A stretch of DNA of 64,000 nucleotides, from positions 832,001 to 896,000 of the forward strand of contig CP046106.1 in assembly GCA_013343275.1 (NCBI GenBank), read 5' to 3'. Position 1 is the stretch's first letter, and every line of letters begins with the position of its first letter. Source of the stretch: Candidatus Nanohaloarchaea archaeon. GTDB lineage: Archaea; Nanohalarchaeota; Nanosalinia; Nanosalinales; Nanosalinaceae. This document shows, one piece after another, positions 1-64,000 of the stretch. The notes under the pieces are model-generated. The model ran no database searches and was not told where the DNA came from. It saw nothing but the letters and a program-made list of their open reading frames with translations. The translations under genes and the position numbers were made by a program.

Positions 1-19
1 GAAAGCTTTATATTTTCAC

Positions 20-625
20 CTACTCTGAGGGGTCGTACATGTCAGGGTTCTCGTTGTAGAACTCTACAATCTCTCCCCAGTTGCTTTCGGCCCAGCTATC
101 GCCTGTCGGAGCGTCTCCGTAACTAGCCTCGGAAGTTGTTAGATCTCCTTTTGCCTGACTGTTCACGTAATCTTCATCGGAAAGGTAGTCCCAGGTATCT
201 GTCCTCTGTTCTGGAGTCAGTTCCTTTTCTATCTGCTCCTCAAATGTTAGAGAGTCGGAGCCGGACTGCCCTGATCCGTTGTTTCTGCCATTATCTCCTC
301 CATTGCTGGCGCCATTGTTTCCCTGGTCTTGCTGGTAGTCGCCTCCTCCATCATTGCCTGAAGGCTGACTATTTTGGTCAGAAGGACGATCACTCCCGAT
401 GTATACATTTGGAGTGTTCTCGTTCCAGAAATCCTCGACGTAACTGTCTACTAGAGCTCCCCCGGTCGCTGTAGCTCCTGCTGCAGCACCTAACTTCAAA
501 GCATCTCTCCGCCCTTCGAATGTGACGTTTTCGTCATTGTCAAAAATAGCCATGCTACCTAGGTTGGTAGCGGTGTCTACAAAATCGTTGTAAAGTTCTT
601 TCGCTCCGCCAACTATATCTACCAT
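20..625 (-). CDS. hypothetical acidic protein with twin-arginine (Tat)-like signal
   Basis: GRRDALKLG followed by a hydrophobic A/G stretch; G/N/Q/S-rich linker; start may be the second Met. Confidence 0.6.
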   Translation of the reverse strand: MVDIVGGAKELYNDFVDTATNLGSMAIFDNDENVTFEGRRDALKLGAAAGATATGGALVDSYVEDFWNENTPNVYIGSDRPSDQNSQPSGNDGGGDYQQDQGNNGASNGGDNGRNNGSGQSGSDSLTFEEQIEKELTPEQRTDTWDYLSDEDYVNSQAKGDLTTSEASYGDAPTGDSWAESNWGEIVEFYNENPDMYDPSE

Positions 626-665
626 ATTTTTAGTTCACCTATGCTCAAAAATCCTCAACCAAAAC

Positions 666-1694
666 TTAAGTATCTTTTGTTACCTGGAAGTCAATACATA
701 CTCTGGTGGAGCTTGGACCTCTCTCGCCACACTCCACTACATCAATGATCTCGTAGTCAAGGCTCCTTCTAGATGTCTCCGCTTCGATCTCTTCTTCCAG
801 TTCTTCCTGATTTCCTTCCTCACGGAAACGGTAATAGTGTATAACGCCGTTATTGGAGGTGTGGTCAACTGCGAGGCCCAGGAACTGGTCAGCTGACTCT
901 GGCAGAGGCATGATTATCCGGTCGAACTCTCCAAGCTCGGGTACTACTTCTTTCACATCTCCCTCGATACCTTCCACTTTGTCGGCTTTATTTAACTCTA
1001 TATTCTTCTTCAGATACTCTGCACCTGCTGGGTTTTTCTCCACTGCTATGACTTTCTCTGCTTTCTCCGAGCAGAGTATGGCGAAAGGGCCTACTCCGGC
1101 GAACATGACAAGAACTTTCTCTCCTTCCTCTACCTGGTCGGCTACTCTCTTTCTCTCTGTTCCGAATCTTTCCGAGAAGTAGACTTCTGTAGGATCGACC
1201 TTGAATCTATAACCAAACTCCTTATGGATGGTCTCTGTCTCGGTGCCGTAGAGCTTCTCGTAATCGCCTACACGGAACTCTCCGGAAAGGCCTTCTTTTT
1301 TCAGTAGTATTGCCTTCACGTTCTGGTGTTGCAGAATCCCTTCTACTGCTTCCTCTCTGTCGACACTGGCCAGATCGTTGATAACTGCTATATCACCGAT
1401 CACTTCATAGGAAGGGGTTTCGTAATCTGGCTCGTCTCCGCTTTCCTCGTGCAGAATGGATACATCGTTATCAACAGAACTTTCAATCTCTTCAAGGCCT
1501 TCGTCTACAAAAACTTTTTCTCCGCTCTCTACAGAGGCCTTGACTTCTTCTGTTGAGTATTTGTCGGAGGAGAAGGCCTTCAGTACTATTTTCTGTCCGT
1601 TGGATGCTGTCAGCCTGTTGCCTTCCTTCTTGACTTTGAAGCCCTGTCTCTCGAAAAGTTCTCTGACCTTGGCTTCGAGTTTTTCCTGGTTCAT
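666..1694 (-). CDS. trm5: tRNA (guanine37-N1) methyltransferase, Trm5/TYW2 family
   Basis: SYEVIGDIAV, VYFSERF, MFAGVGPFA SAM motif, EKNP, DRIIMPLP. Confidence 0.85.
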   Translation of the reverse strand: MNQEKLEAKVRELFERQGFKVKKEGNRLTASNGQKIVLKAFSSDKYSTEEVKASVESGEKVFVDEGLEEIESSVDNDVSILHEESGDEPDYETPSYEVIGDIAVINDLASVDREEAVEGILQHQNVKAILLKKEGLSGEFRVGDYEKLYGTETETIHKEFGYRFKVDPTEVYFSERFGTERKRVADQVEEGEKVLVMFAGVGPFAILCSEKAEKVIAVEKNPAGAEYLKKNIELNKADKVEGIEGDVKEVVPELGEFDRIIMPLPESADQFLGLAVDHTSNNGVIHYYRFREEGNQEELEEEIEAETSRRSLDYEIIDVVECGERGPSSTRVCIDFQVTKDT

Positions 1695-1733
1695 CCTGCT
1701 GATAAAAAACTTTCAGTCCACTATTTTAACCAT

Positions 1734-2444
1734 ATGCTCTACCTGATCGGACTAGGACTTGACGACGGAGAAATAACGCAGAAAGGGATCGAGGCCCTGA
1801 AGAATGTAGATAAGGCCTACGCAGAGTTCTACACAAATACGGAGACTGTGGATCTGGAAGCACTGGAGGAACAGACAGGTACCGATATCGAGAAGCTTTC
1901 ACGTGAACAGGTAGAGCAGGAAGACATGATAACTGAATCAGCCCATGAAGAAGACACAGCCTTTCTGGTCTCAGGAAACGCTCTTACAGCAACGACACAT
2001 TACGAGATAAAGCATAGAGCGGAGAAAGAAGGCCTTGACGTAGAAGTTATACATGCGCCTTCAATCTTCACATCTATCTCGGAGACAGGACTTAACGTCT
2101 ACAATTTCGGCCGTACAGTAACGCTACCGCAGGATTTTGCACCGGAATCGATAGTTGAGCATATCGAAAAAAATGATTCAATCGGCCTACACACGCTTGT
2201 ACTTCTGGATATAAACTACGATGCTGCGGACGCCGCAGAAAAACTGATCGATCTTGATGAGGATCTAGAGGATAGAGAGGCCATGGTTCTCGAACGAGCC
2301 AATAACGAAGACCAGAATATTTCTCTTGCATCCCTCGGAGAACTATCCGAACATGATTTCGGAAGGCCTCCTCACTGTATAATTCTGGTAGGGGAGACCT
2401 CGCATATGGAAGAAGAATTTATAGAGGAATACAGTTTAGAATGA
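1734..2444 (+). CDS. dph5: diphthine synthase
   Basis: MLYLIGLGL, YAEFYT, ATTH, YNFGRTVTLP, GLHTLVLLDI, PPHCII. Confidence 0.93.
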   Translation: MLYLIGLGLDDGEITQKGIEALKNVDKAYAEFYTNTETVDLEALEEQTGTDIEKLSREQVEQEDMITESAHEEDTAFLVSGNALTATTHYEIKHRAEKEGLDVEVIHAPSIFTSISETGLNVYNFGRTVTLPQDFAPESIVEHIEKNDSIGLHTLVLLDINYDAADAAEKLIDLDEDLEDREAMVLERANNEDQNISLASLGELSEHDFGRPPHCIILVGETSHMEEEFIEEYSLE

Positions 2445-3269
2445 GGCCTCGAAGTACTGTGTTTCCCCGCCAGCAGACTGCTCCATAGTTATACTGCCTG
2501 ACGGTTCAAAACCTGATCCTGAGAAACTGAAGCTCTGAGTAACTGTTTCAGTACCCTGTTCGGCCTCGTAATCGAAGCTTGCGTCAGGATTCCAGCTATC
2601 GCTCATATCTACGCTTCCATCAGGCCCTGAATTATCTGGTTCATCGTATCCTGAATCTTCAGGCTCTGTGTAGTCCTCCTCTTCGGTTTCATCTGTATTT
2701 TCTTCTGTTCCATCTTCATTGAGTAGGTTTTCGTCTTCTGAGGTTCCGAAGAACTCGCTCTGCCAGCCCTGAGATTGATCCTGTTGCTGGCTCTGTCCAT
2801 AGTTATTATTGGTATTCTGGCCCTGGTTCTGATAGGAGGTATTCCAGAAACTGTTGTTCCAGCCTGTACCCCATCCAAAACCTTGTTGCTGCCCCGTAGG
2901 GCCTTGCTGCTGGTACATCCCCCAGCCTGACTGAGTCTGCCACGCTCCAGTATTCCAGGCTGGCTGGCCCCAGGAATTATTCTGTTCGTAGTTATTTTCG
3001 AGTATGTCTTCCAGGCGGCCGTTCTGTCTTTCCTGTCTTGACTGCATATCTTCTGCGAAAGCACCTACTCTTCTGTAATCTGTCTCCATCTGTTCAAGAA
3101 CTTCGTATAGCAGCTCTCTAGGCGCCTCTATTTCACTTTCTAGGTCGTCTATCAGTCCTTCCTCTCTGTCTATAGAGTCTCCTAACTCTCCCAGACTGTC
3201 AAACATATCATTGTTCGCTCTGCTAGCGCGTCGTGCCTGGTCCGAAAGATCGGAAGGATCTACACTCAT
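2436..3269 (-). CDS. hypothetical protein: helical N-domain, Q/N/G/W low-complexity region, acidic tail
   Basis: 277-aa acidic ORF; N-domain paralogous to the C-half of the upstream ORF. Confidence 0.75.
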   Translation of the reverse strand: MSVDPSDLSDQARRASRANNDMFDSLGELGDSIDREEGLIDDLESEIEAPRELLYEVLEQMETDYRRVGAFAEDMQSRQERQNGRLEDILENNYEQNNSWGQPAWNTGAWQTQSGWGMYQQQGPTGQQQGFGWGTGWNNSFWNTSYQNQGQNTNNNYGQSQQQDQSQGWQSEFFGTSEDENLLNEDGTEENTDETEEEDYTEPEDSGYDEPDNSGPDGSVDMSDSWNPDASFDYEAEQGTETVTQSFSFSGSGFEPSGSITMEQSAGGETQYFEASF

Positions 3270-3314
3270 GTTGTTACCTTATAGTAAAAAGAAATAAATA
3301 TGTGGAGGGTTATG

Positions 3315-4064
3315 TTATAGGTCGAGGTCGTATTCGTCTTCGAAGTCCTGACCTCTGCGCTCCATTGTTCCTAGTTCTCTTCTGACCTGGTCGTAATCTC
3401 CTTCATCTCTGAATTCTCTTGCGTCTTCAACTAGGTCTGTGAGACTGTCGTAATGTTCGTCGACAGTTGGCTGAAGCACCTGGTCTACGAATGCTGAAAC
3501 ACGATCGTAGTTGTCTTCTTGGACTTCTAGGGATTCGCTGATTACTTCGTTCTCAAGGTAACGGATTACGTCCTTTGTATCCTCAACGGTTACCTCAACT
3601 TCGTCTTCTCCATCTCCTAGTCGGTCTTCAAGATAGTTCTGGAAATCCTCTAGGTTGTCGAACATGTCGAACTCACTACCTCTTGCATCTCTGGTCTGTC
3701 GTCCAAGATCGTCAGGGTCGTTTGGTTCTCTTGCCATAATATTGTCACCTCCGTTATCTGGGTTTGGTTCAGGTTTTGAATCTGAAAGATCAGAGTTCTG
3801 GCCTTCGCTCGAAGGCTCAGAGTATGTTTCTGGATCGAGAAGCTCTCTTGCTTCATCTGAATGAGGTACTACTCTGTACTTCTCTCCACCATCTTCTCTC
3901 GTTACTCTCTCTACATCTACGTCGTCTCTCTGCCGATACTCGTTGAAATCGAACTCGTCACCGAGATCGGAGAGATTCACTGTTTCTATATCTTCTTCCA
4001 GGAGCTTGTCGACAGTCAACTTTACGCCGTCAAGCGGACCTGGAAATGGGTCAAATGCAGCCAT
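3315..4064 (-). CDS. hypothetical protein with probable second in-frame start at 3737
   Basis: GAGGT before ATG 4064; perfect GGAGGTGA before in-frame ATG 3737. Confidence 0.7.
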   Translation of the reverse strand: MAAFDPFPGPLDGVKLTVDKLLEEDIETVNLSDLGDEFDFNEYRQRDDVDVERVTREDGGEKYRVVPHSDEARELLDPETYSEPSSEGQNSDLSDSKPEPNPDNGGDNIMAREPNDPDDLGRQTRDARGSEFDMFDNLEDFQNYLEDRLGDGEDEVEVTVEDTKDVIRYLENEVISESLEVQEDNYDRVSAFVDQVLQPTVDEHYDSLTDLVEDAREFRDEGDYDQVRRELGTMERRGQDFEDEYDLDL

Positions 4065-4136
4065 GAAAATAACCTCTTGTTACCAGATAATAGTAAAAGG
4101 AGGTATTCTTTTATATCTAACATTCTCCAGAGAAGT

Positions 4137-4376
4137 ATGGCCGAAATGGACGAAACCCAGGAGAAGCTCAGACAGGAAACCGAGAAATGGCTGGAGAAGC
4201 TGGAAGACAGAGTCGAGGAAAGAGATTCTTCAGTCGAGCAGATGGAAAATGTGGAGGCCTACAGGGATGATACACGACACTTCCTGGAGGAAGATGACTA
4301 CATCAGGGCCTGGGAATCTGTTATCTATGCCTGGGGTATTCTGGAAACACTGGAACGTCTCGGAAAATTTGATTAA
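4137..4376 (+). CDS. DUF357-family protein
   Basis: AYRDDTRHFLEEDDYIRAWESVIYAWGILET pattern; start set at ATG 4137. Confidence 0.75.
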   Translation: MAEMDETQEKLRQETEKWLEKLEDRVEERDSSVEQMENVEAYRDDTRHFLEEDDYIRAWESVIYAWGILETLERLGKFD

Positions 4377-4408
4377 CTGATTTAAACAAGTAGACAGCAA
4401 CTTGCTGT

Positions 4409-4723
4409 ATGAACATCAAAGACCCGTGGAAATACATCGCCTTCCCGGCCTCAGCAATATCATCTTTCTTCGCAGTAGATATACTGCTCGACGACTTCAC
4501 AAAGATCACGGGTCTAAGCCAGCTCAACGGCCAGATGGCGCTTCTTGCAGCTACAGGCCTCCTGATAGGTTTCCTTGTTGACGAAATGGTGCCGGCATAC
4601 ATCGAGAAAGTGAGAGAAGGATCCAGTTCCTCCGGTGGTGGAGGCGGCGACTTTGGCGGCGGTGATGGCGGTGACACTGACTTCGGCGGAGACGGCGGCG
4701 GTGGTGACGATTTCGACTTCTAG
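4409..4723 (+). CDS. small 2-TM membrane protein with Gly/Asp-rich tail
   Basis: two hydrophobic segments, GGDFGG tail. Confidence 0.7.
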   Translation: MNIKDPWKYIAFPASAISSFFAVDILLDDFTKITGLSQLNGQMALLAATGLLIGFLVDEMVPAYIEKVREGSSSSGGGGGDFGGGDGGDTDFGGDGGGGDDFDF

Positions 4724-5123
4724 AAAAATTCTATCACTGGTTTTTCTACTCGCTTTCTGCACCGGTGCTGTAGCCGGACAGGCCTACAATCTTCAGGACT
4801 ACCAGGGCGCCGACTACTTTTCAGCCCCGGAATATGATTCTCAGAGAGAGCTTGTTCTCAAGCTTATCTTTCCGTTCGTTCTCCTCTACGCAATGATGCA
4901 GTTCACACTGTACAACCTGATGAAGTTCACCATAAACTCGAACGACGACATGAAGGACTCGGAGATAGGGAGGTACTCGACACTACTGGCCGCTGCCATC
5001 CCTGCAATGCTGATAGTCACACCTATGTGGGAGAAGATAAACCTGGCCGTAGAAGCAATGGGGCCTGTACTGCTGGTAGCATTCGCATGCCTATTCATCT
5101 ACGTCATCTACAGAATGACGTAA
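4701..5123 (+). CDS. membrane protein (cluster paralog with IFPF TM motif)
   Basis: signal-like segment plus 3 TMs; start uncertain (GTG 4701/4704; track ORF begins 4635). Confidence 0.65.
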   Translation: MVTISTSRKILSLVFLLAFCTGAVAGQAYNLQDYQGADYFSAPEYDSQRELVLKLIFPFVLLYAMMQFTLYNLMKFTINSNDDMKDSEIGRYSTLLAAAIPAMLIVTPMWEKINLAVEAMGPVLLVAFACLFIYVIYRMT

Positions 5124-5166
5124 AACAGGCCTTAATGTATTAAAGAAGCTCAACTCAAATAACCCT

Positions 5167-7566
5167 ATGCGAAAAACCTATGCGGCAGCATTTCTGCTTG
5201 TCCTGATCGCAGCAATATCCGCGCCCGTCGCCGCACAGGGAATAACAGGGCCAACACAGTCATTCTACAACGCAGACCCGATAGGGTTCGTAGACTCGCT
5301 TACAGTCACCGATATCAACAACGGCCAGGACTTCCTTGTATTCGTAATACTACCGCTTATAGGAGTATACGGCCTGATGTGGTTCCTGTTCTCCAAAGTA
5401 CTGCAGGTAGCAGAAAACAACTTTGCCGACAACTCCAGCCCTACGGACGATGATCTATCAGAAATGGGGCAGAAAGCAGCAGTACTGATGGCCGCAGCAG
5501 TCGCCGTAGTAACAGTCATGCGGTTCGGCAACTTCTCACCTATAATGACACTCATACTATTCCTCCTCGCACTATACATGCTATACAAAAACGGCCTCGG
5601 CTTCATCGGAGCAGGAGGCGGCGGAGGACAAGGCCCACCGGGACCACAAGGTCCACAAGGAGATCAAGGACCGCAAGGCCCTCCTGGAGATTCACCTGAC
5701 CTGCCTGATGATCTAGTAACGGAAGATGATATACCGGACGATATTGGCGGTGGTGATGGCGGTGACGGAGGTGATGGTGGTTCTCCGGGCGGAGGCGGCA
5801 GCCCATATCAGAACATGGATCTGGATCTCTCTAACCTCGTGGATATCGATAATGATTCTGCGCAGGAGATGGCTGCTATGATGCGTCAGGCTCAGCAGCA
5901 GATGCAGCAACAGCAGCAGATGCAGATGACCCCGGGTGTGATGCAGATGATGGCTTTGTTCCAGGGCCGTATGGCTCCAGGTAATGGCGGTGTAGTTATT
6001 CAGCCTCCTAACGGGCCTAATGTAACTGTTCAGCAGCAGCAGATTAATCAGCTGATGCAGATGATGATGCAGGTTATGTCGGAGGGTGATGAGGACTTTG
6101 ATATGAATGTAGCGATGCAGATGATGCAGGTTGTCGTCAAGAATGGTGGTGACTTGGATGGAGATCTTATTCAGGTTCTGGAGCAGTACTTCCAGAAGGT
6201 TGAGAATAATCCAAAGATTGTACAGATCAACAACATGGAGATAGAGAAGGTTGTTAACCAGCAGTACTACGATATCAGTCAGGTGATGGTTCAGCAGTTC
6301 CAGCAGTTCTTCAGCCAGAAAAACGTTGACATCGATGTTCTAGCCTACCACCAGTTCATCAACTTGCTGGAGTTAAACGTTACCGCAAACAGCGGAGATA
6401 CAGTAATTATACATGCTGATGAAGGCGACGTGGAGATCGATGCCTCGGTCATAGTCCAGTTCATTTCAGTCGTAGAAAACTATCCCTCATCCCAGATAGG
6501 AGTCCTTATAGAGAAACTTGTCAATGTGTTTGCCGACATTGACGGCCCGCTAACACAGGAGATCCTGGTCAACATCACGAATATAATGATAAATATAGAG
6601 GAGGGCGGAGATCCGAGTGAGGTAGGGCCTGACGGTGCAGAAATAAAGATTGAGGAGCTTGAGCTAGTGACTGTTGACGGCCATCAACCGTTCCCAAGAG
6701 TAAAGAAGAATGGAGGCTATGTCCATGTGGTTCCTGCTGGAGCATCTACCGATCAGATAGGTATACATGCAATGGTCAGCTGCAACCGGAACGATGGCCT
6801 ACAGCAGATAACGTTCAACTTTGATGATAACCAGAGAGATCTAGGCCTTAACTCCAGCAGTTTCGGCCACGACGAAAGCGATGTAGTTCCTCTAAGTGAT
6901 ATAGCCGGAAGCCACCAGTTCCAGGAAGGCCAGATGCATAACTTCGGCATCAACGTAGTAGGCCAGATGGGCAACAACGAGAACACTGTCGCACAGCTAG
7001 AGGTATGGGCACCAGTAGATACACCGGAAGAAACTCCTGAAATCCCGGCTCTTGAGCCAGGCCCTGATGCGCCGCCTCTGCCTGAAGGAGAGGGTGTTTC
7101 TAAGCTGCCTGAGGATATAGAAAAAATAATAGATGATCTTGAAGGAGAGATAGATATTGAGAAGGATGTTGTGCAGGAGAAAAAGGACGCAGAGAACAAG
7201 CTAGCTGATGCATTGAGAGAGCTACTTGATAATCAGGATATTCTACATGCCCTAGTTTACTTCAGACAGGTTGATTTCGATGCTCCTCACGCCGACGTCC
7301 ATCAGCAGGTTGAGAAAATAATCTCTAATCTGGATGGTATAGATGAGGCCTCTCAGCTTCATTCCGAAATGAGGAATATTCAGCAGGTTTTCGGGAAAGT
7401 TGAGAATGCTTTAGATGAGCTACAAGATGCTTACGATAAGATGTCGGGCAGTGCAGGAGTACAGGCGCAGGATCAGGCAGATCTGGAAGAGATTTCAAAG
7501 TTAGTAGATAAACTGTCGGAAGGAAGAGAAGTACGTGAATATCTAAGTAAGCATTACAACGTGTAG
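5167..7566 (+). CDS. large multidomain membrane protein (collagen-like, Q/M-rich, C-terminal helical domain)
   Basis: signal peptide, 3 TMs, GPPGPQGPQGDQGPQGPPG, C-terminus homologous to the next ORF. Confidence 0.8.
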   Translation: MRKTYAAAFLLVLIAAISAPVAAQGITGPTQSFYNADPIGFVDSLTVTDINNGQDFLVFVILPLIGVYGLMWFLFSKVLQVAENNFADNSSPTDDDLSEMGQKAAVLMAAAVAVVTVMRFGNFSPIMTLILFLLALYMLYKNGLGFIGAGGGGGQGPPGPQGPQGDQGPQGPPGDSPDLPDDLVTEDDIPDDIGGGDGGDGGDGGSPGGGGSPYQNMDLDLSNLVDIDNDSAQEMAAMMRQAQQQMQQQQQMQMTPGVMQMMALFQGRMAPGNGGVVIQPPNGPNVTVQQQQINQLMQMMMQVMSEGDEDFDMNVAMQMMQVVVKNGGDLDGDLIQVLEQYFQKVENNPKIVQINNMEIEKVVNQQYYDISQVMVQQFQQFFSQKNVDIDVLAYHQFINLLELNVTANSGDTVIIHADEGDVEIDASVIVQFISVVENYPSSQIGVLIEKLVNVFADIDGPLTQEILVNITNIMINIEEGGDPSEVGPDGAEIKIEELELVTVDGHQPFPRVKKNGGYVHVVPAGASTDQIGIHAMVSCNRNDGLQQITFNFDDNQRDLGLNSSSFGHDESDVVPLSDIAGSHQFQEGQMHNFGINVVGQMGNNENTVAQLEVWAPVDTPEETPEIPALEPGPDAPPLPEGEGVSKLPEDIEKIIDDLEGEIDIEKDVVQEKKDAENKLADALRELLDNQDILHALVYFRQVDFDAPHADVHQQVEKIISNLDGIDEASQLHSEMRNIQQVFGKVENALDELQDAYDKMSGSAGVQAQDQADLEEISKLVDKLSEGREVREYLSKHYNV

Positions 7567-7620
7567 AAGCAGCCGGTTCAGGAATAACTAATAAAAACCT
7601 CTTTCTGTAGTAATTTACAC

Positions 7621-8142
7621 ATGGCAACAAACGTTGATGTCAATATCGACAACTTCATGAGCGATCTAAAGGATATTCTAAATGATCTAGAAAAAGAGGA
7701 GCAAATTGAGCAGCAGATAATTGAAGAGCAGAAAGATGCAGAAGAGAAGCTTGCTGAAGCTCTAAGAGATCTAACTGGGAGAGATGAGAAAGGTCAGTGG
7801 TCAGAAGGAGCCCAAGGTGCACTTCAGGCATTAATCCAGTTTAGAGATGTGAACTTTGATGCGCCTCATGCAGAAGTCCACCAGCAGGTAGAGCAGATCA
7901 TCAAGAACTCTAAAGGCATTAATGATGCTGCAAAGCTCCAGAGCCACTTGCAGGACTTCCATCATGGAATTGGAAATATTGAGAGAGCTCTAGAAGAGCT
8001 GCAGGATGTCTATCAGAGGACTTCTGAAGATGCTGAACATCAGAAAGCTGATGTTAAGGAGCTCAGAGAAATCCAGCAGGTTGTTGGCAAGCTTCAGCAG
8101 GGGGCACAGAGATACTCCAAGTGGGCACAGGGAGAACGATAG
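7621..8142 (+). CDS. soluble helical protein, free-standing copy of the C-terminal domain of 5167..7566
   Basis: FDAPHAEVHQQVE vs FDAPHADVHQQVE, KDAEEKLAEALR vs KDAENKLADALR. Confidence 0.8.
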   Translation: MATNVDVNIDNFMSDLKDILNDLEKEEQIEQQIIEEQKDAEEKLAEALRDLTGRDEKGQWSEGAQGALQALIQFRDVNFDAPHAEVHQQVEQIIKNSKGINDAAKLQSHLQDFHHGIGNIERALEELQDVYQRTSEDAEHQKADVKELREIQQVVGKLQQGAQRYSKWAQGER

Positions 8143-8193
8143 TTTCTCTCCTACCCCCTTAACTTCTTAATATTCTAAACTTAGTTGCTTATT

Positions 8194-9651
8194 ATGCCAA
8201 GCAAGAAAAGTATCTTGTTTTCGACAGTATTTCTTTCCCTAATACCTTTATCAGCTGCTCAATCGGGCAACCAGTTCTTCACACTTTTCAGTGGTTATGT
8301 CGGTATGCCTGTAACTAATGGCCAGCAGTTCATAATGTATGTTCTTGCGCCCTTCCTGTTTGTATTTGCTATCTCCCGATTTATAGCAAAAGGCGCCTTA
8401 ATGAATGCAATGGAAAGCTCCGGGCTTGGCGGAGAAGTAGGTAAGCGAGCACCTACATTGATCGGCGTTGCGACAGCAGGCATAATGATGATACTGTTTG
8501 GCGGCGTACTGCTATGGCTGATTGTAATATTTGCAATTCTCGGAGCAGGATGGTTCCTACTCGGAAGTACAAAATATGCTGCAGATAGCACAGGTGTGAC
8601 TGGAGGCCTCAAGAAAGGAGCATCCGCGGTCAGCGATAGAATGGGCTCAGGGTCTTCTAGCAGCGGAGATTCTAGTGGTGTAACAGCTGAGAAGGTAAGT
8701 GATATGCTAGATGATAGAATAGATCAGCTGAAGAGTGAGTTATCGTCTATTGATGATGAGGAGCAGGATGAGAAACAGAAGGAAGATCAGACAGAGCAGG
8801 AGGAAGAAGAAGGTCAGAATCCTGATCAGGTAGAGGACGAAATAGAATCTGAAGAGGCCGAGTTGATGGATATAGTTAAGAAACTGGAGACGGTTGAAGA
8901 ACAGTTGAACGGTCTCGAGAGCGATATAGACTCCATAGAAGAACTGGAGCTTGATGAAGTCCAGAGGGATATGAGTAAGCTAAATGATGTGGAGAGTGTT
9001 GAGCAACAGGTAAATGAAGATCTACAGGACATGATTCAGAGAGCAAAGGCTGGTAGAGTAGATGAAGAAGTTCTGGAAGAGTTCGCATCTAATATGGCTG
9101 AGTGGGAGGATTATCTGCGAGAGCTGAGGCATGATATGGCGCATGAACATAATATCCATCAATCTGTCGATAAAATTCTAGAGGACCTGCGCGAGATGAG
9201 AGATGTTCTTGACTTTGCTGAAAGCGATATCCACAAGGCGGAAACGCTCGTCAATGAACTTGAAGATGAGGAGCAGAAGGCTGAAGCTCTGTCTCAGAAA
9301 TATGGCGCTCGTGAAATCTTTGAAGAAATTGAGCAGGATGAGTCTGAGACTTCAGACATAGAGTCGGAAATAAGAAATAAAGTAGTAGAAAGATACCAGG
9401 AACTTCAGCAAGGGATTGAAGATGAGATAGAAAGAGCTGAGGAATTGAAGGAGTATGATGAGCAGGAGTTCGATGAGATTCTGGATATAGTTCAGGGATT
9501 GGATCAAGAAGAAGGTGCTCTAAGCAATTTAAGGAATAGGTTTAGTAATGGCCCTCACGAAGAGTATGAACAGGAGCTGGAAGATATTATTGAGCATATA
9601 GAGGAGATAGAAAGTATGGCCCGGCAGTTAAGCTCGGAGCATCAGGCCTAG
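8194..9651 (+). CDS. membrane-anchored long coiled-coil protein
   Basis: signal peptide, 3 TMs (LAPF motif), about 300 aa acidic heptad region. Confidence 0.8.
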   Translation: MPSKKSILFSTVFLSLIPLSAAQSGNQFFTLFSGYVGMPVTNGQQFIMYVLAPFLFVFAISRFIAKGALMNAMESSGLGGEVGKRAPTLIGVATAGIMMILFGGVLLWLIVIFAILGAGWFLLGSTKYAADSTGVTGGLKKGASAVSDRMGSGSSSSGDSSGVTAEKVSDMLDDRIDQLKSELSSIDDEEQDEKQKEDQTEQEEEEGQNPDQVEDEIESEEAELMDIVKKLETVEEQLNGLESDIDSIEELELDEVQRDMSKLNDVESVEQQVNEDLQDMIQRAKAGRVDEEVLEEFASNMAEWEDYLRELRHDMAHEHNIHQSVDKILEDLREMRDVLDFAESDIHKAETLVNELEDEEQKAEALSQKYGAREIFEEIEQDESETSDIESEIRNKVVERYQELQQGIEDEIERAEELKEYDEQEFDEILDIVQGLDQEEGALSNLRNRFSNGPHEEYEQELEDIIEHIEEIESMARQLSSEHQA

Positions 9652-9710
9652 AGTAGGTTTAGATATTTAAGTAAGGCTTAATAACACAATGCTAAGAGGT
9701 TTCAAAATAC

Positions 9711-9851
9711 ATGGCTCTGACAGTGGAAGCAATAATGAATAACCTGATGGCCTATCCAGAGGTAGCAGCGGTAGGCTTTGTAGCAGGTTTCCTTGCAAGA
9801 TGGTACATGGGTAAAAGAAATAACGGCGGCGCTGGAGGCGGCTGGGGTTAA
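9711..9851 (+). CDS. 46-aa single-TM protein (not in ORF track)
   Basis: GAGGT SD; MALTVEAIMNNLMAYPEVAAVGFVAGFLARWYMGKRNNGGAGGGWG; stop 4 nt before the next ATG. Confidence 0.65.
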   Translation: MALTVEAIMNNLMAYPEVAAVGFVAGFLARWYMGKRNNGGAGGGWG

Positions 9852-9855
9852 CACC

Positions 9856-10116
9856 ATGAAACGAGATACTAAATTCCACGAGTTTGTATACGAGATAGAA
9901 AACATTCTAGATGAACTCCTGATTGCGTTCCTATCGTTTGGAGCCATAGTAGTGTCGGTATGGACTCTTCAGAGAACTCAGGGTCTTACCATGAGTTCTT
10001 TCGGCGATATTATACAGCCGTGGATCGTAATGCTAGGCCTTATGATCATCGGGAGAGAGCTATGGATGATGAACCGCAACCTTGAAGAGTACTTGAGAAG
10101 AGAAGAAGGTGAATGA
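9856..10116 (+). CDS. small 2-TM membrane protein
   Basis: MKRDTKFHEF start; two TMs; ATGA overlap with the next gene. Confidence 0.7.
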   Translation: MKRDTKFHEFVYEIENILDELLIAFLSFGAIVVSVWTLQRTQGLTMSSFGDIIQPWIVMLGLMIIGRELWMMNRNLEEYLRREEGE

Positions 10117-10685
10117 GCAAAGTGGCTACAGGATTCGCCGCTCTAATCACTACTCTTGAAGGAGTAGATTTCTTCACACTCCTACTTCCTTTCCTAGTAA
10201 CCTATGTAGTACTTCTGTTCGGAGTACGTCAGATAGGCCATCTGGAAGATTCAAATGTTCCTCCGGTGGTAGCACTGGCAGGAGCATTCTTCCTGGCCTT
10301 CTTCCTCGCCAACAATCCAGGTTATCAGTCATTCTTCACACAGTACTGGGCCCGGATAGCAATAGGAATGATGGGAGTACTAGGCCTAGGAGCAATCCTC
10401 GGCCTTGCAGGATGGGGCAATGTATTGAGCGATTCCAAGCCGCTGGGAATGCTTGTGCTGATAGCAGGCTTCGCAGTATTCGCAAGAACCGGCGGTTTAG
10501 AGGCTATTATCCCTCTACCAGATACTACGGTCCAGCAGATGGTAAACACTGTGCTTAGCTCTCCACTTATCTGGCTTGTCCCGCTCGGATTTGTGATGTA
10601 CTGGACCTCACCATCATCAGGAGACGATGATGACGGAAGTTCACTGGAGGATAAACTGGACTTCGTCCTAGGCAGCGGTGATTGA
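10113..10685 (+). CDS. polytopic membrane protein (LLPF TM motif)
   Basis: about 5 TMs; paralog of the next gene. Confidence 0.75.
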   Translation: MSKVATGFAALITTLEGVDFFTLLLPFLVTYVVLLFGVRQIGHLEDSNVPPVVALAGAFFLAFFLANNPGYQSFFTQYWARIAIGMMGVLGLGAILGLAGWGNVLSDSKPLGMLVLIAGFAVFARTGGLEAIIPLPDTTVQQMVNTVLSSPLIWLVPLGFVMYWTSPSSGDDDDGSSLEDKLDFVLGSGD

Positions 10686-10687
10686 TC

Positions 10688-11185
10688 ATGGGAGCAATTG
10701 AGCAGGTAATATTGACCATGGAAGAAATGGGCTTCAACGTATTCCTTCCATGGCTCCTAATATTCTCAGTCACATACGGCCTGCTTAACAAGTACGAACC
10801 TATCAGCGAAGAAACCCAGGTTAACGGCGTCATATCCCTGGCCTTCGCTTTCCTGTCCGTTATCGGTGTCACTAGTTTCGCCCCCGCAGGGATGTGGACA
10901 CATTTTGCCTCGGCTATAGCCTTCGGTATCTTCGGAATGCTTTCACTAATGATTCTTTTCGCAGTAGCAGGATATGATCTGGATGATATGGGAGAGGCCT
11001 GGTCGCTTCCATGGATATTTGCCGGAGTAATAGGAGTAGTTGCATTTGTGAGCGTGATAGTTGGATATGGAGGAGGAACTGCCCGTCTCATCGGCCAGGG
11101 CAACCTGTTTGATCAGGTAGTGATGCCTATACTCTCGCTGGTATTCGTGATAATAATAGTTCTGTTCACAACTCAAGACTTCTGA
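10688..11185 (+). CDS. polytopic membrane protein (FLPW TM motif)
   Basis: about 5 TMs; N-terminal half aligns with 10113..10685. Confidence 0.75.
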   Translation: MGAIEQVILTMEEMGFNVFLPWLLIFSVTYGLLNKYEPISEETQVNGVISLAFAFLSVIGVTSFAPAGMWTHFASAIAFGIFGMLSLMILFAVAGYDLDDMGEAWSLPWIFAGVIGVVAFVSVIVGYGGGTARLIGQGNLFDQVVMPILSLVFVIIIVLFTTQDF

Positions 11186-11246
11186 TAAGCTAAAGTGAGA
11201 ACAGTTAACTCGAGAAAAATTTAGATAGAAAAAATTTGTGTATAGC

Positions 11247-12173
11247 CTACCAGTCCTCGATATCCATGTCGTCCATTTCCTGCTGTGAGACGTTTGTATC
11301 TGTCTCTATTCCTTTCTCCTGCTTGATTTCTTGAACTAGACTGGTCAGATCCCTTACATTGTCAACTAGGGAAGGTAGTACCTGCTGGAAAGCCTTCTCC
11401 AAGCCTCCTATCCTTGATTCATAGGAGTCAATATGGTCCTCCATCTCGTCTACTTTCTGCACGAACTGCTGCTGATCTTCATCGTCGCGGACTTCGAGCT
11501 CTTCAACTCTGTCCTCAAGTTCGTCTACTTTATCGGCAAGAATATCTATCTCATCAAAGACATCGTCGAAACGCTGCTCAACCCTCTGGAAGTTCTCGGA
11601 TACAATAGTTTCAATAAGCTCTTCAACCTCAGGGTCAACCGTGCCCTGTGAAGGATTAGCCATTTGCTGGCCTCCTCCCTGCTGAGGCTGTTGAACCTGC
11701 TGATTTTGATTATTGTTATTCTGGTTCTGATTGAATCCCTGATTTTGTTGAAAGTCTTGCTGCTGTTGCTGTCCATTGTTCTGATTCATCTGTTGATCTC
11801 CCTCTGAGTTACCATCGAAACCTTCATCCATAGGACTCACTGCCTCCTCCCCGTTATTATCTTGGTATGGGGTCATGGGCTCAGGACCTCCTTGATTACC
11901 GTTATTGCCAGTAGCTGAGCTCTTCACTGCGCTGTTGATCGCTCTCTCAATTTCCGTCTGTGAAAACTGGCCCTGTAACTCTTCTTTAATTTCCTCCTCG
12001 GAGTAACCCTGGTTGAACATATCTTCAACACGCCGCTCAACACCGTTACCTCCGAAGGAAGAGCCTTGTTGATTATTGCTGGAGCCGCCAAAATCTCCGA
12101 ATCCGCCGCTGCCTGAGTTAGAATCTCCTTGATCGCCATCGTCCTTTAATCTATCAAACAACTTGAATTCCAT
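11247..12173 (-). CDS. coiled-coil protein with Q/N-rich linker
   Basis: heptad region ending RIGGLEKAFQQVLPSLVDNVRDL. Confidence 0.75.
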   Translation of the reverse strand: MEFKLFDRLKDDGDQGDSNSGSGGFGDFGGSSNNQQGSSFGGNGVERRVEDMFNQGYSEEEIKEELQGQFSQTEIERAINSAVKSSATGNNGNQGGPEPMTPYQDNNGEEAVSPMDEGFDGNSEGDQQMNQNNGQQQQQDFQQNQGFNQNQNNNNQNQQVQQPQQGGGQQMANPSQGTVDPEVEELIETIVSENFQRVEQRFDDVFDEIDILADKVDELEDRVEELEVRDDEDQQQFVQKVDEMEDHIDSYESRIGGLEKAFQQVLPSLVDNVRDLTSLVQEIKQEKGIETDTNVSQQEMDDMDIEDW

Positions 12174-12217
12174 ACGGCTCGCCTACAAGTATAATACGGT
12201 TTCTGGTTTATAAACAA

Positions 12218-12649
12218 TTAATCCTTTTGTCTAAGCTTTTTCTCGACTATCCGCTCTACCTCTTCCTTACTCAGACCTCCATTACTGTTATTCTCATCTA
12301 TCAGCTTCTTTACCTCTTTCTTAGTCATGAAAGAAGAGTTGATGGGGTTCATCAAGTCCATGTAGTTCTCGATCTCCTCTATCTCCTGAGAAGTAACAAA
12401 CTTCCTCTTCTCCCGGTTAATCTCCTTAATGTCAACCTCCAGATTCGCGATTCTATCTCTTATCTCGCTCATATCGTCATTAATATCCTGTATATCATCG
12501 CTGAGAGACTTAGTCTTCTTCAAGAGGCTGTCATCGAGAGTGTTGACTCTCGCATTGATGTTCCTTACCTTTTCCTCCAGATCCCGGATCCTCCGGTTGA
12601 AGTCGTTTACCCTATCTACTAACTGATTTACAAGGTCTTGCTGAGGCAT
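12218..12649 (-). CDS. coiled-coil protein, divergent from the pilus ATPase
   Basis: continuous heptads; 31-nt gap to the ATPase start. Confidence 0.75.
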   Translation of the reverse strand: MPQQDLVNQLVDRVNDFNRRIRDLEEKVRNINARVNTLDDSLLKKTKSLSDDIQDINDDMSEIRDRIANLEVDIKEINREKRKFVTSQEIEEIENYMDLMNPINSSFMTKKEVKKLIDENNSNGGLSKEEVERIVEKKLRQKD

Positions 12650-12680
12650 TCACTTTTATTTTAGAAACGCGCCAATAATA

Positions 12681-14942
12681 ATGCTGGGTATGAGTGTAAC
12701 AGATAAAGACGTTTTCGAGTACGACTACGATGAAGAATCAGGAACGGTAGAGGTAAACACTCTAGGATCAGTCTATGGGGCAAGCCTCGAGGACTACCCG
12801 CAGGTTATGTCTCGAGTCATAAATATCCTGCAGGAAGTTCCTGATGCATCATCCGTAGTTCTATCCGAATCAAGAGACTATGAATACGATGAACAGCAGG
12901 TACAGTACCTCAAAGAGATAGCACAGGTAATACAGGACCTATCATCACAGGGCTACCTGTCTCAGGATGTCAAAACAGATAAATGCGACAATATTTACAG
13001 TCAGCATCTTCCCGACGTTCAGGAAAGCGTCTTCGACAAGATGCGTAAAGATCCGATAGGTGCATATGTACAGCTCACCAGAAAAAAGCGCCACCTTAAC
13101 CAGGATAGAGAGAACGCATATCCTGAAGAACAGCGCTGTCTCAAATACTTTATACAGGATGTACTCAACCCTGTAATCGACAGGATCGAGGAATGCCAGT
13201 TAATCCAGCAGGCCCAGCAATACCTTACAGGCCACCACGTAGGAGACAGAGAGATATACAGGGAGTTCTTCCATCCACTGGTCAGGCCTAACTTCATGCT
13301 TACAAAGTACATGAGCCTTCCTCCTGAGAGAGGAGAGGAGGTAGACCGCTATGAGGTAAGAGACGGCATCGAAGTATCGATTTACAGGGTACCAGACCAG
13401 ACAAGGCCTGTATATCACGTTAACCCGCCGGAGTTCAATCTTTCTGAGCAGAAATACACTCTGCTTGACGCAGCAAGGAGATACATGGCTTCCCACCAGC
13501 CGGAGGAGGGAGAGTTTGCAAGGCCTGAAAGAATGAATGAAGTGTTTGAAAACATCGGTAAAGATATGCTCAGGGATATTTCCAACCAGATGGGTATGGA
13601 CCTCTCACTGGAGGAGATAGAAGAGCTCGGATCCATACTCAACAGATACACCTCAGGCCTCGGCGTACTCGAGCTGCTTCTCGCAGACCCAAAGATCCAG
13701 GACGTCTACATTAACTCTCCTATCGGCGATTCTCCGATGTACATCTCTCATCAGGACTACGAGGAGTGCGAAACCAATCTCATTCCGACGAAGGACGAGG
13801 CTGAGTCGTGGGCCACCCGCTTCAGGATCCGTTCAGGAAGACCTCTTGACGAGGCAAACCCGGTACTGGATACAGAGGCCGAGGTTCCTGGAGGCCGGGC
13901 TCGTGTAGCTGTTATACAGGAAAATCTCTCACCGGAAGGCCTGGCGTTCGCATTCCGTAGACACCGTTCACAGGCCTGGACTCTCCCACTTTTCGTTGAC
14001 AACAACATGATAAACTCGCTGGGAGCGGCCCTGATATCCTTCCTTGTCGATGGTAATCGTTCAGTTCTATTTGCAGGCACCCGTGGTGCAGGTAAATCCT
14101 CCCTGCTAGGAGCCTCTATGCTTGAAATTATGAAAAGCCACAGGATAGTAACGGTAGAGGACACGCTTGAGTTGCCGATTCCGCAGATGAAGGACTTAGG
14201 GTACAATGTGGAGCGTATGAAATCCAGATCTGCGATTACTCAGGTCGAGAACGAAATGGCAGCTGATGAGGCCATCCGTACATCGCTCAGGCTTGGTGAC
14301 TCCGCTCTAGTTGTAGGAGAGGTTCGTTCCGACGAGGCAAAGGCCCTGTATGAGGCTATGCGTGTCGGAGCTGTTGCTAACTTCGTTGGAGGTACTATCC
14401 ACGGTGAGAGCGCTTACTCTGTTTTCGACCGTGTTGTAAACGATCTTGGTGTCCCTCGAACGTCTTTCAAGGCTACAGATATTATTGTCAGCGTGAATAA
14501 GATCCGTAGTCCTGATGGTATGGAGACTTACCGCCGTGTAACTGGTATTACGGAGGTTAGGAAGGACTGGCAGGATGATCCTCGGGAGGAGAATGCTTTC
14601 GTTGACCTTATGCGTTACGACAGCAATAAGGATGAGCTTGTGCCTACAGATGAGCTTATGAACGGCGAATCCCTTATCCTGAACCGTATTGCAGAGAACA
14701 TCAAGGAATGGAAGAACGACTGGGAGGCCGTCTGGGATAATATCAAGCTCAGGCAGAAGATAAAGGAGAGGCTGATCGAGGCCGATAAAGAGTCCGATAA
14801 AGATCTTCTCGAGGCCGATTTCGTGGTCAAGGCCAATCAGAGATACCATATTCTGTCGCAGAGAGTGAGGGAGGAGTACGGTTCTCTGGATAACGACAGG
14901 ATCTACGCAAGATGGAATGAATGGCTGGAACAGCAGGTGTAA
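12681..14942 (+). CDS. type II/IV secretion (CpaF/TadA/FlaI-like) ATPase
   Basis: Walker A GTRGAGKS, Asp box VTVEDTLEL, Walker B VVGEVR, GTIHG. Confidence 0.93.
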   Translation: MLGMSVTDKDVFEYDYDEESGTVEVNTLGSVYGASLEDYPQVMSRVINILQEVPDASSVVLSESRDYEYDEQQVQYLKEIAQVIQDLSSQGYLSQDVKTDKCDNIYSQHLPDVQESVFDKMRKDPIGAYVQLTRKKRHLNQDRENAYPEEQRCLKYFIQDVLNPVIDRIEECQLIQQAQQYLTGHHVGDREIYREFFHPLVRPNFMLTKYMSLPPERGEEVDRYEVRDGIEVSIYRVPDQTRPVYHVNPPEFNLSEQKYTLLDAARRYMASHQPEEGEFARPERMNEVFENIGKDMLRDISNQMGMDLSLEEIEELGSILNRYTSGLGVLELLLADPKIQDVYINSPIGDSPMYISHQDYEECETNLIPTKDEAESWATRFRIRSGRPLDEANPVLDTEAEVPGGRARVAVIQENLSPEGLAFAFRRHRSQAWTLPLFVDNNMINSLGAALISFLVDGNRSVLFAGTRGAGKSSLLGASMLEIMKSHRIVTVEDTLELPIPQMKDLGYNVERMKSRSAITQVENEMAADEAIRTSLRLGDSALVVGEVRSDEAKALYEAMRVGAVANFVGGTIHGESAYSVFDRVVNDLGVPRTSFKATDIIVSVNKIRSPDGMETYRRVTGITEVRKDWQDDPREENAFVDLMRYDSNKDELVPTDELMNGESLILNRIAENIKEWKNDWEAVWDNIKLRQKIKERLIEADKESDKDLLEADFVVKANQRYHILSQRVREEYGSLDNDRIYARWNEWLEQQV

Positions 14943-14945
14943 AGA

Positions 14946-17120
14946 TTGGATAAACAGGAGAAACAGGACAAGATAAACGATATACTGGAAGACCTGGACA
15001 GAGATGTCAGTATGCCTCCCTACGATAACCAGGATGGAGGCCAGGGTTACTCCCGTTCCTACAAGGAGTACAAGGAGGAAGAGGAGAGCTCAAGGGAGCG
15101 CAACAGCTACGAGAAGCTCTGCTACGAGATGGCCAACGTCTTCAATATGAAGGCTGGGGAGAAGACTCATGAGAAGCTTACACCTCCGATCAATCTTCTT
15201 GGATGGGATATAACTCCCGGAATGGTTATGTCGGCCACTGTCGGCGTCTTTGTTCTCTCATTTATGTCCTGGATGAGCCTGTTCCTGGTGAATACACTGC
15301 TCCTCGGCAATCTTATTCCTGTCTCGATCATGATGATAATTCTCTCAGCGCCGATAATGGCCTCGGTATACACCTACTACAAGCCGAAATATGCTGCGCA
15401 GTCAAAATTAATCGAGAGCAGCGGAGAAATGATACTGGCCATACTCTACATGGTAGTATACATGAGAAGCTCTCCAAACCTGGAGGGAGCAGTCAGGTTC
15501 GCAGCTCTCAACCTAGAAGGCCCTATTTCCGACGACCTGAAAGGAGTACTCTGGGACCTGGAGATCGGAAAGTACAACAAGATAGATGAGGCCCTCGAAA
15601 ACTATACTCGCAGATGGAAGGATTACAATGATGACTTCCTGGAGTCGCTGAATCTTCTTCGTTCTGCTATGAATCAGCCGGATCCTGATCGGCGGGAGTC
15701 TATGCTTCAGGACTCAATCGACAATATCCTGGATGGAACACAGGAGAAGATGAAACACTATGCACAGAATCTGGAGACTCCTGTCATGATCCTGAACGCA
15801 ATGGGCGCTATGCTACCGGTGCTCGGCATGATAATGCTCCCGCTTATCTCTGTATTCATGGGAGATGCCATCACACCTATGCACCTTTTCCTACTGTTCA
15901 ATGTTTTACTACCTACGTTTCTCTACTGGTTCATGAAAAGAGTGCTCAGCTCCAGACCGCCAACAGTCGCTACAAATCCTGTAGACGACTCTATACTCCC
16001 TGACAGAGGCAAATATACGTTAAATCTTCTGGGTAGAGACTTCAGAATACCTGTCTGGCCTGTAGGAGTAATACTTTTCTTCTTTTTCGGCCTATACGGC
16101 ATAGTCGGATACCTTTCCACAGCAAGCGCTGGCCAGGGCTTCTTCCTGCTCTACCCTGCCGCTACCAATATAGATCCTTCACTAGTGCCTTCTATATATC
16201 TACAACCTGATGGCTCTCTTGCACCTCTACCAATGCTTATGAGAAGCGTGTCGATAGTGTTCGGCCTTGGAGTAGGTATAGGCTCTGTAAAAGTACTTGG
16301 CAATATCGAACGGAAAAAAGCAGAGGAGAGACTATCAAAAATAGAGGAACAGTTCCCTAACGCACTCTTCGAACTAGGAAACAAGATATCAGGAGGAACG
16401 CCTGTAGAGATCGCACTGGAAGACGCCGCAGAAGCAACATCTGAACTCGAAATATCCAATCTATTCGGAAAGGCCTCGGAAAACGTCAAAGACATGGGAA
16501 TGACATTCGAACAGGCCGTAATGGATGATCAGTATGGCGCGCTGAGGCAGTTCCCTAGCCAGATGATCAGAACAGTAATGCAGGCCATCATACAGTCCTC
16601 AAAGAAAGGGACCAATATGGCCTCTACAGCAATGCTTACAATATCAAAATACCTTAAGAACATACACAAGACACAGGAGCAACTTAACGATCTGATGGAG
16701 GATACTACAACAACTATTCAGATGCTGGCCTACCTGCTCGCGCCGGTAGTATCGGGAGTGGCGGTGGGAATGTCACAGACCATCATAACGGCCATGTCCA
16801 CTCTTTCAAAATCGGTGAAACAGTCGCAGGTTGGCAATCAGCCAGGAACAGCTTCGGGCCTTGGAGGAGTTATATCCGGTTTTGAATCTGCGATACCGCC
16901 AGAACTTCTTCAGTTCGTGGTAGGACTCTACCTGATTCAGTTGCTTTTCATACTGGGAAGCTTCTTCACCAAGATCAAGAAGGGAGAGGACCCGACCTAC
17001 AAGAACCTGTTTATAGGCAAAATAATGATCTCAGGCATGTTCTTCTACGCCATGACCTTGATAATAGTAGGAATGCTATTCGGAGGCATGGTAGGATCAG
17101 TAACACAGGTGGCAGCATAG
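14946..17120 (+). CDS. type IV pilus membrane platform protein (two GspF/TadB-C-like domains)
   Basis: multiple TMs; EEQFPNALFELGNKISGGTPVE; directly follows the ATPase. Confidence 0.85.
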   Translation: MDKQEKQDKINDILEDLDRDVSMPPYDNQDGGQGYSRSYKEYKEEEESSRERNSYEKLCYEMANVFNMKAGEKTHEKLTPPINLLGWDITPGMVMSATVGVFVLSFMSWMSLFLVNTLLLGNLIPVSIMMIILSAPIMASVYTYYKPKYAAQSKLIESSGEMILAILYMVVYMRSSPNLEGAVRFAALNLEGPISDDLKGVLWDLEIGKYNKIDEALENYTRRWKDYNDDFLESLNLLRSAMNQPDPDRRESMLQDSIDNILDGTQEKMKHYAQNLETPVMILNAMGAMLPVLGMIMLPLISVFMGDAITPMHLFLLFNVLLPTFLYWFMKRVLSSRPPTVATNPVDDSILPDRGKYTLNLLGRDFRIPVWPVGVILFFFFGLYGIVGYLSTASAGQGFFLLYPAATNIDPSLVPSIYLQPDGSLAPLPMLMRSVSIVFGLGVGIGSVKVLGNIERKKAEERLSKIEEQFPNALFELGNKISGGTPVEIALEDAAEATSELEISNLFGKASENVKDMGMTFEQAVMDDQYGALRQFPSQMIRTVMQAIIQSSKKGTNMASTAMLTISKYLKNIHKTQEQLNDLMEDTTTTIQMLAYLLAPVVSGVAVGMSQTIITAMSTLSKSVKQSQVGNQPGTASGLGGVISGFESAIPPELLQFVVGLYLIQLLFILGSFFTKIKKGEDPTYKNLFIGKIMISGMFFYAMTLIIVGMLFGGMVGSVTQVAA

Positions 17121-17122
17121 AG

Positions 17123-17260
17123 ATGAAGAGGAAAGGGAATATGCCAACCAAAGAAATAGCGCTCCTAGGCCTTACAGTTATTGCAGCGGCGGCAATAATT
17201 GCGGTACTGCAGCAGGGTACAGATCACATCGTCTCATCGATAGTCGAAAAATTACTATAA
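17123..17260 (+). CDS. 45-aa pilin-like protein (not in ORF track)
   Basis: MKRKG|NMPTKEIALLGLTVIAAAAIIAVL class III signal. Confidence 0.7.
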   Translation: MKRKGNMPTKEIALLGLTVIAAAAIIAVLQQGTDHIVSSIVEKLL

Positions 17261-17283
17261 ACAAGCGTAACCCACAGTAAACC

Positions 17284-17502
17284 ATGAAGCTAACATCCAA
17301 AATCCTCACAAACAGAAAAGCAATGGGCTGGAGCATGAGAGTAATAATGGCTCTATTCCTGGCAATAGCATTTGGAGCACTGATAATGCCATACCTTCTA
17401 CCGGCAATATTCGGCGCAGAATCAACAACCAGCTGTCAGGCGCCATACATGCAGGCGATAGCCAGCGTAGTCTCCGACGCAACAGGTAGCTCGCCATGCT
17501 GA
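17284..17502 (+). CDS. pilin-like protein
   Basis: RKA|MGWSMRVIMALFLAI class III signal. Confidence 0.7.
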   Translation: MKLTSKILTNRKAMGWSMRVIMALFLAIAFGALIMPYLLPAIFGAESTTSCQAPYMQAIASVVSDATGSSPC

Positions 17503-18995
17503 GAAAAGGAGCACTGGAATCAGGTCTGGGAGAAATACTTCTAACAGTACTCGTAGCAGCAGTAATATCCGGAGCAATGTTCGGCCCACTAGGAGCAAAG
17601 GTGGGTCAAGGATTCAAAGAAGCAGAGAAATTCACCGATGTCACAACAACAGTAACTGTAGATGATAAGGAAACACTTGGAGATCTCTCACAGTACGTCT
17701 TCTGGAGGGCCTGGGGATGTGAACATGTAAACTCTGAGACATTTTCAGGCCTTTCTGAAACGCCTTTGGGAGCCAATCCTCCCTGTGCTGGTGCAGGAGG
17801 AACTCTGGCTTCTGATGTTAACAATCTTTACGCTAATACGGGGAATGATATGGAAGGCAAGTTCAGCAGAGTTAACTTTGTAATAAATGATACTATCTAT
17901 CTGAAGACTGGCCTAGGTTTTGGACCGGATGGTAAATCAGCTACACTTCTTGGGGTTTCTACAGGGGATAGATTTGGAAAATCAGGTTACTCTGACTGGA
18001 TATGGTCGGGCTGCGCCAAATATCAACCTGGAGTAAATGATGACTGGGGAAACAGTTGGGAGTCAAAGGGCCCTCCTTATAGCTTCTACACCCTTTTCTT
18101 CAAGAATGGAGGAGGATCTGAGAGAATACAGAAGATAGGTTCGGGTAAGACAATAGAAGATCGCTATGATGACAATGGAAATAATGACCCTATTTACTGT
18201 GATGAATGGAATGACGGGCCATGGCTAACAAAGCCTTCCAGTAATACAGGTAATCCTAAAGATCATGAAGATACCGGAGGTAACTACGTCAAGGTAAAGC
18301 TCTGTCCGGGAGATAAAGGTTATATTGAGACCCGGAAGGGTTATCCTAACATAGCTGGGGAATATGGTCATAGAACCGCCACTGTAAACAACGGCAATCT
18401 CTATGGGATGATACAGATTACAAGTATGAACAGCAGTTGTGCTATGACTTCAGAGGACGTCGAGGAGGCCACTACTCCTCTTAATCCTATGCCTGATCAA
18501 TGGCCTGCCGAATCTGCCTATACACAGAATCCTGCCAATGTGGACTACCATCCGGAAGGCAGTTACCAGCCTATAATTTGGAATTTCGGCGAAGGAGCGA
18601 AGAGTGTAAACATCTCTATGACGTTTGATGAACTGGCAAGGACAAGAATACAGATTACAGGCAATAAATATATAGAGTTCAGTCCGGATGGAGACGGAAA
18701 GCTAGGGCTAAGTTGTTTCCCACACTGTAATAACTTTGCAGATGATATCTGGGTTGATACAGGAGAGTCAGAAATGGATGACTACGGCTTTACAGGCGTC
18801 ACTGTAGAAGAAAACAAACAATACAGCGTTGTGTTGACCGAAAGTGATCTCGGGGATACAATATGGGAAGTTTATGAGGAAGGAGAAAAAGTGTACGAAT
18901 TAAGCGGATATAATAACTGGGGATATGAGGAGATACGCTTGATGAACTACGAAAGCAGCCCTGAAATGACTTTTGATGTAAACAAGGAGGACTAG
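17496..18995 (+). CDS. large Cys-rich pilin-like/adhesin protein
   Basis: MLRKG|ALESGLGEILLTVLV, many Cys, beta-rich C-terminus. Confidence 0.75.
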   Translation: MLRKGALESGLGEILLTVLVAAVISGAMFGPLGAKVGQGFKEAEKFTDVTTTVTVDDKETLGDLSQYVFWRAWGCEHVNSETFSGLSETPLGANPPCAGAGGTLASDVNNLYANTGNDMEGKFSRVNFVINDTIYLKTGLGFGPDGKSATLLGVSTGDRFGKSGYSDWIWSGCAKYQPGVNDDWGNSWESKGPPYSFYTLFFKNGGGSERIQKIGSGKTIEDRYDDNGNNDPIYCDEWNDGPWLTKPSSNTGNPKDHEDTGGNYVKVKLCPGDKGYIETRKGYPNIAGEYGHRTATVNNGNLYGMIQITSMNSSCAMTSEDVEEATTPLNPMPDQWPAESAYTQNPANVDYHPEGSYQPIIWNFGEGAKSVNISMTFDELARTRIQITGNKYIEFSPDGDGKLGLSCFPHCNNFADDIWVDTGESEMDDYGFTGVTVEENKQYSVVLTESDLGDTIWEVYEEGEKVYELSGYNNWGYEEIRLMNYESSPEMTFDVNKED

Positions 18996-18998
18996 AAA

Positions 18999-19139
18999 AT
19001 GGAAGTATCTATCAAAACCGTGGCCATGCTTGTACTGGCTATAATGATTGTTTCGCTGATATTCATGGGTTTCTCAGGGTGGTTCAATAATATGGCAGGT
19101 AACTTCGCTGGAAACGTAACTTACCCGACCACTCCTTAG
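18999..19139 (+). CDS. 46-aa pilin-like protein without basic leader (not in ORF track)
   Basis: MEVSIKTVAMLVLAIMIVSLIF; AGGAGG upstream. Confidence 0.6.
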   Translation: MEVSIKTVAMLVLAIMIVSLIFMGFSGWFNNMAGNFAGNVTYPTTP

Positions 19140-19172
19140 CTTATTTTAACAGGGCCTGCAAAATACTCTACT

Positions 19173-19373
19173 GTGAACTCTCGGAAAGGTTTCGATATAT
19201 CGCTGACCATTATCATTGCTTTCCTGATAGTAATAGTTCTAGTCGCTACTCTGGGAGCTATCACAAACAGTTACACGGGTAAATTTCTGAATTTCGGTAA
19301 TAATGCTACTAATACCTCCCTGGTTAAATCTGTAGGACTTATAGGGGGTGCCCTGCTTGAACGTAGCAACTAA
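19173..19373 (+). CDS. pilin-like protein
   Basis: RKG|FDISLTIIIAFLIV. Confidence 0.7.
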   Translation: MNSRKGFDISLTIIIAFLIVIVLVATLGAITNSYTGKFLNFGNNATNTSLVKSVGLIGGALLERSN

Positions 19374-19596
19374 AGTAGTAGGAGCTTTAGTTCTTGTTGT
19401 AATACTTATTTCTGCTCTCTTTGGCATAGCTAATCACATAATAAAGGATAGCGGGCAGAAAGGAGTTGAAGCGGGGAACAAAAAGACGGGGCTTTTAGGC
19501 TGTGTTTCTAGGAATGCGCATAGGGAGAACCCTCGCCAGTGGTGTAAACAGAATACGAATTTCGCAGGGCAAGGTGATGAAACTGTCTCGGCGTAG
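19357..19596 (+). CDS. pilin-like protein without basic leader
   Basis: N-terminal hydrophobic helix, Cys pair; start uncertain (GTG 19348/TTG 19357). Confidence 0.55.
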   Translation: MNVATKVVGALVLVVILISALFGIANHIIKDSGQKGVEAGNKKTGLLGCVSRNAHRENPRQWCKQNTNFAGQGDETVSA

Positions 19597-20068
19597 AGGT
19601 TTTACGGAGTTTGCTACTGTTATGGTTCTGATTTCTCTAGTAGGTACTACGGCCTTGCTAAGCGTCGGTGTAGGAGGATTCAAGGATGTCCTGGGTGTAG
19701 CTTCTGATGGTAACGACGCAGGTAAAATCCAGAACAAGTTCTATGTCCCGGTAAGAAATGTCTGCGTACAGGGCACCAATGCTGATGACCGTGTGAGGAC
19801 ATTTACACTGTCCAACAAGATCAATGTAACTCTTATATCAGAAGAGAGGGATCCTGTGAAGGATCAAAGCGTCAGGGCCACTCTAGTGGAGGAAAGCGTA
19901 CAGCTTCTTCAGACAGATAAGATAACTGATTGCGTTATAAAGTTCAAAAATGGGCCTGAAACCTACCAGGTTTTCAAAAAGGAACAGCCTTACGAAGTAA
20001 CTGTCAAGAACATGGGAGAAGCTGGAGGAGGAAAACCTGCTACCCGTATAATAGTAGAGGAGAGATAG
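19577..20068 (+). CDS. pilin-like protein
   Basis: MKLSRRRG|FTEFATVMVLISLV. Confidence 0.7.
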   Translation: MKLSRRRGFTEFATVMVLISLVGTTALLSVGVGGFKDVLGVASDGNDAGKIQNKFYVPVRNVCVQGTNADDRVRTFTLSNKINVTLISEERDPVKDQSVRATLVEESVQLLQTDKITDCVIKFKNGPETYQVFKKEQPYEVTVKNMGEAGGGKPATRIIVEER

Positions 20069-20070
20069 TA

Positions 20071-20496
20071 ATGCGTAGAAAAGGGATATCGGGCGTTGTT
20101 ATAATGGCTGTAGTGTCCTTGTTTGGCCTAGGGATTATAATTGGGGTAACTCAAGGTTCTGCAGGAGGGACGCTTGATTTCGTAAAGGCTCAATCAGTGA
20201 ATCTACAGGCTGAGAGGGTTACAAATGCCATGCTGATAATGGAGACAGTTCCTGAAGGCTATGTCCAACTGAAGCTGGATGAATATCAGATAAGGTACGA
20301 TGAGAACGACAGGAATCTCAGCCTTAACTATTCGGGCAAGGTAGGATCGAATGTTGTTAAGCCCTACATGACCAGCTACGATCAGGTAATAGCACCTTCG
20401 ACATTCCAACCTATTAACGGTAGCTTGTGTATTAGAAAAGAGCACAGGAGCGGTCAATCAGTGCTTATACTCAATAGAACAGGGTGTAGCAGCTAA
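20071..20496 (+). CDS. pilin-like protein
   Basis: MRRKG|ISGVVIMAVV. Confidence 0.75.
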   Translation: MRRKGISGVVIMAVVSLFGLGIIIGVTQGSAGGTLDFVKAQSVNLQAERVTNAMLIMETVPEGYVQLKLDEYQIRYDENDRNLSLNYSGKVGSNVVKPYMTSYDQVIAPSTFQPINGSLCIRKEHRSGQSVLILNRTGCSS

Positions 20497-21101
20497 TGCC
20501 GGAAGAATCCCAGTCGATACTCTATATAGGATATGTCATCTTGCTTTTCCTGGGCCTTATGCTGCTACTAAGCTTCTTTCTCTCTGGCCTAACTAGTATA
20601 GAGGCAAATATTGAACAGACACATCAAAAAGAGTACAGAAAGGCTATAGTGTTGGAGAATCTACTATCTCTGGATGCAGACACTGAATCGCTGTATGGTT
20701 ACAGCTATACGCATCGAAGAAGCGTTATACCGGTGGAGTTCTTCACCAACTATAACCCTGACTCAGGGGAAATAGGTTACAGGGTACAGGGCCGTGCTAC
20801 AAGAGGCCACTGCTATATTCCTCGTGTGGAAGGCCTGGACGGCCAGCATTTTGCCTTCGGGATAGATCCTCTGGTTAATGAGGCACTGAACGCAACAGGA
20901 GATCCGATGGGCCAGCCAAATGTAGACTTCAAGTCAGTTGTCCAGAACTCGACTTCGGGAGCCTACAGAGCCTGTACAATGATGCATCCTGTGATCAGGC
21001 AGAGGGCCGTAGTTTCAACAGCTATGCTTGTAAGAGAGGATAAAAACCATTCAATGCTTCCAGTGAGGTTGTATGTCTATGATCCATACCCGACACGATA
21101 A
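20496..21101 (+). CDS. minor pilin-like protein without basic leader
   Basis: N-terminal hydrophobic helix; translationally coupled within the array. Confidence 0.6.
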   Translation: MPEESQSILYIGYVILLFLGLMLLLSFFLSGLTSIEANIEQTHQKEYRKAIVLENLLSLDADTESLYGYSYTHRRSVIPVEFFTNYNPDSGEIGYRVQGRATRGHCYIPRVEGLDGQHFAFGIDPLVNEALNATGDPMGQPNVDFKSVVQNSTSGAYRACTMMHPVIRQRAVVSTAMLVREDKNHSMLPVRLYVYDPYPTR

Positions 21102-21633
21102 AGGCCTGGCAGAAATGATAGGTTTTGTGGTAATCTTCATGATAGTTGTAATGATGGCTATCTACTTCTTCTCGCTCAATGCTATAGCTGGAAATAGTCA
21201 GAGCGTTAGTCAGGATGTGGATGTAGCTTACAGTGCGGATAATATCAGGTTGAGGTCTTCTGTCACTAGACTGATGATTGGAAAACTCTGGAGGTCAGAG
21301 GATGTAAACTATGGAGAGTATGGGGATCAGAAGGCCTACAATGTGATCTCCAAGTTCCTGTCGTCGGAGCCGGGCGAAAAAATATGGCTTAACGGAACCT
21401 CGGTCGACTACTCTGATGCAAAAACTGATATCCGGAGCTACCTGAAAACAACTATGGACAGCAGTTATGGAAACAAGCCTTACAGAGTCACTCTGCGAGA
21501 TACGAATGGGCTAGTCGTCTCAGTAGGAGATGTATCAAGTACTAATCGTGTAAGCTATCCGATAGCTCTGCAGAGCGGCCAGGGAAGAATAACAATCTAT
21601 GTCGAGGGAGGTGATACGCTCTATGTTCGATAG
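21073..21633 (+). CDS. pilin-like protein
   Basis: DKG|LAEMIGFVVIF. Confidence 0.7.
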   Translation: MSMIHTRHDKGLAEMIGFVVIFMIVVMMAIYFFSLNAIAGNSQSVSQDVDVAYSADNIRLRSSVTRLMIGKLWRSEDVNYGEYGDQKAYNVISKFLSSEPGEKIWLNGTSVDYSDAKTDIRSYLKTTMDSSYGNKPYRVTLRDTNGLVVSVGDVSSTNRVSYPIALQSGQGRITIYVEGGDTLYVR

Positions 21634-22738
21634 ATACAGCAAGGGAGAGCCATCTCCGCTTATGCTGGCCTTAGGCCTCTTCATAATGGCTGTAATCTTT
21701 GGGACAATGTCCTTCCCAATACAGAACTTCTTCTCAACACAGCTAGATACCTCTGTAGAGGACCTAGATAGAGTTGCGGATGCTAAATCCTACGCACAGC
21801 TCTACTTCTACAACTACGTTCCAACCGCGGCAACATACTCAACTTACCAGAACTCCTACCAAATGGCCAAGGAAGGCGGAGGGAAGACTATAGAGTGGAG
21901 TTCCAGCATATATACAGACTCGGGCCTGCCAGACTACGCCTATATTCCGGGCGGAGGCTGTGGTAGCTACGAAATAATAGGAGAGATCAGGTGTGAACTT
22001 GGAGAGAATGTAACGGATGACCTGCAGGAAAACTATCTGTCTCAGGTAAGCGAAGGCCGGTGTGGTCGACCCCGATACAATCTCGACATCTACTTCAGCC
22101 AGAAAAACTACTCCCTATCCGGAGGTGCGTTCGCACTTTCACCGATTAAAGCTAACTGTAGCTTCCCTGATGGTAAAGTAATGTACAAGGCCAACAACTC
22201 TTACCTCAGCCTGGACTTTGAGGTCTCTGGCGACAGGTATCTCAGAATGGCTCGTGAATCTAAGAGGATAACCAAGGGTCTCTACCAGGAGTGGAGTAGC
22301 ATATCTGATTCATACTCCGGTACAGAGACGGCCTGTGGATACAAAGATTACTCTACGGCTGAGCAGGAGGCAGTAAACGACGCTGAACAGGCCGTAAGGC
22401 AGGCCTTCAATAATGCGCCTCAGAGCTCAGATATATCTCATGTAACGGTTGAAACCTTTGAGATTCTAGGCCCTTCCGACAGTTTCACTGAAGGAGAGAC
22501 TACGGAGATTTTCAAAGGTTCGGACTCTCAGTCCTATGATGCCTTGGGAGATTGTGGCTGTGATGAGGATGGCGATAACTGTGAGACAGAGTATGAGGCC
22601 AAAGTAAATGTAACTCTGGAGAAGACCAATGTTAAACTTGTTTTGAAGGACAGGTTCTCGAAGATTCCGGTTGATTCCGGTAAGAGGTACATGGAGTTTG
22701 TGGTGGATAACTACACTCACTACTACCAGCGGGACTAG
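21623..22738 (+). CDS. large Cys-containing pilin-like protein
   Basis: GGAGGTGA SD; MFDRYSKG|EPSPLMLALGLF; CGCDEDGDNC. Confidence 0.7.
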   Translation: MFDRYSKGEPSPLMLALGLFIMAVIFGTMSFPIQNFFSTQLDTSVEDLDRVADAKSYAQLYFYNYVPTAATYSTYQNSYQMAKEGGGKTIEWSSSIYTDSGLPDYAYIPGGGCGSYEIIGEIRCELGENVTDDLQENYLSQVSEGRCGRPRYNLDIYFSQKNYSLSGGAFALSPIKANCSFPDGKVMYKANNSYLSLDFEVSGDRYLRMARESKRITKGLYQEWSSISDSYSGTETACGYKDYSTAEQEAVNDAEQAVRQAFNNAPQSSDISHVTVETFEILGPSDSFTEGETTEIFKGSDSQSYDALGDCGCDEDGDNCETEYEAKVNVTLEKTNVKLVLKDRFSKIPVDSGKRYMEFVVDNYTHYYQRD

Positions 22739-22792
22739 GACGGGTTCAATTTATATTTTTCATCACGTAAAACAGTGATAGGTGATTTACTA

Positions 22793-23089
22793 GTGCCAGA
22801 AGAACAAGAAGATCAAGGAGACGACAACACAGTATACGTGGGATCTAAGCCTGCAATGAGTTACGTACTAGCAGTTGTAACTCAGTTCAGTGAAGGACAC
22901 GAAACAGTACATGTCAAAGCACGAGGTAAGGCAATCAGCCGAGCAGTAGACGTTGCAGAAATCGTAAGAGACAGATTTGTAGAAGATGCAGAGATTGAAG
23001 ATATCTCAATCGGTACAGACGAGATAGAAACAGATGAAGGAGACGAGCTTAACGTCTCAAGCATCCAGATCGACCTACTGCAGCCTTAA
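22793..23089 (+). CDS. albA: chromatin protein Alba
   Basis: [31 protein letters not shown]. Confidence 0.95.
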
Positions 23090-23173
23090 AACAATGTACT
23101 GTACCTCTTTTCTTTCTATTACTTCCCTGTTTCTTCAAAGTATTTTTATACAGGCCTAACCAAAAACTCATGT

Positions 23174-23527
23174 ATGAAACGTAAAGGCCTTTCACAGGTT
23201 CTATGGCTAATAATTGCAGCAGCAGTACTAATGATGGTCTCAATGGCCCTCACATTCACAACACAGGGAACACTAGGAAACTTCGCTCAGAGCACGGATG
23301 CGAACGCATGCCGAAATACCCTCAGCAACAAGGTAGCAGCACAGACACAAGGAGATATCTTCATGGCTCCAAGAAGCTGCTACTCTGATGACGGCAACCC
23401 TGTAGCCTATCAAGGTAAACTCGCTAACGACGACGGCACTAACAACAGAGAATGTCTTCAGAAGACATCTACTGGTTGGGAGAGTATAGGAGAGGCCTCC
23501 ACTGAAAGCGGTTGCCCAGCACCATAG
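23174..23527 (+). CDS. pilin-like protein
   Basis: MKRKG|LSQVLWLIIAAAVL; 4 Cys. Confidence 0.75.
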   Translation: MKRKGLSQVLWLIIAAAVLMMVSMALTFTTQGTLGNFAQSTDANACRNTLSNKVAAQTQGDIFMAPRSCYSDDGNPVAYQGKLANDDGTNNRECLQKTSTGWESIGEASTESGCPAP

Positions 23528-23539
23528 GAGTGATTAATA

Positions 23540-23839
23540 ATGGATAAACTGCTGGAGATAGTGATGGCCGCAGTAGTTATATCAGTGACAGGCCTAGCAG
23601 TGCTTTTCGCTCTTAATAGCCAGAGCGGTAGCTTTATGAATTTTCTAGACAGTCAATCCCAAGATGCAAGGTGTGATATGCTCAAAGATAAGTACGATAG
23701 AGCAGCTGAGAACGAAAATGTGGATAGGTATACTGAAATTAATCAGAAAGCTAGTAATATGGGATGTGAATGGGCAACTGGAGGCGGAGGTAGCCCATCT
23801 CTGCCTACAGGTGGCGGGCCGGCGCCGGCAACACCGTAG
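23540..23839 (+). CDS. pilin-like protein without basic leader
   Basis: MDKLLEIVMAAVVISV; GGAGTGA SD; Cys pair. Confidence 0.6.
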   Translation: MDKLLEIVMAAVVISVTGLAVLFALNSQSGSFMNFLDSQSQDARCDMLKDKYDRAAENENVDRYTEINQKASNMGCEWATGGGGSPSLPTGGGPAPATP

Positions 23840-23847
23840 TTGTTTGA

Positions 23848-25311
23848 CTATTCGAGCAGCATCTTCTCGATAAGTTTCTCTATCTCCCATATTTCATTTT
23901 CTTCAATATTTTTCTCTACATCAAGATCTGCGTCAACGCTGATTAGAGGTACAGGATTTAAGGTGTGCGATGTGTTTGGGCTCTCTTCCGTACCCATGTC
24001 CTCGCAGTTACCGTGGTCTGCCGTGATCAGCATGGAGTAATCTGTATCCTCTACTTTTTCTACTAGACGCCCTATATTCCTATCCACGGTTTCGACAGCG
24101 GTAATAGCTGCATCTAACTCTCCTGTATGACCTACGAGATCGCAGTTAGCAAAGTTCAGGAGGATAAAATCTTTCTCTCCTTCTTCAAGGGCCTCAAGTA
24201 CTACGTCACAGATATCATCGGCATGCATCTCAGGCTTCTGATCGTAGGCCTTGATCTTGTCGCTCTCGACGAAATGCCGTTCCTCGTGCTCGAACTCGAG
24301 CTCTCTCTGGCCGTTGAAGAAGAATGTAACGTGAGGTCTTTTCTGGCTTTCCGCTACACGAAGCTGTGAGAGACCTGCATCTTCTATCTTTTCCCCCAGC
24401 GTGTTTTCCACTATTTTTTTCTCGAATATTGCTGGATTATCGATTTCGTGCTCGTACTGGAACATAGAGGTGAAGTTAGGATGGATAGGTTCGTCATATT
24501 CATCTGGATCGACCTCAGAGACAAGCTCTTCCTCTATCTGGCGCTCCCTGTCGGCCCTGAAGTTGTAGAATATCACCTCATCATCGTTGCTCATGCCATC
24601 ATAGTCCTCACTTACTGAAGGGATTACAAAGTAGTCGTAGTCTCCATTATTGTAGGTCTCTTCGAGGGCCTCCTGGGGATCCGAGAACTCGAATCCTTCA
24701 GCTTCCGCCATCGCATGGTAGGCCTTGTGTGTCCGTTCCCAGTTGTGGTCACGGTCCATAGAGTAGTAGCGGCCTGTCACTGTAGCGATCTCTCCGCTGA
24801 ATTCTTCCGTCCATCCCTCGATCTGGTCCAGAAACTTCTCTGCAGATTTAGGCGAGACGTCTCTACCATCTGTAAAGCAATGAATCTTAACCTCTACATC
24901 GTACTCTGAGGCAATCTCCAGTAAGGCCTTAAGGTGATCGATGTGGCCGTGGATTCCTCCGTCTGAGATGATGCCTGCGAAATGTACTGTAGTATTGTTT
25001 TCCTCTGCTCTCTCAAGGGCCTGTTTCAGTGCCTTTTTCTCTTTTAGTTCGTTGTTTTCGATTGCCTGGTTTATTCTGGTTAGTCTCTGCGGTATTTTTC
25101 GTCCTGCTCCTAGGTGTAGGTGGCCGACCTCTGAGTTGCCTGTGTATCCTTTGGGTAGGCCTACGGCTGGTCCGGATGCGTCTAGCTTGGCGAACCCGTT
25201 TCTTGCCATGAGTTTGCCGAGGTTAGGTGTGTCTGCTTGTTTGAATGCGTTGCCTTCTGTCTTTTCCCGGAGGCCTACGCCGTCCATCACTACTAGGAGT
25301 ACTGGTTTCAT
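23848..25311 (-). CDS. gpmI: 2,3-bisphosphoglycerate-independent phosphoglycerate mutase
   Basis: GNSEVGH, TDGRDV, GRYYSMDRD, NFRADR, DLVGHTG, TADHGN. Confidence 0.95.
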   Translation of the reverse strand: MKPVLLVVMDGVGLREKTEGNAFKQADTPNLGKLMARNGFAKLDASGPAVGLPKGYTGNSEVGHLHLGAGRKIPQRLTRINQAIENNELKEKKALKQALERAEENNTTVHFAGIISDGGIHGHIDHLKALLEIASEYDVEVKIHCFTDGRDVSPKSAEKFLDQIEGWTEEFSGEIATVTGRYYSMDRDHNWERTHKAYHAMAEAEGFEFSDPQEALEETYNNGDYDYFVIPSVSEDYDGMSNDDEVIFYNFRADRERQIEEELVSEVDPDEYDEPIHPNFTSMFQYEHEIDNPAIFEKKIVENTLGEKIEDAGLSQLRVAESQKRPHVTFFFNGQRELEFEHEERHFVESDKIKAYDQKPEMHADDICDVVLEALEEGEKDFILLNFANCDLVGHTGELDAAITAVETVDRNIGRLVEKVEDTDYSMLITADHGNCEDMGTEESPNTSHTLNPVPLISVDADLDVEKNIEENEIWEIEKLIEKMLLE

Positions 25312-25320
25312 ACCGGGTTT

Positions 25321-25833
25321 TTGTCGTTGGTTGAATTTATTAACAACGCCGAGGAAGAATTTGTTATGCAGGAGATCGAGCAGAATCTTGAGAGTGCTCG
25401 CAGAAACCTTGAGGAGGCCGAGTCTGTTTCCCGGAGCAGTATTGATGGGAAGCTGGCAGAACTTAACAGCAGGCTGGAGGAGCTTGAGGTAGAAGTCTTC
25501 AGTGATGAGGAAAGAGGCCGGTCGCTCTCCGAGAAGGTTGAGACTCTGAGTTCTCAGGTCGAGCAGATCTCTGAATCTAATCCTGATGAGCGGTTGAATG
25601 AGTTTGAGGAAGAGCTTCTGGACCTGAAACAGGAAGTTAACGAGATTTCCTCTCAGTCAGATGAAGGCGCGCAGAATGAGGATATTGAAGAGCTCTGGAA
25701 TGAGCTAGATAAAGAGTTCGCTGAGATAGAGAGAAGGATGCATGAGAATGAAAGCGAGCTAGAGGAGCTTAGATCGGATGTTGCACATATTTCAGAGGTT
25801 CTCAGAACAGTTATCTCCGAGAACTTTCGATGA
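25321..25833 (+). CDS. acidic coiled-coil protein
   Basis: heptad repeats; start uncertain. Confidence 0.7.
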   Translation: MSLVEFINNAEEEFVMQEIEQNLESARRNLEEAESVSRSSIDGKLAELNSRLEELEVEVFSDEERGRSLSEKVETLSSQVEQISESNPDERLNEFEEELLDLKQEVNEISSQSDEGAQNEDIEELWNELDKEFAEIERRMHENESELEELRSDVAHISEVLRTVISENFR

Positions 25834-25903
25834 TGTTGTTCTCCAACAGTCAAAAAAGGCTTTTAACTTTTTGATCACTTGTAGGTATTAAGTGGTTGTA
25901 AAA

Positions 25904-27496
25904 ATGGCTGAAGATGTTATTTTCGGAGGAGACGATGAGCAGGAAAACACCGAGGAAGAGCAGGAAACTGTCCTAGAGTCAGAGGATCAGCAGGAAGAAC
26001 AGGACGAAGAATCACAGGAAACACTTTTCGGCGGCTCAGAAGATGAAGACTCCGAAGAAAAAGAAAGCGCCGAAACAGAAGATTCAACTGAAGAATCGAC
26101 AGAAGAAAGAGAATCAACCACAGAAAGCCTTTCCAGCGATAGTTCTAACACGGAAGACTCCGATATCGAGGAAAATGATATTGATGAAGAAAAATTCAGT
26201 GAAGTAGAGCAGAGAATGGAGGAGATGGAGGCCCGGCTTGAAGATATGGCCTCTGAAGACAGCGACGAGGCCCAGGATCTAGAGGAGAGGCTTGAAGAGC
26301 TTGAATCCGAACTCGAGAAAATAGAGGAACTGGAAGAACAGATAGACGACAATACAGATGAAGGAGCCTTGGAAGAGGTTGAAGAGATCGAGGAGAACTT
26401 TGAGGAAAGATATGAGGCACTTCAGTCAAGGATATCTGACCTGGAAGACGAGAAAGAAATTGAAGAGCTTGAATCCGAACTAAACGAACTTAAAGACAGA
26501 GTTGCGGAGAAAACGGATCTTATCAATGATTTGAAGGAGAGAAACAACAGCAAGATCGAAGAGCTGGAACAGAAAGTCGAGGAAGTGGAATCGGCAGATG
26601 CTGAAGAGTTCGAGGAAAGACTGGATCAACTGGAGGAAGAGATAGAGAACTCCGAAATTGAGGAAGAAATTCAGGAATTAAGAGGTGAAATAGAGCAGGT
26701 AGAGGCCGAAGAACTCGATGAACTGGAGGAAAGGCTTGATGAACTGGAATCCGACATTGATAATAGCTCTCTTGAAGATAGGATTGATTCAATCGAGAGC
26801 AGGATCGACGAGATAGATCAGAATGAACAGGTAGAAGAACTGCAGGACGATATCTCCGATATAAACAGCCAGGTAGAGAAATTACGGGAAAAGATAGATG
26901 AAATAGAGGATAACAGTCCGGAAGCCGACATTGAAGATAATTCTGATGCGATAGATGAACTGAAAGTTGATGTGGAAAATGTAAAAACACAGCTCAGCAG
27001 CCTGGAAGAAGATATAGAGGAACAGGATGTGACCCAGCTACAAAAGGAAGTTGAGCAGCTGAAAGGAATGGTTTCAGACTTCAAATGGATATTCAACGAC
27101 TTTGACGATCTGGCCAACCTCAAGCTTCTATCAGAGGAAGAGTACGAAGAAATAAGCAAAAAATCCGATCAGGACAGAGAGGAACAGGACAGGTTTACCG
27201 AACTAGTAGAGGCGCTGAACAGGAACGTAGAGAAACTAGCCGAGAGCAGTGGTGGCAGCTCTCAGCTAGAGGAAAGGGTAGAGAAACTGGAGAAACGCCA
27301 GAAATCAAGGACTTCGGCCCTCAAACAGAGATTATCTCAGCTGGAAGAACAACAGGTAGACCAGTCGGATGTAGAGGCAGTAGTCGACGAAATGGAGAGA
27401 CAGGAAGAAGCCATAGAAGATATCAGGGAAGGCTACCAAGAACTCGGCGAAATGATGGAACTGATCTTGAAGGACTACAAAAACCAGAACCAGTAA
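25904..27496 (+). CDS. long hyperacidic coiled-coil protein
   Basis: disordered acidic head plus about 430 aa of heptads, no ATPase motif. Confidence 0.8.
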   Translation: MAEDVIFGGDDEQENTEEEQETVLESEDQQEEQDEESQETLFGGSEDEDSEEKESAETEDSTEESTEERESTTESLSSDSSNTEDSDIEENDIDEEKFSEVEQRMEEMEARLEDMASEDSDEAQDLEERLEELESELEKIEELEEQIDDNTDEGALEEVEEIEENFEERYEALQSRISDLEDEKEIEELESELNELKDRVAEKTDLINDLKERNNSKIEELEQKVEEVESADAEEFEERLDQLEEEIENSEIEEEIQELRGEIEQVEAEELDELEERLDELESDIDNSSLEDRIDSIESRIDEIDQNEQVEELQDDISDINSQVEKLREKIDEIEDNSPEADIEDNSDAIDELKVDVENVKTQLSSLEEDIEEQDVTQLQKEVEQLKGMVSDFKWIFNDFDDLANLKLLSEEEYEEISKKSDQDREEQDRFTELVEALNRNVEKLAESSGGSSQLEERVEKLEKRQKSRTSALKQRLSQLEEQQVDQSDVEAVVDEMERQEEAIEDIREGYQELGEMMELILKDYKNQNQ

Positions 27497-27502
27497 CTGC
27501 AA

Positions 27503-28534
27503 CTAAGTGAAGCTGTCAAGGCCTGACTGCCGTGAACTTAACGCTGCCTCGAGATCTGAAAGACCTGACTCCACTCGATCCTCTGAGAAGTCGTGGTCAT
27601 CTACAAGTATTTCTTTAATCTTCTCTTCATCTACTTCCCCGAAGCTGTACTCGATTTCCTCTACAGGCGGGCTTTTGAAAAAATCTATAATCTGTTCCGG
27701 ACCGGCCTCTGACTCCCACTCTACTTTCTCATCCTCAAACAGCTTATCCCAGGAATCGTACTCTCTAACCAGTTTCAAAGCAGTCTTCGGTCCTATTCCG
27801 TGAACGCCGTCAGGATTGAAGTCGGTACCCATCAGCACGCCCATCCAGATAAGCTTCTCCTGAGAGATATCAAGCTGATCAAGAACCTCTTCAAGCTCGA
27901 TAAGCTCCGTGGAAATCTCTTTCCTACCGCCGCTGGAGGTCTTCCGAGTCTTTCTCGTAGTAAGATTCTTCACCATTCTCTCGGCGCCGAAAAGCAGTGA
28001 ATCCCAGTCCTGGCTTCCGACTGCGTAGATATCGCCGGGATAGTCTTCATGAGTCATATATGCAGCTTGTGCCTCTCCCTCGCTAGGAGCCTGAATGTAG
28101 GGGATTCCCATTGCATCCAGGAGCCTCTTCGACTCCTTAATCATATCTCCTGTTAGTTTAGATGACTGAGTAGCCTTGCTGTAGGCCTCGGAAACCTTGC
28201 CCTCTTCCTTCAACTTCTTCCACTCTTCCCGAGCTTCCTCTCTCTTCTTCCTTCTCTGTGTAGTCTCTTTCTCCTTGAGATCAGGAGCTTCTCCGTCAAA
28301 TACGTATACAGGCCTGATATTTTCTTCAAGCATGTTGATATTCCGGTAGAAAAGGCCTGACAGGTGGGAGGTAATGTTGCCGGACGAATCTTTTAGTGGG
28401 GTACCGTCTCTCTGTCTAATGATCGACAGGAACTGGTACAGGGTATTCATTGCGTCGACAGCTATCTCTTTATCGTTTAGATCCGCGAAATCTATTTCTT
28501 CTCTCTCAATGAGATCTCCAAGATTTACTCCCAT
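27503..28534 (-). CDS. fen: flap endonuclease 1
   Basis: DAMNTLYQFLSIIRQ, APSEGEAQAA, GTDFN, PIP box QSGLDSF. Confidence 0.96.
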   Translation of the reverse strand: MGVNLGDLIEREEIDFADLNDKEIAVDAMNTLYQFLSIIRQRDGTPLKDSSGNITSHLSGLFYRNINMLEENIRPVYVFDGEAPDLKEKETTQRRKKREEAREEWKKLKEEGKVSEAYSKATQSSKLTGDMIKESKRLLDAMGIPYIQAPSEGEAQAAYMTHEDYPGDIYAVGSQDWDSLLFGAERMVKNLTTRKTRKTSSGGRKEISTELIELEEVLDQLDISQEKLIWMGVLMGTDFNPDGVHGIGPKTALKLVREYDSWDKLFEDEKVEWESEAGPEQIIDFFKSPPVEEIEYSFGEVDEEKIKEILVDDHDFSEDRVESGLSDLEAALSSRQSGLDSFT

Positions 28535-28576
28535 TACAGAAACTAACTTAGGCCTTGACTGTTTAAATGGTAATCT

Positions 28577-28714
28577 ATGGAAGGCCTCTGCGACTACTGC
28601 CAGGAGAAGAAGGCTGTAACAAGCTGCGAAGTCTGCGGATCAAAAGTCTGTCAGGACCACAAAAAAGAGCATGGCTGTGCAGTATGCAACGGTGGAGAAA
28701 GAACTTTTGAATAA
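28577..28714 (+). CDS. 45-aa zinc-finger microprotein (not in ORF track)
   Basis: CDYC..CEVC..CQDH..CAVC. Confidence 0.75.
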   Translation: MEGLCDYCQEKKAVTSCEVCGSKVCQDHKKEHGCAVCNGGERTFE

Positions 28715-28733
28715 AAAATTAGAGAGGAGGTGT

Positions 28734-28988
28734 CTAGAGCTTGTCAAAGTGCTCTAGCTCGTAGCTCTGAATGTTCTCAAGCTGCTCCAGTTTCTCTTCA
28801 ACAGCGTCTGTACCGCCTTCCTCATCTGTAGTAATGCAGGAAACTTTAACTCCCTTCAATCCGAAAGCAACTTCTTCCTCACCGATATCCTGTACATCAA
28901 GGAGATCTCTAAGCTGATCCTTAATTCCCTCTAGATCGGTTTCTGCATCTTCCGGCATGATCTTGTAAACACACGAAATCTTTCCCAT
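28734..28988 (-). CDS. ef1b: translation elongation factor aEF-1beta
   Basis: KIMPED, EEVAFGLK, EEGGTD. Confidence 0.9.
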   Translation of the reverse strand: MGKISCVYKIMPEDAETDLEGIKDQLRDLLDVQDIGEEEVAFGLKGVKVSCITTDEEGGTDAVEEKLEQLENIQSYELEHFDKL

Positions 28989-29241
28989 AAAGTTTGATTC
29001 ACCTAAGAATACAGTGGAGAAGAAAAAGTTAAAACAAGAATGGAGAAAAAGAGGAGAAATGCTAAAAACAGGCCTGAGATCACTTAATCAGACTAAAGGC
29101 CTAGTTTGTCCTTGATCTTCTGAATGTATTTTTTCAGCATAGCGAACCACTTACAAAAACCAATAAAACAGAGGGCTGTTAAAAAGGTTTGCACTACCAT
29201 CTCGAACCGGTTTTAAAAATAGCCTACAGAGTAATGAATAG

Positions 29242-29313
29242 GCCCTCATGGTCTAGTGGAAAGACGGCACCTTGCGGAGGTGCAGATCCAGGGTTCAAAT
29301 CCCTGTGAGGGCG
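29242..29313 (+). tRNA. tRNA-Arg(GCG)
   Basis: cloverleaf; anticodon arm GCACC-TTGCGGA-GGTGC. Confidence 0.93.
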
Positions 29314-29400
29314 TCTTGTTACGCTCTTGACGAAACTTCAAGAGAAGTTTCTGTGAACGCACAAAATCTCTGATTTTGGAGTGCCATGCAATCAGCCATT

Positions 29401-29784
29401 CTATGGATCGCTGTTATCTTCTTCAAAATTCAGGGCCTTTGAATTGATACAGTATCTTTTGCCGGTAGGCTGCGGGCCGTCGTCGAATACATGGCCTAGG
29501 TGAGATCCACATTGTGAGCATAGTACTTCCACTCTGTTCATACCATGGCTCTGGTCTTCCTGAAGCTCAATGTTCTCCATCACAGCATCTTTGAAACTAG
29601 GCCACTTGTTGGAGCTAAACTTGTCCTCTGACTGGAAAAGTTTCTGTCCACAGGCCTTGCATCGGTAGATTCCTTCTTCGTCGTAATCGATATACTCTCC
29701 GGTTCCAGGAGCTTCTGTACCTGACTCTCTAAGTATACGGTATTCCTCCTCAGATAGTTTCTCTTTCAGTTCTTCCTCATCCAT
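29401..29784 (-). CDS. msrB: peptide methionine-R-sulfoxide reductase
   Basis: WPSF, HLGHVFDDGP, RYCINS, two CxxC. Confidence 0.96.
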   Translation of the reverse strand: MDEEELKEKLSEEEYRILRESGTEAPGTGEYIDYDEEGIYRCKACGQKLFQSEDKFSSNKWPSFKDAVMENIELQEDQSHGMNRVEVLCSQCGSHLGHVFDDGPQPTGKRYCINSKALNFEEDNSDP

Positions 29785-29823
29785 GAAACATGATTTATGG
29801 CTTGTCCGGCAAATATCTTTTCC

Positions 29824-30162
29824 ATGGAGATCGATACAGGGGAGAAAGTTATCGAGGCAGAAGTAGCCAACACAGTTTTGAAAAGGGCGAAAGGCCTCGC
29901 TCTCAAAGATTCAGGCAAGATGCTTTTCCAGTTTAACAGAGACACTAATGCCAGTATAGATATGATGCTCCTCTCGGAACCTCTATACCTGTACTTCATG
30001 AACTCAGATAAAGAAGTGATCGATGTCCAGAAAGCTGAGCCATGGACCACAAACCCGAAGACCTGGAAGCTCTACTCTCCGGACAGACTTTACAGATATC
30101 TCCTGGAAAGCTTCGAGAAGCTGGAGATCGAGGAAGGCCAGCAGCTGGAATTTGACTTATAA
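29824..30162 (+). CDS. DUF192-family protein
   Basis: AEVANT..RAKGL..MLFQF, YLLE. Confidence 0.75.
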   Translation: MEIDTGEKVIEAEVANTVLKRAKGLALKDSGKMLFQFNRDTNASIDMMLLSEPLYLYFMNSDKEVIDVQKAEPWTTNPKTWKLYSPDRLYRYLLESFEKLEIEEGQQLEFDL

Positions 30163-30185
30163 GATTTCCAGATGAAATAAAGGTT

Positions 30186-30866
30186 ATGGAACTTTCAAAA
30201 TTCTGCCCAAGATGCGGCGAAGAAACAGACGCCCTTTATGGCGAAGGAAAGAAGCTGTGCGCTGACTGCTACACAGACAAGAATGATCTGCTGGATATAC
30301 CTGATAAGGTAGAGATAGATGTCTGTACGGTCTGCGGACGAATGAAACATCACGGCGAATGGATCGAGGCCTACTCTGTGCAGGATCAGCTTGCAGAGAA
30401 GTTCTCGGATTTCGCTGAGGAGGATGTCGAGATGCAGCTGCAGTTCTGGGAGGAGGAAGACCAGATGTACGTCAGAGTACATGCCAGTAAAGGCCCGATG
30501 GAGGACTCCTACGATACGCAGGTAGTTTTCAAGAACCAGCAGTGCAGAGACTGCTCCAAGTTCCAGGGAGGTTTCTACAAGGCCAAGATCCAGCTTCGTG
30601 GAGATACCGACCTCGAACCTGTATCAAACGATATCGTCGATAAAGCTGCTGAACTGACGAACGAAACACGTAAGGATTTCCTGGCTAACGTAGAGGAGAA
30701 CGATCACGGTTTCGACTTCTTCCTTTCTACAGAGCCTATGAACAAGAAAATTCTCGGCATGCTGAGAGATGAGTACGATCCCGAGATCAAGAGAAGCTAC
30801 GAGCTCGTTGGCGAAGAGAACGGCGAGAAGGTTTACCGGAATGTCGTATCAGTAAGACTAGATTAG
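30186..30866 (+). CDS. NMD3-family protein
   Basis: four CxxC motifs, AKIQLRG, G..VYR C-terminus. Confidence 0.85.
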   Translation: MELSKFCPRCGEETDALYGEGKKLCADCYTDKNDLLDIPDKVEIDVCTVCGRMKHHGEWIEAYSVQDQLAEKFSDFAEEDVEMQLQFWEEEDQMYVRVHASKGPMEDSYDTQVVFKNQQCRDCSKFQGGFYKAKIQLRGDTDLEPVSNDIVDKAAELTNETRKDFLANVEENDHGFDFFLSTEPMNKKILGMLRDEYDPEIKRSYELVGEENGEKVYRNVVSVRLD

Positions 30867-30902
30867 AAAGACTATTAAAGCGAAATTGTACAGTTTGTTA
30901 AC

Positions 30903-31808
30903 ATGAGATCGAGACCTGTATTAGGTCTGTTAGTTCTAACAGTGATTGTTTCTGGCTGTGTAGGCCAGAGTCAAAATGTAGATAAACCGGCTTCGGACAG
31001 TGTTGATCTTTCGGAGTATAAGTCTAAGCTGACAGGTTCTTCTTTTCAGGTGACTTATGAGAATTCTCGAATGATAAGGAAGACGATAAGTGTTAGTCAA
31101 GGAAGGATAATGTTGATTAATTCTACGAGCATGACTTCTACTGTAAATAGTTATAATACTATCTATAGACCTCCCAAAGATAAGGATTCTGGAGCAGAAT
31201 ACCTTTGGTGCCTAGAGAAGGGCATGAATTGCCGTTATTACAGCGAAGGATTTGAGACGACGACACCGATATTCATAGAAGATATTACAGATATTGAAGT
31301 AAGCAAAATCGGTTCTAAAAGCGTCAATGGTAGAGGATGTACTCGTTACAGATTTACATCAGTGAAGCCTGGAATCTTCGGCAAAGGGTTGAAAAACAAA
31401 CTCGGGAGATACGGAAAAATTAACGCCACAGCATGTCTGGATGAACAGGAAGGATTTATTGTGTCGCTAACAGGAACGGCAGAGACGAAGTATGGTAAAA
31501 CAGAGTACAGTTACAAGGCCGTAGGGTTCCAGAACGAGGTAATTGAAGCTCAACCTCCAGCAGCTGCAGTCAACCTAAACTGTGAGCAAAAAACCGGAGA
31601 AGTAGCCGTCTTCACAGACCCCACAGAAGTCAAAATAAAGCTGAAAGCATCCAATGGGGGCACTGCCAGCACCACTACTGTAGAACTAAGTCAGAACTGG
31701 GAAAACAGGCAAATTTCAGGGCTGAACTTCCCTGAATCAAGTTTTATGGTGTTTCCCTACATCAGCGGTGAAAAAATCAAGGAAGGTGCCTCAGCATGCC
31801 TTTCATAG
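30903..31808 (+). CDS. putative lipoprotein
   Basis: lipobox IVSGC; Lys-rich and less acidic than the core proteins. Confidence 0.7.
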   Translation: MRSRPVLGLLVLTVIVSGCVGQSQNVDKPASDSVDLSEYKSKLTGSSFQVTYENSRMIRKTISVSQGRIMLINSTSMTSTVNSYNTIYRPPKDKDSGAEYLWCLEKGMNCRYYSEGFETTTPIFIEDITDIEVSKIGSKSVNGRGCTRYRFTSVKPGIFGKGLKNKLGRYGKINATACLDEQEGFIVSLTGTAETKYGKTEYSYKAVGFQNEVIEAQPPAAAVNLNCEQKTGEVAVFTDPTEVKIKLKASNGGTASTTTVELSQNWENRQISGLNFPESSFMVFPYISGEKIKEGASACLS

Positions 31809-31948
31809 ACGAAAGGTCTTCAAAACCAGAGATATGAATAGCAGAACTGTCAAGAGAGTATTACTGTCCCATAACTGTACATCGATAAAAATATTCAGAA
31901 AAACTGCAGTTACATAATCTTTAATTATGAGTGGACCATAGTAAACCT

Positions 31949-32119
31949 ATGTACTCTCATAAAGAAAGACTGTTAATGGCCAGTCTGGGAGCAGTCCTAA
32001 TTCTAAGTTATTATGCCTCTAAAGCAGTTCTCGGCGAGAGCCTAATTTTGAAGATATTCTTCGGAACGCTGCTACTAATAACATCAGCAATATCAAGCAA
32101 GAAGCAGCTAGGCCTATAA
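31949..32119 (+). CDS. small 2-TM protein
   Basis: two hydrophobic segments in an AT-rich stretch. Confidence 0.35.
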   Translation: MYSHKERLLMASLGAVLILSYYASKAVLGESLILKIFFGTLLLITSAISSKKQLGL

Positions 32120-32379
32120 ACCATTTTAAGTACGGGAAAGAGAGTAAAAACTTCTGAATGCTGTATTTTCCTATATAGATTATAGTATCTCTCCCTTTAT
32201 TCTCAGAACCTGATTCTGCATAAATCCGGGACAAGTCAGAGCTAGCACAGTTATGAATACCTCTAGGGCGTTATTACCTGACTACATATACCGCTGTCTC
32301 GGCTATGCTGAGAACTCGTCCAGAATTTCATTCAGGAAGCCAAATCAGAGTTAAAAATGTTCCCGCAGAAAGTTTTTCT

Positions 32380-32694
32380 ATGAGCAATCAAGACGAAGAG
32401 GAGCAAGTAAAAAGAGTACGCAGGCCGGAAGGCGATGAAGTGCTCGGAATTGTACTAAGAAAAGAAGGAGGCGGAAAATACCGCGTATACTGTACAGATG
32501 GCGAAGAAAGAATCTGCCGAATCCCTGGATCGAAGAAGAGAGGCCTATGGGTGAAAAGAGACTCTGTAGTACTAGTTGATCCATGGGATATCCAGGGCGA
32601 CGAAAAAGGAGACATCGTAAACAGCTACTCCAACGCAGAGACACGATGGCTTGAAGACCACGACTTCCTAGACGAGATAGAGGAATTTCTCTAA
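32380..32694 (+). CDS. eif1a: translation initiation factor aIF-1A
   Basis: CTDGEERICRIPG, WVKRDSVVLVDPW. Confidence 0.92.
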   Translation: MSNQDEEEQVKRVRRPEGDEVLGIVLRKEGGGKYRVYCTDGEERICRIPGSKKRGLWVKRDSVVLVDPWDIQGDEKGDIVNSYSNAETRWLEDHDFLDEIEEFL

Positions 32695-32719
32695 CCATTT
32701 TCCCACCAACTAATTTCTT

Positions 32720-33493
32720 ATGAAAGACGAAAATATAGACTTCCGCGAACGCTGGAAAGAAAGAAGCCGCCAGATGTTTGACAGCTCAGAAGGAAAAAAG
32801 GCCTTCGAAAACGTATTCGACAACGAAACCAAGAAAGCTTTGCTTAAACTGGGCGATAGAAAAGTTCTCGACCGACTGTACGGCACGATAGAATCCGGAA
32901 AGGAATCAGCAGTTTTCCTGGCAGATACATCCGAAGGAGAAAGAGTAATAGTCAAGATATACATGACACAGGCCGGTTCCTTCCGGGAAATGGAGAAATA
33001 TCTCCGGGGAGATCAGAGGTTCAGGAACTTCAAATCCGACAGGAGATCAGTAATCAATGAATGGTGTAAGAAAGAGTTCAAGAACCTGAAAAAAGCCGCT
33101 AACGTAGTTAGATGTCCGGAGCCGAAGGCCTTCCAGAAAAACATACTTGTAATGGAGTTTATAGGCGAAGAGTTCTCCCCCTACCCTAAACTGAAGGATG
33201 TGGAAATTGAGAACCCTGAAGAGGCCTTTCAGAAGATAAAAAGAAACATTAAGGAGCTCTGGCAGGAAGAAAAAATGGTTCACGGCGACCTGTCCGAGTA
33301 CAATATCCTGATGACTGAAGAGCAGGAGGTATGGATTGATTTCTCACAGGGAGTCCACAAATCCCATCCAGAGGCCGTAGAACTGCTTAAAAGAGATGTC
33401 AAGAATATGGCCTCTTTCTTCAACAGGCAGGGTGCCGACATCGATGAACAGGAAGCGGTACAACAGGTTTTAGACGCTCTAGAGGACCTGTAA
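32720..33493 (+). CDS. rio1: RIO1 Ser/Thr kinase
   Basis: SGKES, KEFKNL, VHGDLSEYNIL, IDFSQ. Confidence 0.93.
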   Translation: MKDENIDFRERWKERSRQMFDSSEGKKAFENVFDNETKKALLKLGDRKVLDRLYGTIESGKESAVFLADTSEGERVIVKIYMTQAGSFREMEKYLRGDQRFRNFKSDRRSVINEWCKKEFKNLKKAANVVRCPEPKAFQKNILVMEFIGEEFSPYPKLKDVEIENPEEAFQKIKRNIKELWQEEKMVHGDLSEYNILMTEEQEVWIDFSQGVHKSHPEAVELLKRDVKNMASFFNRQGADIDEQEAVQQVLDALEDL

Positions 33494-33546
33494 AACAGTT
33501 TTAAGGTATAAAAAGCTTGTCAGGCCCATAATATATAGAAAGTATA

Positions 33547-34050
33547 ATGAAGGAAGTGATGGTGCCTGAGGATAGAATTGGGGCTGTAATAGGTTCTGAC
33601 GGTGAGACCAAGGAAGAGCTTGAAGATCTCACTGACTGCGACGTTACTATAGAGGACAACCAGGTAGCGATCGACGGAGAACCTCTGGAAGAAATGGATG
33701 CCCAGAAAATAGTGAAGGCAATTGGCAGAGGTTTCAACCCTGAAAAGGCCTTCAAGCTTGTCGAAAGAGATGTAACACTACATTTAATGGATATCGGCCG
33801 CTATGCAAATACGAAGAACGCTGAAGAACGATTGAAAGGCCGTGTAATCGGTAGAGAGGGTGAGGCCCGTAAACACATCGAGAAGATGGCACAGGTAGAT
33901 ATCTCTGTTTATGGAACTACTATCGGAATAATTGGGAAGGCCCAGAATATTGAGGTCGCAATGGAAGCTATCAACATGCTCTTGAACGGTAGCTCTCACT
34001 CAACAGCATATAATTACCTGGAGAAAAATCAGGATAAGATAAAAAGGTAG
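33547..34050 (+). CDS. KH-domain ribosome biogenesis protein (Dim2/Pno1)
   Basis: IGAVIG, AIGRGF, GRVIGREG, GSSHSTAY. Confidence 0.9.
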   Translation: MKEVMVPEDRIGAVIGSDGETKEELEDLTDCDVTIEDNQVAIDGEPLEEMDAQKIVKAIGRGFNPEKAFKLVERDVTLHLMDIGRYANTKNAEERLKGRVIGREGEARKHIEKMAQVDISVYGTTIGIIGKAQNIEVAMEAINMLLNGSSHSTAYNYLEKNQDKIKR

Positions 34051-34069
34051 ATTTGAAAAACGTGATATT

Positions 34070-35662
34070 ATGGCAAACGGAGTAGAAGAAGGCATGGAAG
34101 CAGAAGGCGGAGACCATAGAGAGATTTCCGTCGCTGAATTCTTTGAGAAAAACAAACACCTTCTAGGTTTCGAAAACGCGCAGAAATCCATTATAACGGT
34201 AGTTAAAGAAGCTGTGGACAACTCGCTGGACGCATGTGAGGAAGATGAGATTCTTCCGGAAGTACACGTCCTTATAGATGAATATGCTGACGACAAATGC
34301 AGGATAGAGATCAGAGACAACGCTATAGGACTGGATAGAGAGACAATTCCAAAAGTTTTCGGTAAGCTTCTCTACGGTTCCAAGTTCCACAAGCTCCAGC
34401 AGAGCCGTGGACAGCAGGGAATAGGAATTTCTGCGTCCGCAATGTACGCACAGTTGACAACAGGAGAGCCTGTTACAGTCTACTCCAAGCAGGAAGGCGA
34501 GCCATGCCACAGATTCGTTGTAAGAATTGATACAGAGGAGAACGAGCCAGAAATTATAGAAGACGAAGTAGTAGATCCAGAGAGTGATGAATTCCCTGGC
34601 GACAAAGACTACTACTTCGATCACGGAACCAGCATCGAAATGAACGTAGAGGCCAAGTACACAAGAGGCCACCACTCAGTATACAACTACCTCAAGCACA
34701 CGGCAATCATGAACCCGTACGCAAGGATTGTTCTACGGGAGCCTGATGGAAACAAGGTAGAGTTCCCGAGAGTTTCGAAGGATCTACCTGAGAAGCCGAA
34801 GGAAATCAAGCCCCACCTGCACGGTGTAGAACTGGGCGTAGTTCTCAGAATGATTGACAACAGCGATGCAAGAACAGTAAGCAGCTTCCTGCAGAACGAG
34901 TTCACAAGAGTAGGAAGAACCTCCGCACAGGAAGTATGCGACGAAGCAGGAATCGACGACGGCAGAAGACCAAATACATTAGACAAAGACGAAGTAGAGG
35001 ATCTGCTAGACGCAGCAGAGAGGGTAAACCTTCAGAGCCCGCCGACAGACTGCCTATCGCCTATCGGAGAGGAACTGATGGAGAAAGGCCTGACAAAAGA
35101 ACTCAACCCGGAGTTTACAGAAACAATTACTCGAAAACCAACAGTATACAAAGGAAATCCTTTCCAGGTAGAAGTAGGCCTTGCATGGGGAGGAGACATC
35201 GAAGACGAAGGAAGCTTCGAAGAACTAAGATACGCAAACAAAGTACCGCTACTATACAAAAAGAGTGCATGCGTAACGACAAAGGCTATTGAGAACGTTT
35301 CCTGGAACCGTTACAATATCAGCCAGACAGGAAACAGGCCTCAAGGCCCACTGTACATCTCCATCCACATAGCCTCCGTATGGGTACCTTTCACATCTGA
35401 AGGAAAGGAAGCCGTAGCCAACTATGACCCTATCCGGAAAGAGATGAAGCTGGCCCTGCAGGAAGCAGGAAGAAAGCTTGGAAAGTACCTCAAAAGGAAG
35501 GAAAGGAAGGAGATTCAGGAAAAGAAGAAGAGGCAGCTTACAAGCTACGCTCAGGAAATGGGGCCTGCAATCGCCCAGCTTGCCGGTGAAGGAGATCCAG
35601 AAGAAATCGAAGAAGAAATACAGGCCATGGTGCAAAGGGATTACAACCCTGAGCAGCTTTAG
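34070..35662 (+). CDS. top6B: DNA topoisomerase VI subunit B
   Basis: KEAVDNSLDA, SRGQQGIGIS, RYANKVPL. Confidence 0.97.
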   Translation: MANGVEEGMEAEGGDHREISVAEFFEKNKHLLGFENAQKSIITVVKEAVDNSLDACEEDEILPEVHVLIDEYADDKCRIEIRDNAIGLDRETIPKVFGKLLYGSKFHKLQQSRGQQGIGISASAMYAQLTTGEPVTVYSKQEGEPCHRFVVRIDTEENEPEIIEDEVVDPESDEFPGDKDYYFDHGTSIEMNVEAKYTRGHHSVYNYLKHTAIMNPYARIVLREPDGNKVEFPRVSKDLPEKPKEIKPHLHGVELGVVLRMIDNSDARTVSSFLQNEFTRVGRTSAQEVCDEAGIDDGRRPNTLDKDEVEDLLDAAERVNLQSPPTDCLSPIGEELMEKGLTKELNPEFTETITRKPTVYKGNPFQVEVGLAWGGDIEDEGSFEELRYANKVPLLYKKSACVTTKAIENVSWNRYNISQTGNRPQGPLYISIHIASVWVPFTSEGKEAVANYDPIRKEMKLALQEAGRKLGKYLKRKERKEIQEKKKRQLTSYAQEMGPAIAQLAGEGDPEEIEEEIQAMVQRDYNPEQL

Positions 35663-35722
35663 GTGATCAAGAATGAAAATCAAAGATTTTCCAGTTTACT
35701 TACACACAGAAGGTGAGAAGTA

Positions 35723-36853
35723 ATGCCAAAGAAAGATCTAGCAAATGATGAACGCACCCTAGATAAGTTGACACGTCTAGGGCAGAAACTTAGAAACCAG
35801 CTTAAAGACCCTGAGAACGATAACTTGACGATTGATACAAAGGTAAGATCCCGTTCCAACGTTGAATACGACGAAGAAGAAGGAAGGCTTTCGCTTGGAG
35901 ACAGTTACTCCACAAGAAAGTTCCTGAACATCAGCCACGCCAGAAAGTTCATGCAGACAACTCTCGTAGCGAACAAGGCAAAGGAACTGGTCGAGCAGGG
36001 AAGAACAGCATCGATCAGAGAGGTCTACTACCAGCTGAAGCACAGCGTACCCGGCCTTGACGAAAACACGTTCGAAGACCAGGACGAATCCAACAACGTA
36101 GTAGTCGATATCGAGACAGCAACAGGCGCAATCAGAGAGGATCTACACCTGTTCGCAGAACCAAAAGGACGTCTCTTCGGACCGATCAAGATCAACGACT
36201 CCGGAGACATAATCGACGGTATGAGCATGGGATCAGCAGGAATGGCAATCCCATCGATCGTCGACCACCTCGAGTTCGAAGAACACTCCGCAGACTTCAT
36301 CCTCGTAGTCGAGACATCTGCGATGGTTAACAGACTGGTCGAAGAAGACTTCCACGACGAACACAACGCAATCCTGATCGGAACAGGAGGACAGCCAGCA
36401 CGTGGAGCAAGAAGACTCATCAACATGATGCACAACGAACTGGATCTACCCGTCTACGTATTCACAGACGGCGACCCATGGGGATACTACATCTACTCAG
36501 TCCTCAAATCCGGCTCCATGAGCCTCGCCTTCCAGTCCGACAGACTAGCAACACCGGACGCCAAGCTTATCGGTATGACAATGGAAGATATCGAGGAATA
36601 CGGCCTCGAACACGTAACAGAAGACCTGAAAGGAAAGCCGAAAGACAGTGGAGGCCCAACCAAGGACTTCAAGAGAATCCACGACGTCATGGACTACGAA
36701 TGGATGCAGACCGACGACTGGCAGAAACAGTTCCAGAAAATGCTCGACAAAGGCGTCAGAGTAGAACAACAGGCCCTAGCATCACAGAGCCTGGAGTTCG
36801 TGGCCAACGAGTATCTGCCGAAGAAGATCGAGAACAAAGAGTTCCTGGATTAG
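35723..36853 (+). CDS. top6A: DNA topoisomerase VI subunit A
   Basis: REVYY, FTDGDPWG, EQQAL. Confidence 0.97.
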   Translation: MPKKDLANDERTLDKLTRLGQKLRNQLKDPENDNLTIDTKVRSRSNVEYDEEEGRLSLGDSYSTRKFLNISHARKFMQTTLVANKAKELVEQGRTASIREVYYQLKHSVPGLDENTFEDQDESNNVVVDIETATGAIREDLHLFAEPKGRLFGPIKINDSGDIIDGMSMGSAGMAIPSIVDHLEFEEHSADFILVVETSAMVNRLVEEDFHDEHNAILIGTGGQPARGARRLINMMHNELDLPVYVFTDGDPWGYYIYSVLKSGSMSLAFQSDRLATPDAKLIGMTMEDIEEYGLEHVTEDLKGKPKDSGGPTKDFKRIHDVMDYEWMQTDDWQKQFQKMLDKGVRVEQQALASQSLEFVANEYLPKKIENKEFLD

Positions 36854-36916
36854 ACCTGGTATAGGTAAAAATTGTAAAGGCCTTTTATAGGGCCTTTAGC
36901 TTTTACTTCTCTTTTT

Positions 36917-37456
36917 CTACTTGATTTTAACGCGGTGACGCTTGTATGCGTCGTTAAGTCCATCTGCAGCTTCCTGTAGTGTCGCATCACGGCTGCCCTG
37001 AAGTCTGGAGTTGATCATTGCAAAACTTCCTCCTACAGCAAGGCCTGGGAGAGCAATCTCAGCATCTCCTGTTGCTGCACCTACAGCGGCACCGGCAAGG
37101 CCTCCAGCAGTACCTATATCAGATACCTTGGCCTTGAGATCCTGCTTATTGTACTTATCTGTAGCTCTTTCATGATTCATACCATCTACATCGTCTTCAG
37201 CCTGTTCAAATGCATCGTCGTAACGACCTTCTAGAGCCGCCGCAACTGTATACTCCAGAGCATCCCGACCTTTCTCCAGAATGCTTCCCTCCATAATTTC
37301 ATCCGCATCATCTCTATCTACCTCAATATCGATACCATTCACCTGGCCATGCTCAAGCAGATCAGTCATGGCCTCGTAGTCGTTATTTCTGTACATATCA
37401 CGGACACGAACAGTTTGACCATTGTCCACATCCTCAAGATAATCTTCAAGTCTCAT
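36917..37456 (-). CDS. hypothetical protein with glycine-zipper hairpin
   Basis: GTAGGLAGAAVGAATG..GLAVGG. Confidence 0.65.
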   Translation of the reverse strand: MRLEDYLEDVDNGQTVRVRDMYRNNDYEAMTDLLEHGQVNGIDIEVDRDDADEIMEGSILEKGRDALEYTVAAALEGRYDDAFEQAEDDVDGMNHERATDKYNKQDLKAKVSDIGTAGGLAGAAVGAATGDAEIALPGLAVGGSFAMINSRLQGSRDATLQEAADGLNDAYKRHRVKIK

Positions 37457-37604
37457 GTTGTTACTGTATAGTTGTAAACTTTTAACTGTTGTGGTCTTTT
37501 ATGGCGTTGGTGGCTGGTAGAGACAGAGAGTTTAGGATCGAAAGAATAGATACCTACCGTTTAAAAGATTCTCGTTCTATCACTACAGTACAGACCTGTA
37601 CAAG

Positions 37605-37692
37605 GCCCAGGTAGCTCAGCAGGTAGAGCGCCACGCTGTTAAACTTTAATACAGATACGTGGTGGTCGCAGGTTCGAGCCCTGCCCTGGGCG
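37605..37692 (+). tRNA. tRNA-Asn(GTT) with 15-nt intron (37642..37656)
   Basis: CCACG-CTGTTA[intron]A-CGTGG; BHB central helix CTGT/ACAG. Confidence 0.9.
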
Positions 37693-37754
37693 CTGATCTT
37701 TCTACCTCTTTACTGGCATCTTGTGTTATAAATGAGCGATGATAATTACTTGTT

Positions 37755-38108
37755 ATGACTGTTTCTAGTATTTCTGCAGGCCTTATTGTTCGATCTAAAA
37801 AACTGCTTGTTTTCTATAATGAGGAAGAAGATGCATGGGATGTTCCTACCGTGAAGCCGGAGAAGGGAGAGCTTTCTGCGGACGCTGCTAAGAGAGTATC
37901 CGAAAGCTTCTCTGGGGTTAATTGCAGTATCAAGAAGTACCGTAAAAAGCTGAAGACGCAGGTTTCTGGTGAAAACTGGAATCCTTACGTCCTTGAAGTA
38001 GATGGAGAACCTGAGAGAGGAGAATGGGTTACAAAAAATGAGCTTAAGGACAGAGATCTAGTACCTCACATTGAAGAGATGAAGGAGAAATTCGCAAAAA
38101 AGATATAG
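37755..38108 (+). CDS. degenerate NUDIX-fold protein
   Basis: WDVP..GELSADAAKR resembles an incomplete Nudix box. Confidence 0.55.
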   Translation: MTVSSISAGLIVRSKKLLVFYNEEEDAWDVPTVKPEKGELSADAAKRVSESFSGVNCSIKKYRKKLKTQVSGENWNPYVLEVDGEPERGEWVTKNELKDRDLVPHIEEMKEKFAKKI

Positions 38109-38137
38109 TGTTACTTGCCTTTTGAACTTCTCCTTCT

Positions 38138-39160
38138 TTATTCAGGTTCGTACTTCTTGAAGGCCTCAGCGACCAATAAAGGAAATACCAGTGTTGCTTC
38201 TGCTTCTACCTGTGCATAGTTTTTCTTTTCGTCATCTTTGATCTTTCCCCATGAGACTGCTTCCTTTGGAGGCGCTCCTGAAAGCGAGCCATCACCTTCC
38301 ATTCCGGTTGAGATGTATACTGCCCGGTCGGTTCCGCCTCTGAAGAGGTTGGACATGATGGCCTGGTGTTTTGGCACGCCATCCCCTACTGCAATGATGC
38401 CTGTCTTCTCGGCCTCGATAGCTTCATTGATCAGTGAGTCCCAGTCATCCAGTATTTCGATACCTATATCTTCGTCCTGCTCCTGTCTGTAGTAGAACAT
38501 GAAGTCTCCGATCTCTGCATCGATCATTGCAGGGCAGTAAACAGGAATATTGTTAGCTGCAGAATGGTATATGAAGGAATCCGACTCATCGAGATCGTTA
38601 TCTTCTCCAACAGCTTCTCCAAGGGCCTCTGCCAGTTCTGAAGGAGTCCTGATTTTCTTGTCGGAGAAGAAGTCCTGGAAGAATCCGTCGTTCAGCCATG
38701 ACTCGAGCCAGACATAGTTATCCGACTCTACATAGATATTGCCCAGGCGGTTGATGCCTTCTTCTCGAAGCTTTGCTTCGTCTGCGTCCCACTCTCCCAT
38801 CTTGAACTCTCTGGCTGACTTGATAACGTCCTCTGTATGGGAACCTGCCGAAGTAATCATCACATCAACGTGATCTTCTCTGGCAAGGTAAGCAACAACC
38901 TCTCTGAGGCCTGAAGAAATAATATTCGACGTGAAGGTCAGGAAGATCTTCGCATCTTCATCCCTCATCTCCTTTACCAGGTCTATAGCTTCATTCAGGT
39001 GTGAGGCCTGAAAACCTGTAGTAGCGTATTTCTCGATCATTTCCTCGAGATCAAAGTCGCCTCTGAAATCGTATCCTTCAACTTTCTCGCCTTTGTGGCC
39101 TTCCGTGGTTCCAGGAATTACATGTTCCCGGGTATCGGAACTGTCTTTTTCATCTGTCAT
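38138..39160 (-). CDS. dhs: deoxyhypusine synthase
   Basis: TGFQAS, TSNIISSGLR, NRLGNI, GVPKH, GSLSGAPPKEAVSWGK. Confidence 0.95.
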   Translation of the reverse strand: MTDEKDSSDTREHVIPGTTEGHKGEKVEGYDFRGDFDLEEMIEKYATTGFQASHLNEAIDLVKEMRDEDAKIFLTFTSNIISSGLREVVAYLAREDHVDVMITSAGSHTEDVIKSAREFKMGEWDADEAKLREEGINRLGNIYVESDNYVWLESWLNDGFFQDFFSDKKIRTPSELAEALGEAVGEDNDLDESDSFIYHSAANNIPVYCPAMIDAEIGDFMFYYRQEQDEDIGIEILDDWDSLINEAIEAEKTGIIAVGDGVPKHQAIMSNLFRGGTDRAVYISTGMEGDGSLSGAPPKEAVSWGKIKDDEKKNYAQVEAEATLVFPLLVAEAFKKYEPE

Positions 39161-39185
39161 ATACAGAACTTGTGAGCATAAAATT

Positions 39186-39500
39186 TTATGACTGATCTGC
39201 TGTGTCGTAGAAAGGAGACTCCTTCCAGAGTTCGTCAAATGCGTTGATCGCCGAGTTAGCTGCCAGATCTCCTCCAGAGGCCTCTACATGTATATCCGTC
39301 ATTCCGTTGCTGTCGGATAGATTATACCGTAAATCAGCCTCATCTTTCAAGGTCTCTACATGGAAGTCGTAGTTATCCAGTGGAGAATCGTAAGCCTCTG
39401 CAACGTATTTTTTCAGGCCTTTCGAAAAATCTCCTTCAAACCAGGCCTCCAGTTCCTCAATACTATCTTCTGTCAAGAGATTCCTGACCTCAGATCTCAT
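39186..39500 (-). CDS. hypothetical protein
   Basis: acidic ORF with AGGAG SD. Confidence 0.6.
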   Translation of the reverse strand: MRSEVRNLLTEDSIEELEAWFEGDFSKGLKKYVAEAYDSPLDNYDFHVETLKDEADLRYNLSDSNGMTDIHVEASGGDLAANSAINAFDELWKESPFYDTADQS

Positions 39501-39544
39501 ATCTCCTTATTGCATGCAAAAAGTTATCAAGAAATCAGTTAATT

Positions 39545-39618
39545 TGGCCAAGCCCGGATTTGAACCGGGGACAACTTGATCTTCAGTCAAGCGCTCTCCC
39601 AGGCTGAGCTACTTGGCC
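39545..39618 (-). tRNA. tRNA-Phe(GAA)
   Basis: cloverleaf; CTTGA-CTGAAGA-TCAAG. Confidence 0.95.
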
Positions 39619-39672
39619 TATATCCGTCTACAAAAGTGATTGTTGGATAGATTTAAGAAGCAATTCCTGTAT

Positions 39673-39882
39673 TTACCATGGGTCGTGTTCGAAGCCTTTG
39701 TCTTCGGCTCTCTCAATCATTTCTTCTTCATCGGCCTCGCTGCAAGGTGCCATCTGCCAGTCCTCGAAGTCGTCGTTAATCTTCTTCATGGCCTCTGCTT
39801 CTTCCTTGCTCATGATTGAGACATTGGCTGTATCGTCGTCGTACAGTTCGATTATCCAGTAGTTGTTCTCTTCTTCTGTCAT
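39673..39882 (-). CDS. small acidic hypothetical protein
   Basis: 69-aa ORF with typical composition. Confidence 0.6.
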   Translation of the reverse strand: MTEEENNYWIIELYDDDTANVSIMSKEEAEAMKKINDDFEDWQMAPCSEADEEEMIERAEDKGFEHDPW

Positions 39883-39934
39883 GTATTTTGCCTTCCGGAT
39901 CTTATAGCTAAACTTGTCGCCTGAGCTTTAAATG

Positions 39935-41581
39935 TCACATCTCTTCCAGAGGCTCGATTCCAAGCAACTCGAGACCCTGATCTGTAACATCTACAAATAG
40001 CTCTACCAGCTTCAACCGGTGCTCTTCACGGTCGGATCCGATAACATTGCATTCGTGGTAGAATCCGTTGAACTCTTCGCAGAGGTTAGATAGGTAGTTG
40101 GCGATTTTCGCTGGTTCACGCTGCTCTGTTGCGGCTTCAACTTTTTCCGGGAACTCCGAAAGCTTCTTCAGCAACCGGTACTCCTCGTCATCGAAATCCT
40201 GCTGGAACTCTCCACTGGAAGAGGCCTTTCGCAGAATGCTTTTCGCCCGAACGTTCGAGTACTGCAGGTAAGGCCCTGAGTCTCCTTTGAAGGAGAGGGC
40301 TGTGTCCCAGTTGAACTCCATGTCTTTCTTCCGGGATACTGAGAGATTGCTGTACTTTACAGCGCCGACACCGATGGCCTCGGCGTTCTCAAGGTTTCTG
40401 TTGATCTCTTCCTCTCCTTTCTCCTCTGCTATTTCCACGGCCTTGTCGAATATCTCTGACTGTTCGATTATCAGGCCTTTGCGTGTGGACATGCTGCCTT
40501 CAGGAAGGTTAAGCATTCCGTATGAGATATGCTCTGATCCTTCAGTGTCTATGCCCATATCCTCTGCTATTTTGAACAGCTGTTCGAAGTGAAGCTCCTG
40601 CTCTGAGGCCACTACGTACAGGTTGTAGTCGAATCCTTCCTCATTTCTCTTCTTGAGGTTGTACAGGTCTCTGGTTATGTAGAGTGTGGAGCCGTCTGCT
40701 TTGAGAAGCACGGTACCAGGAATATCTTCTTCGTCAAATTCGTAGAATACTGATCCGTCCTCATCTCTCTCCAGTTTACCTTCTTCAACCCATTTCTCTA
40801 CAAGCTCTCGGGCCTCTTCGTATACCTTGGATTCTCCCGTTATTCTGTCGAACTTTATACCTAGTCGTTCGTACTCCTCTTTGTGATATTCAAGGGTTGC
40901 TTCCCGGAACTTCTTCCACAGTCGTACGGCCTCATCGTCACCTTCTTCTATCTTTTTAGCCCATTCACGGGCTTCTTCCTCAACTTCAGGGTTTTCCCCC
41001 GCCAGTTCATGGAACTTGACGTAGATATCCAGCATGTACTCGATCGGTTCCTCCTCGAAGTTTTTCTCTGAATCAATGTTTTTGTGTCCATAGATCACTT
41101 TCCCAAACTGTGTTCCGAGATCGCCGATATAGTTCTCAGCTGTAACATCGTATCCAGAGAAAGAAAGAATCCTTCTTAGTGAGTCTCCGATAGCGTTGTT
41201 TCTCAAGTGGCCTACGTTCATAGGCTTTGCAATATTCGGTGAGGAGAACTCGAGTAGTACTTCTCCCGATTTCTGTTCGATACCGAAGTCCTCGGATTCC
41301 AGGTCTGAAAGTATCTGCTTTGAGTATTTCTCTCTGTCAAGGAAGAAGTTGATGTATCCGGGGCCGGCAACCTCTGCGTTCTCCACTACTTCCAGATCGG
41401 TCTCCTCTGCGACTTTCTCAGCAAGCGCTCTCGGATTCTCACCCAGTTCGGAGGCCGCTTTCATGCATGGGTAAGCGAAATCTCCGTGTTCAGGTTCCGG
41501 TCTCTCAATGTCTTCAATATCTACAGTTGTTCCCAGTATTTCCGCTAACTCATCGGCTATCTGCTTCTTGACAGAGGTCAT
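39935..41581 (-). CDS. argS: arginine--tRNA ligase
   Basis: SSPNIAKPMNVGHLRN, MSTRKG, GDSGPYLQY. Confidence 0.97.
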   Translation of the reverse strand: MTSVKKQIADELAEILGTTVDIEDIERPEPEHGDFAYPCMKAASELGENPRALAEKVAEETDLEVVENAEVAGPGYINFFLDREKYSKQILSDLESEDFGIEQKSGEVLLEFSSPNIAKPMNVGHLRNNAIGDSLRRILSFSGYDVTAENYIGDLGTQFGKVIYGHKNIDSEKNFEEEPIEYMLDIYVKFHELAGENPEVEEEAREWAKKIEEGDDEAVRLWKKFREATLEYHKEEYERLGIKFDRITGESKVYEEARELVEKWVEEGKLERDEDGSVFYEFDEEDIPGTVLLKADGSTLYITRDLYNLKKRNEEGFDYNLYVVASEQELHFEQLFKIAEDMGIDTEGSEHISYGMLNLPEGSMSTRKGLIIEQSEIFDKAVEIAEEKGEEEINRNLENAEAIGVGAVKYSNLSVSRKKDMEFNWDTALSFKGDSGPYLQYSNVRAKSILRKASSSGEFQQDFDDEEYRLLKKLSEFPEKVEAATEQREPAKIANYLSNLCEEFNGFYHECNVIGSDREEHRLKLVELFVDVTDQGLELLGIEPLEEM

Positions 41582-41597
41582 ACCACTGGTTTAGACT

Positions 41598-42383
41598 TCA
41601 AGATTCAAAAACTAACTCCGATAAAAGGGTATGAACAAGGGCCTGTGCAGAATCAATGGTCCGACCGTTAATATCAAGAGATGGAGCTACCTCGACAAGA
41701 TCTGCATGAACAGGCCCGACTTTTTGAATTATATTTTCTACCTCCTCAAGGCCTAGTTCTCCGTCGGGATATCCTGTGCCCGGTGCAAACTCCTTTTTCA
41801 GTACATCGATATCGAGACTGAGGTAGACGTCTCCTTCAAGATCTAGCTCCATGAACTCATCTACCTGGTCAGGCCGGTAAATCCGGAAATCGTGCTCTTT
41901 CAGGAAGTCCTCTTCGTCATGATCGATCCGGGTGATTCCGACAAAGATTATCTCGTCCTCGCTGAAACCGTGATCCATCAGCTCGCGCACCACTACATCA
42001 TGAGATACGTGGCCATCGACTTTCTCCTTTACATCCAGATGGGAGTCAAGCCACACAAGCTTCATGCCTGGATTTTCCTCTTTCAAGGCCTTGATAACAG
42101 GGAAACTTACAGAGTGATCTCCCCCTACGGATAGAACAGGCCTGTCTTTCCCGGCTAGTTCTCTGGTATTCTCATGTATTCTCTGGTGTGTATGCTCAAG
42201 ATCGAACTCGTCAGGGAAGACTTCATCTATCAGAACATCCTCGTTGAACTCTAAGTCTTCAAGTATCTTATCGGGCGCGTCAAGTGTGCCTTTTCTCGGG
42301 TTTCTATGTATGCCCATGTCGCATGGAAGTTTCTGGATCAAGGCCTCTGCATCATCGATAGAGTTTACCTGGCTCATGGACAC
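41598..42383 (-). CDS. arginase/agmatinase-family ureohydrolase
   Basis: GGDHS, DSHLD, SLDIDVL, APGTGYP, DLVEVAP. Confidence 0.88.
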   Translation of the reverse strand: MSMSQVNSIDDAEALIQKLPCDMGIHRNPRKGTLDAPDKILEDLEFNEDVLIDEVFPDEFDLEHTHQRIHENTRELAGKDRPVLSVGGDHSVSFPVIKALKEENPGMKLVWLDSHLDVKEKVDGHVSHDVVVRELMDHGFSEDEIIFVGITRIDHDEEDFLKEHDFRIYRPDQVDEFMELDLEGDVYLSLDIDVLKKEFAPGTGYPDGELGLEEVENIIQKVGPVHADLVEVAPSLDINGRTIDSAQALVHTLLSELVFES

Positions 42384-42459
42384 TTTTGGTTCACGAATAA
42401 TTTAATTAGCTGTTCTGTCCGCCAGAAGAAATTTAAAAACCAGCAGCAAACTTGTTGCT

Positions 42460-42801
42460 ATGAAACAGTACTTACATATGGATGATCTTGCTGGTGAGTT
42501 GGATGAACAGTATGATGACCTCTCTACTGAACAGGTTGAAACTGCTGTAGAAGTAATGGAGCAGAGGTACGGAGATGACCTGTTTGTCTCTCCTGAAGAT
42601 GTTGAACTGGAAGAGGTCTACGACGGCGCAGTTGAGATCGATATAGAAGAAGTTGAAGATACTCCTATCTATGCAGATCCTAATGCTGAGGAAGGGGAAG
42701 GCCATCTATGTGTTACATGGGGCAACCTCGGAGACGATGGAAATCCTCCCGAAGGCCGTGCCAAGGATGGTTCAGGGGACGATATGTTCGGTATAAGATA
42801 A
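42460..42801 (+). CDS. acidic hypothetical protein
   Basis: 113-aa ORF with TTTAAA box about 25 nt upstream. Confidence 0.6.
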   Translation: MKQYLHMDDLAGELDEQYDDLSTEQVETAVEVMEQRYGDDLFVSPEDVELEEVYDGAVEIDIEEVEDTPIYADPNAEEGEGHLCVTWGNLGDDGNPPEGRAKDGSGDDMFGIR

Positions 42802-42871
42802 CACTCATATCTTACTACTCTTCTTTTCTAAGAAAAGATAAATTACAGTTAGATAATAATCAAGATAGATA

Positions 42872-42946
42872 CGGACCCACAGGGATTTGAACCCTGGACC
42901 TACCGGTTAGAAGCCGGTTGCTCTGTCCAAGCTGAGCTATGGGCCC
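42872..42946 (-). tRNA. tRNA-Arg(TCT)
   Basis: cloverleaf; ACCGG-CTTCTAA-CCGGT. Confidence 0.95.
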
Positions 42947-42976
42947 TTCTTTTTCTCAAAAACTCTGGATAGAAAT

Positions 42977-43147
42977 TTAGATACCTATTATTCCCATGTG
43001 CAGGCCTATTTCGAATACTGAAACCAGTAGTCCGAAAGCTATGATTGTCTTTGGATCCATTTCTACGCCTGCGTCGGCGTCAAAGTACTGGACCAGTCCT
43101 CCCTGACTGGAAGGTAGTTGGCCTCCTTGCTGCTGGTTATTGGCCAT
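42977..43147 (-). CDS. secG: preprotein translocase subunit Sec61beta (not in ORF track)
   Basis: LPSSQGGLVQYFD..VEMDPKTI plus a C-terminal TM, 56 aa. Confidence 0.88.
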   Translation of the reverse strand: MANNQQQGGQLPSSQGGLVQYFDADAGVEMDPKTIIAFGLLVSVFEIGLHMGIIGI

Positions 43148-43186
43148 AAAGGTTATTCACACTGAAAACTTCAAAAAGGTTGTCGC

Positions 43187-43610
43187 AAACTGGAGATGGG
43201 AGTAAGCCCGATTCTGTTTCTACGACTGTATTTCACTATACCACACCTCAAGAGAGATAGATGGGTTAAAACCATTAACTCTCCGAGGCCTGGATTGCAC
43301 CATTTTAGGCTTGCTCCATGCGCCTGGATCTCGTTTCAGCGCTGCTTCCGTAAACGTCTGACTTGTGTCATCATCCTTTTTACACGGAAGCCGTGTCGTT
43401 TCTGCGATCCTCAGGCCTTCCTATCCCAAGATATTACTCTGGGTTATGGTTAGCCTTAACCCTCTCAGGTTACAGGTGTTAACACCTGCTGCAATTACCG
43501 AAAATCTGCTGCAGATTTTCTGGAAGCCCAGAAACTGCGTTGCAGTTTCGGTATTGGAGTCGGGACTTTCCTCCGAAGTACTCGGGGGACAGTCACTCCA
43601 TCTCCAGTTT
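43187..43610 (-). ncRNA. rnpB: RNase P RNA
   Basis: GAGGAAAGTCC near the 5' end, ACAGAATCGGGCTTA near the 3' end, P1 stem AAACTGGAGATGG/CCATCTCCAGTTT. Confidence 0.9.
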
Positions 43611-43809
43611 ACTATAGTAGAAATGCATGCAGTAAATCTTTTATCTGTAGAACTGTAGTATGGTAGATTTCTTTGTAAATTGAAGGTTAAGATAAGAAAG
43701 AAAGTACTAGATTGAGGGGTAACTTTGATGGTTCGACCAATCGGGTTCTACCAGCAGTGGTACAAAGACTTGAGCAATAATGTTAGAGCTCAAGCTGGTA
43801 CCGTCCACT

Positions 43810-46755
43810 GAATTGGAACCCACGATTAGTAGTGGTCGGCTGAAAGTCTCGTTGCCTTGACTCTTACACCGCCACTCTATTGACTCGTCTTGTGCGAGAG
43901 TGGAAGCGGTCTCTTTTTGAGGTGGCTTTCAAGCTTAGATGCTTTCAGCTTTTACACCTCGAGGCATAGCTACTCTGCAACACCCTCTCGGATGACAGAT
44001 ACACCAGAGGCCTCAGTTCGGGGTTCCTTTCGTACTGTCCGAACTTTCCTCTCAGACCACTAAACACTCCCAGCAGATAGCAACAGATCTGGCTCACGCC
44101 GATCTAAACCCAGCTCACGATCCGTTTTAATGGGTGAACACCCCCACCCTTGGCTGCTGTTGCACAGCCAGGATACGGAGAGCCGACATCGAAGTAACAA
44201 GCCTGAGGGTCGATGTGAGCTCGCGCCTCAGACAATCCAGTTATCCCTGGAGTACCTTTTCCGTCAGGCCTAAGCCTCACTACTTGGCTGTAGGCGTTCG
44301 CTAGACCACGCTTTCGCGCCTAGTTCTCGTGCTGTAGAGGAACCAGTCAGGCAGGCTTTTGCTCTTGTACTCTACACTCGATTTCTGACCGAGTTGAGCC
44401 TACCTTTGGACCCCTCTGATTCGTTATCAGAGGGATACCGCCCCAGTTAAACTGCCCAGCTAACGCTGTCCTTCCGTAGAAGTAAGCAGCGGGGTTCCAG
44501 GAGGGTAGTGTCCCATGATCGGCTGGGCGACGTGCTAGCGCACGCACCTCTGTAATGCCTCCTACCTACACTTCACACTTGGAACCCCACCGCAACGTTA
44601 GACTGCAGTAAAGGTTCACAGGGTCTTCGCTTCCCACTGGGAGTCACCGGCCTATGCGCCGGTACGGCGGGTTCACCGGGCCACGATTTGGGACAGTAGA
44701 AGCCTCGTTACTCTATTGATGCGGGCCAACAATTAATTGGCAAGGGACTACGCTACCTTAAGACGGTCATAGTTACCGCCGCCGTTTACCAGCCCTTCGT
44801 CTCCTTGTACGGAGTGTTCAGGTACTGGCACTGGGCAAGAGTCGCCGACTATACAAATCCTTTCGGACTAGCAGTCGGCTATGTTTTTAGTAAACAGTCG
44901 AGCTTCTCTGGTAATTGCAACCTATCCTAGCGAGAGGATAGGCACCCCATATTGCGAACGTACGGGGCTAACTTGCCGAATTCCCTAAATCGCGTTATAC
45001 CCGAGGGCCTTAGCTTACTCAGCCTGGATACCTGTGCTGGTTCTGGGTACGGACTCTTACATCTTTTTAAGAGTCCCAGGACTCGCGGAGATCCGGGATT
45101 ATTCCCAGACCCATCACAGCTTCACATGGTCGATGCATTACGCTCGCATGCATTAACTGCTTGGACTGCGCGAAAACGCAGCCTCCGATATCCCAAGACG
45201 TCGATTAATGTAAGGAGGTTCAGGAATATTAACCTGATTCCCTATTCGCCAGTCTCGAATTACGGACTGGCTTAGGACCGACTAACCCTCTGCTGATGAA
45301 CATTGCAGAGGAACCCTTATCCTTTCGGCCGATAGGATTCGCACCTATCTTAATGCTGATACTGCCGGCAGAATCTTCATATCCACACGGTCCACACGAA
45401 CTCACGTCCATGCTTCCGCCCATGCGGATCGCTTCTCTACCCACTGTTGAAAACAATGGTAAGGTCTCGGCTCCTGACTTGAGCCCCGTCCATTTACGGC
45501 GCCCCGGTCCTCAACGAGTGAGCTGTTACGCTATCTTTAAAGGGTAGCTGCTTCTAAGCTAACCTCCTCGCTGTCTGAGAACCGGGACATCCTCGATGAC
45601 ACTTAGTCAGGAATTGAGGGGCCTTAACCTTACTCTGGGTTGTTTCCCTCTCGGACTGGTAGCTTACCCACCAGCCCTCACTCCCAGTATCTACGGCGTT
45701 GCACAGTTCAGAGTTTGACTTCGGGCCTGAGCGCGAGCTCAGGTACCCAAAATCAGTCGCTTTACCTGTACAACAACCTCCACTGAGGCTGGACTTCGAT
45801 CCATTTCGAGAAGAACCAGCCATCACCGATCTCGATTGACATTTCACCCCTTGACCCAGCTCATCCGAGCGCTTGTAACACAGCACCGGTGTGGGCCTCC
45901 ACGGAGCTTTCGCGCCGCTTCACCCTAGCCAGGCCAGGATCGACCGGTTTCGGATCATTCCGCGGTGACTTCACGCGAGTTAACACGCGGCCCCTGACAG
46001 TCCAAAAGGACTGCTGCGGGCTTCTTGCTTTCGCTGTGACTCCCCACCGAATCGGTGGTTAGCCTCGCCACGACGGAAAACTCTCTGCCCCGTTTTTCAA
46101 AACGGATGGTACAACACTGCTCCGGCTGATTCATACTACCTCCTCTCGGAAGGATTCTTTCACAGCCATCGACGCTTACATGCTGTACCTAGCCTATTAC
46201 TAGATAGTTTCAAGCTCTTTGAACCCCCTTTCTAGGGGTACTTTTCAGCTTTCCTTCACAGTACTTAGTACGCTATCGGACTCGAGAAGTATTTAGCGTT
46301 GGAAGAAAGTAGTGCCTCCCAAATTCGCACAGGATTTCCAACCCATGCTACTCTTGGCACGTCCCAGAACGTTTTGGCAATCGTCTACGAGGCTATCACT
46401 CTCTATGGCCCTGCTTTCCAGCAGAGTTCGACTGAACCAATAGGTTCCTACGGACGGCCGAACCACATTGCCAGCATCCTCTCAGATGCGGCTTCAGTTT
46501 GCGCTGTCCCCCTTTCGCTCGCCGCTAATAAGGGGATCTCCGTTGATTTTTTCTCCTGCGGCTACTGAGATGTTTCAGTTCACCGCGTTCCCGCTCCGTG
46601 TGGAGCAGGTCGCCGAAACGACCTATGAAGTCACATTAGGAAATCTTGGGCTCGATGACTGCATGCGTCTCGCCCAAGCTTATCGCAGCTTGCCACGTCC
46701 TTCTTCGGCTTCTCGAACCGAGCTATCCACTACCTAGCTTGGCAGCAATTCAGCT
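43810..46755 (-). rRNA. rrl: 23S rRNA (ends approximate)
   Basis: peptidyl-transferase centre and sarcin-ricin loop (AGTACGAAAGGAAC); flanking processing stem 43790-43802/46759-46771. Confidence 0.97.
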
Positions 46756-47102
46756 TCGGGTACCAGCTTGATTTACTCCATTGTGTAGCAGAGCTACACT
46801 TCCATAAATCAAGCCTAAAAATTTCTCGGTAAAACCCGGAAATTGGTCGAACCATACTTACGCCAAATCCAACAACCAAGATGGTTGTACACATGGCAAT
46901 GTGTTCTTCGGCGTGCAGTACTATCGCCCACATTATGAATTCAGGCGACGTTTCTTGCTGAGGACATCCCCAGTAGAGACGCCCCTCAGATCTAATATGA
47001 AATAGTCATACACGACCACTCTAGGTCGTGAAAGACTGTTGGGCCTTAACAGTTTTAAACCCCCTCATTATACTAAACCTGTAACGAGGTAGGCTATCAA
47101 CC

Positions 47103-47146
47103 TCTCAAGCCCGTAACCAGAAAACCATCTTTAAACTTTAAATAGG
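47103..47146 (-). promoter_or_regulatory. 23S rRNA promoter (copy of the 16S promoter)
   Basis: TATTTAAA box; 37/44 nt identical to 51130..51173. Confidence 0.7.
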
Positions 47147-47279
47147 TAGTTCCGGCCTGATTTTCACCAACTTCACAGAGCTCTTCCATTTAAAAAAATA
47201 GCCACCTACACTTTGATGTAAGAGTTGCTTCAGCATCCCTGAACGCATCCACAGATGATCAAACTCTCTAATAGAGTTT

Positions 47280-47353
47280 GGGCCCTTAGTTCAGTCTGGC
47301 AGAACGTCCGCTTTGCAAGCGGAAGGCCCAGGGTTCAAATCCCTGAGGGTCCA
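47280..47353 (+). tRNA. tRNA-Ala(TGC), opposite strand to the rRNA genes
   Basis: cloverleaf, G3-U70, TCCGC-TTTGCAA-GCGGA. Confidence 0.95.
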
Positions 47354-48339
47354 CTTAAAATTTCTCTGGAATCCAGTTCTTCAAGTTTATCAGTTACTGA
47401 GGCCTTATCCATCTTGTATATGCATAGTTCGTGTCCTTTTCCTGGCATTGATTTCTCGTAGTAGAACCAGATCTCCTCGTCGACTTCAACGGCCTTGACG
47501 TATCTCAGTGACTTAGTTCCTGAGGCAGAGCCTATAGCCTTTCTGCCCGGCATGAGGTCTTCTATCTCTCCTTCTTCGGCTTTACCTATTTTGGTCTTTT
47601 CCTCTCCTGTGAAGATTATGGATGGAAGCCAGTCGTAGAAGAAGTACTTCTGATCCCGTAATTCGAGTGTAGATGTTATACGGCCGGAAGAGCTTTCATC
47701 TGCAAACTCTATCTTCTCAACCTCTGGATCGGTGGAAGGGTTCTCTACACGGAAGTTACCGTGGTCCAGAAAGTTCTTGGAGGCCGTGTGAACTATGATA
47801 TCGTCGCCATCAACCACCGGATCTTTAACATGGGTGAAACCGGTAGTAAGATCCATTTCCTCTCTATTATCTGCCTTAAGGCCTTCTACTGTATCTGATT
47901 TTGTCCTGTCGATCTTCCACTGGCCTGAACTCTTTTCGTGGTAGCTGATGTACAGAATGTATTCTCCATCTTTCTTCTGAAGTGCTCCGCCTTCCAAAGA
48001 GTGAGCTTCAAATTCTTCGGCTGTAAGCTCTTTGACTTCTTCGAGTTCTTCGCCGTCCTGTGTTTTTGCGATAACTGATTTCCAGCCTCTTCTGTAAGGA
48101 TCCCGCAGACGGTAGTAAATGTATAGCTCATCTTTCTCCTCGTCGTAGAAAGGGGAGGGACCGCCAACCCAGTAACCCTCTCCGTCTACATCCGGAGTTA
48201 GTAATGATGTGTTTTCCAGAGGATCGAAAAGTGGAGATTCATTTTCATGTTCCTGGAGGAGTATGGAGTACAGCTTTCTTCCTGCTGAACGGGCCTTGGT
48301 CTCGATAAGGTTTCTTACTCCGTTCACATGGATCTTCAT
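47335..48339 (-). CDS. five-bladed beta-propeller glycoside-hydrolase-like protein
   Basis: YWVGGPS..LYIYYRLR, HVKDPVV, LRYV..WFYYE; 3' end overlaps tRNA-Ala. Confidence 0.6.
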   Translation of the reverse strand: MKIHVNGVRNLIETKARSAGRKLYSILLQEHENESPLFDPLENTSLLTPDVDGEGYWVGGPSPFYDEEKDELYIYYRLRDPYRRGWKSVIAKTQDGEELEEVKELTAEEFEAHSLEGGALQKKDGEYILYISYHEKSSGQWKIDRTKSDTVEGLKADNREEMDLTTGFTHVKDPVVDGDDIIVHTASKNFLDHGNFRVENPSTDPEVEKIEFADESSSGRITSTLELRDQKYFFYDWLPSIIFTGEEKTKIGKAEEGEIEDLMPGRKAIGSASGTKSLRYVKAVEVDEEIWFYYEKSMPGKGHELCIYKMDKASVTDKLEELDSREILSGPSGI

Positions 48340-48364
48340 AGAACAAAGTTGGTGGGGATAGGCT

Positions 48365-48565
48365 TTACTGCTTTTCTTTCTTCCTGATCTCCTGGAACAG
48401 TTCTAGGCCTTCCTCTGTATCGAACTCCTTGCCTGTTTCCGGGTCGGTGAACTTGTCTGTACTGTCTTCTGCGGAGGCCTCTATCTTCTCGATCATTTCC
48501 TCTACTTCTTCCCGGGTTTCCTCCAGCTCCTCTTCCAGCTCTTCCTCTTCGGTTTCCTCTTTCAC
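48365..48565 (-). CDS. small acidic protein with degenerate C2H2-like motif
   Basis: FTDPETGKEFDTEEGLELF. Confidence 0.55.
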   Translation of the reverse strand: MKEETEEEELEEELEETREEVEEMIEKIEASAEDSTDKFTDPETGKEFDTEEGLELFQEIRKKEKQ

Positions 48566-48644
48566 AGGTTTGAATTGTTACTGAGGGATTATTAGAATTT
48601 TTATACTGCCAGCAGCAAGTTTAAACTGTAAAGTGATACAAAAG

Positions 48645-49142
48645 ATGTCAGAATCAGAATTCGAATGCAGTGTATGCGGTGAAACTTTCGACAGTAAGAA
48701 AGGCCTTCACATCCATGAAGGTCAGAAGCACCCTGATAAACAGGTACAGGAGCTTCAGCATCTACTGGAGAAGATCGACGAGGAAGCCGATAAGGTTTCC
48801 GAAATAAAGGAAAAGAAGAAAGAGCTAAAGGAGCAGGTTCAGGACTTGAAGCAGGAGAAACGGCAGCTTCAAGGCACTATCTCCAACCTTGAAGACACGA
48901 AAGAAGAACTACAGCAGAAACTTGAGAGTAAGAACAGTGAGATCGAAGATCTTCAGGAAGAACTTGAAGAAGAGCGTGAGAAGGAGGCAGAGCTTGAAGC
49001 CGAGACAGACTCCCAGCAGAGAAAGATTGAGAAACTGCAGGAGGAAAAAGAATCTCTGGAAGAGTCTCTTTCACAGACAGATAACCTGTTGACCAAGCTC
49101 AATCATCAGGTAGATCAGCTAGATGAAGACATAGAGGAATAA
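48645..49142 (+). CDS. C2H2 zinc finger plus coiled-coil protein
   Basis: FECSVCGETFDSKKGLHIHEGQKH followed by heptads. Confidence 0.8.
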   Translation: MSESEFECSVCGETFDSKKGLHIHEGQKHPDKQVQELQHLLEKIDEEADKVSEIKEKKKELKEQVQDLKQEKRQLQGTISNLEDTKEELQQKLESKNSEIEDLQEELEEEREKEAELEAETDSQQRKIEKLQEEKESLEESLSQTDNLLTKLNHQVDQLDEDIEE

Positions 49143-49315
49143 AGGCCTCTACCTTCATTTTTCTATTATATTTCTAATTCTATGCGTAATTGAATCGAAG
49201 CAATAATTGAGTTTGCTGGTAGAATAAGTTAGAAAGTGAAATTGTAGGGAGAGACGGATGAAATGATGAGACTATGTTTCCTGGATTTTGTGTCCCAGGA
49301 AACTATGTTTGTTTT

Positions 49316-50789
<1,474 letters not shown>

Positions 50790-51129
50790 TGCTCCAAATC
50801 AATGGAGGGTTCTTGACGGGTATTTATATGAACGGAAAGTTCCAAACTTTCCAGCGCAACTCAAAACTGAGTTGCTATAAGAAGACTCCTCTAAGAGGAA
50901 GTCTTCGTTGTCAAGTAATAACTGCACACAATCTAACTTGTGTGCGGCTACATGTTGAAGCGCAATCCAAAAGAATTGCACTTCGGGTCCGTCTCTCCTA
51001 CATCACGTAAAAGTATTACGCTCATCAACGCCCTTCCGGGCTTTCCCCGAACAAGTCTCCTTGCCGGGTAACAATACAGTCCATATTAACTCTTATAAAT
51101 GGTCAGACTGTCTTCGGACTGAGACCAAG

Positions 51130-51173
51130 TCTCAAGCCCGTGTCCACAAAAACTACTCTAAACTTTAAATAGG
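51130..51173 (-). promoter_or_regulatory. 16S rRNA promoter
   Basis: TATTTAAA box; duplicated upstream of the 23S gene. Confidence 0.7.
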
Positions 51174-51215
51174 GTTCGATCCGGAGAAATTAAGCGTCTT
51201 GAAGTATAACATCAA

Positions 51216-52235
51216 TCAAAGCAAAAGGGAGAAAGTACTGCGAATAAGTTCTTCTAGAAAACCTGTTTCTACCTTGCTTCTGTTTACTCTATCTGGCGCC
51301 CAGTAAGAAGGCTCTTCTTCCTTGATTTCCTGGCTTTCCAGAGAAAAAGCTTTCTTGCTGCCATGCTCTATATCGGAGACGCTTTCCATATCCCTGCTCC
51401 ATAACTCGTGGCCGGTCCTGTTAACAGCAAATACCTGATCTTCATCGGCTATAACCGTATTGTTGTTAGGAAGCCTGTGTACGGCCTTACCCGATTCAAG
51501 CCCGGTGAAAGTCCAGGCCTCTGTCAGGTTTCCGTCTGTAACTCTGTATTCAGCAACTCTTCTCTCCTGAGCGACTAGTATACTTATTCTGGCGCCTGTA
51601 TCTATTATCTGGATATCTCTTGGACCTGTTACATTGAAGCTTTGCTGCGAACCCGACTCTCTGATAATTATCTGATCCGGGTTGCTGGTGGACAGGACAG
51701 TAAAGTTATCTCTTATCTCCAGATCGGTTACCTCGGAACTGTTAGGTAGATCTAAGTCCTGCAGGGTTTCTGAAGTATTATCTATAGTGTGTATCCCTGT
51801 GCTGTTTGCAAAGACATAACGGCCTCTATGCTTCTCTACATCGGTTATAGAGGTTTTGATACTGAAATTCCTGGAAAGGTTGTCGTTATTCCTGTTCCTG
51901 ATAACTAGTTGAGACTCCACGCCGTTCTTGGTTAGATCACGATGTACAAAGGCGAGATAAGTCTGATTCAAGGCCTCAATATCCAAGTACTGTCCCTTAT
52001 CCTCCAGCTTTCTGATTGTGGTTCCGTTAAATTTCTCGGCTTCAACTAATGCGCCCGACTGGGAAAGTGCAGATCCCAGAACTGTCTCTCCTCCGGAAGA
52101 GGCCAGGAAAAGGGTTTCGTTGTAGCTGAAGTTCCTGTTGGAGTTATCTTCAGAGGCCTCTGTGTTTATGCTGTCTGCGGCGATAGGTGATGCTGCAGCC
52201 AGTACGGCCAGTATCAGAAGTATACGGTATTTCAT
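51216..52235 (-). CDS. secreted beta-propeller-like glycoprotein
   Basis: signal peptide, many NxS/T sites, RLPNNNTVIAD/LWS propeller-type repeats. Confidence 0.65.
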   Translation of the reverse strand: MKYRILLILAVLAAASPIAADSINTEASEDNSNRNFSYNETLFLASSGGETVLGSALSQSGALVEAEKFNGTTIRKLEDKGQYLDIEALNQTYLAFVHRDLTKNGVESQLVIRNRNNDNLSRNFSIKTSITDVEKHRGRYVFANSTGIHTIDNTSETLQDLDLPNSSEVTDLEIRDNFTVLSTSNPDQIIIRESGSQQSFNVTGPRDIQIIDTGARISILVAQERRVAEYRVTDGNLTEAWTFTGLESGKAVHRLPNNNTVIADEDQVFAVNRTGHELWSRDMESVSDIEHGSKKAFSLESQEIKEEEPSYWAPDRVNRSKVETGFLEELIRSTFSLLL

Positions 52236-52255
52236 GTGTTAATCAACCGTGTTAG

Positions 52256-52330
52256 GGCGGAGGGCGGGATTCGAACCCGCGTCCCGACCGCCACAAGGTC
52301 GGAGTATAGACCAGCTAACCTACCTCCACC
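52256..52330 (-). tRNA. tRNA-His(GTG) with encoded G-1
   Basis: CGACC-TTGTGGC-GGTCG; C73. Confidence 0.92.
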
Positions 52331-52448
52331 ATTCTAGTAAACAGAGTTTAAACTAGGAAACTTTTTAACTATCCCCGAATTTTCTAGAAAAGCAGTAGAA
52401 AACCCGTTACTGAGGCTGCTGCAAGGCCTAGGATATTAGTATCATTGG

Positions 52449-52524
52449 TTGATCAGTGGGTGTTTTCGTCATCATCCCTTTATTCAAGGATCAGACGATG
52501 TCGAAAGAGTTCTCATCATCTCAA
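52449..52524 (-). ncRNA. box C/D guide sRNA
   Basis: C ATGATGA 52519-13, D' CTGA 52494-91, C' ATGATGA 52475-69, D CTGA 52456-53; terminal stem TTGA/TCAA; guides complementary to 23S. Confidence 0.8.
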
Positions 52525-52594
52525 AAAAGAACTACTCGACATAAGGAGTTGGGCCTGTCAAAGTTAAAAAGAGAAAGGAAGAGATGTGGAGGAT

Positions 52595-53230
52595 TTATGG
52601 TCTCCTCTGTGGAGGCCCCTGGTTTCCTTGAGGAGTGGTGTTAGTTGGGGGCTGCTGTGCCTGGTTGCCTGCCTGTGTACTCTTCCTATCAACTTCTATG
52701 TCCTTCCCTACTACTCCGGATTCCGATATTACTGGTTTCAGGATGTAGCCCTGGTTGTTCTGCTGGTTACCTCTGAGAACTACCTGTATGTCGAATACGA
52801 AGCTGGTGGTCTCGTTAGGCCTTACTGTGAATGGCTTGGTTATCATCAGCTTCCCTGGTGGAACCTTGACCTCGACGCTTGACCCGTTTACTGATGCGTT
52901 AACTGTCTCTGTGTAAAGCTCTATCTTCGAGTAGTTCCCGGCCTCCAGAGTAGTGTTGACCAGCGACTCGGCTGACTCGTTCTGGAGCTGCGTTAAGTCT
53001 ACCATCGAAGTGTTCTCCAGCGAGATCTGTTTGACTTCGACAGTACTGTTGTTGGATACGAATATCCGTGCATGTGAGAATCCTACGTTAAGGTAGTCAA
53101 ACTTGTCTATATCGGCCGGTCTGTCTGATACGAGAAGTTCAAACTGGCCTGTATTGGATTGTGTGGTTGATGTGCAGCCTGAAACAGTTATTACTGCTGC
53201 AAGTAGTGCGAGAGCATGTATTCTTTTCAT
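52595..53230 (-). CDS. DUF4382-like lipoprotein
   Basis: lipobox VSGC; LLVSDRP, VDLTQL, GNYSKIEL, YILKPVI. Confidence 0.75.
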   Translation of the reverse strand: MKRIHALALLAAVITVSGCTSTTQSNTGQFELLVSDRPADIDKFDYLNVGFSHARIFVSNNSTVEVKQISLENTSMVDLTQLQNESAESLVNTTLEAGNYSKIELYTETVNASVNGSSVEVKVPPGKLMITKPFTVRPNETTSFVFDIQVVLRGNQQNNQGYILKPVISESGVVGKDIEVDRKSTQAGNQAQQPPTNTTPQGNQGPPQRRP

Positions 53231-53324
53231 ATGTACTTTGTTTGGGTCTTTCAGGTTTAACCTTTTCGCTTCTCAGGTTTTCAGCCGTATACAATTTTAA
53301 GTCCTGAGTGTAAATGTGGAAGTA

Positions 53325-53963
53325 ATGAGCAAAACCAAAGGTAAGCTTCTGGTTCTTGCAGCAGTTCTTATGATGGTTGCTGCAGTTCCAGCAGTTGCAC
53401 AGAACACGACAGACGATCCTGATCAGGTCCAGAATGACTCCGACTCCGAGTTTGAATCTCCAGAGAACGAGACCGAAGACGAAGAGAATGAGACAGAGGA
53501 TTCTGAATCAGAAAACGAGACGGAGGAAGACTCCTCATTTGGTGAGGACAGCAGTTCCTCTCAGAACGAATCTAGTTCAGAAAGCTTGGAAGATATAGAA
53601 ACGATGGAGGAAGCAAAAGAGAGAATCCTAGAGCTTAGAGAACAGATTCGAGAACTGAAGAAGGAGATCAGGGAACTCGAATCCGAGGATTCCGAGAAAC
53701 CTGAACTTCCTGAAGAAGCCTCTGAAACAGCCGAAGAAGCAAGCAACTCTGCTGATGACTTTAACAGGTCAGAAAGTGAGACTGAAGTAACTCGAAACGG
53801 CACAGAGGTAGAGATCGAAAGAGAGACCGAAGGCAACCAGACCAAAACAGAGGTCGAAGTAGAAAGAAACGGCACAGAGACAGAAGTAGAGACCAGAGGA
53901 CCTGCCAGCAACTCCAAGAGACCAGGATTCGTCTCCAACATTATATCCAGCATCTTTGGATAG
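53325..53963 (+). CDS. secreted acidic protein
   Basis: signal peptide AVA|Q, short coiled coil, ETEV repeats, amphipathic C-terminal helix. Confidence 0.75.
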   Translation: MSKTKGKLLVLAAVLMMVAAVPAVAQNTTDDPDQVQNDSDSEFESPENETEDEENETEDSESENETEEDSSFGEDSSSSQNESSSESLEDIETMEEAKERILELREQIRELKKEIRELESEDSEKPELPEEASETAEEASNSADDFNRSESETEVTRNGTEVEIERETEGNQTKTEVEVERNGTETEVETRGPASNSKRPGFVSNIISSIFG

Positions 53964-54108
53964 AAAAACCTTAAATTTACTTTCTCTTTTTTATTTTTAG
54001 GAATCTTAAAGCTATTTCCTGTGTATAGAATTTCTTAAATTCATCTTACGTTGCCGAGTGTTGGCAACATCCAGAACATATTTATTAGTTACTTTATAGT
54101 AACAACTT

Positions 54109-55062
54109 ATGAGTAGCCGGTCTGATCTGACTACAACCTGGCAAGATCATGTTCGTTACTTAGAAAACGAAGATGGAGAAACCTTCGAGAGCGCTGCATC
54201 AGGTACCGAATACGAGAGCAGCCAGCTTGTAGACCGGCTGAAAAGCGAAGTTGACATGATGGTGGATGGAGAGAATCCATCCGCAAACGGAAATACTAGA
54301 CCTGTGCCACGTATAGCAGATTCAGAAGGCAATTATGTGCTTAGAGATGTGGTAGATCAGGAATGGTACGATTTAATAGCAGGCGATGGCTACGAGGATG
54401 CTGAGCAGTTTGTACCCTTTGAATCCACTCATGGTGATACATTTGTACAGTATTCTCCCGAGGAAAGCAGTCCTTCGCCCCATCAAGGATGGAAAGTCCG
54501 GGTAGCCTCCTATGCTGACGAAGCTAGAGATGTCGCAGAAGCCGTCTTACCTTATCTGCAGGAACACGATATAAGCCACAAAGTTATGCAGGACGTTCAA
54601 ATCTTCAATAATAATGAAGGCACACGACAGGAAGGCAAGTTCATAACTATATACCCGGAGATAGACGAGGACAGACAGGACGTTGTAATGGAGAACGGGA
54701 TGCAGTTATTCAAAAGAGAAGATCCCGGCTGGAATTCTTTCTCTATAAACTCCAATACCAAAAACGCCCGACAGATCGTCGAGGATCTGGAAGATGAGTT
54801 AGAAGGATCTGTCGCTGGACTGGAAGGCCGTACTATAGATGGCAAAAATGGCGAAGAGAAACAGTACGGCAATACCAGGATCCATTTCCGTTACGCACAT
54901 CACTTCAACACTCCCGCCGTAATTATCGATGAATCCGGAGGATTAGAGCAGGTCGGGGATCACGAAGGCCTCGTCAATAAAGATGGAGAACTTGTGGAAG
55001 GTAGCTACATAGGAGATCAGGTAGACGAAGCTACAAGGCCTGACAGGTTCCTAGAATTATAG
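54109..55062 (+). CDS. stand-alone phosphothreonine-lyase-like domain protein (LanKC N-terminal/OspF type)
   Basis: PHQGWKVRV, VLPYL..ISHKV, QEGKFITIYP, IHFRY. Confidence 0.7.
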   Translation: MSSRSDLTTTWQDHVRYLENEDGETFESAASGTEYESSQLVDRLKSEVDMMVDGENPSANGNTRPVPRIADSEGNYVLRDVVDQEWYDLIAGDGYEDAEQFVPFESTHGDTFVQYSPEESSPSPHQGWKVRVASYADEARDVAEAVLPYLQEHDISHKVMQDVQIFNNNEGTRQEGKFITIYPEIDEDRQDVVMENGMQLFKREDPGWNSFSINSNTKNARQIVEDLEDELEGSVAGLEGRTIDGKNGEEKQYGNTRIHFRYAHHFNTPAVIIDESGGLEQVGDHEGLVNKDGELVEGSYIGDQVDEATRPDRFLEL

Positions 55063-55182
55063 TGCGAGGGCGAAGCCGTCTTGTATCTTTCTTCGGAACA
55101 CGAAACCCTCTTGTCTGAAATAAGAAGAAATAATAGTTATTGTAGGGGGCAGGAAGGCAATATGTCCTGTAATTTATTTATA

Positions 55183-56688
55183 TCAAGTGTAGTTTTCCAT
55201 TAGTTTCCTTGCGTTTTCAAGATCATTAAGTGCCTGATTAACTTCATTATATGCTTTTTCAGTCTCTGTTATTAAGGATTTTATACTTTCAACCTGTTTT
55301 TTCTGTGATAGCATTTGAGCTTCCTGTTCCTCGTCACTATGAAATCTTTGCAACATACTTGATATGTCATTAAGGCCTTTTTCGAGATCTTCTATTATTT
55401 CCAAGTATTTCTGGCTTTTCTCTACTATGTGAGACTCATAATTTATGTCTCCCACATAAGCTAATTGATACATATTCTTTGCCTCCTTTTGATCTTCTTC
55501 AAGCATTTCGTAGTCTTCACGCAATCTTTTCTCATCAGATTTCAAATTTTCAATCATGCTCTTTAGATCGCGGTGTAAAGCCTGTAATTCAGGAGATTTA
55601 TCCGCAATTTTCTCCAAAGAAGATATCAAGTCTTCAATATTTCGTATATGCTGATTGAAGGATACTTCTTTTGAATCTGGGAACTTGCTGCTGCTAAATA
55701 TCCCTAATATGACAAGAGCGTGTGTTATATACTGATTTGTTTTTTCTCTATCTCTATTAAACCTCTTTATCTTTTTATCCAAGTTGCCATCGATAAAATC
55801 CTTTACTGCTGATGTATTCTCGCCTGAGGCTGCTTTTTTAATCATTTCGGATGCCGTTTCTCTAATTTTTCGCTTCCTTTGTTTAAGATCCATCTCTTCA
55901 GTCATTTTAAGAAAGGATTTCGAGCAGTTCTCAATTACGCTGACCGGTGCATTAAATTCACTTCTATAGTAAGAACCGTCTGGCGTTTGCTCTGAATGAA
56001 GACTTGCTATAGAAAAGGCTGCTGCCTCGTCTACTGAAACAAGATAAGGTTTCTGATCCTGTAAAGTTTTGAGATTATATCCAGAATCTGATATAGTGGA
56101 GTTTATGTAGAAATGCGTTAATTCGTGAGATACTGTACCAAAGTAATCCTTATCATCACCTGTTTTCTTGTTGGAAAAAAGAGGTGAGACGAATCTTTTG
56201 AGTTCGTTAGGTATTTCAGGCAGATAATCTTTAGGAACTCTGTTGAATACAATCTCTGATTTATTAGAGTCGTATTCTTTTGGGAAACAGTGATAGGCGA
56301 GAAAGGTAGAGTCTACTAATGGAAAGTCCTCAGTCTCTTCCGCATTACTGATTCTGTTTAGCATTTCCCGTATGTTAGCTGCATTTCTATCCTCAATCTG
56401 CTCTAATTCTCTTATTTCGCTTTTATTGTTTCTCAAAGCAAATATGAGGGCACTTAAACAGTAAGACCGAGAAGTTACATTGGCTGTTTTAAGTCGTGGA
56501 ATAAATACTGAACTAACCAAATCAGAATTGTTAAGGTCAATATGATCTACTTCCGATAAGTCATTTGATATTATTTCCAAAATTTCCTCTTCGGATTCAA
56601 TTAGGAACTCTGATATCCTGTTGAAATTATTCAGAAAAGCTCTTGTAAAATTCTCATCTTCTACAGAACTTGTTATTTTGGGCGACAT
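55183..56688 (-). CDS. AT-rich island protein with HExxH metallopeptidase-like motif and helical C-terminus
   Basis: SHELTHF followed by DEAAA; C-terminal heptads. Confidence 0.65.
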   Translation of the reverse strand: MSPKITSSVEDENFTRAFLNNFNRISEFLIESEEEILEIISNDLSEVDHIDLNNSDLVSSVFIPRLKTANVTSRSYCLSALIFALRNNKSEIRELEQIEDRNAANIREMLNRISNAEETEDFPLVDSTFLAYHCFPKEYDSNKSEIVFNRVPKDYLPEIPNELKRFVSPLFSNKKTGDDKDYFGTVSHELTHFYINSTISDSGYNLKTLQDQKPYLVSVDEAAAFSIASLHSEQTPDGSYYRSEFNAPVSVIENCSKSFLKMTEEMDLKQRKRKIRETASEMIKKAASGENTSAVKDFIDGNLDKKIKRFNRDREKTNQYITHALVILGIFSSSKFPDSKEVSFNQHIRNIEDLISSLEKIADKSPELQALHRDLKSMIENLKSDEKRLREDYEMLEEDQKEAKNMYQLAYVGDINYESHIVEKSQKYLEIIEDLEKGLNDISSMLQRFHSDEEQEAQMLSQKKQVESIKSLITETEKAYNEVNQALNDLENARKLMENYT

Positions 56689-56701
56689 ACAATAAATTCA
56701 G

Positions 56702-56800
56702 CTATTTATACACATAAGGATTTTCTCTATCCATTATAGCGTGACTTTCTCTCAAGTCTTCTATGTTTAGGTGTCCATATGTGTCTGCTTTTTGTTGTGG
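56702..56800 (-). pseudogene. possible tyrosine-integrase C-terminal remnant
   Basis: KADTYGHLNIEDLRESH resembles the catalytic-Tyr segment; no upstream start; lies next to the att site. Confidence 0.35.
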
Positions 56801-56900
56801 AGATTTAACTCTCGTTCTTTTATCGTGTATGTCATCTGACAATTCGGCATAGTCCTGGACCTTCCTTATAAACCATTCGTGAACGAAGAAGAGTCAATAG

Positions 56901-56983
56901 TGCGAGGGCGAGGATTCGAACCCCGGAACCTCTACAGGACAGCGCCCTCAACGCTGCGCCTTTGACCACTTGGCTACCCTCGC
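56901..56983 (-). tRNA. tRNA-Leu(GAG)
   Basis: CAGCG-TTGAGGG-CGCTG, long variable arm. Confidence 0.93.
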
Positions 56984-57059
56984 AGTAGGTAGTATACTAG
57001 TTTTCTGTAGGCCTATTTTTTTAACTGATCGGGCGATAGTGTCTCTTCTGCATTTTTCA

Positions 57060-57776
57060 TCATCTTTCAAGGAAACAGGCCTTCCTATCCCTACGACCTT
57101 CTTCACGGGCAAGTCTGTCAGAAGCTTCGGTTAGACTGGAACGATAATTTTCCAGAAACTCTGTAGAGGTTAACTCCTCGGCATTGAACTCGTCCATAAC
57201 GGTCTGGTAGAAATCCTGGCCTCCGAGTACTTCGGAGGATTTCTCCATAGCTTCCCTATGTTCTTCAACTTCTCTTGCTGAGAAACCGTCCTTGTACATT
57301 AAATCGTAGATATCGGGTTCTTCCTCCGCCCAGTAGGCTCGCAGAACTGCCGAATCTTCCTCGAATTTCTGGGATACTCCTACAAGTTGATCGCCTCCAA
57401 GATAGAGGTCTCGGGCGCCTCTCTGAAAGCACTCTTCAACTCTGTCGTCGATGAAGTCGTGAAGCTGTTGAGTGTAGGTATCAGCTCTTTTAGTGTCGCC
57501 GGGTTGTAGCGGGAGGCCAAAGGTTAAAGCATACTTTGATTCGTCAGAGAAAACGGTGTGGCCCCCATCAGGCCTTCTGAAAGCTTCTTCTCCGGGTTCA
57601 AGGTCTCCGAACCTCTCGTACCTACCTCTCATTGCATGGCCTTCTTCCTGGTGGTCAAGCCCGACAAGAGCAGGGTTATCGCTGCCTAACTCCTGTGTCA
57701 GCTCCACTAGATCCGGTATATGTGCTGGCTCCTCTACTTCTATACTGTATGCCTCTGTCTCTGCCGGAGTATTCAT
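57060..57776 (-). CDS. divergent lipoate-ligase-fold protein
   Basis: FRRPDGGHTVF, DLYLGGDQLVGVSQ (the conserved Lys is absent). Confidence 0.55.
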   Translation of the reverse strand: MNTPAETEAYSIEVEEPAHIPDLVELTQELGSDNPALVGLDHQEEGHAMRGRYERFGDLEPGEEAFRRPDGGHTVFSDESKYALTFGLPLQPGDTKRADTYTQQLHDFIDDRVEECFQRGARDLYLGGDQLVGVSQKFEEDSAVLRAYWAEEEPDIYDLMYKDGFSAREVEEHREAMEKSSEVLGGQDFYQTVMDEFNAEELTSTEFLENYRSSLTEASDRLAREEGRRDRKACFLER

Positions 57777-58513
57777 CTATATAACCAGTCTCTACTTGAA
57801 TATTTATCAGCTAACTCTTCCGCTCTCTCAACTTCTGACGGTTTCAGATCGTCTTCGTAAATCTCTCTAATCTCTGTCAAGCCTTTTTTCAAGGCCTCTA
57901 TAGCTTCTTCGAAGCTTGCATCTGTTTCCTGTTCTACCGAGGTGACTCTTTCCCGGAACTCCTTGATCTGCTTGTCCTTCAACTTGTCTTCGTCAGGTGT
58001 TAGAAGAGAGAACATTTCCTCTGCGTCAACACTGTACAGAAGGGTCCCTCCTATATAGACGACGCCATCCTCTCTTTTCATTGTGGCTCCCGAGATCTTT
58101 CCCCTATCCGTTACTATATCGTTTACAGGCTGGTGCTCCGCATCTATACCTATAGATGCCAGGCCTCGGGCTATACTGCTGCATACCTGTTGGTAGACTT
58201 TGTTTACATCTTCAGGGAACTTTTCTTCCGGTGCTATCAGGCCCCAGGTTATCTCTCCATCCTCTGTCAGATAGGTTGCACCTCCGCCGCCCTGACGCCT
58301 GACAAGGACAACGTCATCTCTTCTTTCGAATTCCTCCTGGTTTACTTCCTCTTCGAAACTTTGACTGTAGCCTAGGTTTACTGCGTTAGGGCTCCAGCCT
58401 GAAAGAAATACTACTGGATCGCTGTCTTCTCTAACTGACTCCATCAAGGCCTTGTTCAGCCCTGTCTTGAAGTAAGGGCTGTAGTGCTGGAAAGGTATGT
58501 AACGCCATCTCAT
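57773..58513 (-). CDS. lipoate-protein ligase A family
   Basis: VRRQGGGGATY, NDIV..GKISG. Confidence 0.88.
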   Translation of the reverse strand: MRWRYIPFQHYSPYFKTGLNKALMESVREDSDPVVFLSGWSPNAVNLGYSQSFEEEVNQEEFERRDDVVLVRRQGGGGATYLTEDGEITWGLIAPEEKFPEDVNKVYQQVCSSIARGLASIGIDAEHQPVNDIVTDRGKISGATMKREDGVVYIGGTLLYSVDAEEMFSLLTPDEDKLKDKQIKEFRERVTSVEQETDASFEEAIEALKKGLTEIREIYEDDLKPSEVERAEELADKYSSRDWLYR

Positions 58514-58615
58514 TCTTGCTCCCTGTACAACAAAAAAGGATTTACTTGTTCATAAGTTCTGTCAAGAGAGGAGAAAGGCCTAGGTTATTTATCTATTAAA
58601 TAACAAGATTAAAGC

Positions 58616-58888
58616 ATGGATGAAGCCTCACATAAAGTCCCTGATGGAAAAATGGTGAATATAAAGCTGCAGACACATGAAGGAGTTTTAACTCATGTTG
58701 AACTAAGAGGAGACTTCTTCATCGAGCCGGCAGAGAAACTTTCTGAACTGGAAGATGCCCTGAACGGCCTTCCAATAGATGCAGACAAACAGGATATAGT
58801 GGACAGTATCGAATCAGTAGATGTAGAGCTCATAGGTTTCTCAGCAGAAGATATCGCTGAAGCAATCAGGAAAGCGATGGGTGAATGA
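58616..58888 (+). CDS. lipoate ligase C-terminal accessory subunit (LplB-like)
   Basis: KVPDGKMV, LRGDFFIEP..LEDALNG. Confidence 0.8.
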   Translation: MDEASHKVPDGKMVNIKLQTHEGVLTHVELRGDFFIEPAEKLSELEDALNGLPIDADKQDIVDSIESVDVELIGFSAEDIAEAIRKAMGE

Positions 58889-58891
58889 AAG

Positions 58892-59641
58892 ATGGATAAA
58901 TGGCATGTAATTAACGAAGGCGAGCACTCCGAGGCCATGCACCACGCAATTGATGAAGTTCTTACAGAAAAAATGAATAAAGGCGAAATAAGGCCTACAC
59001 TACGCTTCTGGTATCGCAAGAACCCTAGTGTGCCGATAGGTAGATTCCAGGCCTACAGTGATGAAGTTGAACATGACTACGCTGAAGAAAAAGATATAGA
59101 GGTAGTGAGAAGGATAACTGGTGGCGGAGCAATGTTCTGCGAGCCAGGAAACGTCATAACTTACTCAATATACATTCCTAGAGGCCATGTACCAGAAGAT
59201 GTAGAGGAAAGCTACCAGGAGCTTGACCGATTTGCCGTAGACACGTTAAACCAGCTAGGAGTAGAAGCTGAGTACGCACCTCTGAATGATATAGAGCACA
59301 GCGAAGGAAAGCTGGGAGGAGCAGCACAGCTCCGAAAAGACAACGCAGTTCTTCACCATACGACTATCAGCTATGACCTTGATATCCAGAAGATGCTTAA
59401 AGTGCTCAGAATAGGGAAGGAAAAAGTATCGGATAAAGCAATAAAGTCAGCTGAACAGAGAGTAACAAGAATGTCAGACCTTACGGACAAGGATAGATCC
59501 GAAATAATAGATGAACTAATCCAGAACTTCACAAAAGGCAAAGAACATGAGCATAGAGGCCTTACTGATGAAGAAATGGATCTGGCGCGTGAAAAAGTCC
59601 GTGAAAAGTTCTCTACAGAAGACTGGAATCAGGGCCTCTAA
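58892..59641 (+). CDS. lplA: lipoate-protein ligase A catalytic subunit
   Basis: VVRRITGGGAMF, NDI..GKLGGAAQ, LHHTT. Confidence 0.9.
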   Translation: MDKWHVINEGEHSEAMHHAIDEVLTEKMNKGEIRPTLRFWYRKNPSVPIGRFQAYSDEVEHDYAEEKDIEVVRRITGGGAMFCEPGNVITYSIYIPRGHVPEDVEESYQELDRFAVDTLNQLGVEAEYAPLNDIEHSEGKLGGAAQLRKDNAVLHHTTISYDLDIQKMLKVLRIGKEKVSDKAIKSAEQRVTRMSDLTDKDRSEIIDELIQNFTKGKEHEHRGLTDEEMDLAREKVREKFSTEDWNQGL

Positions 59642-59693
59642 GTAGGTTCTCTGCAATTATTTTTAAGATTCGTCGCCGGATTTTGATATCCGG

Positions 59694-60167
59694 ATGGCTG
59701 AAATAGTTGACAACTCTCTCGAGGAACTGGACCTAGTAAACGTAGATGTAGGAGAATACAGGGTAACCAACGATAAAACACTGACAGTCGATGGCCTCGG
59801 AACATGCATGGGTATAGCAGCATACGACCCGAAAACCCGTGAAAGCTATCTTCTACATGCTTCTACCTGGGAAAACGAAGATCTAGAGCGGCAGATAGAA
59901 GAATTTGTAGATGAGATATCTGAAATAGGTCGGCCTTATGAAGTACTGGCGGCAGGAACGATGGACTCAAAATACAATCCTTTAACAGATGAGGAATTTG
60001 CTGAAGAGGCCAGATCTATAGCTGAGAATATACTGGAAGAGAGAGAAGTGCCTTTTGAAACAGCATGGAACAATGAACCGGTCTACAACCGCCTGACAGT
60101 CTCTCCGGAATACGGTATTCTCTACGATAGGCCGGAAGAGTTCATAACTGACATAGAAACCGAGTAG
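59694..60167 (+). CDS. CheD-like Cys/His deamidase-fold protein
   Basis: VDVGEY, GLGTCMGIAAYDP, LLH. Confidence 0.65.
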   Translation: MAEIVDNSLEELDLVNVDVGEYRVTNDKTLTVDGLGTCMGIAAYDPKTRESYLLHASTWENEDLERQIEEFVDEISEIGRPYEVLAAGTMDSKYNPLTDEEFAEEARSIAENILEEREVPFETAWNNEPVYNRLTVSPEYGILYDRPEEFITDIETE

Positions 60168-60686
60168 TCAGTACTTTGGATTCTTTTCCTCTACATCTGC
60201 CAGAAAGTTCTCGTGACGGGCCATCAGGAAGAAAAGATCGCTTAAACGGTTGATATAGGCCAGTACCTCTTCACGCAGTTCCTCGTCCTGATCCAGCTTT
60301 ACAATCTTTCTTTCAGCTCTACGTGCGACAGAGCGGGCCTGATGGAGGTGAGCGGCAGATTTAGTTCCTCCGGCAAGCACGAAACTTCTCAGTGGAGGAC
60401 ATTCCTCCTGGTAACGATCACATAAATCTTCTAGTCTATCAATATTTTCCTGCGTAACCTTGGTATCAGGCTCTCTGTTAGCAAGTTCGGCCTGAAGAAT
60501 ATGCAGCTCGTTCTGCACCTCCTCAAGCTCCTCCTCTTTTTCGTCTGTATAACTCCTGCATAGACCTGTCAGAGAGTTTAACTCGTCAACAGTACCGTAG
60601 GCCTCAATCCTCTCACTGCTTTTCGAAACTCTCTCTCCCGATGAAAGATCTGTCCGGCCTCTATCCCCTCGCCCTGTGTATACCAT
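60168..60686 (-). CDS. cob(I)alamin adenosyltransferase, PduO type
   Basis: YTGRGDRGRT, AYGTVDELNS, ARRAER, YINRLSD. Confidence 0.93.
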   Translation of the reverse strand: MVYTGRGDRGRTDLSSGERVSKSSERIEAYGTVDELNSLTGLCRSYTDEKEEELEEVQNELHILQAELANREPDTKVTQENIDRLEDLCDRYQEECPPLRSFVLAGGTKSAAHLHQARSVARRAERKIVKLDQDEELREEVLAYINRLSDLFFLMARHENFLADVEEKNPKY

Positions 60687-60708
60687 GAGTTGACTTAGAA
60701 GTCTAGTC

Positions 60709-62115
60709 TTAATTTTCTTTCGAACCTATCTCGTGACCTAGTTCGTTCTCCTTCTTTTCCGGGTTTAGATAGGTCTTGACCTTTCTGAATAGGTGGAGAA
60801 TAGACTTACCTGTCTTGTATATCATTGCCAGTGTGGAGATTGTAATGAGAGCTATCCATGCGATCATTTTTCTTACTCTACTAGATGCCTCCTGATCACT
60901 TATCATGTTCTGTTTCCACTTGCTGTAAATTTCTGCGTTTGATTCAAGCTGTTCGGCTTCTTTTTGGAAAGCTTGCCTGTGTGATTCAGAAATATTACCT
61001 AAGAAATCCTCCTGTTTAACTAGTTCTACCTGTAGTTCATCGATCCTCAATCTTGCGGCCAGAATTCTCTGGTCAAGTTCGTTAAAGAGGTTTGAAACAG
61101 CATCTCCAAGTACTGGTAGGCTGCTTACCTCTTTTTCTATGTTTTCTACTCCAGATGCTATATCTCCAAGTGTTTTATCGAGTTGCTTTGTCTTTTCCTG
61201 GAATTTATCTAGAGACTTTTGCGTGGCCTGTAGGTCCTCTGTTAACTTGTGGTAGTCTGTTTCTCCTGTTTCTCCGTATTCCTGGAATCTTTCTGCCAAG
61301 CTCTTACCGTTCTTCAGAAGCGAGGACGTAACAGACTTCCATTCTTCTAGCTCGCTATCCAGACCTCTAATAGAATCTACCACTATATCTAGTGAGGGAC
61401 TAGCTAATGTTGCTGCGTCCCAGACTGTTCGTCCTGTAGAAAACCCGCTATAACTTATTTCTGTCTCTTTCATCCTTTCAACTATGTTGAGAATTGCAGA
61501 TGTAGTTGACTCAATTTTAACCACATGAGTTTTCGTTTCATTCGCGGTCTGAAGTATGCTCTCTAGGTTCTGCTCTACTTTAGGGCTATATGAGCTCCTT
61601 AATGCCTCTCTATAGGCAAGAATGTTTATGGCTTTAGAAGCTGCCTTCTCAGATCTTATAAATACTAATTCATGCCCATTTTGTTTCAGAACTTGCCTCT
61701 CAGTTGAATTAAATGTAGCGTTGACAGAATAACGCCATGCCATGAACGCCAGGGCCTGCTCTGCTTCTTTGCCAGTAACAATACCCTGTGAGGATACAAC
61801 TTTTGTTCTATCTGCTCTATCCCAGGAGTTATTGATCAGGTAGAGTGCGTAACTGGTGCCGTTGAACCCAATATCGTATATCAGTTCCACCTCCTGATCC
61901 TTGAAAACTTGCTTTTTAGGGGGCTGTATTTTTGTCATGTTGGCTTCATTACTGAAACTGTAAGAAGTGAAGCTCTGCATAGGAACCTCTAATGGGTCAT
62001 ATCGGCTATCTCTGTGAGGTAACGCAGGTCCCGATCTTGCACCTCCTCCTAGCATGAAAGAGGCTGAAACTACGTTCGCCAAAACGAAGATAATAAACGC
62101 TGAAATCCACCGCAT
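60709..62115 (-). CDS. membrane-anchored coiled-coil hypothetical protein
   Basis: N-terminal signal, heptads, C-terminal TM. Confidence 0.7.
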   Translation of the reverse strand: MRWISAFIIFVLANVVSASFMLGGGARSGPALPHRDSRYDPLEVPMQSFTSYSFSNEANMTKIQPPKKQVFKDQEVELIYDIGFNGTSYALYLINNSWDRADRTKVVSSQGIVTGKEAEQALAFMAWRYSVNATFNSTERQVLKQNGHELVFIRSEKAASKAINILAYREALRSSYSPKVEQNLESILQTANETKTHVVKIESTTSAILNIVERMKETEISYSGFSTGRTVWDAATLASPSLDIVVDSIRGLDSELEEWKSVTSSLLKNGKSLAERFQEYGETGETDYHKLTEDLQATQKSLDKFQEKTKQLDKTLGDIASGVENIEKEVSSLPVLGDAVSNLFNELDQRILAARLRIDELQVELVKQEDFLGNISESHRQAFQKEAEQLESNAEIYSKWKQNMISDQEASSRVRKMIAWIALITISTLAMIYKTGKSILHLFRKVKTYLNPEKKENELGHEIGSKEN

Positions 62116-62322
62116 ACGAGGTTTTCACCTCTATGAATGGTAATTAGGTTCAAGGAATTAATTTTTAATGGCTCTGAATAAATTTCCTGAATGAAGAATC
62201 TTGAAAGTTTTTAGGAGAGTGCTTGGAAAAATCAAAGACTAAATATCTTGATAGGCAAATCCCCTATATGCCATCAGCTTGCGGAAAAGTGTCAGAAAGA
62301 GAAAATAAGAAGGTGTAGAATA

Positions 62323-63453
62323 GTGAAGCTCTACGAACATGAGGCCAAGGACATACTGAAGGAGCACGGTCTTGATATCCCTGAAAGAGGACTTAGCGAA
62401 GAAGAAAGAGAGTATGTTGTGAAGGCGCAGGTGTTTGCCAACAACAGAAGGGAGAAAGGAGGGATAAAGTTTGCCAAGAACAGGAAAGAGGCCGAAGCTG
62501 AAAAACAGGAGATGATCGGCGGTAGACTGGACACACAGGAAGTAAAAAATGTCTTAGTGGAGGAACAGCTAGATTTCACCGAAGAATACTACGTTTCATT
62601 CATATACGATACGGATACACGTAAACCAGCAATGATATTCTCTGGAGAAGGCGGAACAGGTATTGAAGATAGAGAGGCCTCAAAGCTTCCTCTTGAAGAT
62701 GGCTCGCAGTTCCGCTTCCGACAGTTCCTGAAGGAGCAGGGATTCGAAGGTAAGGAGGTCGTCAAGCTAGGAATAACTCTGCAGAAACTTTTCCAGACCT
62801 TTCTGGATGAAGATGCTCGACTTCTTGAGGTAAACCCTTTGGCGAAGACTGAGGAAGGCTATGTTGTTCTGGATGCGATGATGGATCTTGACGACGACGC
62901 CAAGTACCGCCACGACCGTAATCTACCGGAAAGATCAGATCTAGGAAGAGAGAAAACTGAGAGGGAACTCAGGGCCGAGAAAATAGATGAAGATGATCAC
63001 AGGGGAGTAGCAGGTAAATACACGGAACTTGACGGCGATATCGGAATGATGCTGGCAGGTGGTGGTGCAAGCCTGACAAACATGGATGCATTAATCGAGT
63101 ACGGTGGAGAACCGGCAAACTATACAGAGTACGGAGGCAACCCTCCTACAGAAAAAGTATACAGACTTTCTAAAGTAATAATGTCGAAAGAGCTGAACGG
63201 CCTCTGGCATGTAGGTGGAACAGCCAACAACACAGATATTCTGAGAACTATGAAAGGTTTCGTGCAGGCTCTGGAGGAAGAGCAGCCAGACTACCCAATA
63301 GTAGTACGCAGGGATGGACCTCACGCAGATGAAGCCTTTGAGCTTCTCCGGGAGAAAAAAGAGGAACTAGATCTAAATATGAAGCTTTACAGGAACGATA
63401 CTCCGATGACAAAAACCGCTGAAGTATTAATGGAGATGGTGGAAGAGGAATGA
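62323..63453 (+). CDS. ATP-citrate lyase beta-like (ATP-grasp plus citrate-binding) subunit
   Basis: MKLYEHEAK, AGGGAS, PANYTEYGGNP, GGTANNTD, VRRDGP. Confidence 0.8.
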   Translation: MKLYEHEAKDILKEHGLDIPERGLSEEEREYVVKAQVFANNRREKGGIKFAKNRKEAEAEKQEMIGGRLDTQEVKNVLVEEQLDFTEEYYVSFIYDTDTRKPAMIFSGEGGTGIEDREASKLPLEDGSQFRFRQFLKEQGFEGKEVVKLGITLQKLFQTFLDEDARLLEVNPLAKTEEGYVVLDAMMDLDDDAKYRHDRNLPERSDLGREKTERELRAEKIDEDDHRGVAGKYTELDGDIGMMLAGGGASLTNMDALIEYGGEPANYTEYGGNPPTEKVYRLSKVIMSKELNGLWHVGGTANNTDILRTMKGFVQALEEEQPDYPIVVRRDGPHADEAFELLREKKEELDLNMKLYRNDTPMTKTAEVLMEMVEEE

Positions 63454-64000
63454 GTCAGATAGCGGTATTTGATATAGGAGATACCCTGGTTCCTTCGCAC
63501 CGGAAGATAAATCAGGTTATACAGGAAGTAGTGGGAGATGCTCCGGAAATAGACATCAACAAGTACAACGTATACGTACCGGAGCAGATGAATCAGTGGC
63601 TGGAGGAAAACGGTATTGAGGCATCGGGAGAAGAGATCACGAACGAGTACCTTGAATGGAAGACTCAGTACCTGAAAAGCAAGGTAATACCGAAACTGAA
63701 GGAAATCAATCGGGAGTACGGCCCAATAGGGTTCATAAGCGACAACTCGGTACCGGCCAAAAAGTTCTACGCAGAAAACTTCCGCAGCGAAGGACTGGAA
63801 TACGAAGGATTTGTAGTATCCTCGGAAGTAGGAGTTGAGAAGCCAGACTCCAAAATCTTTGAAACCTTTGTAGAGCAGAGAGAAGAAACTCCGGAACAGA
63901 TGACCTACTTCGGAAACTACGTGGACAGAGATAAAGCAGCTGAAAAAGTAGGTATGAACTTCGTATGGGTGAAACAGCACTACACATTCGGATCATCCAC
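63450..64000 (+). CDS. HAD-family hydrolase (runs off the window)
   Basis: AVFDIGDTL motif I, EVGVEKPD, DKAAEKVGM. Confidence 0.85.
   Translation, partial: MSQIAVFDIGDTLVPSHRKINQVIQEVVGDAPEIDINKYNVYVPEQMNQWLEENGIEASGEEITNEYLEWKTQYLKSKVIPKLKEINREYGPIGFISDNSVPAKKFYAENFRSEGLEYEGFVVSSEVGVEKPDSKIFETFVEQREETPEQMTYFGNYVDRDKAAEKVGMNFVWVKQHYTFGSS

Follow-up and report, generated by a model that had tools for sequence, protein, structure and literature searches.

Filament machines are served by accessory subcomplexes in the membrane and the cytoplasm, such as PilM/N/O and GspL/M in bacteria and FlaX and FlaC/D/E in the archaellum. These are made of single-pass proteins, whereas g8 and g9 of the gene cluster described here (Table 1) have five membrane helices each, and neither sequence comparison nor fold search found any likeness between the cluster and these or any known pilus accessory proteins. 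What the two sides may have in common is proposed function only: anchored cytoplasmic coiled coils and small membrane proteins, arranged around a platform protein, that would hold the ATPase.

Nearer in gene content are the loci of Hamm et al. 2024 (PMC11291902), in which, according to the available part of that paper, a CpaF-type ATPase and a TadC platform accompany coiled-coil proteins across cluster-2 DPANN. The locus analysed here is of the same kind, and as a pilus locus with coiled-coil proteins it is already in the literature; the lineages named there (Nanohaloarchaeota, Woese-, Pace-, Nano- and Aenigmarchaeota) are those in which we find carriers of the five-helix family. Membrane proteins are not mentioned in the main text of Hamm et al. 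as far as it is available, the word 'transmembrane' occurring 0 times. A supplementary table of theirs covers the ten neighbours on each flank of the coiled-coil genes, and the genes of our cluster may stand in it as hypothetical. A further candidate relative of this ATPase locus is 'system 2' (clade 2) among the type IV filament systems of archaea (PMC4858521, PMC13705601). In their available text, neither Makarova, Koonin and Albers 2016 (PMC4858521) nor a 2026 census (PMC13705601) describes the five-helix family. The census, in the same available portion, finds type IV filament systems to be scarce in DPANN, whereas the ATPase of this locus is present in 61/70 genomes searched from its own phylum, with orthologues (46-56% identical) in 59/61 genomes of another DPANN class.

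Gene content and coding evidence

The window analysed is a stretch of 64,000 nucleotides from a Candidatus Nanohaloarchaea archaeon; the names attached to close homologues likewise point to a nanohaloarchaeon-type member of DPANN. Nine plus-strand open reading frames lie within positions 4409-11185 (from an ORF listing with translations, the starts refined against orthologues) at intergenic distances of -23 to +59 nt, with A/T-rich TATA-like hexamers 27-33 nt upstream of g1, g3, g5 and g6. A preliminary description had presented them as nine co-oriented, tightly spaced genes of no recognisable function, eight of them for membrane proteins, and this account holds. Hydropathy gives membrane segments in 8/9 and none in g4; a Pfam search of all nine reached no family at its cut-off; and an NCBIfam search of six (g1, g2, g5, g7, g8, g9) returned nothing above cut-offs, g5 drawing sub-threshold coiled-coil matches only. 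It also spoke of Gly-rich and of long helical tails, and the translations show the former in g1, g3 and g6 and the latter in g3 and g5.

Table 1. Features of the cluster and of the neighbouring motor locus (positions in the window)
Feature	Position	Strand	Description
g1	4409-4723	+	104 aa, two hydrophobic segments, Gly/Asp-rich tail ending DFDF
g2	4701-5123	+	Sec-type signal peptide, then three membrane helices
g3	5167-7566	+	799 aa; signal peptide, three membrane helices, long tail
g4	7621-8142	+	173 aa, soluble, helical
g5	8194-9651	+	485 aa; signal peptide, three membrane helices, acidic coiled-coil tail
g6	9711-9851	+	46 aa, single-pass
g7	9856-10116	+	86 aa, two-helix hairpin
g8	10113-10685	+	190 aa, five-helix membrane protein
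g9	10688-11185	+	165 aa, five-helix membrane protein
Coiled-coil protein	11247-12173	-	308 aa, Gly/Gln/Asn-rich N-terminus; beyond the cluster as first delimited
Coiled-coil protein	12218-12649	-	143 aa, conserved neighbour
Secretion/pilus ATPase (CpaF/FlaI/GspE type)	12681-14942	+	753 aa, long N-terminal extension; Pfam T2SSE E 2e-15
Platform protein (TadC/FlaJ/PilC type)	14946-17120	+	724 aa, single gene; Pfam T2SSF, two stretches
Prepilin-like genes, at least 7	17284-22738	+	class III signal-peptide-like N-termini

These are real genes under purifying selection. Against a same-genus genome dN/dS is 0.04-0.12 for g1, g2, g7, g8 and g9, ratios that are only rough because dS is close to saturation. 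The small members are conserved among close relatives: g1 (dN/dS 0.09; invariant residues including D5, W7, K8, D58, E59, P62 and Y64) was recovered by tblastn in 10/10 same-family loci, and the 46-aa g6, which had been inferred despite its absence from the ORF track and whose Gly-rich tail, in addition to a basic stretch, has an aromatic last residue, proves genuine, an ORF of 36-53 aa that bears the same motif standing at the equivalent position in 10/10 of these loci. By tblastn g6 was found in 4/10, and its dN/dS against the same-genus genome is 0.31. The third, g7, has the invariant motifs ENxxDE, LSxG, PW and MIIxRELW, and its stop overlaps the start of g8 by 4 nt. Its profile matched 45/70 phylum genomes, all of the window's own family (44/49 plus the window's genome), and 0/20 phylum genomes from other families, the matches compared with g8 orthologue positions lying directly upstream of that orthologue; another DPANN class gave weak matches only, in 2/61 genomes. 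Searches beyond the phylum found neither g1 nor g6, and the three may be small additions restricted to the window's own family.

Matters are different in the middle of the cluster, where g3-g5 would form a fast-changing part. After its membrane portion g3 runs through a Gly/Pro/Gln-rich stretch and a Q-rich stretch into a C-terminal helical domain; it was matched by tblastn in the same-genus locus only (54% identity over residues 1-485), and over 692 aligned codons identity to the same-genus genome is 50%, with dN 0.45. By the same tblastn comparison a 499-aa prepilin-like neighbour is 57% identical and the ATPase 94%. Among the 12 fetched phylum loci tblastn matched g5 in one and g4 in none.

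Paralogy within the cluster

The cluster had been described as paralogous, five of its members sharing a Pro-kinked first core helix. All five strings cited for it are present (LIFPFVLLY in g2, VILPLIGVY in g3, VLAPFLFVF in g5, LLLPFLVTY in g8 and VFLPWLLIF in g9), as is the motif NGQ(D/Q)F, seen as NNGQDF in g3 (5167) and TNGQQF in g5 (8194). Genome-wide, the pattern [LIVFMA]3-P-[FWL]-[LIVFMA]2 occurs in 20/1,041 predicted membrane segments and its P-[FW] form only in g2, g5, g8 and one 47-aa ORF; the string of g3 falls outside the pattern, and g9 fits it yet lies outside the counted ORF set, from which it was displaced by a longer antisense ORF.

On profile alignment g8 and g9 are clear tandem paralogues (hhalign 97.9%, E 3e-13, 160 columns). 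Comparison of g2 with the N-terminal module of g3/g5 (hhalign 72.5%), and of the g3 and g5 N-termini with one another (blastp in a tiny database, E 7.9e-6), likewise identifies a three-helix module common to all three. In g2, whose start is ambiguous (GTG 4635 or 4701) and which tblastn found in 9/10 same-family loci, P58 and F59 of the first core helix are invariant; an AF2 model gives it four helices at pLDDT 68. Judged by the 45.6% identity between g3 650-786 and g4 15-161 (blastp, E 8e-29), g4 is a free-standing paralogue of the domain at the C-terminus of g3.

Between the two membrane types, g2 aligned with g8 (hhalign 79.7%) and with the wide g8/g9 family profile (86.2%), and g3/g5 showed no direct link to g8 (1.3%) or g9 (0.1%); reversed-profile controls reached at most 1.5% in the first set and at most 2.5% in the set with the wide family profile, while of the reversed single sequences in the wide-family comparison one reached 26.3% and the others at most 2.0%. 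The proposed paralogy is thus partly borne out, for g8-g9 and the g3 tail-g4 pair and, by profile links, for g2 with g3/g5 and with g8/g9. Between g3/g5 and g8/g9 the connection runs through g2 only, and membrane helices readily give false positives when profiles are compared.

An unnamed five-helix family

Profile searches place g8 and g9 in an unnamed five-helix family. A profile built from 26 g8/g9 sequences matched 2,224 cluster representatives at E<=1e-3, and 701 at the stricter E<=1e-10; the best 150 matches listed are 110-226 aa long, and every organism name returned was DPANN or 'archaeon'. The family is present in 60/70 phylum genomes (27/28 of the high-quality ones) and in 61/61 genomes of another DPANN class, with copies in tandem wherever more than one is listed per genome. 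No Pfam domain was found in 119 family proteins. Near-invariance is confined to F, P and G, with no charged or catalytic residue among them, and there is neither a conserved aspartate pair nor a GxGD motif. Weak matches to DUF2070 (PF09843), a predicted archaeal membrane protein about three times as long, were given by 4/10 distant family members and g9 at profile positions ~27-176 of 561, all under the 30-bit cut-off (best 20 bits, E 2.4e-4); such a likeness would explain nothing, because DUF2070 is without known function.

Conservation beside a pilus-type motor

The neighbouring ATPase matches NCBIfam FlaI at E 5e-41, far under that family's cut-off, and its closest solved structures are 2oap (E 9e-24) followed by CpaF and FlaI. 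The run of genes beyond the platform gene gave no Pfam match; their N-termini (for example RKG/ALE, RKG/FDI, RRG/FTE, RKG/ISG, DKG/LAE), judged by eye, we take to resemble class III (prepilin) signal peptides.

All 10 same-family loci share the order g1-g2-(variable anchored coiled-coil genes)-g6-g7-g8-g9, g7, g8 and g9 each being recovered by tblastn in 10/10, and all continue 3' of g9 with two coiled-coil genes, the long CpaF/FlaI-type ATPase and the TadC/FlaJ platform. Two loci from other families of the phylum retain copies resembling g8/g9 together with the ATPase and the pair of coiled-coil genes, and the 308-aa coiled-coil gene is present in 12/12 fetched phylum loci. In another DPANN class, by a hand tally, no more than 8 kb separates array and ATPase in at least 37/59 genomes, plus one weak case; of the remainder, two have both on one contig at 52 and 78 kb and 19 on separate contigs. 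A second adjacency check with Pfam T2SSE gave 7/10. Nine loci of this class were fetched and 8 gene lists used (L033 was left out): platform, ATPase, coiled-coil gene(s) and array stand side by side in six (L029-L032, L034, L035), which are also the six where blastp finds the 308-aa gene. It is not found in L036 or L037, where the array stands apart from the ATPase.

The five-helix family keeps its place beside this one ATPase in two DPANN phyla, and the partnership with ATPase and pilus genes suspected in the preliminary description is borne out by synteny in 12/12 phylum loci and in the other class. The array is nevertheless separable from the motor, because it lies 52-78 kb away in 2/40 same-contig genomes of that class (L036, L037). 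Two further observations concern absence: arrays occur with no ATPase match in two other-class genomes, each of at least 85% completeness, and 8 phylum genomes lack both array and ATPase, which is not independent evidence because adjacent genes vanish jointly in assembly gaps.

Membrane topology

Five helices are predicted in 161/174 family members, and in these loops 1, 3 and 5 have K+R densities of 0.149, 0.108 and 0.111, while loops 0, 2 and 4 have 0.026, 0.022 and 0.021; the five-helix family of g8 and g9 thus has its N-terminus out and its C-terminus in. Behind the signal peptide, most members of the g2 and g3/g5 families have a segment with 0-1 K/R (two g2 exceptions), and their loop past the first core helix has 2-10 (one g2 exception), a distribution that puts their tails inside. 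The tails of g1, g3, g5 (~300 aa in g5) and g6 are all predicted to be cytoplasmic, g6 having its N-terminus out and C-terminus in, and for g4 neither signal peptide nor membrane segment is predicted. Only short N-terminal segments and loops of the cluster would face outwards.

A proposed accessory module and its alternatives

Because charge bias sets the tails in the cytoplasm, we read the cluster as an accessory module, not as a host-contact adhesin. We consider the chances about even that the nine genes and the two divergent coiled-coil genes serve a DPANN-wide type-IV-filament-like machine as its lineage-specific accessory module; the parts of that machine would be the long CpaF/FlaI-type ATPase, a single platform protein of the TadC/FlaJ type and several prepilin-like proteins. 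In the cytoplasmic membrane the platform protein would be surrounded by a collar or stator made up of the five-helix paralogues and the g2/g3/g5 modules, with g3 and g5 anchoring long coiled-coil tails on the cytoplasmic side; these tails, g4 and the two coiled-coil proteins might then build a scaffold for positioning or regulating the ATPase.

A family so universal and multi-copy could have a general membrane role, which is a point against reading the cluster as such a module. The arrays and their small partners might constitute an independent membrane complex generally needed by DPANN cells (in host-derived lipid handling, S-layer anchoring or membrane organisation, for example) that owes its place next to the pilus genes to common regulation or descent and has no part in the motor. 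To this the near-universal, multi-copy occurrence, the restriction of near-invariant residues to F, P and G, the two distant same-contig arrays and the L036 array without an ATPase would all be congenial. We nonetheless think it rather unlikely, since the array keeps close to the ATPase in at least 37/59 other-class genomes and in all 12 fetched phylum loci despite differing flanks, the L036 array still has prepilin-like genes ~7 kb downstream, and searches that included Pfam and NCBIfam found no transporter or lipid-handling likeness.

The role suggested in the preliminary description, a hetero-oligomeric channel or host-contact complex working with the ATPase and pilus genes in host attachment or protein transfer, would have the proteins face outward and might extend to moving cytoplasm; it is at odds with the predicted topology and strikes us as improbable. 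The locus does belong to a host-dependent archaeon, g3-g5 evolve about as fast as the 499-aa prepilin-like neighbour, and cryo-tomography of another DPANN archaeon, in the available part of its report, shows a 21-nm barrel-like envelope structure of unassigned genes. Hamm et al. (PMC11291902), in the text available, also compare the coiled-coil proteins of the locus to a viral attachment fibre, whereas the g3/g5 coiled-coil tails are predicted here to lie inside. Judged by charge bias, however, almost all of the protein mass beyond the membrane lies in the cytoplasm, g4 and both coiled-coil proteins are without a signal peptide, Pfam and fold searches found no pore-like or adhesin-like fold or domain, and the same text places such loci also in one DPANN species that was not seen entering its host (PMC11291902).

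That the genes are ordinary transporter, peptidase or pilin genes of a known family which sequence searches overlooked, or that some are not genes, is very improbable, for all that the DUF2070 matches cover that family's N-terminus and a presenilin-type protease came second in a wide fold search (Z 6.3): all matches lie under curated cut-offs, Z 6-7 is the tool's stated noise level for helical models, the protease's aspartate pair and GxGD motif are not conserved, the first core helix begins outside and ends inside, the reverse of a type IV pilin, and stands behind a Sec-type signal or none, and conservation and dN/dS indicate coding genes.

Read as an accessory module, the cluster probably belongs to a pilus-type motor of tiny symbiotic archaea, as a hitherto undescribed component that faces mostly inward.

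Layout and composition of the cluster

The nine genes at 4409-11185 of the window (g1 to g9), together with the genes that follow them, are predicted to specify a machine of the type IV filament kind whose accessory set is undescribed. The preliminary description saw nine co-oriented, closely packed genes here, and these are borne out as nine forward-strand open reading frames (ORFs), with starts refined against orthologues and intergenic gaps of -23 to +59 nt. Its count of eight membrane proteins holds too, hydropathy placing membrane segments in g1-g3 and g5-g9 and none in g4; every motif string that it quoted was found in the window translations; and the 46-aa member missing from the ORF track (g6) is real, an ORF of 36-53 aa with the same motif occupying its spot in all ten loci compared from the organism's own family. 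Against a genome of the same genus, dN/dS is 0.04-0.12 for g1, g2, g7, g8 and g9, 0.31 for g6 and 0.02 for the adjoining ATPase, ratios that are rough because dS (~1.2-1.9; 0.73 for g6) is near saturation; for g3, dN is 0.45. TATA-like A/T-rich hexamers lie 27-33 nt 5' of the start codons of g1, g3, g5 and g6, with ATAAAAA ~30 nt 5' of g4 and no such hexamer 5' of g2, g7, g8 or g9, a pattern that, given the usual layout of archaeal promoters, suggests about five leaderless transcription units and not one operon.

Several other features of the locus are recorded here as observations. Gly-rich stretches broken by Phe or Trp recur in the g1 tail (GGDFGGG...DDFDF), the g6 tail (GGGWG; most g6 orthologues end in GGF) and the N-terminus of the 308-aa coiled-coil protein (GGFGDFGG...SSFGGNG). 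A DUF357 gene (Pfam E 2.6e-12) lies 33 nt 5' of g1; it is beside g1 (35-42 nt) in four of the ten same-family loci and elsewhere in the remaining six, and in one locus of another DPANN class (L030) it stands immediately after the tandem array of g8/g9-like genes. Three very acidic proteins, two of them Gln/Asn/Gly-rich, are encoded further upstream, the two that were scanned being without a Pfam family.

Features of the locus and of related loci. Positions are those of the window unless a genome (G), contig (C) or fetched locus of a relative (L) is named; G000 is the window's own genome.
Feature	Position	Strand	Description
Acidic protein	20-625	-	very acidic
Acidic protein	2436-3269	-	very acidic
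Acidic protein	3315-4064	-	very acidic
DUF357 gene	4140-4376	+	
TATA-like hexamer, g1	4381		TTTAAA, by sequence
g1	4409-4723	+	104 aa; two hydrophobic segments, Gly/Asp tail
Gly-rich stretch	4616-4720		g1 tail
g2	4701-5123	+	about 140 aa; signal peptide and three helices
TATA-like hexamer, g3	5139		ATTAAA, by sequence
g3	5167-7566	+	799 aa; signal peptide and three helices, long tail
g4	7621-8142	+	173 aa; soluble, helical
TATA-like hexamer, g5	8167		TTAATA, by sequence
g5	8194-9651	+	485 aa; signal peptide and three helices, long tail
TATA-like hexamer, g6	9678		TTAATA, by sequence
g6	9711-9851	+	46 aa; single-pass
Gly-rich stretch	9810-9848		g6 tail
g7	9856-10116	+	86 aa; two-helix hairpin (predicted)
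g8	10113-10685	+	190 aa; five helices
g9	10688-11185	+	165 aa; five helices
Coiled-coil protein	11247-12173	-	308 aa; directly downstream of g9
Gly-rich stretch	12030-12173	-	N-terminus of 308-aa protein
Coiled-coil protein	12218-12649	-	143 aa
T2SSE-family ATPase	12681-14942	+	753 aa; Pfam T2SSE 56.8 bits vs cut-off 24.9
T2SSF-family (TadC/FlaJ/PilC) platform	14946-17120	+	724 aa; Pfam T2SSF 30.8 bits vs cut-off 25.2, two stretches
Weak Peptidase_A24 match	G000:C1:206239-206655		14.5 bits vs cut-off 26.5, E 0.023
Further pilus-type locus	G000:C1:478069-480569		
Further pilus-type locus	G000:C1:617520-620032		
Two-piece ATPase orthologue	G002:C41:7924-11673		
Two-piece ATPase orthologue	G073:C4:526545-530270		
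Interrupted open frame	L028:6356-9328	-	990 aa; V-type ATPase B subunit-like ends
g2-position protein	L032:11562-12122		same spot as window g2
g2-position protein	L035:6434-7057		same spot as window g2
g2-position protein	L036:7356-7967		same spot as window g2

The neighbouring pilus-type locus

The two coiled-coil genes, on the opposite strand to the nine, separate g9 from a T2SSE (CpaF/FlaI/GspE) ATPase adjoined by a polytopic T2SSF platform protein, two features expected of a type IV filament (pilus-like) locus. The closest solved relatives of the ATPase are archaeal GspE (2oap), CpaF and FlaI. After the platform come at least seven ORFs with an N-terminal [KR]G followed by a hydrophobic helix, prepilin-like when judged by eye against the motif of class III signal peptides and without Pfam matches, and the only Peptidase_A24 match in the genome is a single weak one. 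Four T2SSE-type ATPases are encoded in the genome, the window's copy having the lowest Pfam score; in two more pilus-type loci the ATPase is shorter (570 and 503 aa) and the T2SSF platform is divided between two genes. In 11 genomes of the phylum and five of the other class the ATPase orthologue was matched in two pieces, divided at query residue 491-496 yet contained in a single open frame of 1,125-2,013 aa, which has the look of an intein-type insertion at a constant position; an insertion of that kind is absent from the window ATPase. A long insertion read by eye between the V-type ATPase B subunit-like ends of an open frame in L028 may be another intein.

Kinship among the nine and with described families

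The preliminary description took five members to be paralogues sharing a Pro-kinked helix, and the grading of that claim follows from BLAST and profile-profile scores: kinship is firm for g8 with g9, and for the g3 C-terminus with g4; moderate for g2 with either group; and for g3/g5 with g8/g9 it follows by transitivity only. Within the nine, BLAST aligned the g3 C-terminus with g4 at 45.6% identity (E 8e-29) and gave weaker links, in a tiny database, between the N-termini of g3 and g5 (7.9e-6), g2 and g3 (0.002) and g8 and g9 (0.012). With profiles built from orthologue alignments of 10-13 genomes, each with a reversed-profile control, g8-g9 scored 97.9% (E 3e-13, 160 columns), g2 with the g3/g5 module 72.5% (E 3e-5, 151 columns) and g2-g8 79.7% (E 1.5e-5, 80 columns), with g2-g9 at 1.4%, g3/g5-g8 at 1.3%, g3/g5-g9 at 0.1% and every reversed control of this pairwise set at or below 1.5%. 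Against a wider g8/g9 profile of 174 sequences, g2 reached 86.2% over 44 columns spanning the proline-bearing helix (reversed control 2.5%) and g3/g5 reached 5.3%, in a test where one reversed single-sequence control scored 26%. Of 1,041 predicted membrane segments in the whole genome, 20 contain the pattern [LIVFMA]3-P-[FWL]-[LIVFMA]2, and in the genome's ORF set its P-[FW] form is confined to g2, g5, g8 and one 47-aa ORF; g9 fits too, though a longer antisense ORF had displaced g9 from that set, and the g3 string lies outside the pattern. A g1-g6 match (34.8%, over 12 columns only) was not accepted as kinship.

No Pfam family was matched at cut-off by any of g1-g9, nothing in NCBIfam rose above cut-off for the six proteins submitted (g1, g2, g5, g7, g8 and g9), and PHROGs, searched with all nine, likewise gave nothing above cut-off, its only hit linking the Gly-rich part of g3 with a tail-fibre family and being read as compositional. 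In Pfam and NCBIfam no curated transporter or channel family was found above cut-off, a result that bears on the preliminary description's question of whether these genes map to known transporters. Nor were the pilus and archaellum accessory families (PilM/N/O, GspL/M, TadZ, FlaF/G/H/X, FlaC/D/E) found in Pfam (nine proteins), NCBIfam (six), a PDB profile search or the fold searches with g8 and g2, a result compatible with distant kinship. The AlphaFold2 model of g8, made from the family alignment, is all-helical (pLDDT 77, pTM 0.47); Foldseek against the PDB gave no match at E<=0.001, and the top hits of a wide VIA search (Z 6.8) were helical hairpins, at the tool's stated noise level for helical models. 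The g2 model (pLDDT 68) likewise gave no Foldseek match at E<=0.001, and the family profile of g8/g9 found no relative among PDB sequences, its best hit, at E 0.15, being an MscS channel. Fused, longer members of the family were looked for and not found, which counts for little.

Other identities were considered and set aside. Kinship with DUF2070 was dropped, its matches being sub-threshold only, and the source-given names on single family members ('TehA-like permease', 'MdoB-like') are mutually inconsistent. A prepilin peptidase (A24) or presenilin-type intramembrane aspartyl peptidase was rejected because two conserved membrane aspartates, one in GxGD, are absent: Asp is missing from the invariant and near-invariant columns of the alignment that includes g8/g9 (A1) and of a further one (A3), and the single invariant Asp of another (A4) lies outside the predicted helices. 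Type IV pilin identity was set aside on predicted topology, since g2, g3 and g5 have Sec-type and not class III signal peptides, and g8/g9 have no signal peptide and a first helix that by charge bias runs outside-to-inside, as against inside-to-outside in a pilin. A mobile element or phage was dismissed because gene order is kept across the family and the phylum and the genes are under purifying selection.

Conservation within the phylum

Regions of 20 kb around the g8 orthologue were compared by tblastn in 12 genomes of the phylum, ten of them from the same family. The synteny that the preliminary description would expect in relatives is present, both coiled-coil genes, the ATPase and the platform recurring in constant order in all ten same-family loci. 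Matches to g1, g7, g8 and g9 were found in all ten, to g2 in nine and to g6 in four; g3 was matched in the same-genus genome only, g5 in one locus and g4 in none of the ten. The middle of every same-family locus nevertheless holds at least one protein built as a signal peptide, three helices and a long tail, with zero to two soluble partners, so that the position is constant while what fills it changes fast. In the two loci taken from other families of the order, both coiled-coil genes and the ATPase are retained along with two or three g8/g9-like copies, and just upstream stands an eight-helix protein that matches the g2 profile (92% and 77%).

The g7 profile matched 45 of 70 genomes of the phylum, all within the organism's own family (44 of 49, and the window's genome) and none of the 20 in other families; in the cases compared, the match lies directly upstream of the g8 orthologue. 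The g8/g9 profile matched 60 of the 70 (27 of 28 high-quality genomes), and the ATPase was found in 61; close homologues of g8 carry the source name Candidatus Nanohaloarchaea. Cross-tabulated, array and ATPase are both present in 59 genomes, both absent from eight, and discordant in three (array only in one, ATPase only in two), in which contig ends or fragments are involved; because the genes are adjacent, their joint absence from draft genomes is no independent evidence.

A five-helix family across DPANN archaea

Both g8 and g9 show the traits of an unnamed family whose members are ~160-210 aa long and have five membrane helices, the first with a conserved F-x4-P (F21, P26 and G100 are nearly invariant in A1), and both sit in its usual context, a tandem array of at least two copies beside two coiled-coil genes and the long ATPase. 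A family profile from 26 g8/g9 sequences, searched against 1.84 billion cluster representatives, gave 2,224 matches at E<=1e-3, of which 701 reach <=1e-10 and 35 reach <=1e-30; the best 150 of the 2,224 are 110-226 aa long. The organisms named for family members are Nanohaloarchaea, Aenigmarchaeota, Pacearchaeota, Woesearchaeota, Nanoarchaeota or simply 'archaeon'; a protein atlas places clusters without Pfam families in Nanobdellota and Aenigmatarchaeota, and none of 119 family proteins examined has a Pfam domain.

Through one distant member the family was followed into another DPANN class, where all 61 genomes sampled have it, in tandem arrays of two to four copies, and 59 have an orthologue of the window's ATPase. 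By hand tally, array and ATPase lie within 8 kb of each other in at least 37 of these 59, mostly 1-3 kb apart, with one further weak case; among the matches listed, they share a contig at 52 and 78 kb in two genomes and fall on different contigs of draft assemblies in 19. A Pfam T2SSE check upheld the linkage in seven of ten genomes. Nine loci of this class were fetched and eight counted (L033 being left out); in six (L029-L032, L034, L035) prepilin-like genes, platform, ATPase, one or two coiled-coil genes, array and further membrane proteins occur together, two of these last matching the family's first-helix region (91-94%). The flanking genes differ between loci, so this linkage is not general genome synteny, which counts against the rival reading of a self-standing DPANN membrane complex that lies beside pilus genes by co-location alone; that reading we hold to be rather improbable.

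Profiles of g1, g6 and g7 matched nothing in the other-class loci; across the 61 genomes g7 gave two weak matches, each inside or beside an array. Immediately upstream of the array in three of these loci stands a protein of ~190-205 aa with two predicted helices and a common N-terminal motif, and its comparison with the g2, g3/g5 and five-helix profiles was not significant (2-31%).

Predicted topology

Five helices are predicted in 161 of 174 family members, and in these 161 loops 1, 3 and 5 are rich in K+R (densities of 0.149, 0.108 and 0.111) and loops 0, 2 and 4 are poor (0.026, 0.022 and 0.021), so that by charge bias the family is predicted to have its N-terminus out and its C-terminus in. 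Sequences of the g2, g3 and g5 groups, orthologues included, almost without exception carry 0-1 K/R in the stretch that follows the signal peptide, mostly 2-10 in the loop past the first core helix, and again, almost without exception, 0-1 in the loop joining the second and third; this predicts a cytoplasmic position for the long tails. The predicted orientation of g6 is N-terminus out and C-terminus in; g7 is a predicted hairpin with both ends inside, and g1 is probably another. Signal peptides are absent from g4 and both coiled-coil proteins. Taken together, these features lead one to predict that nearly all of the cluster's non-membrane mass lies inside the cell, which makes its proteins poor candidates for host-binding adhesins.

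This topology speaks against the outward-facing host-contact or transfer channel proposed by the preliminary description. In its favour are the speed at which g3-g5 evolve and the unexplained structures that tomograms show in the envelope of a different DPANN archaeon; we consider it unlikely. The observation with which that description began thus stands; of its interpretation, the synteny and part of the paralogy survive, and the outward-facing role does not fit the predicted topology.

A proposed accessory module of a filament-like machine

The most economical reading, which commands about half of our confidence, is that the nine genes encode a predicted accessory module of a DPANN-wide type-IV-filament-like machine. 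Its membrane part would consist of the five-helix paralogues, the three-helix modules of g2, g3 and g5 and the small proteins g1, g6 and g7, and would surround the platform protein; its cytoplasmic part would comprise the coiled-coil tails of g3 and g5, the free g4 and the two conserved coiled-coil proteins, with the coiled coils holding or regulating the ATPase. Functional parallels for such a module are PilM/N/O, GspL/M and FlaX, which it would resemble in proposed function without homology.

Loci of this kind have been described before. Cluster-2 DPANN are reported to conserve a pair of type IV pilus-like loci in which CpaF and TadC are accompanied by coiled-coil proteins, with several of the proteins detected in a proteome and 'nucleopore domains' mentioned in the coiled-coil proteins (Hamm et al., Nat Commun 2024, PMC11291902); the word 'transmembrane' does not occur in the main text of that paper. 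Unnamed membrane proteins in archaeal type IV filament loci are noted by Makarova et al. 2016 (PMC4858521) and by a 2026 census (PMC13705601) in which type IV filament systems are called scarce in DPANN, and no description of the five-helix family was found in either. Our literature search found no published description of it. To this the window contributes g1, g2, g6 and g7 as family-level members, a link between the g2/g3/g5 module and the five-helix family, and the topology argument.

A bolder reading, which we regard as a long shot, is that the five-helix paralogues, the g2/g3/g5 modules and the coiled coils turn a pilus-type motor into a machine peculiar to DPANN archaea, in which a ring in the membrane and a coiled-coil basket on its cytoplasmic side would build or dock a conduit by which the symbionts take up material from the host. 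Cryo-tomography of another DPANN archaeon has revealed a barrel-like envelope structure and an intercellular nanotube, and the conduit could be either; were this so, the genes for a structure seen by cryo-tomography would be in hand.

DPANN archaea need physical contact with their hosts, through machinery of which few parts have been identified. Among the most conserved proteins that we have seen is the ATPase of this locus, 46-56% identical between two phyla and adjoined by membrane proteins of no described family. Should these proteins belong to the machine, an archaeal type IV filament system would have an undescribed membrane and cytoplasmic accessory subcomplex, the five-helix family would be a genomic marker for the machine, and cultivated nanohaloarchaeal co-cultures would be the ground on which to test it.
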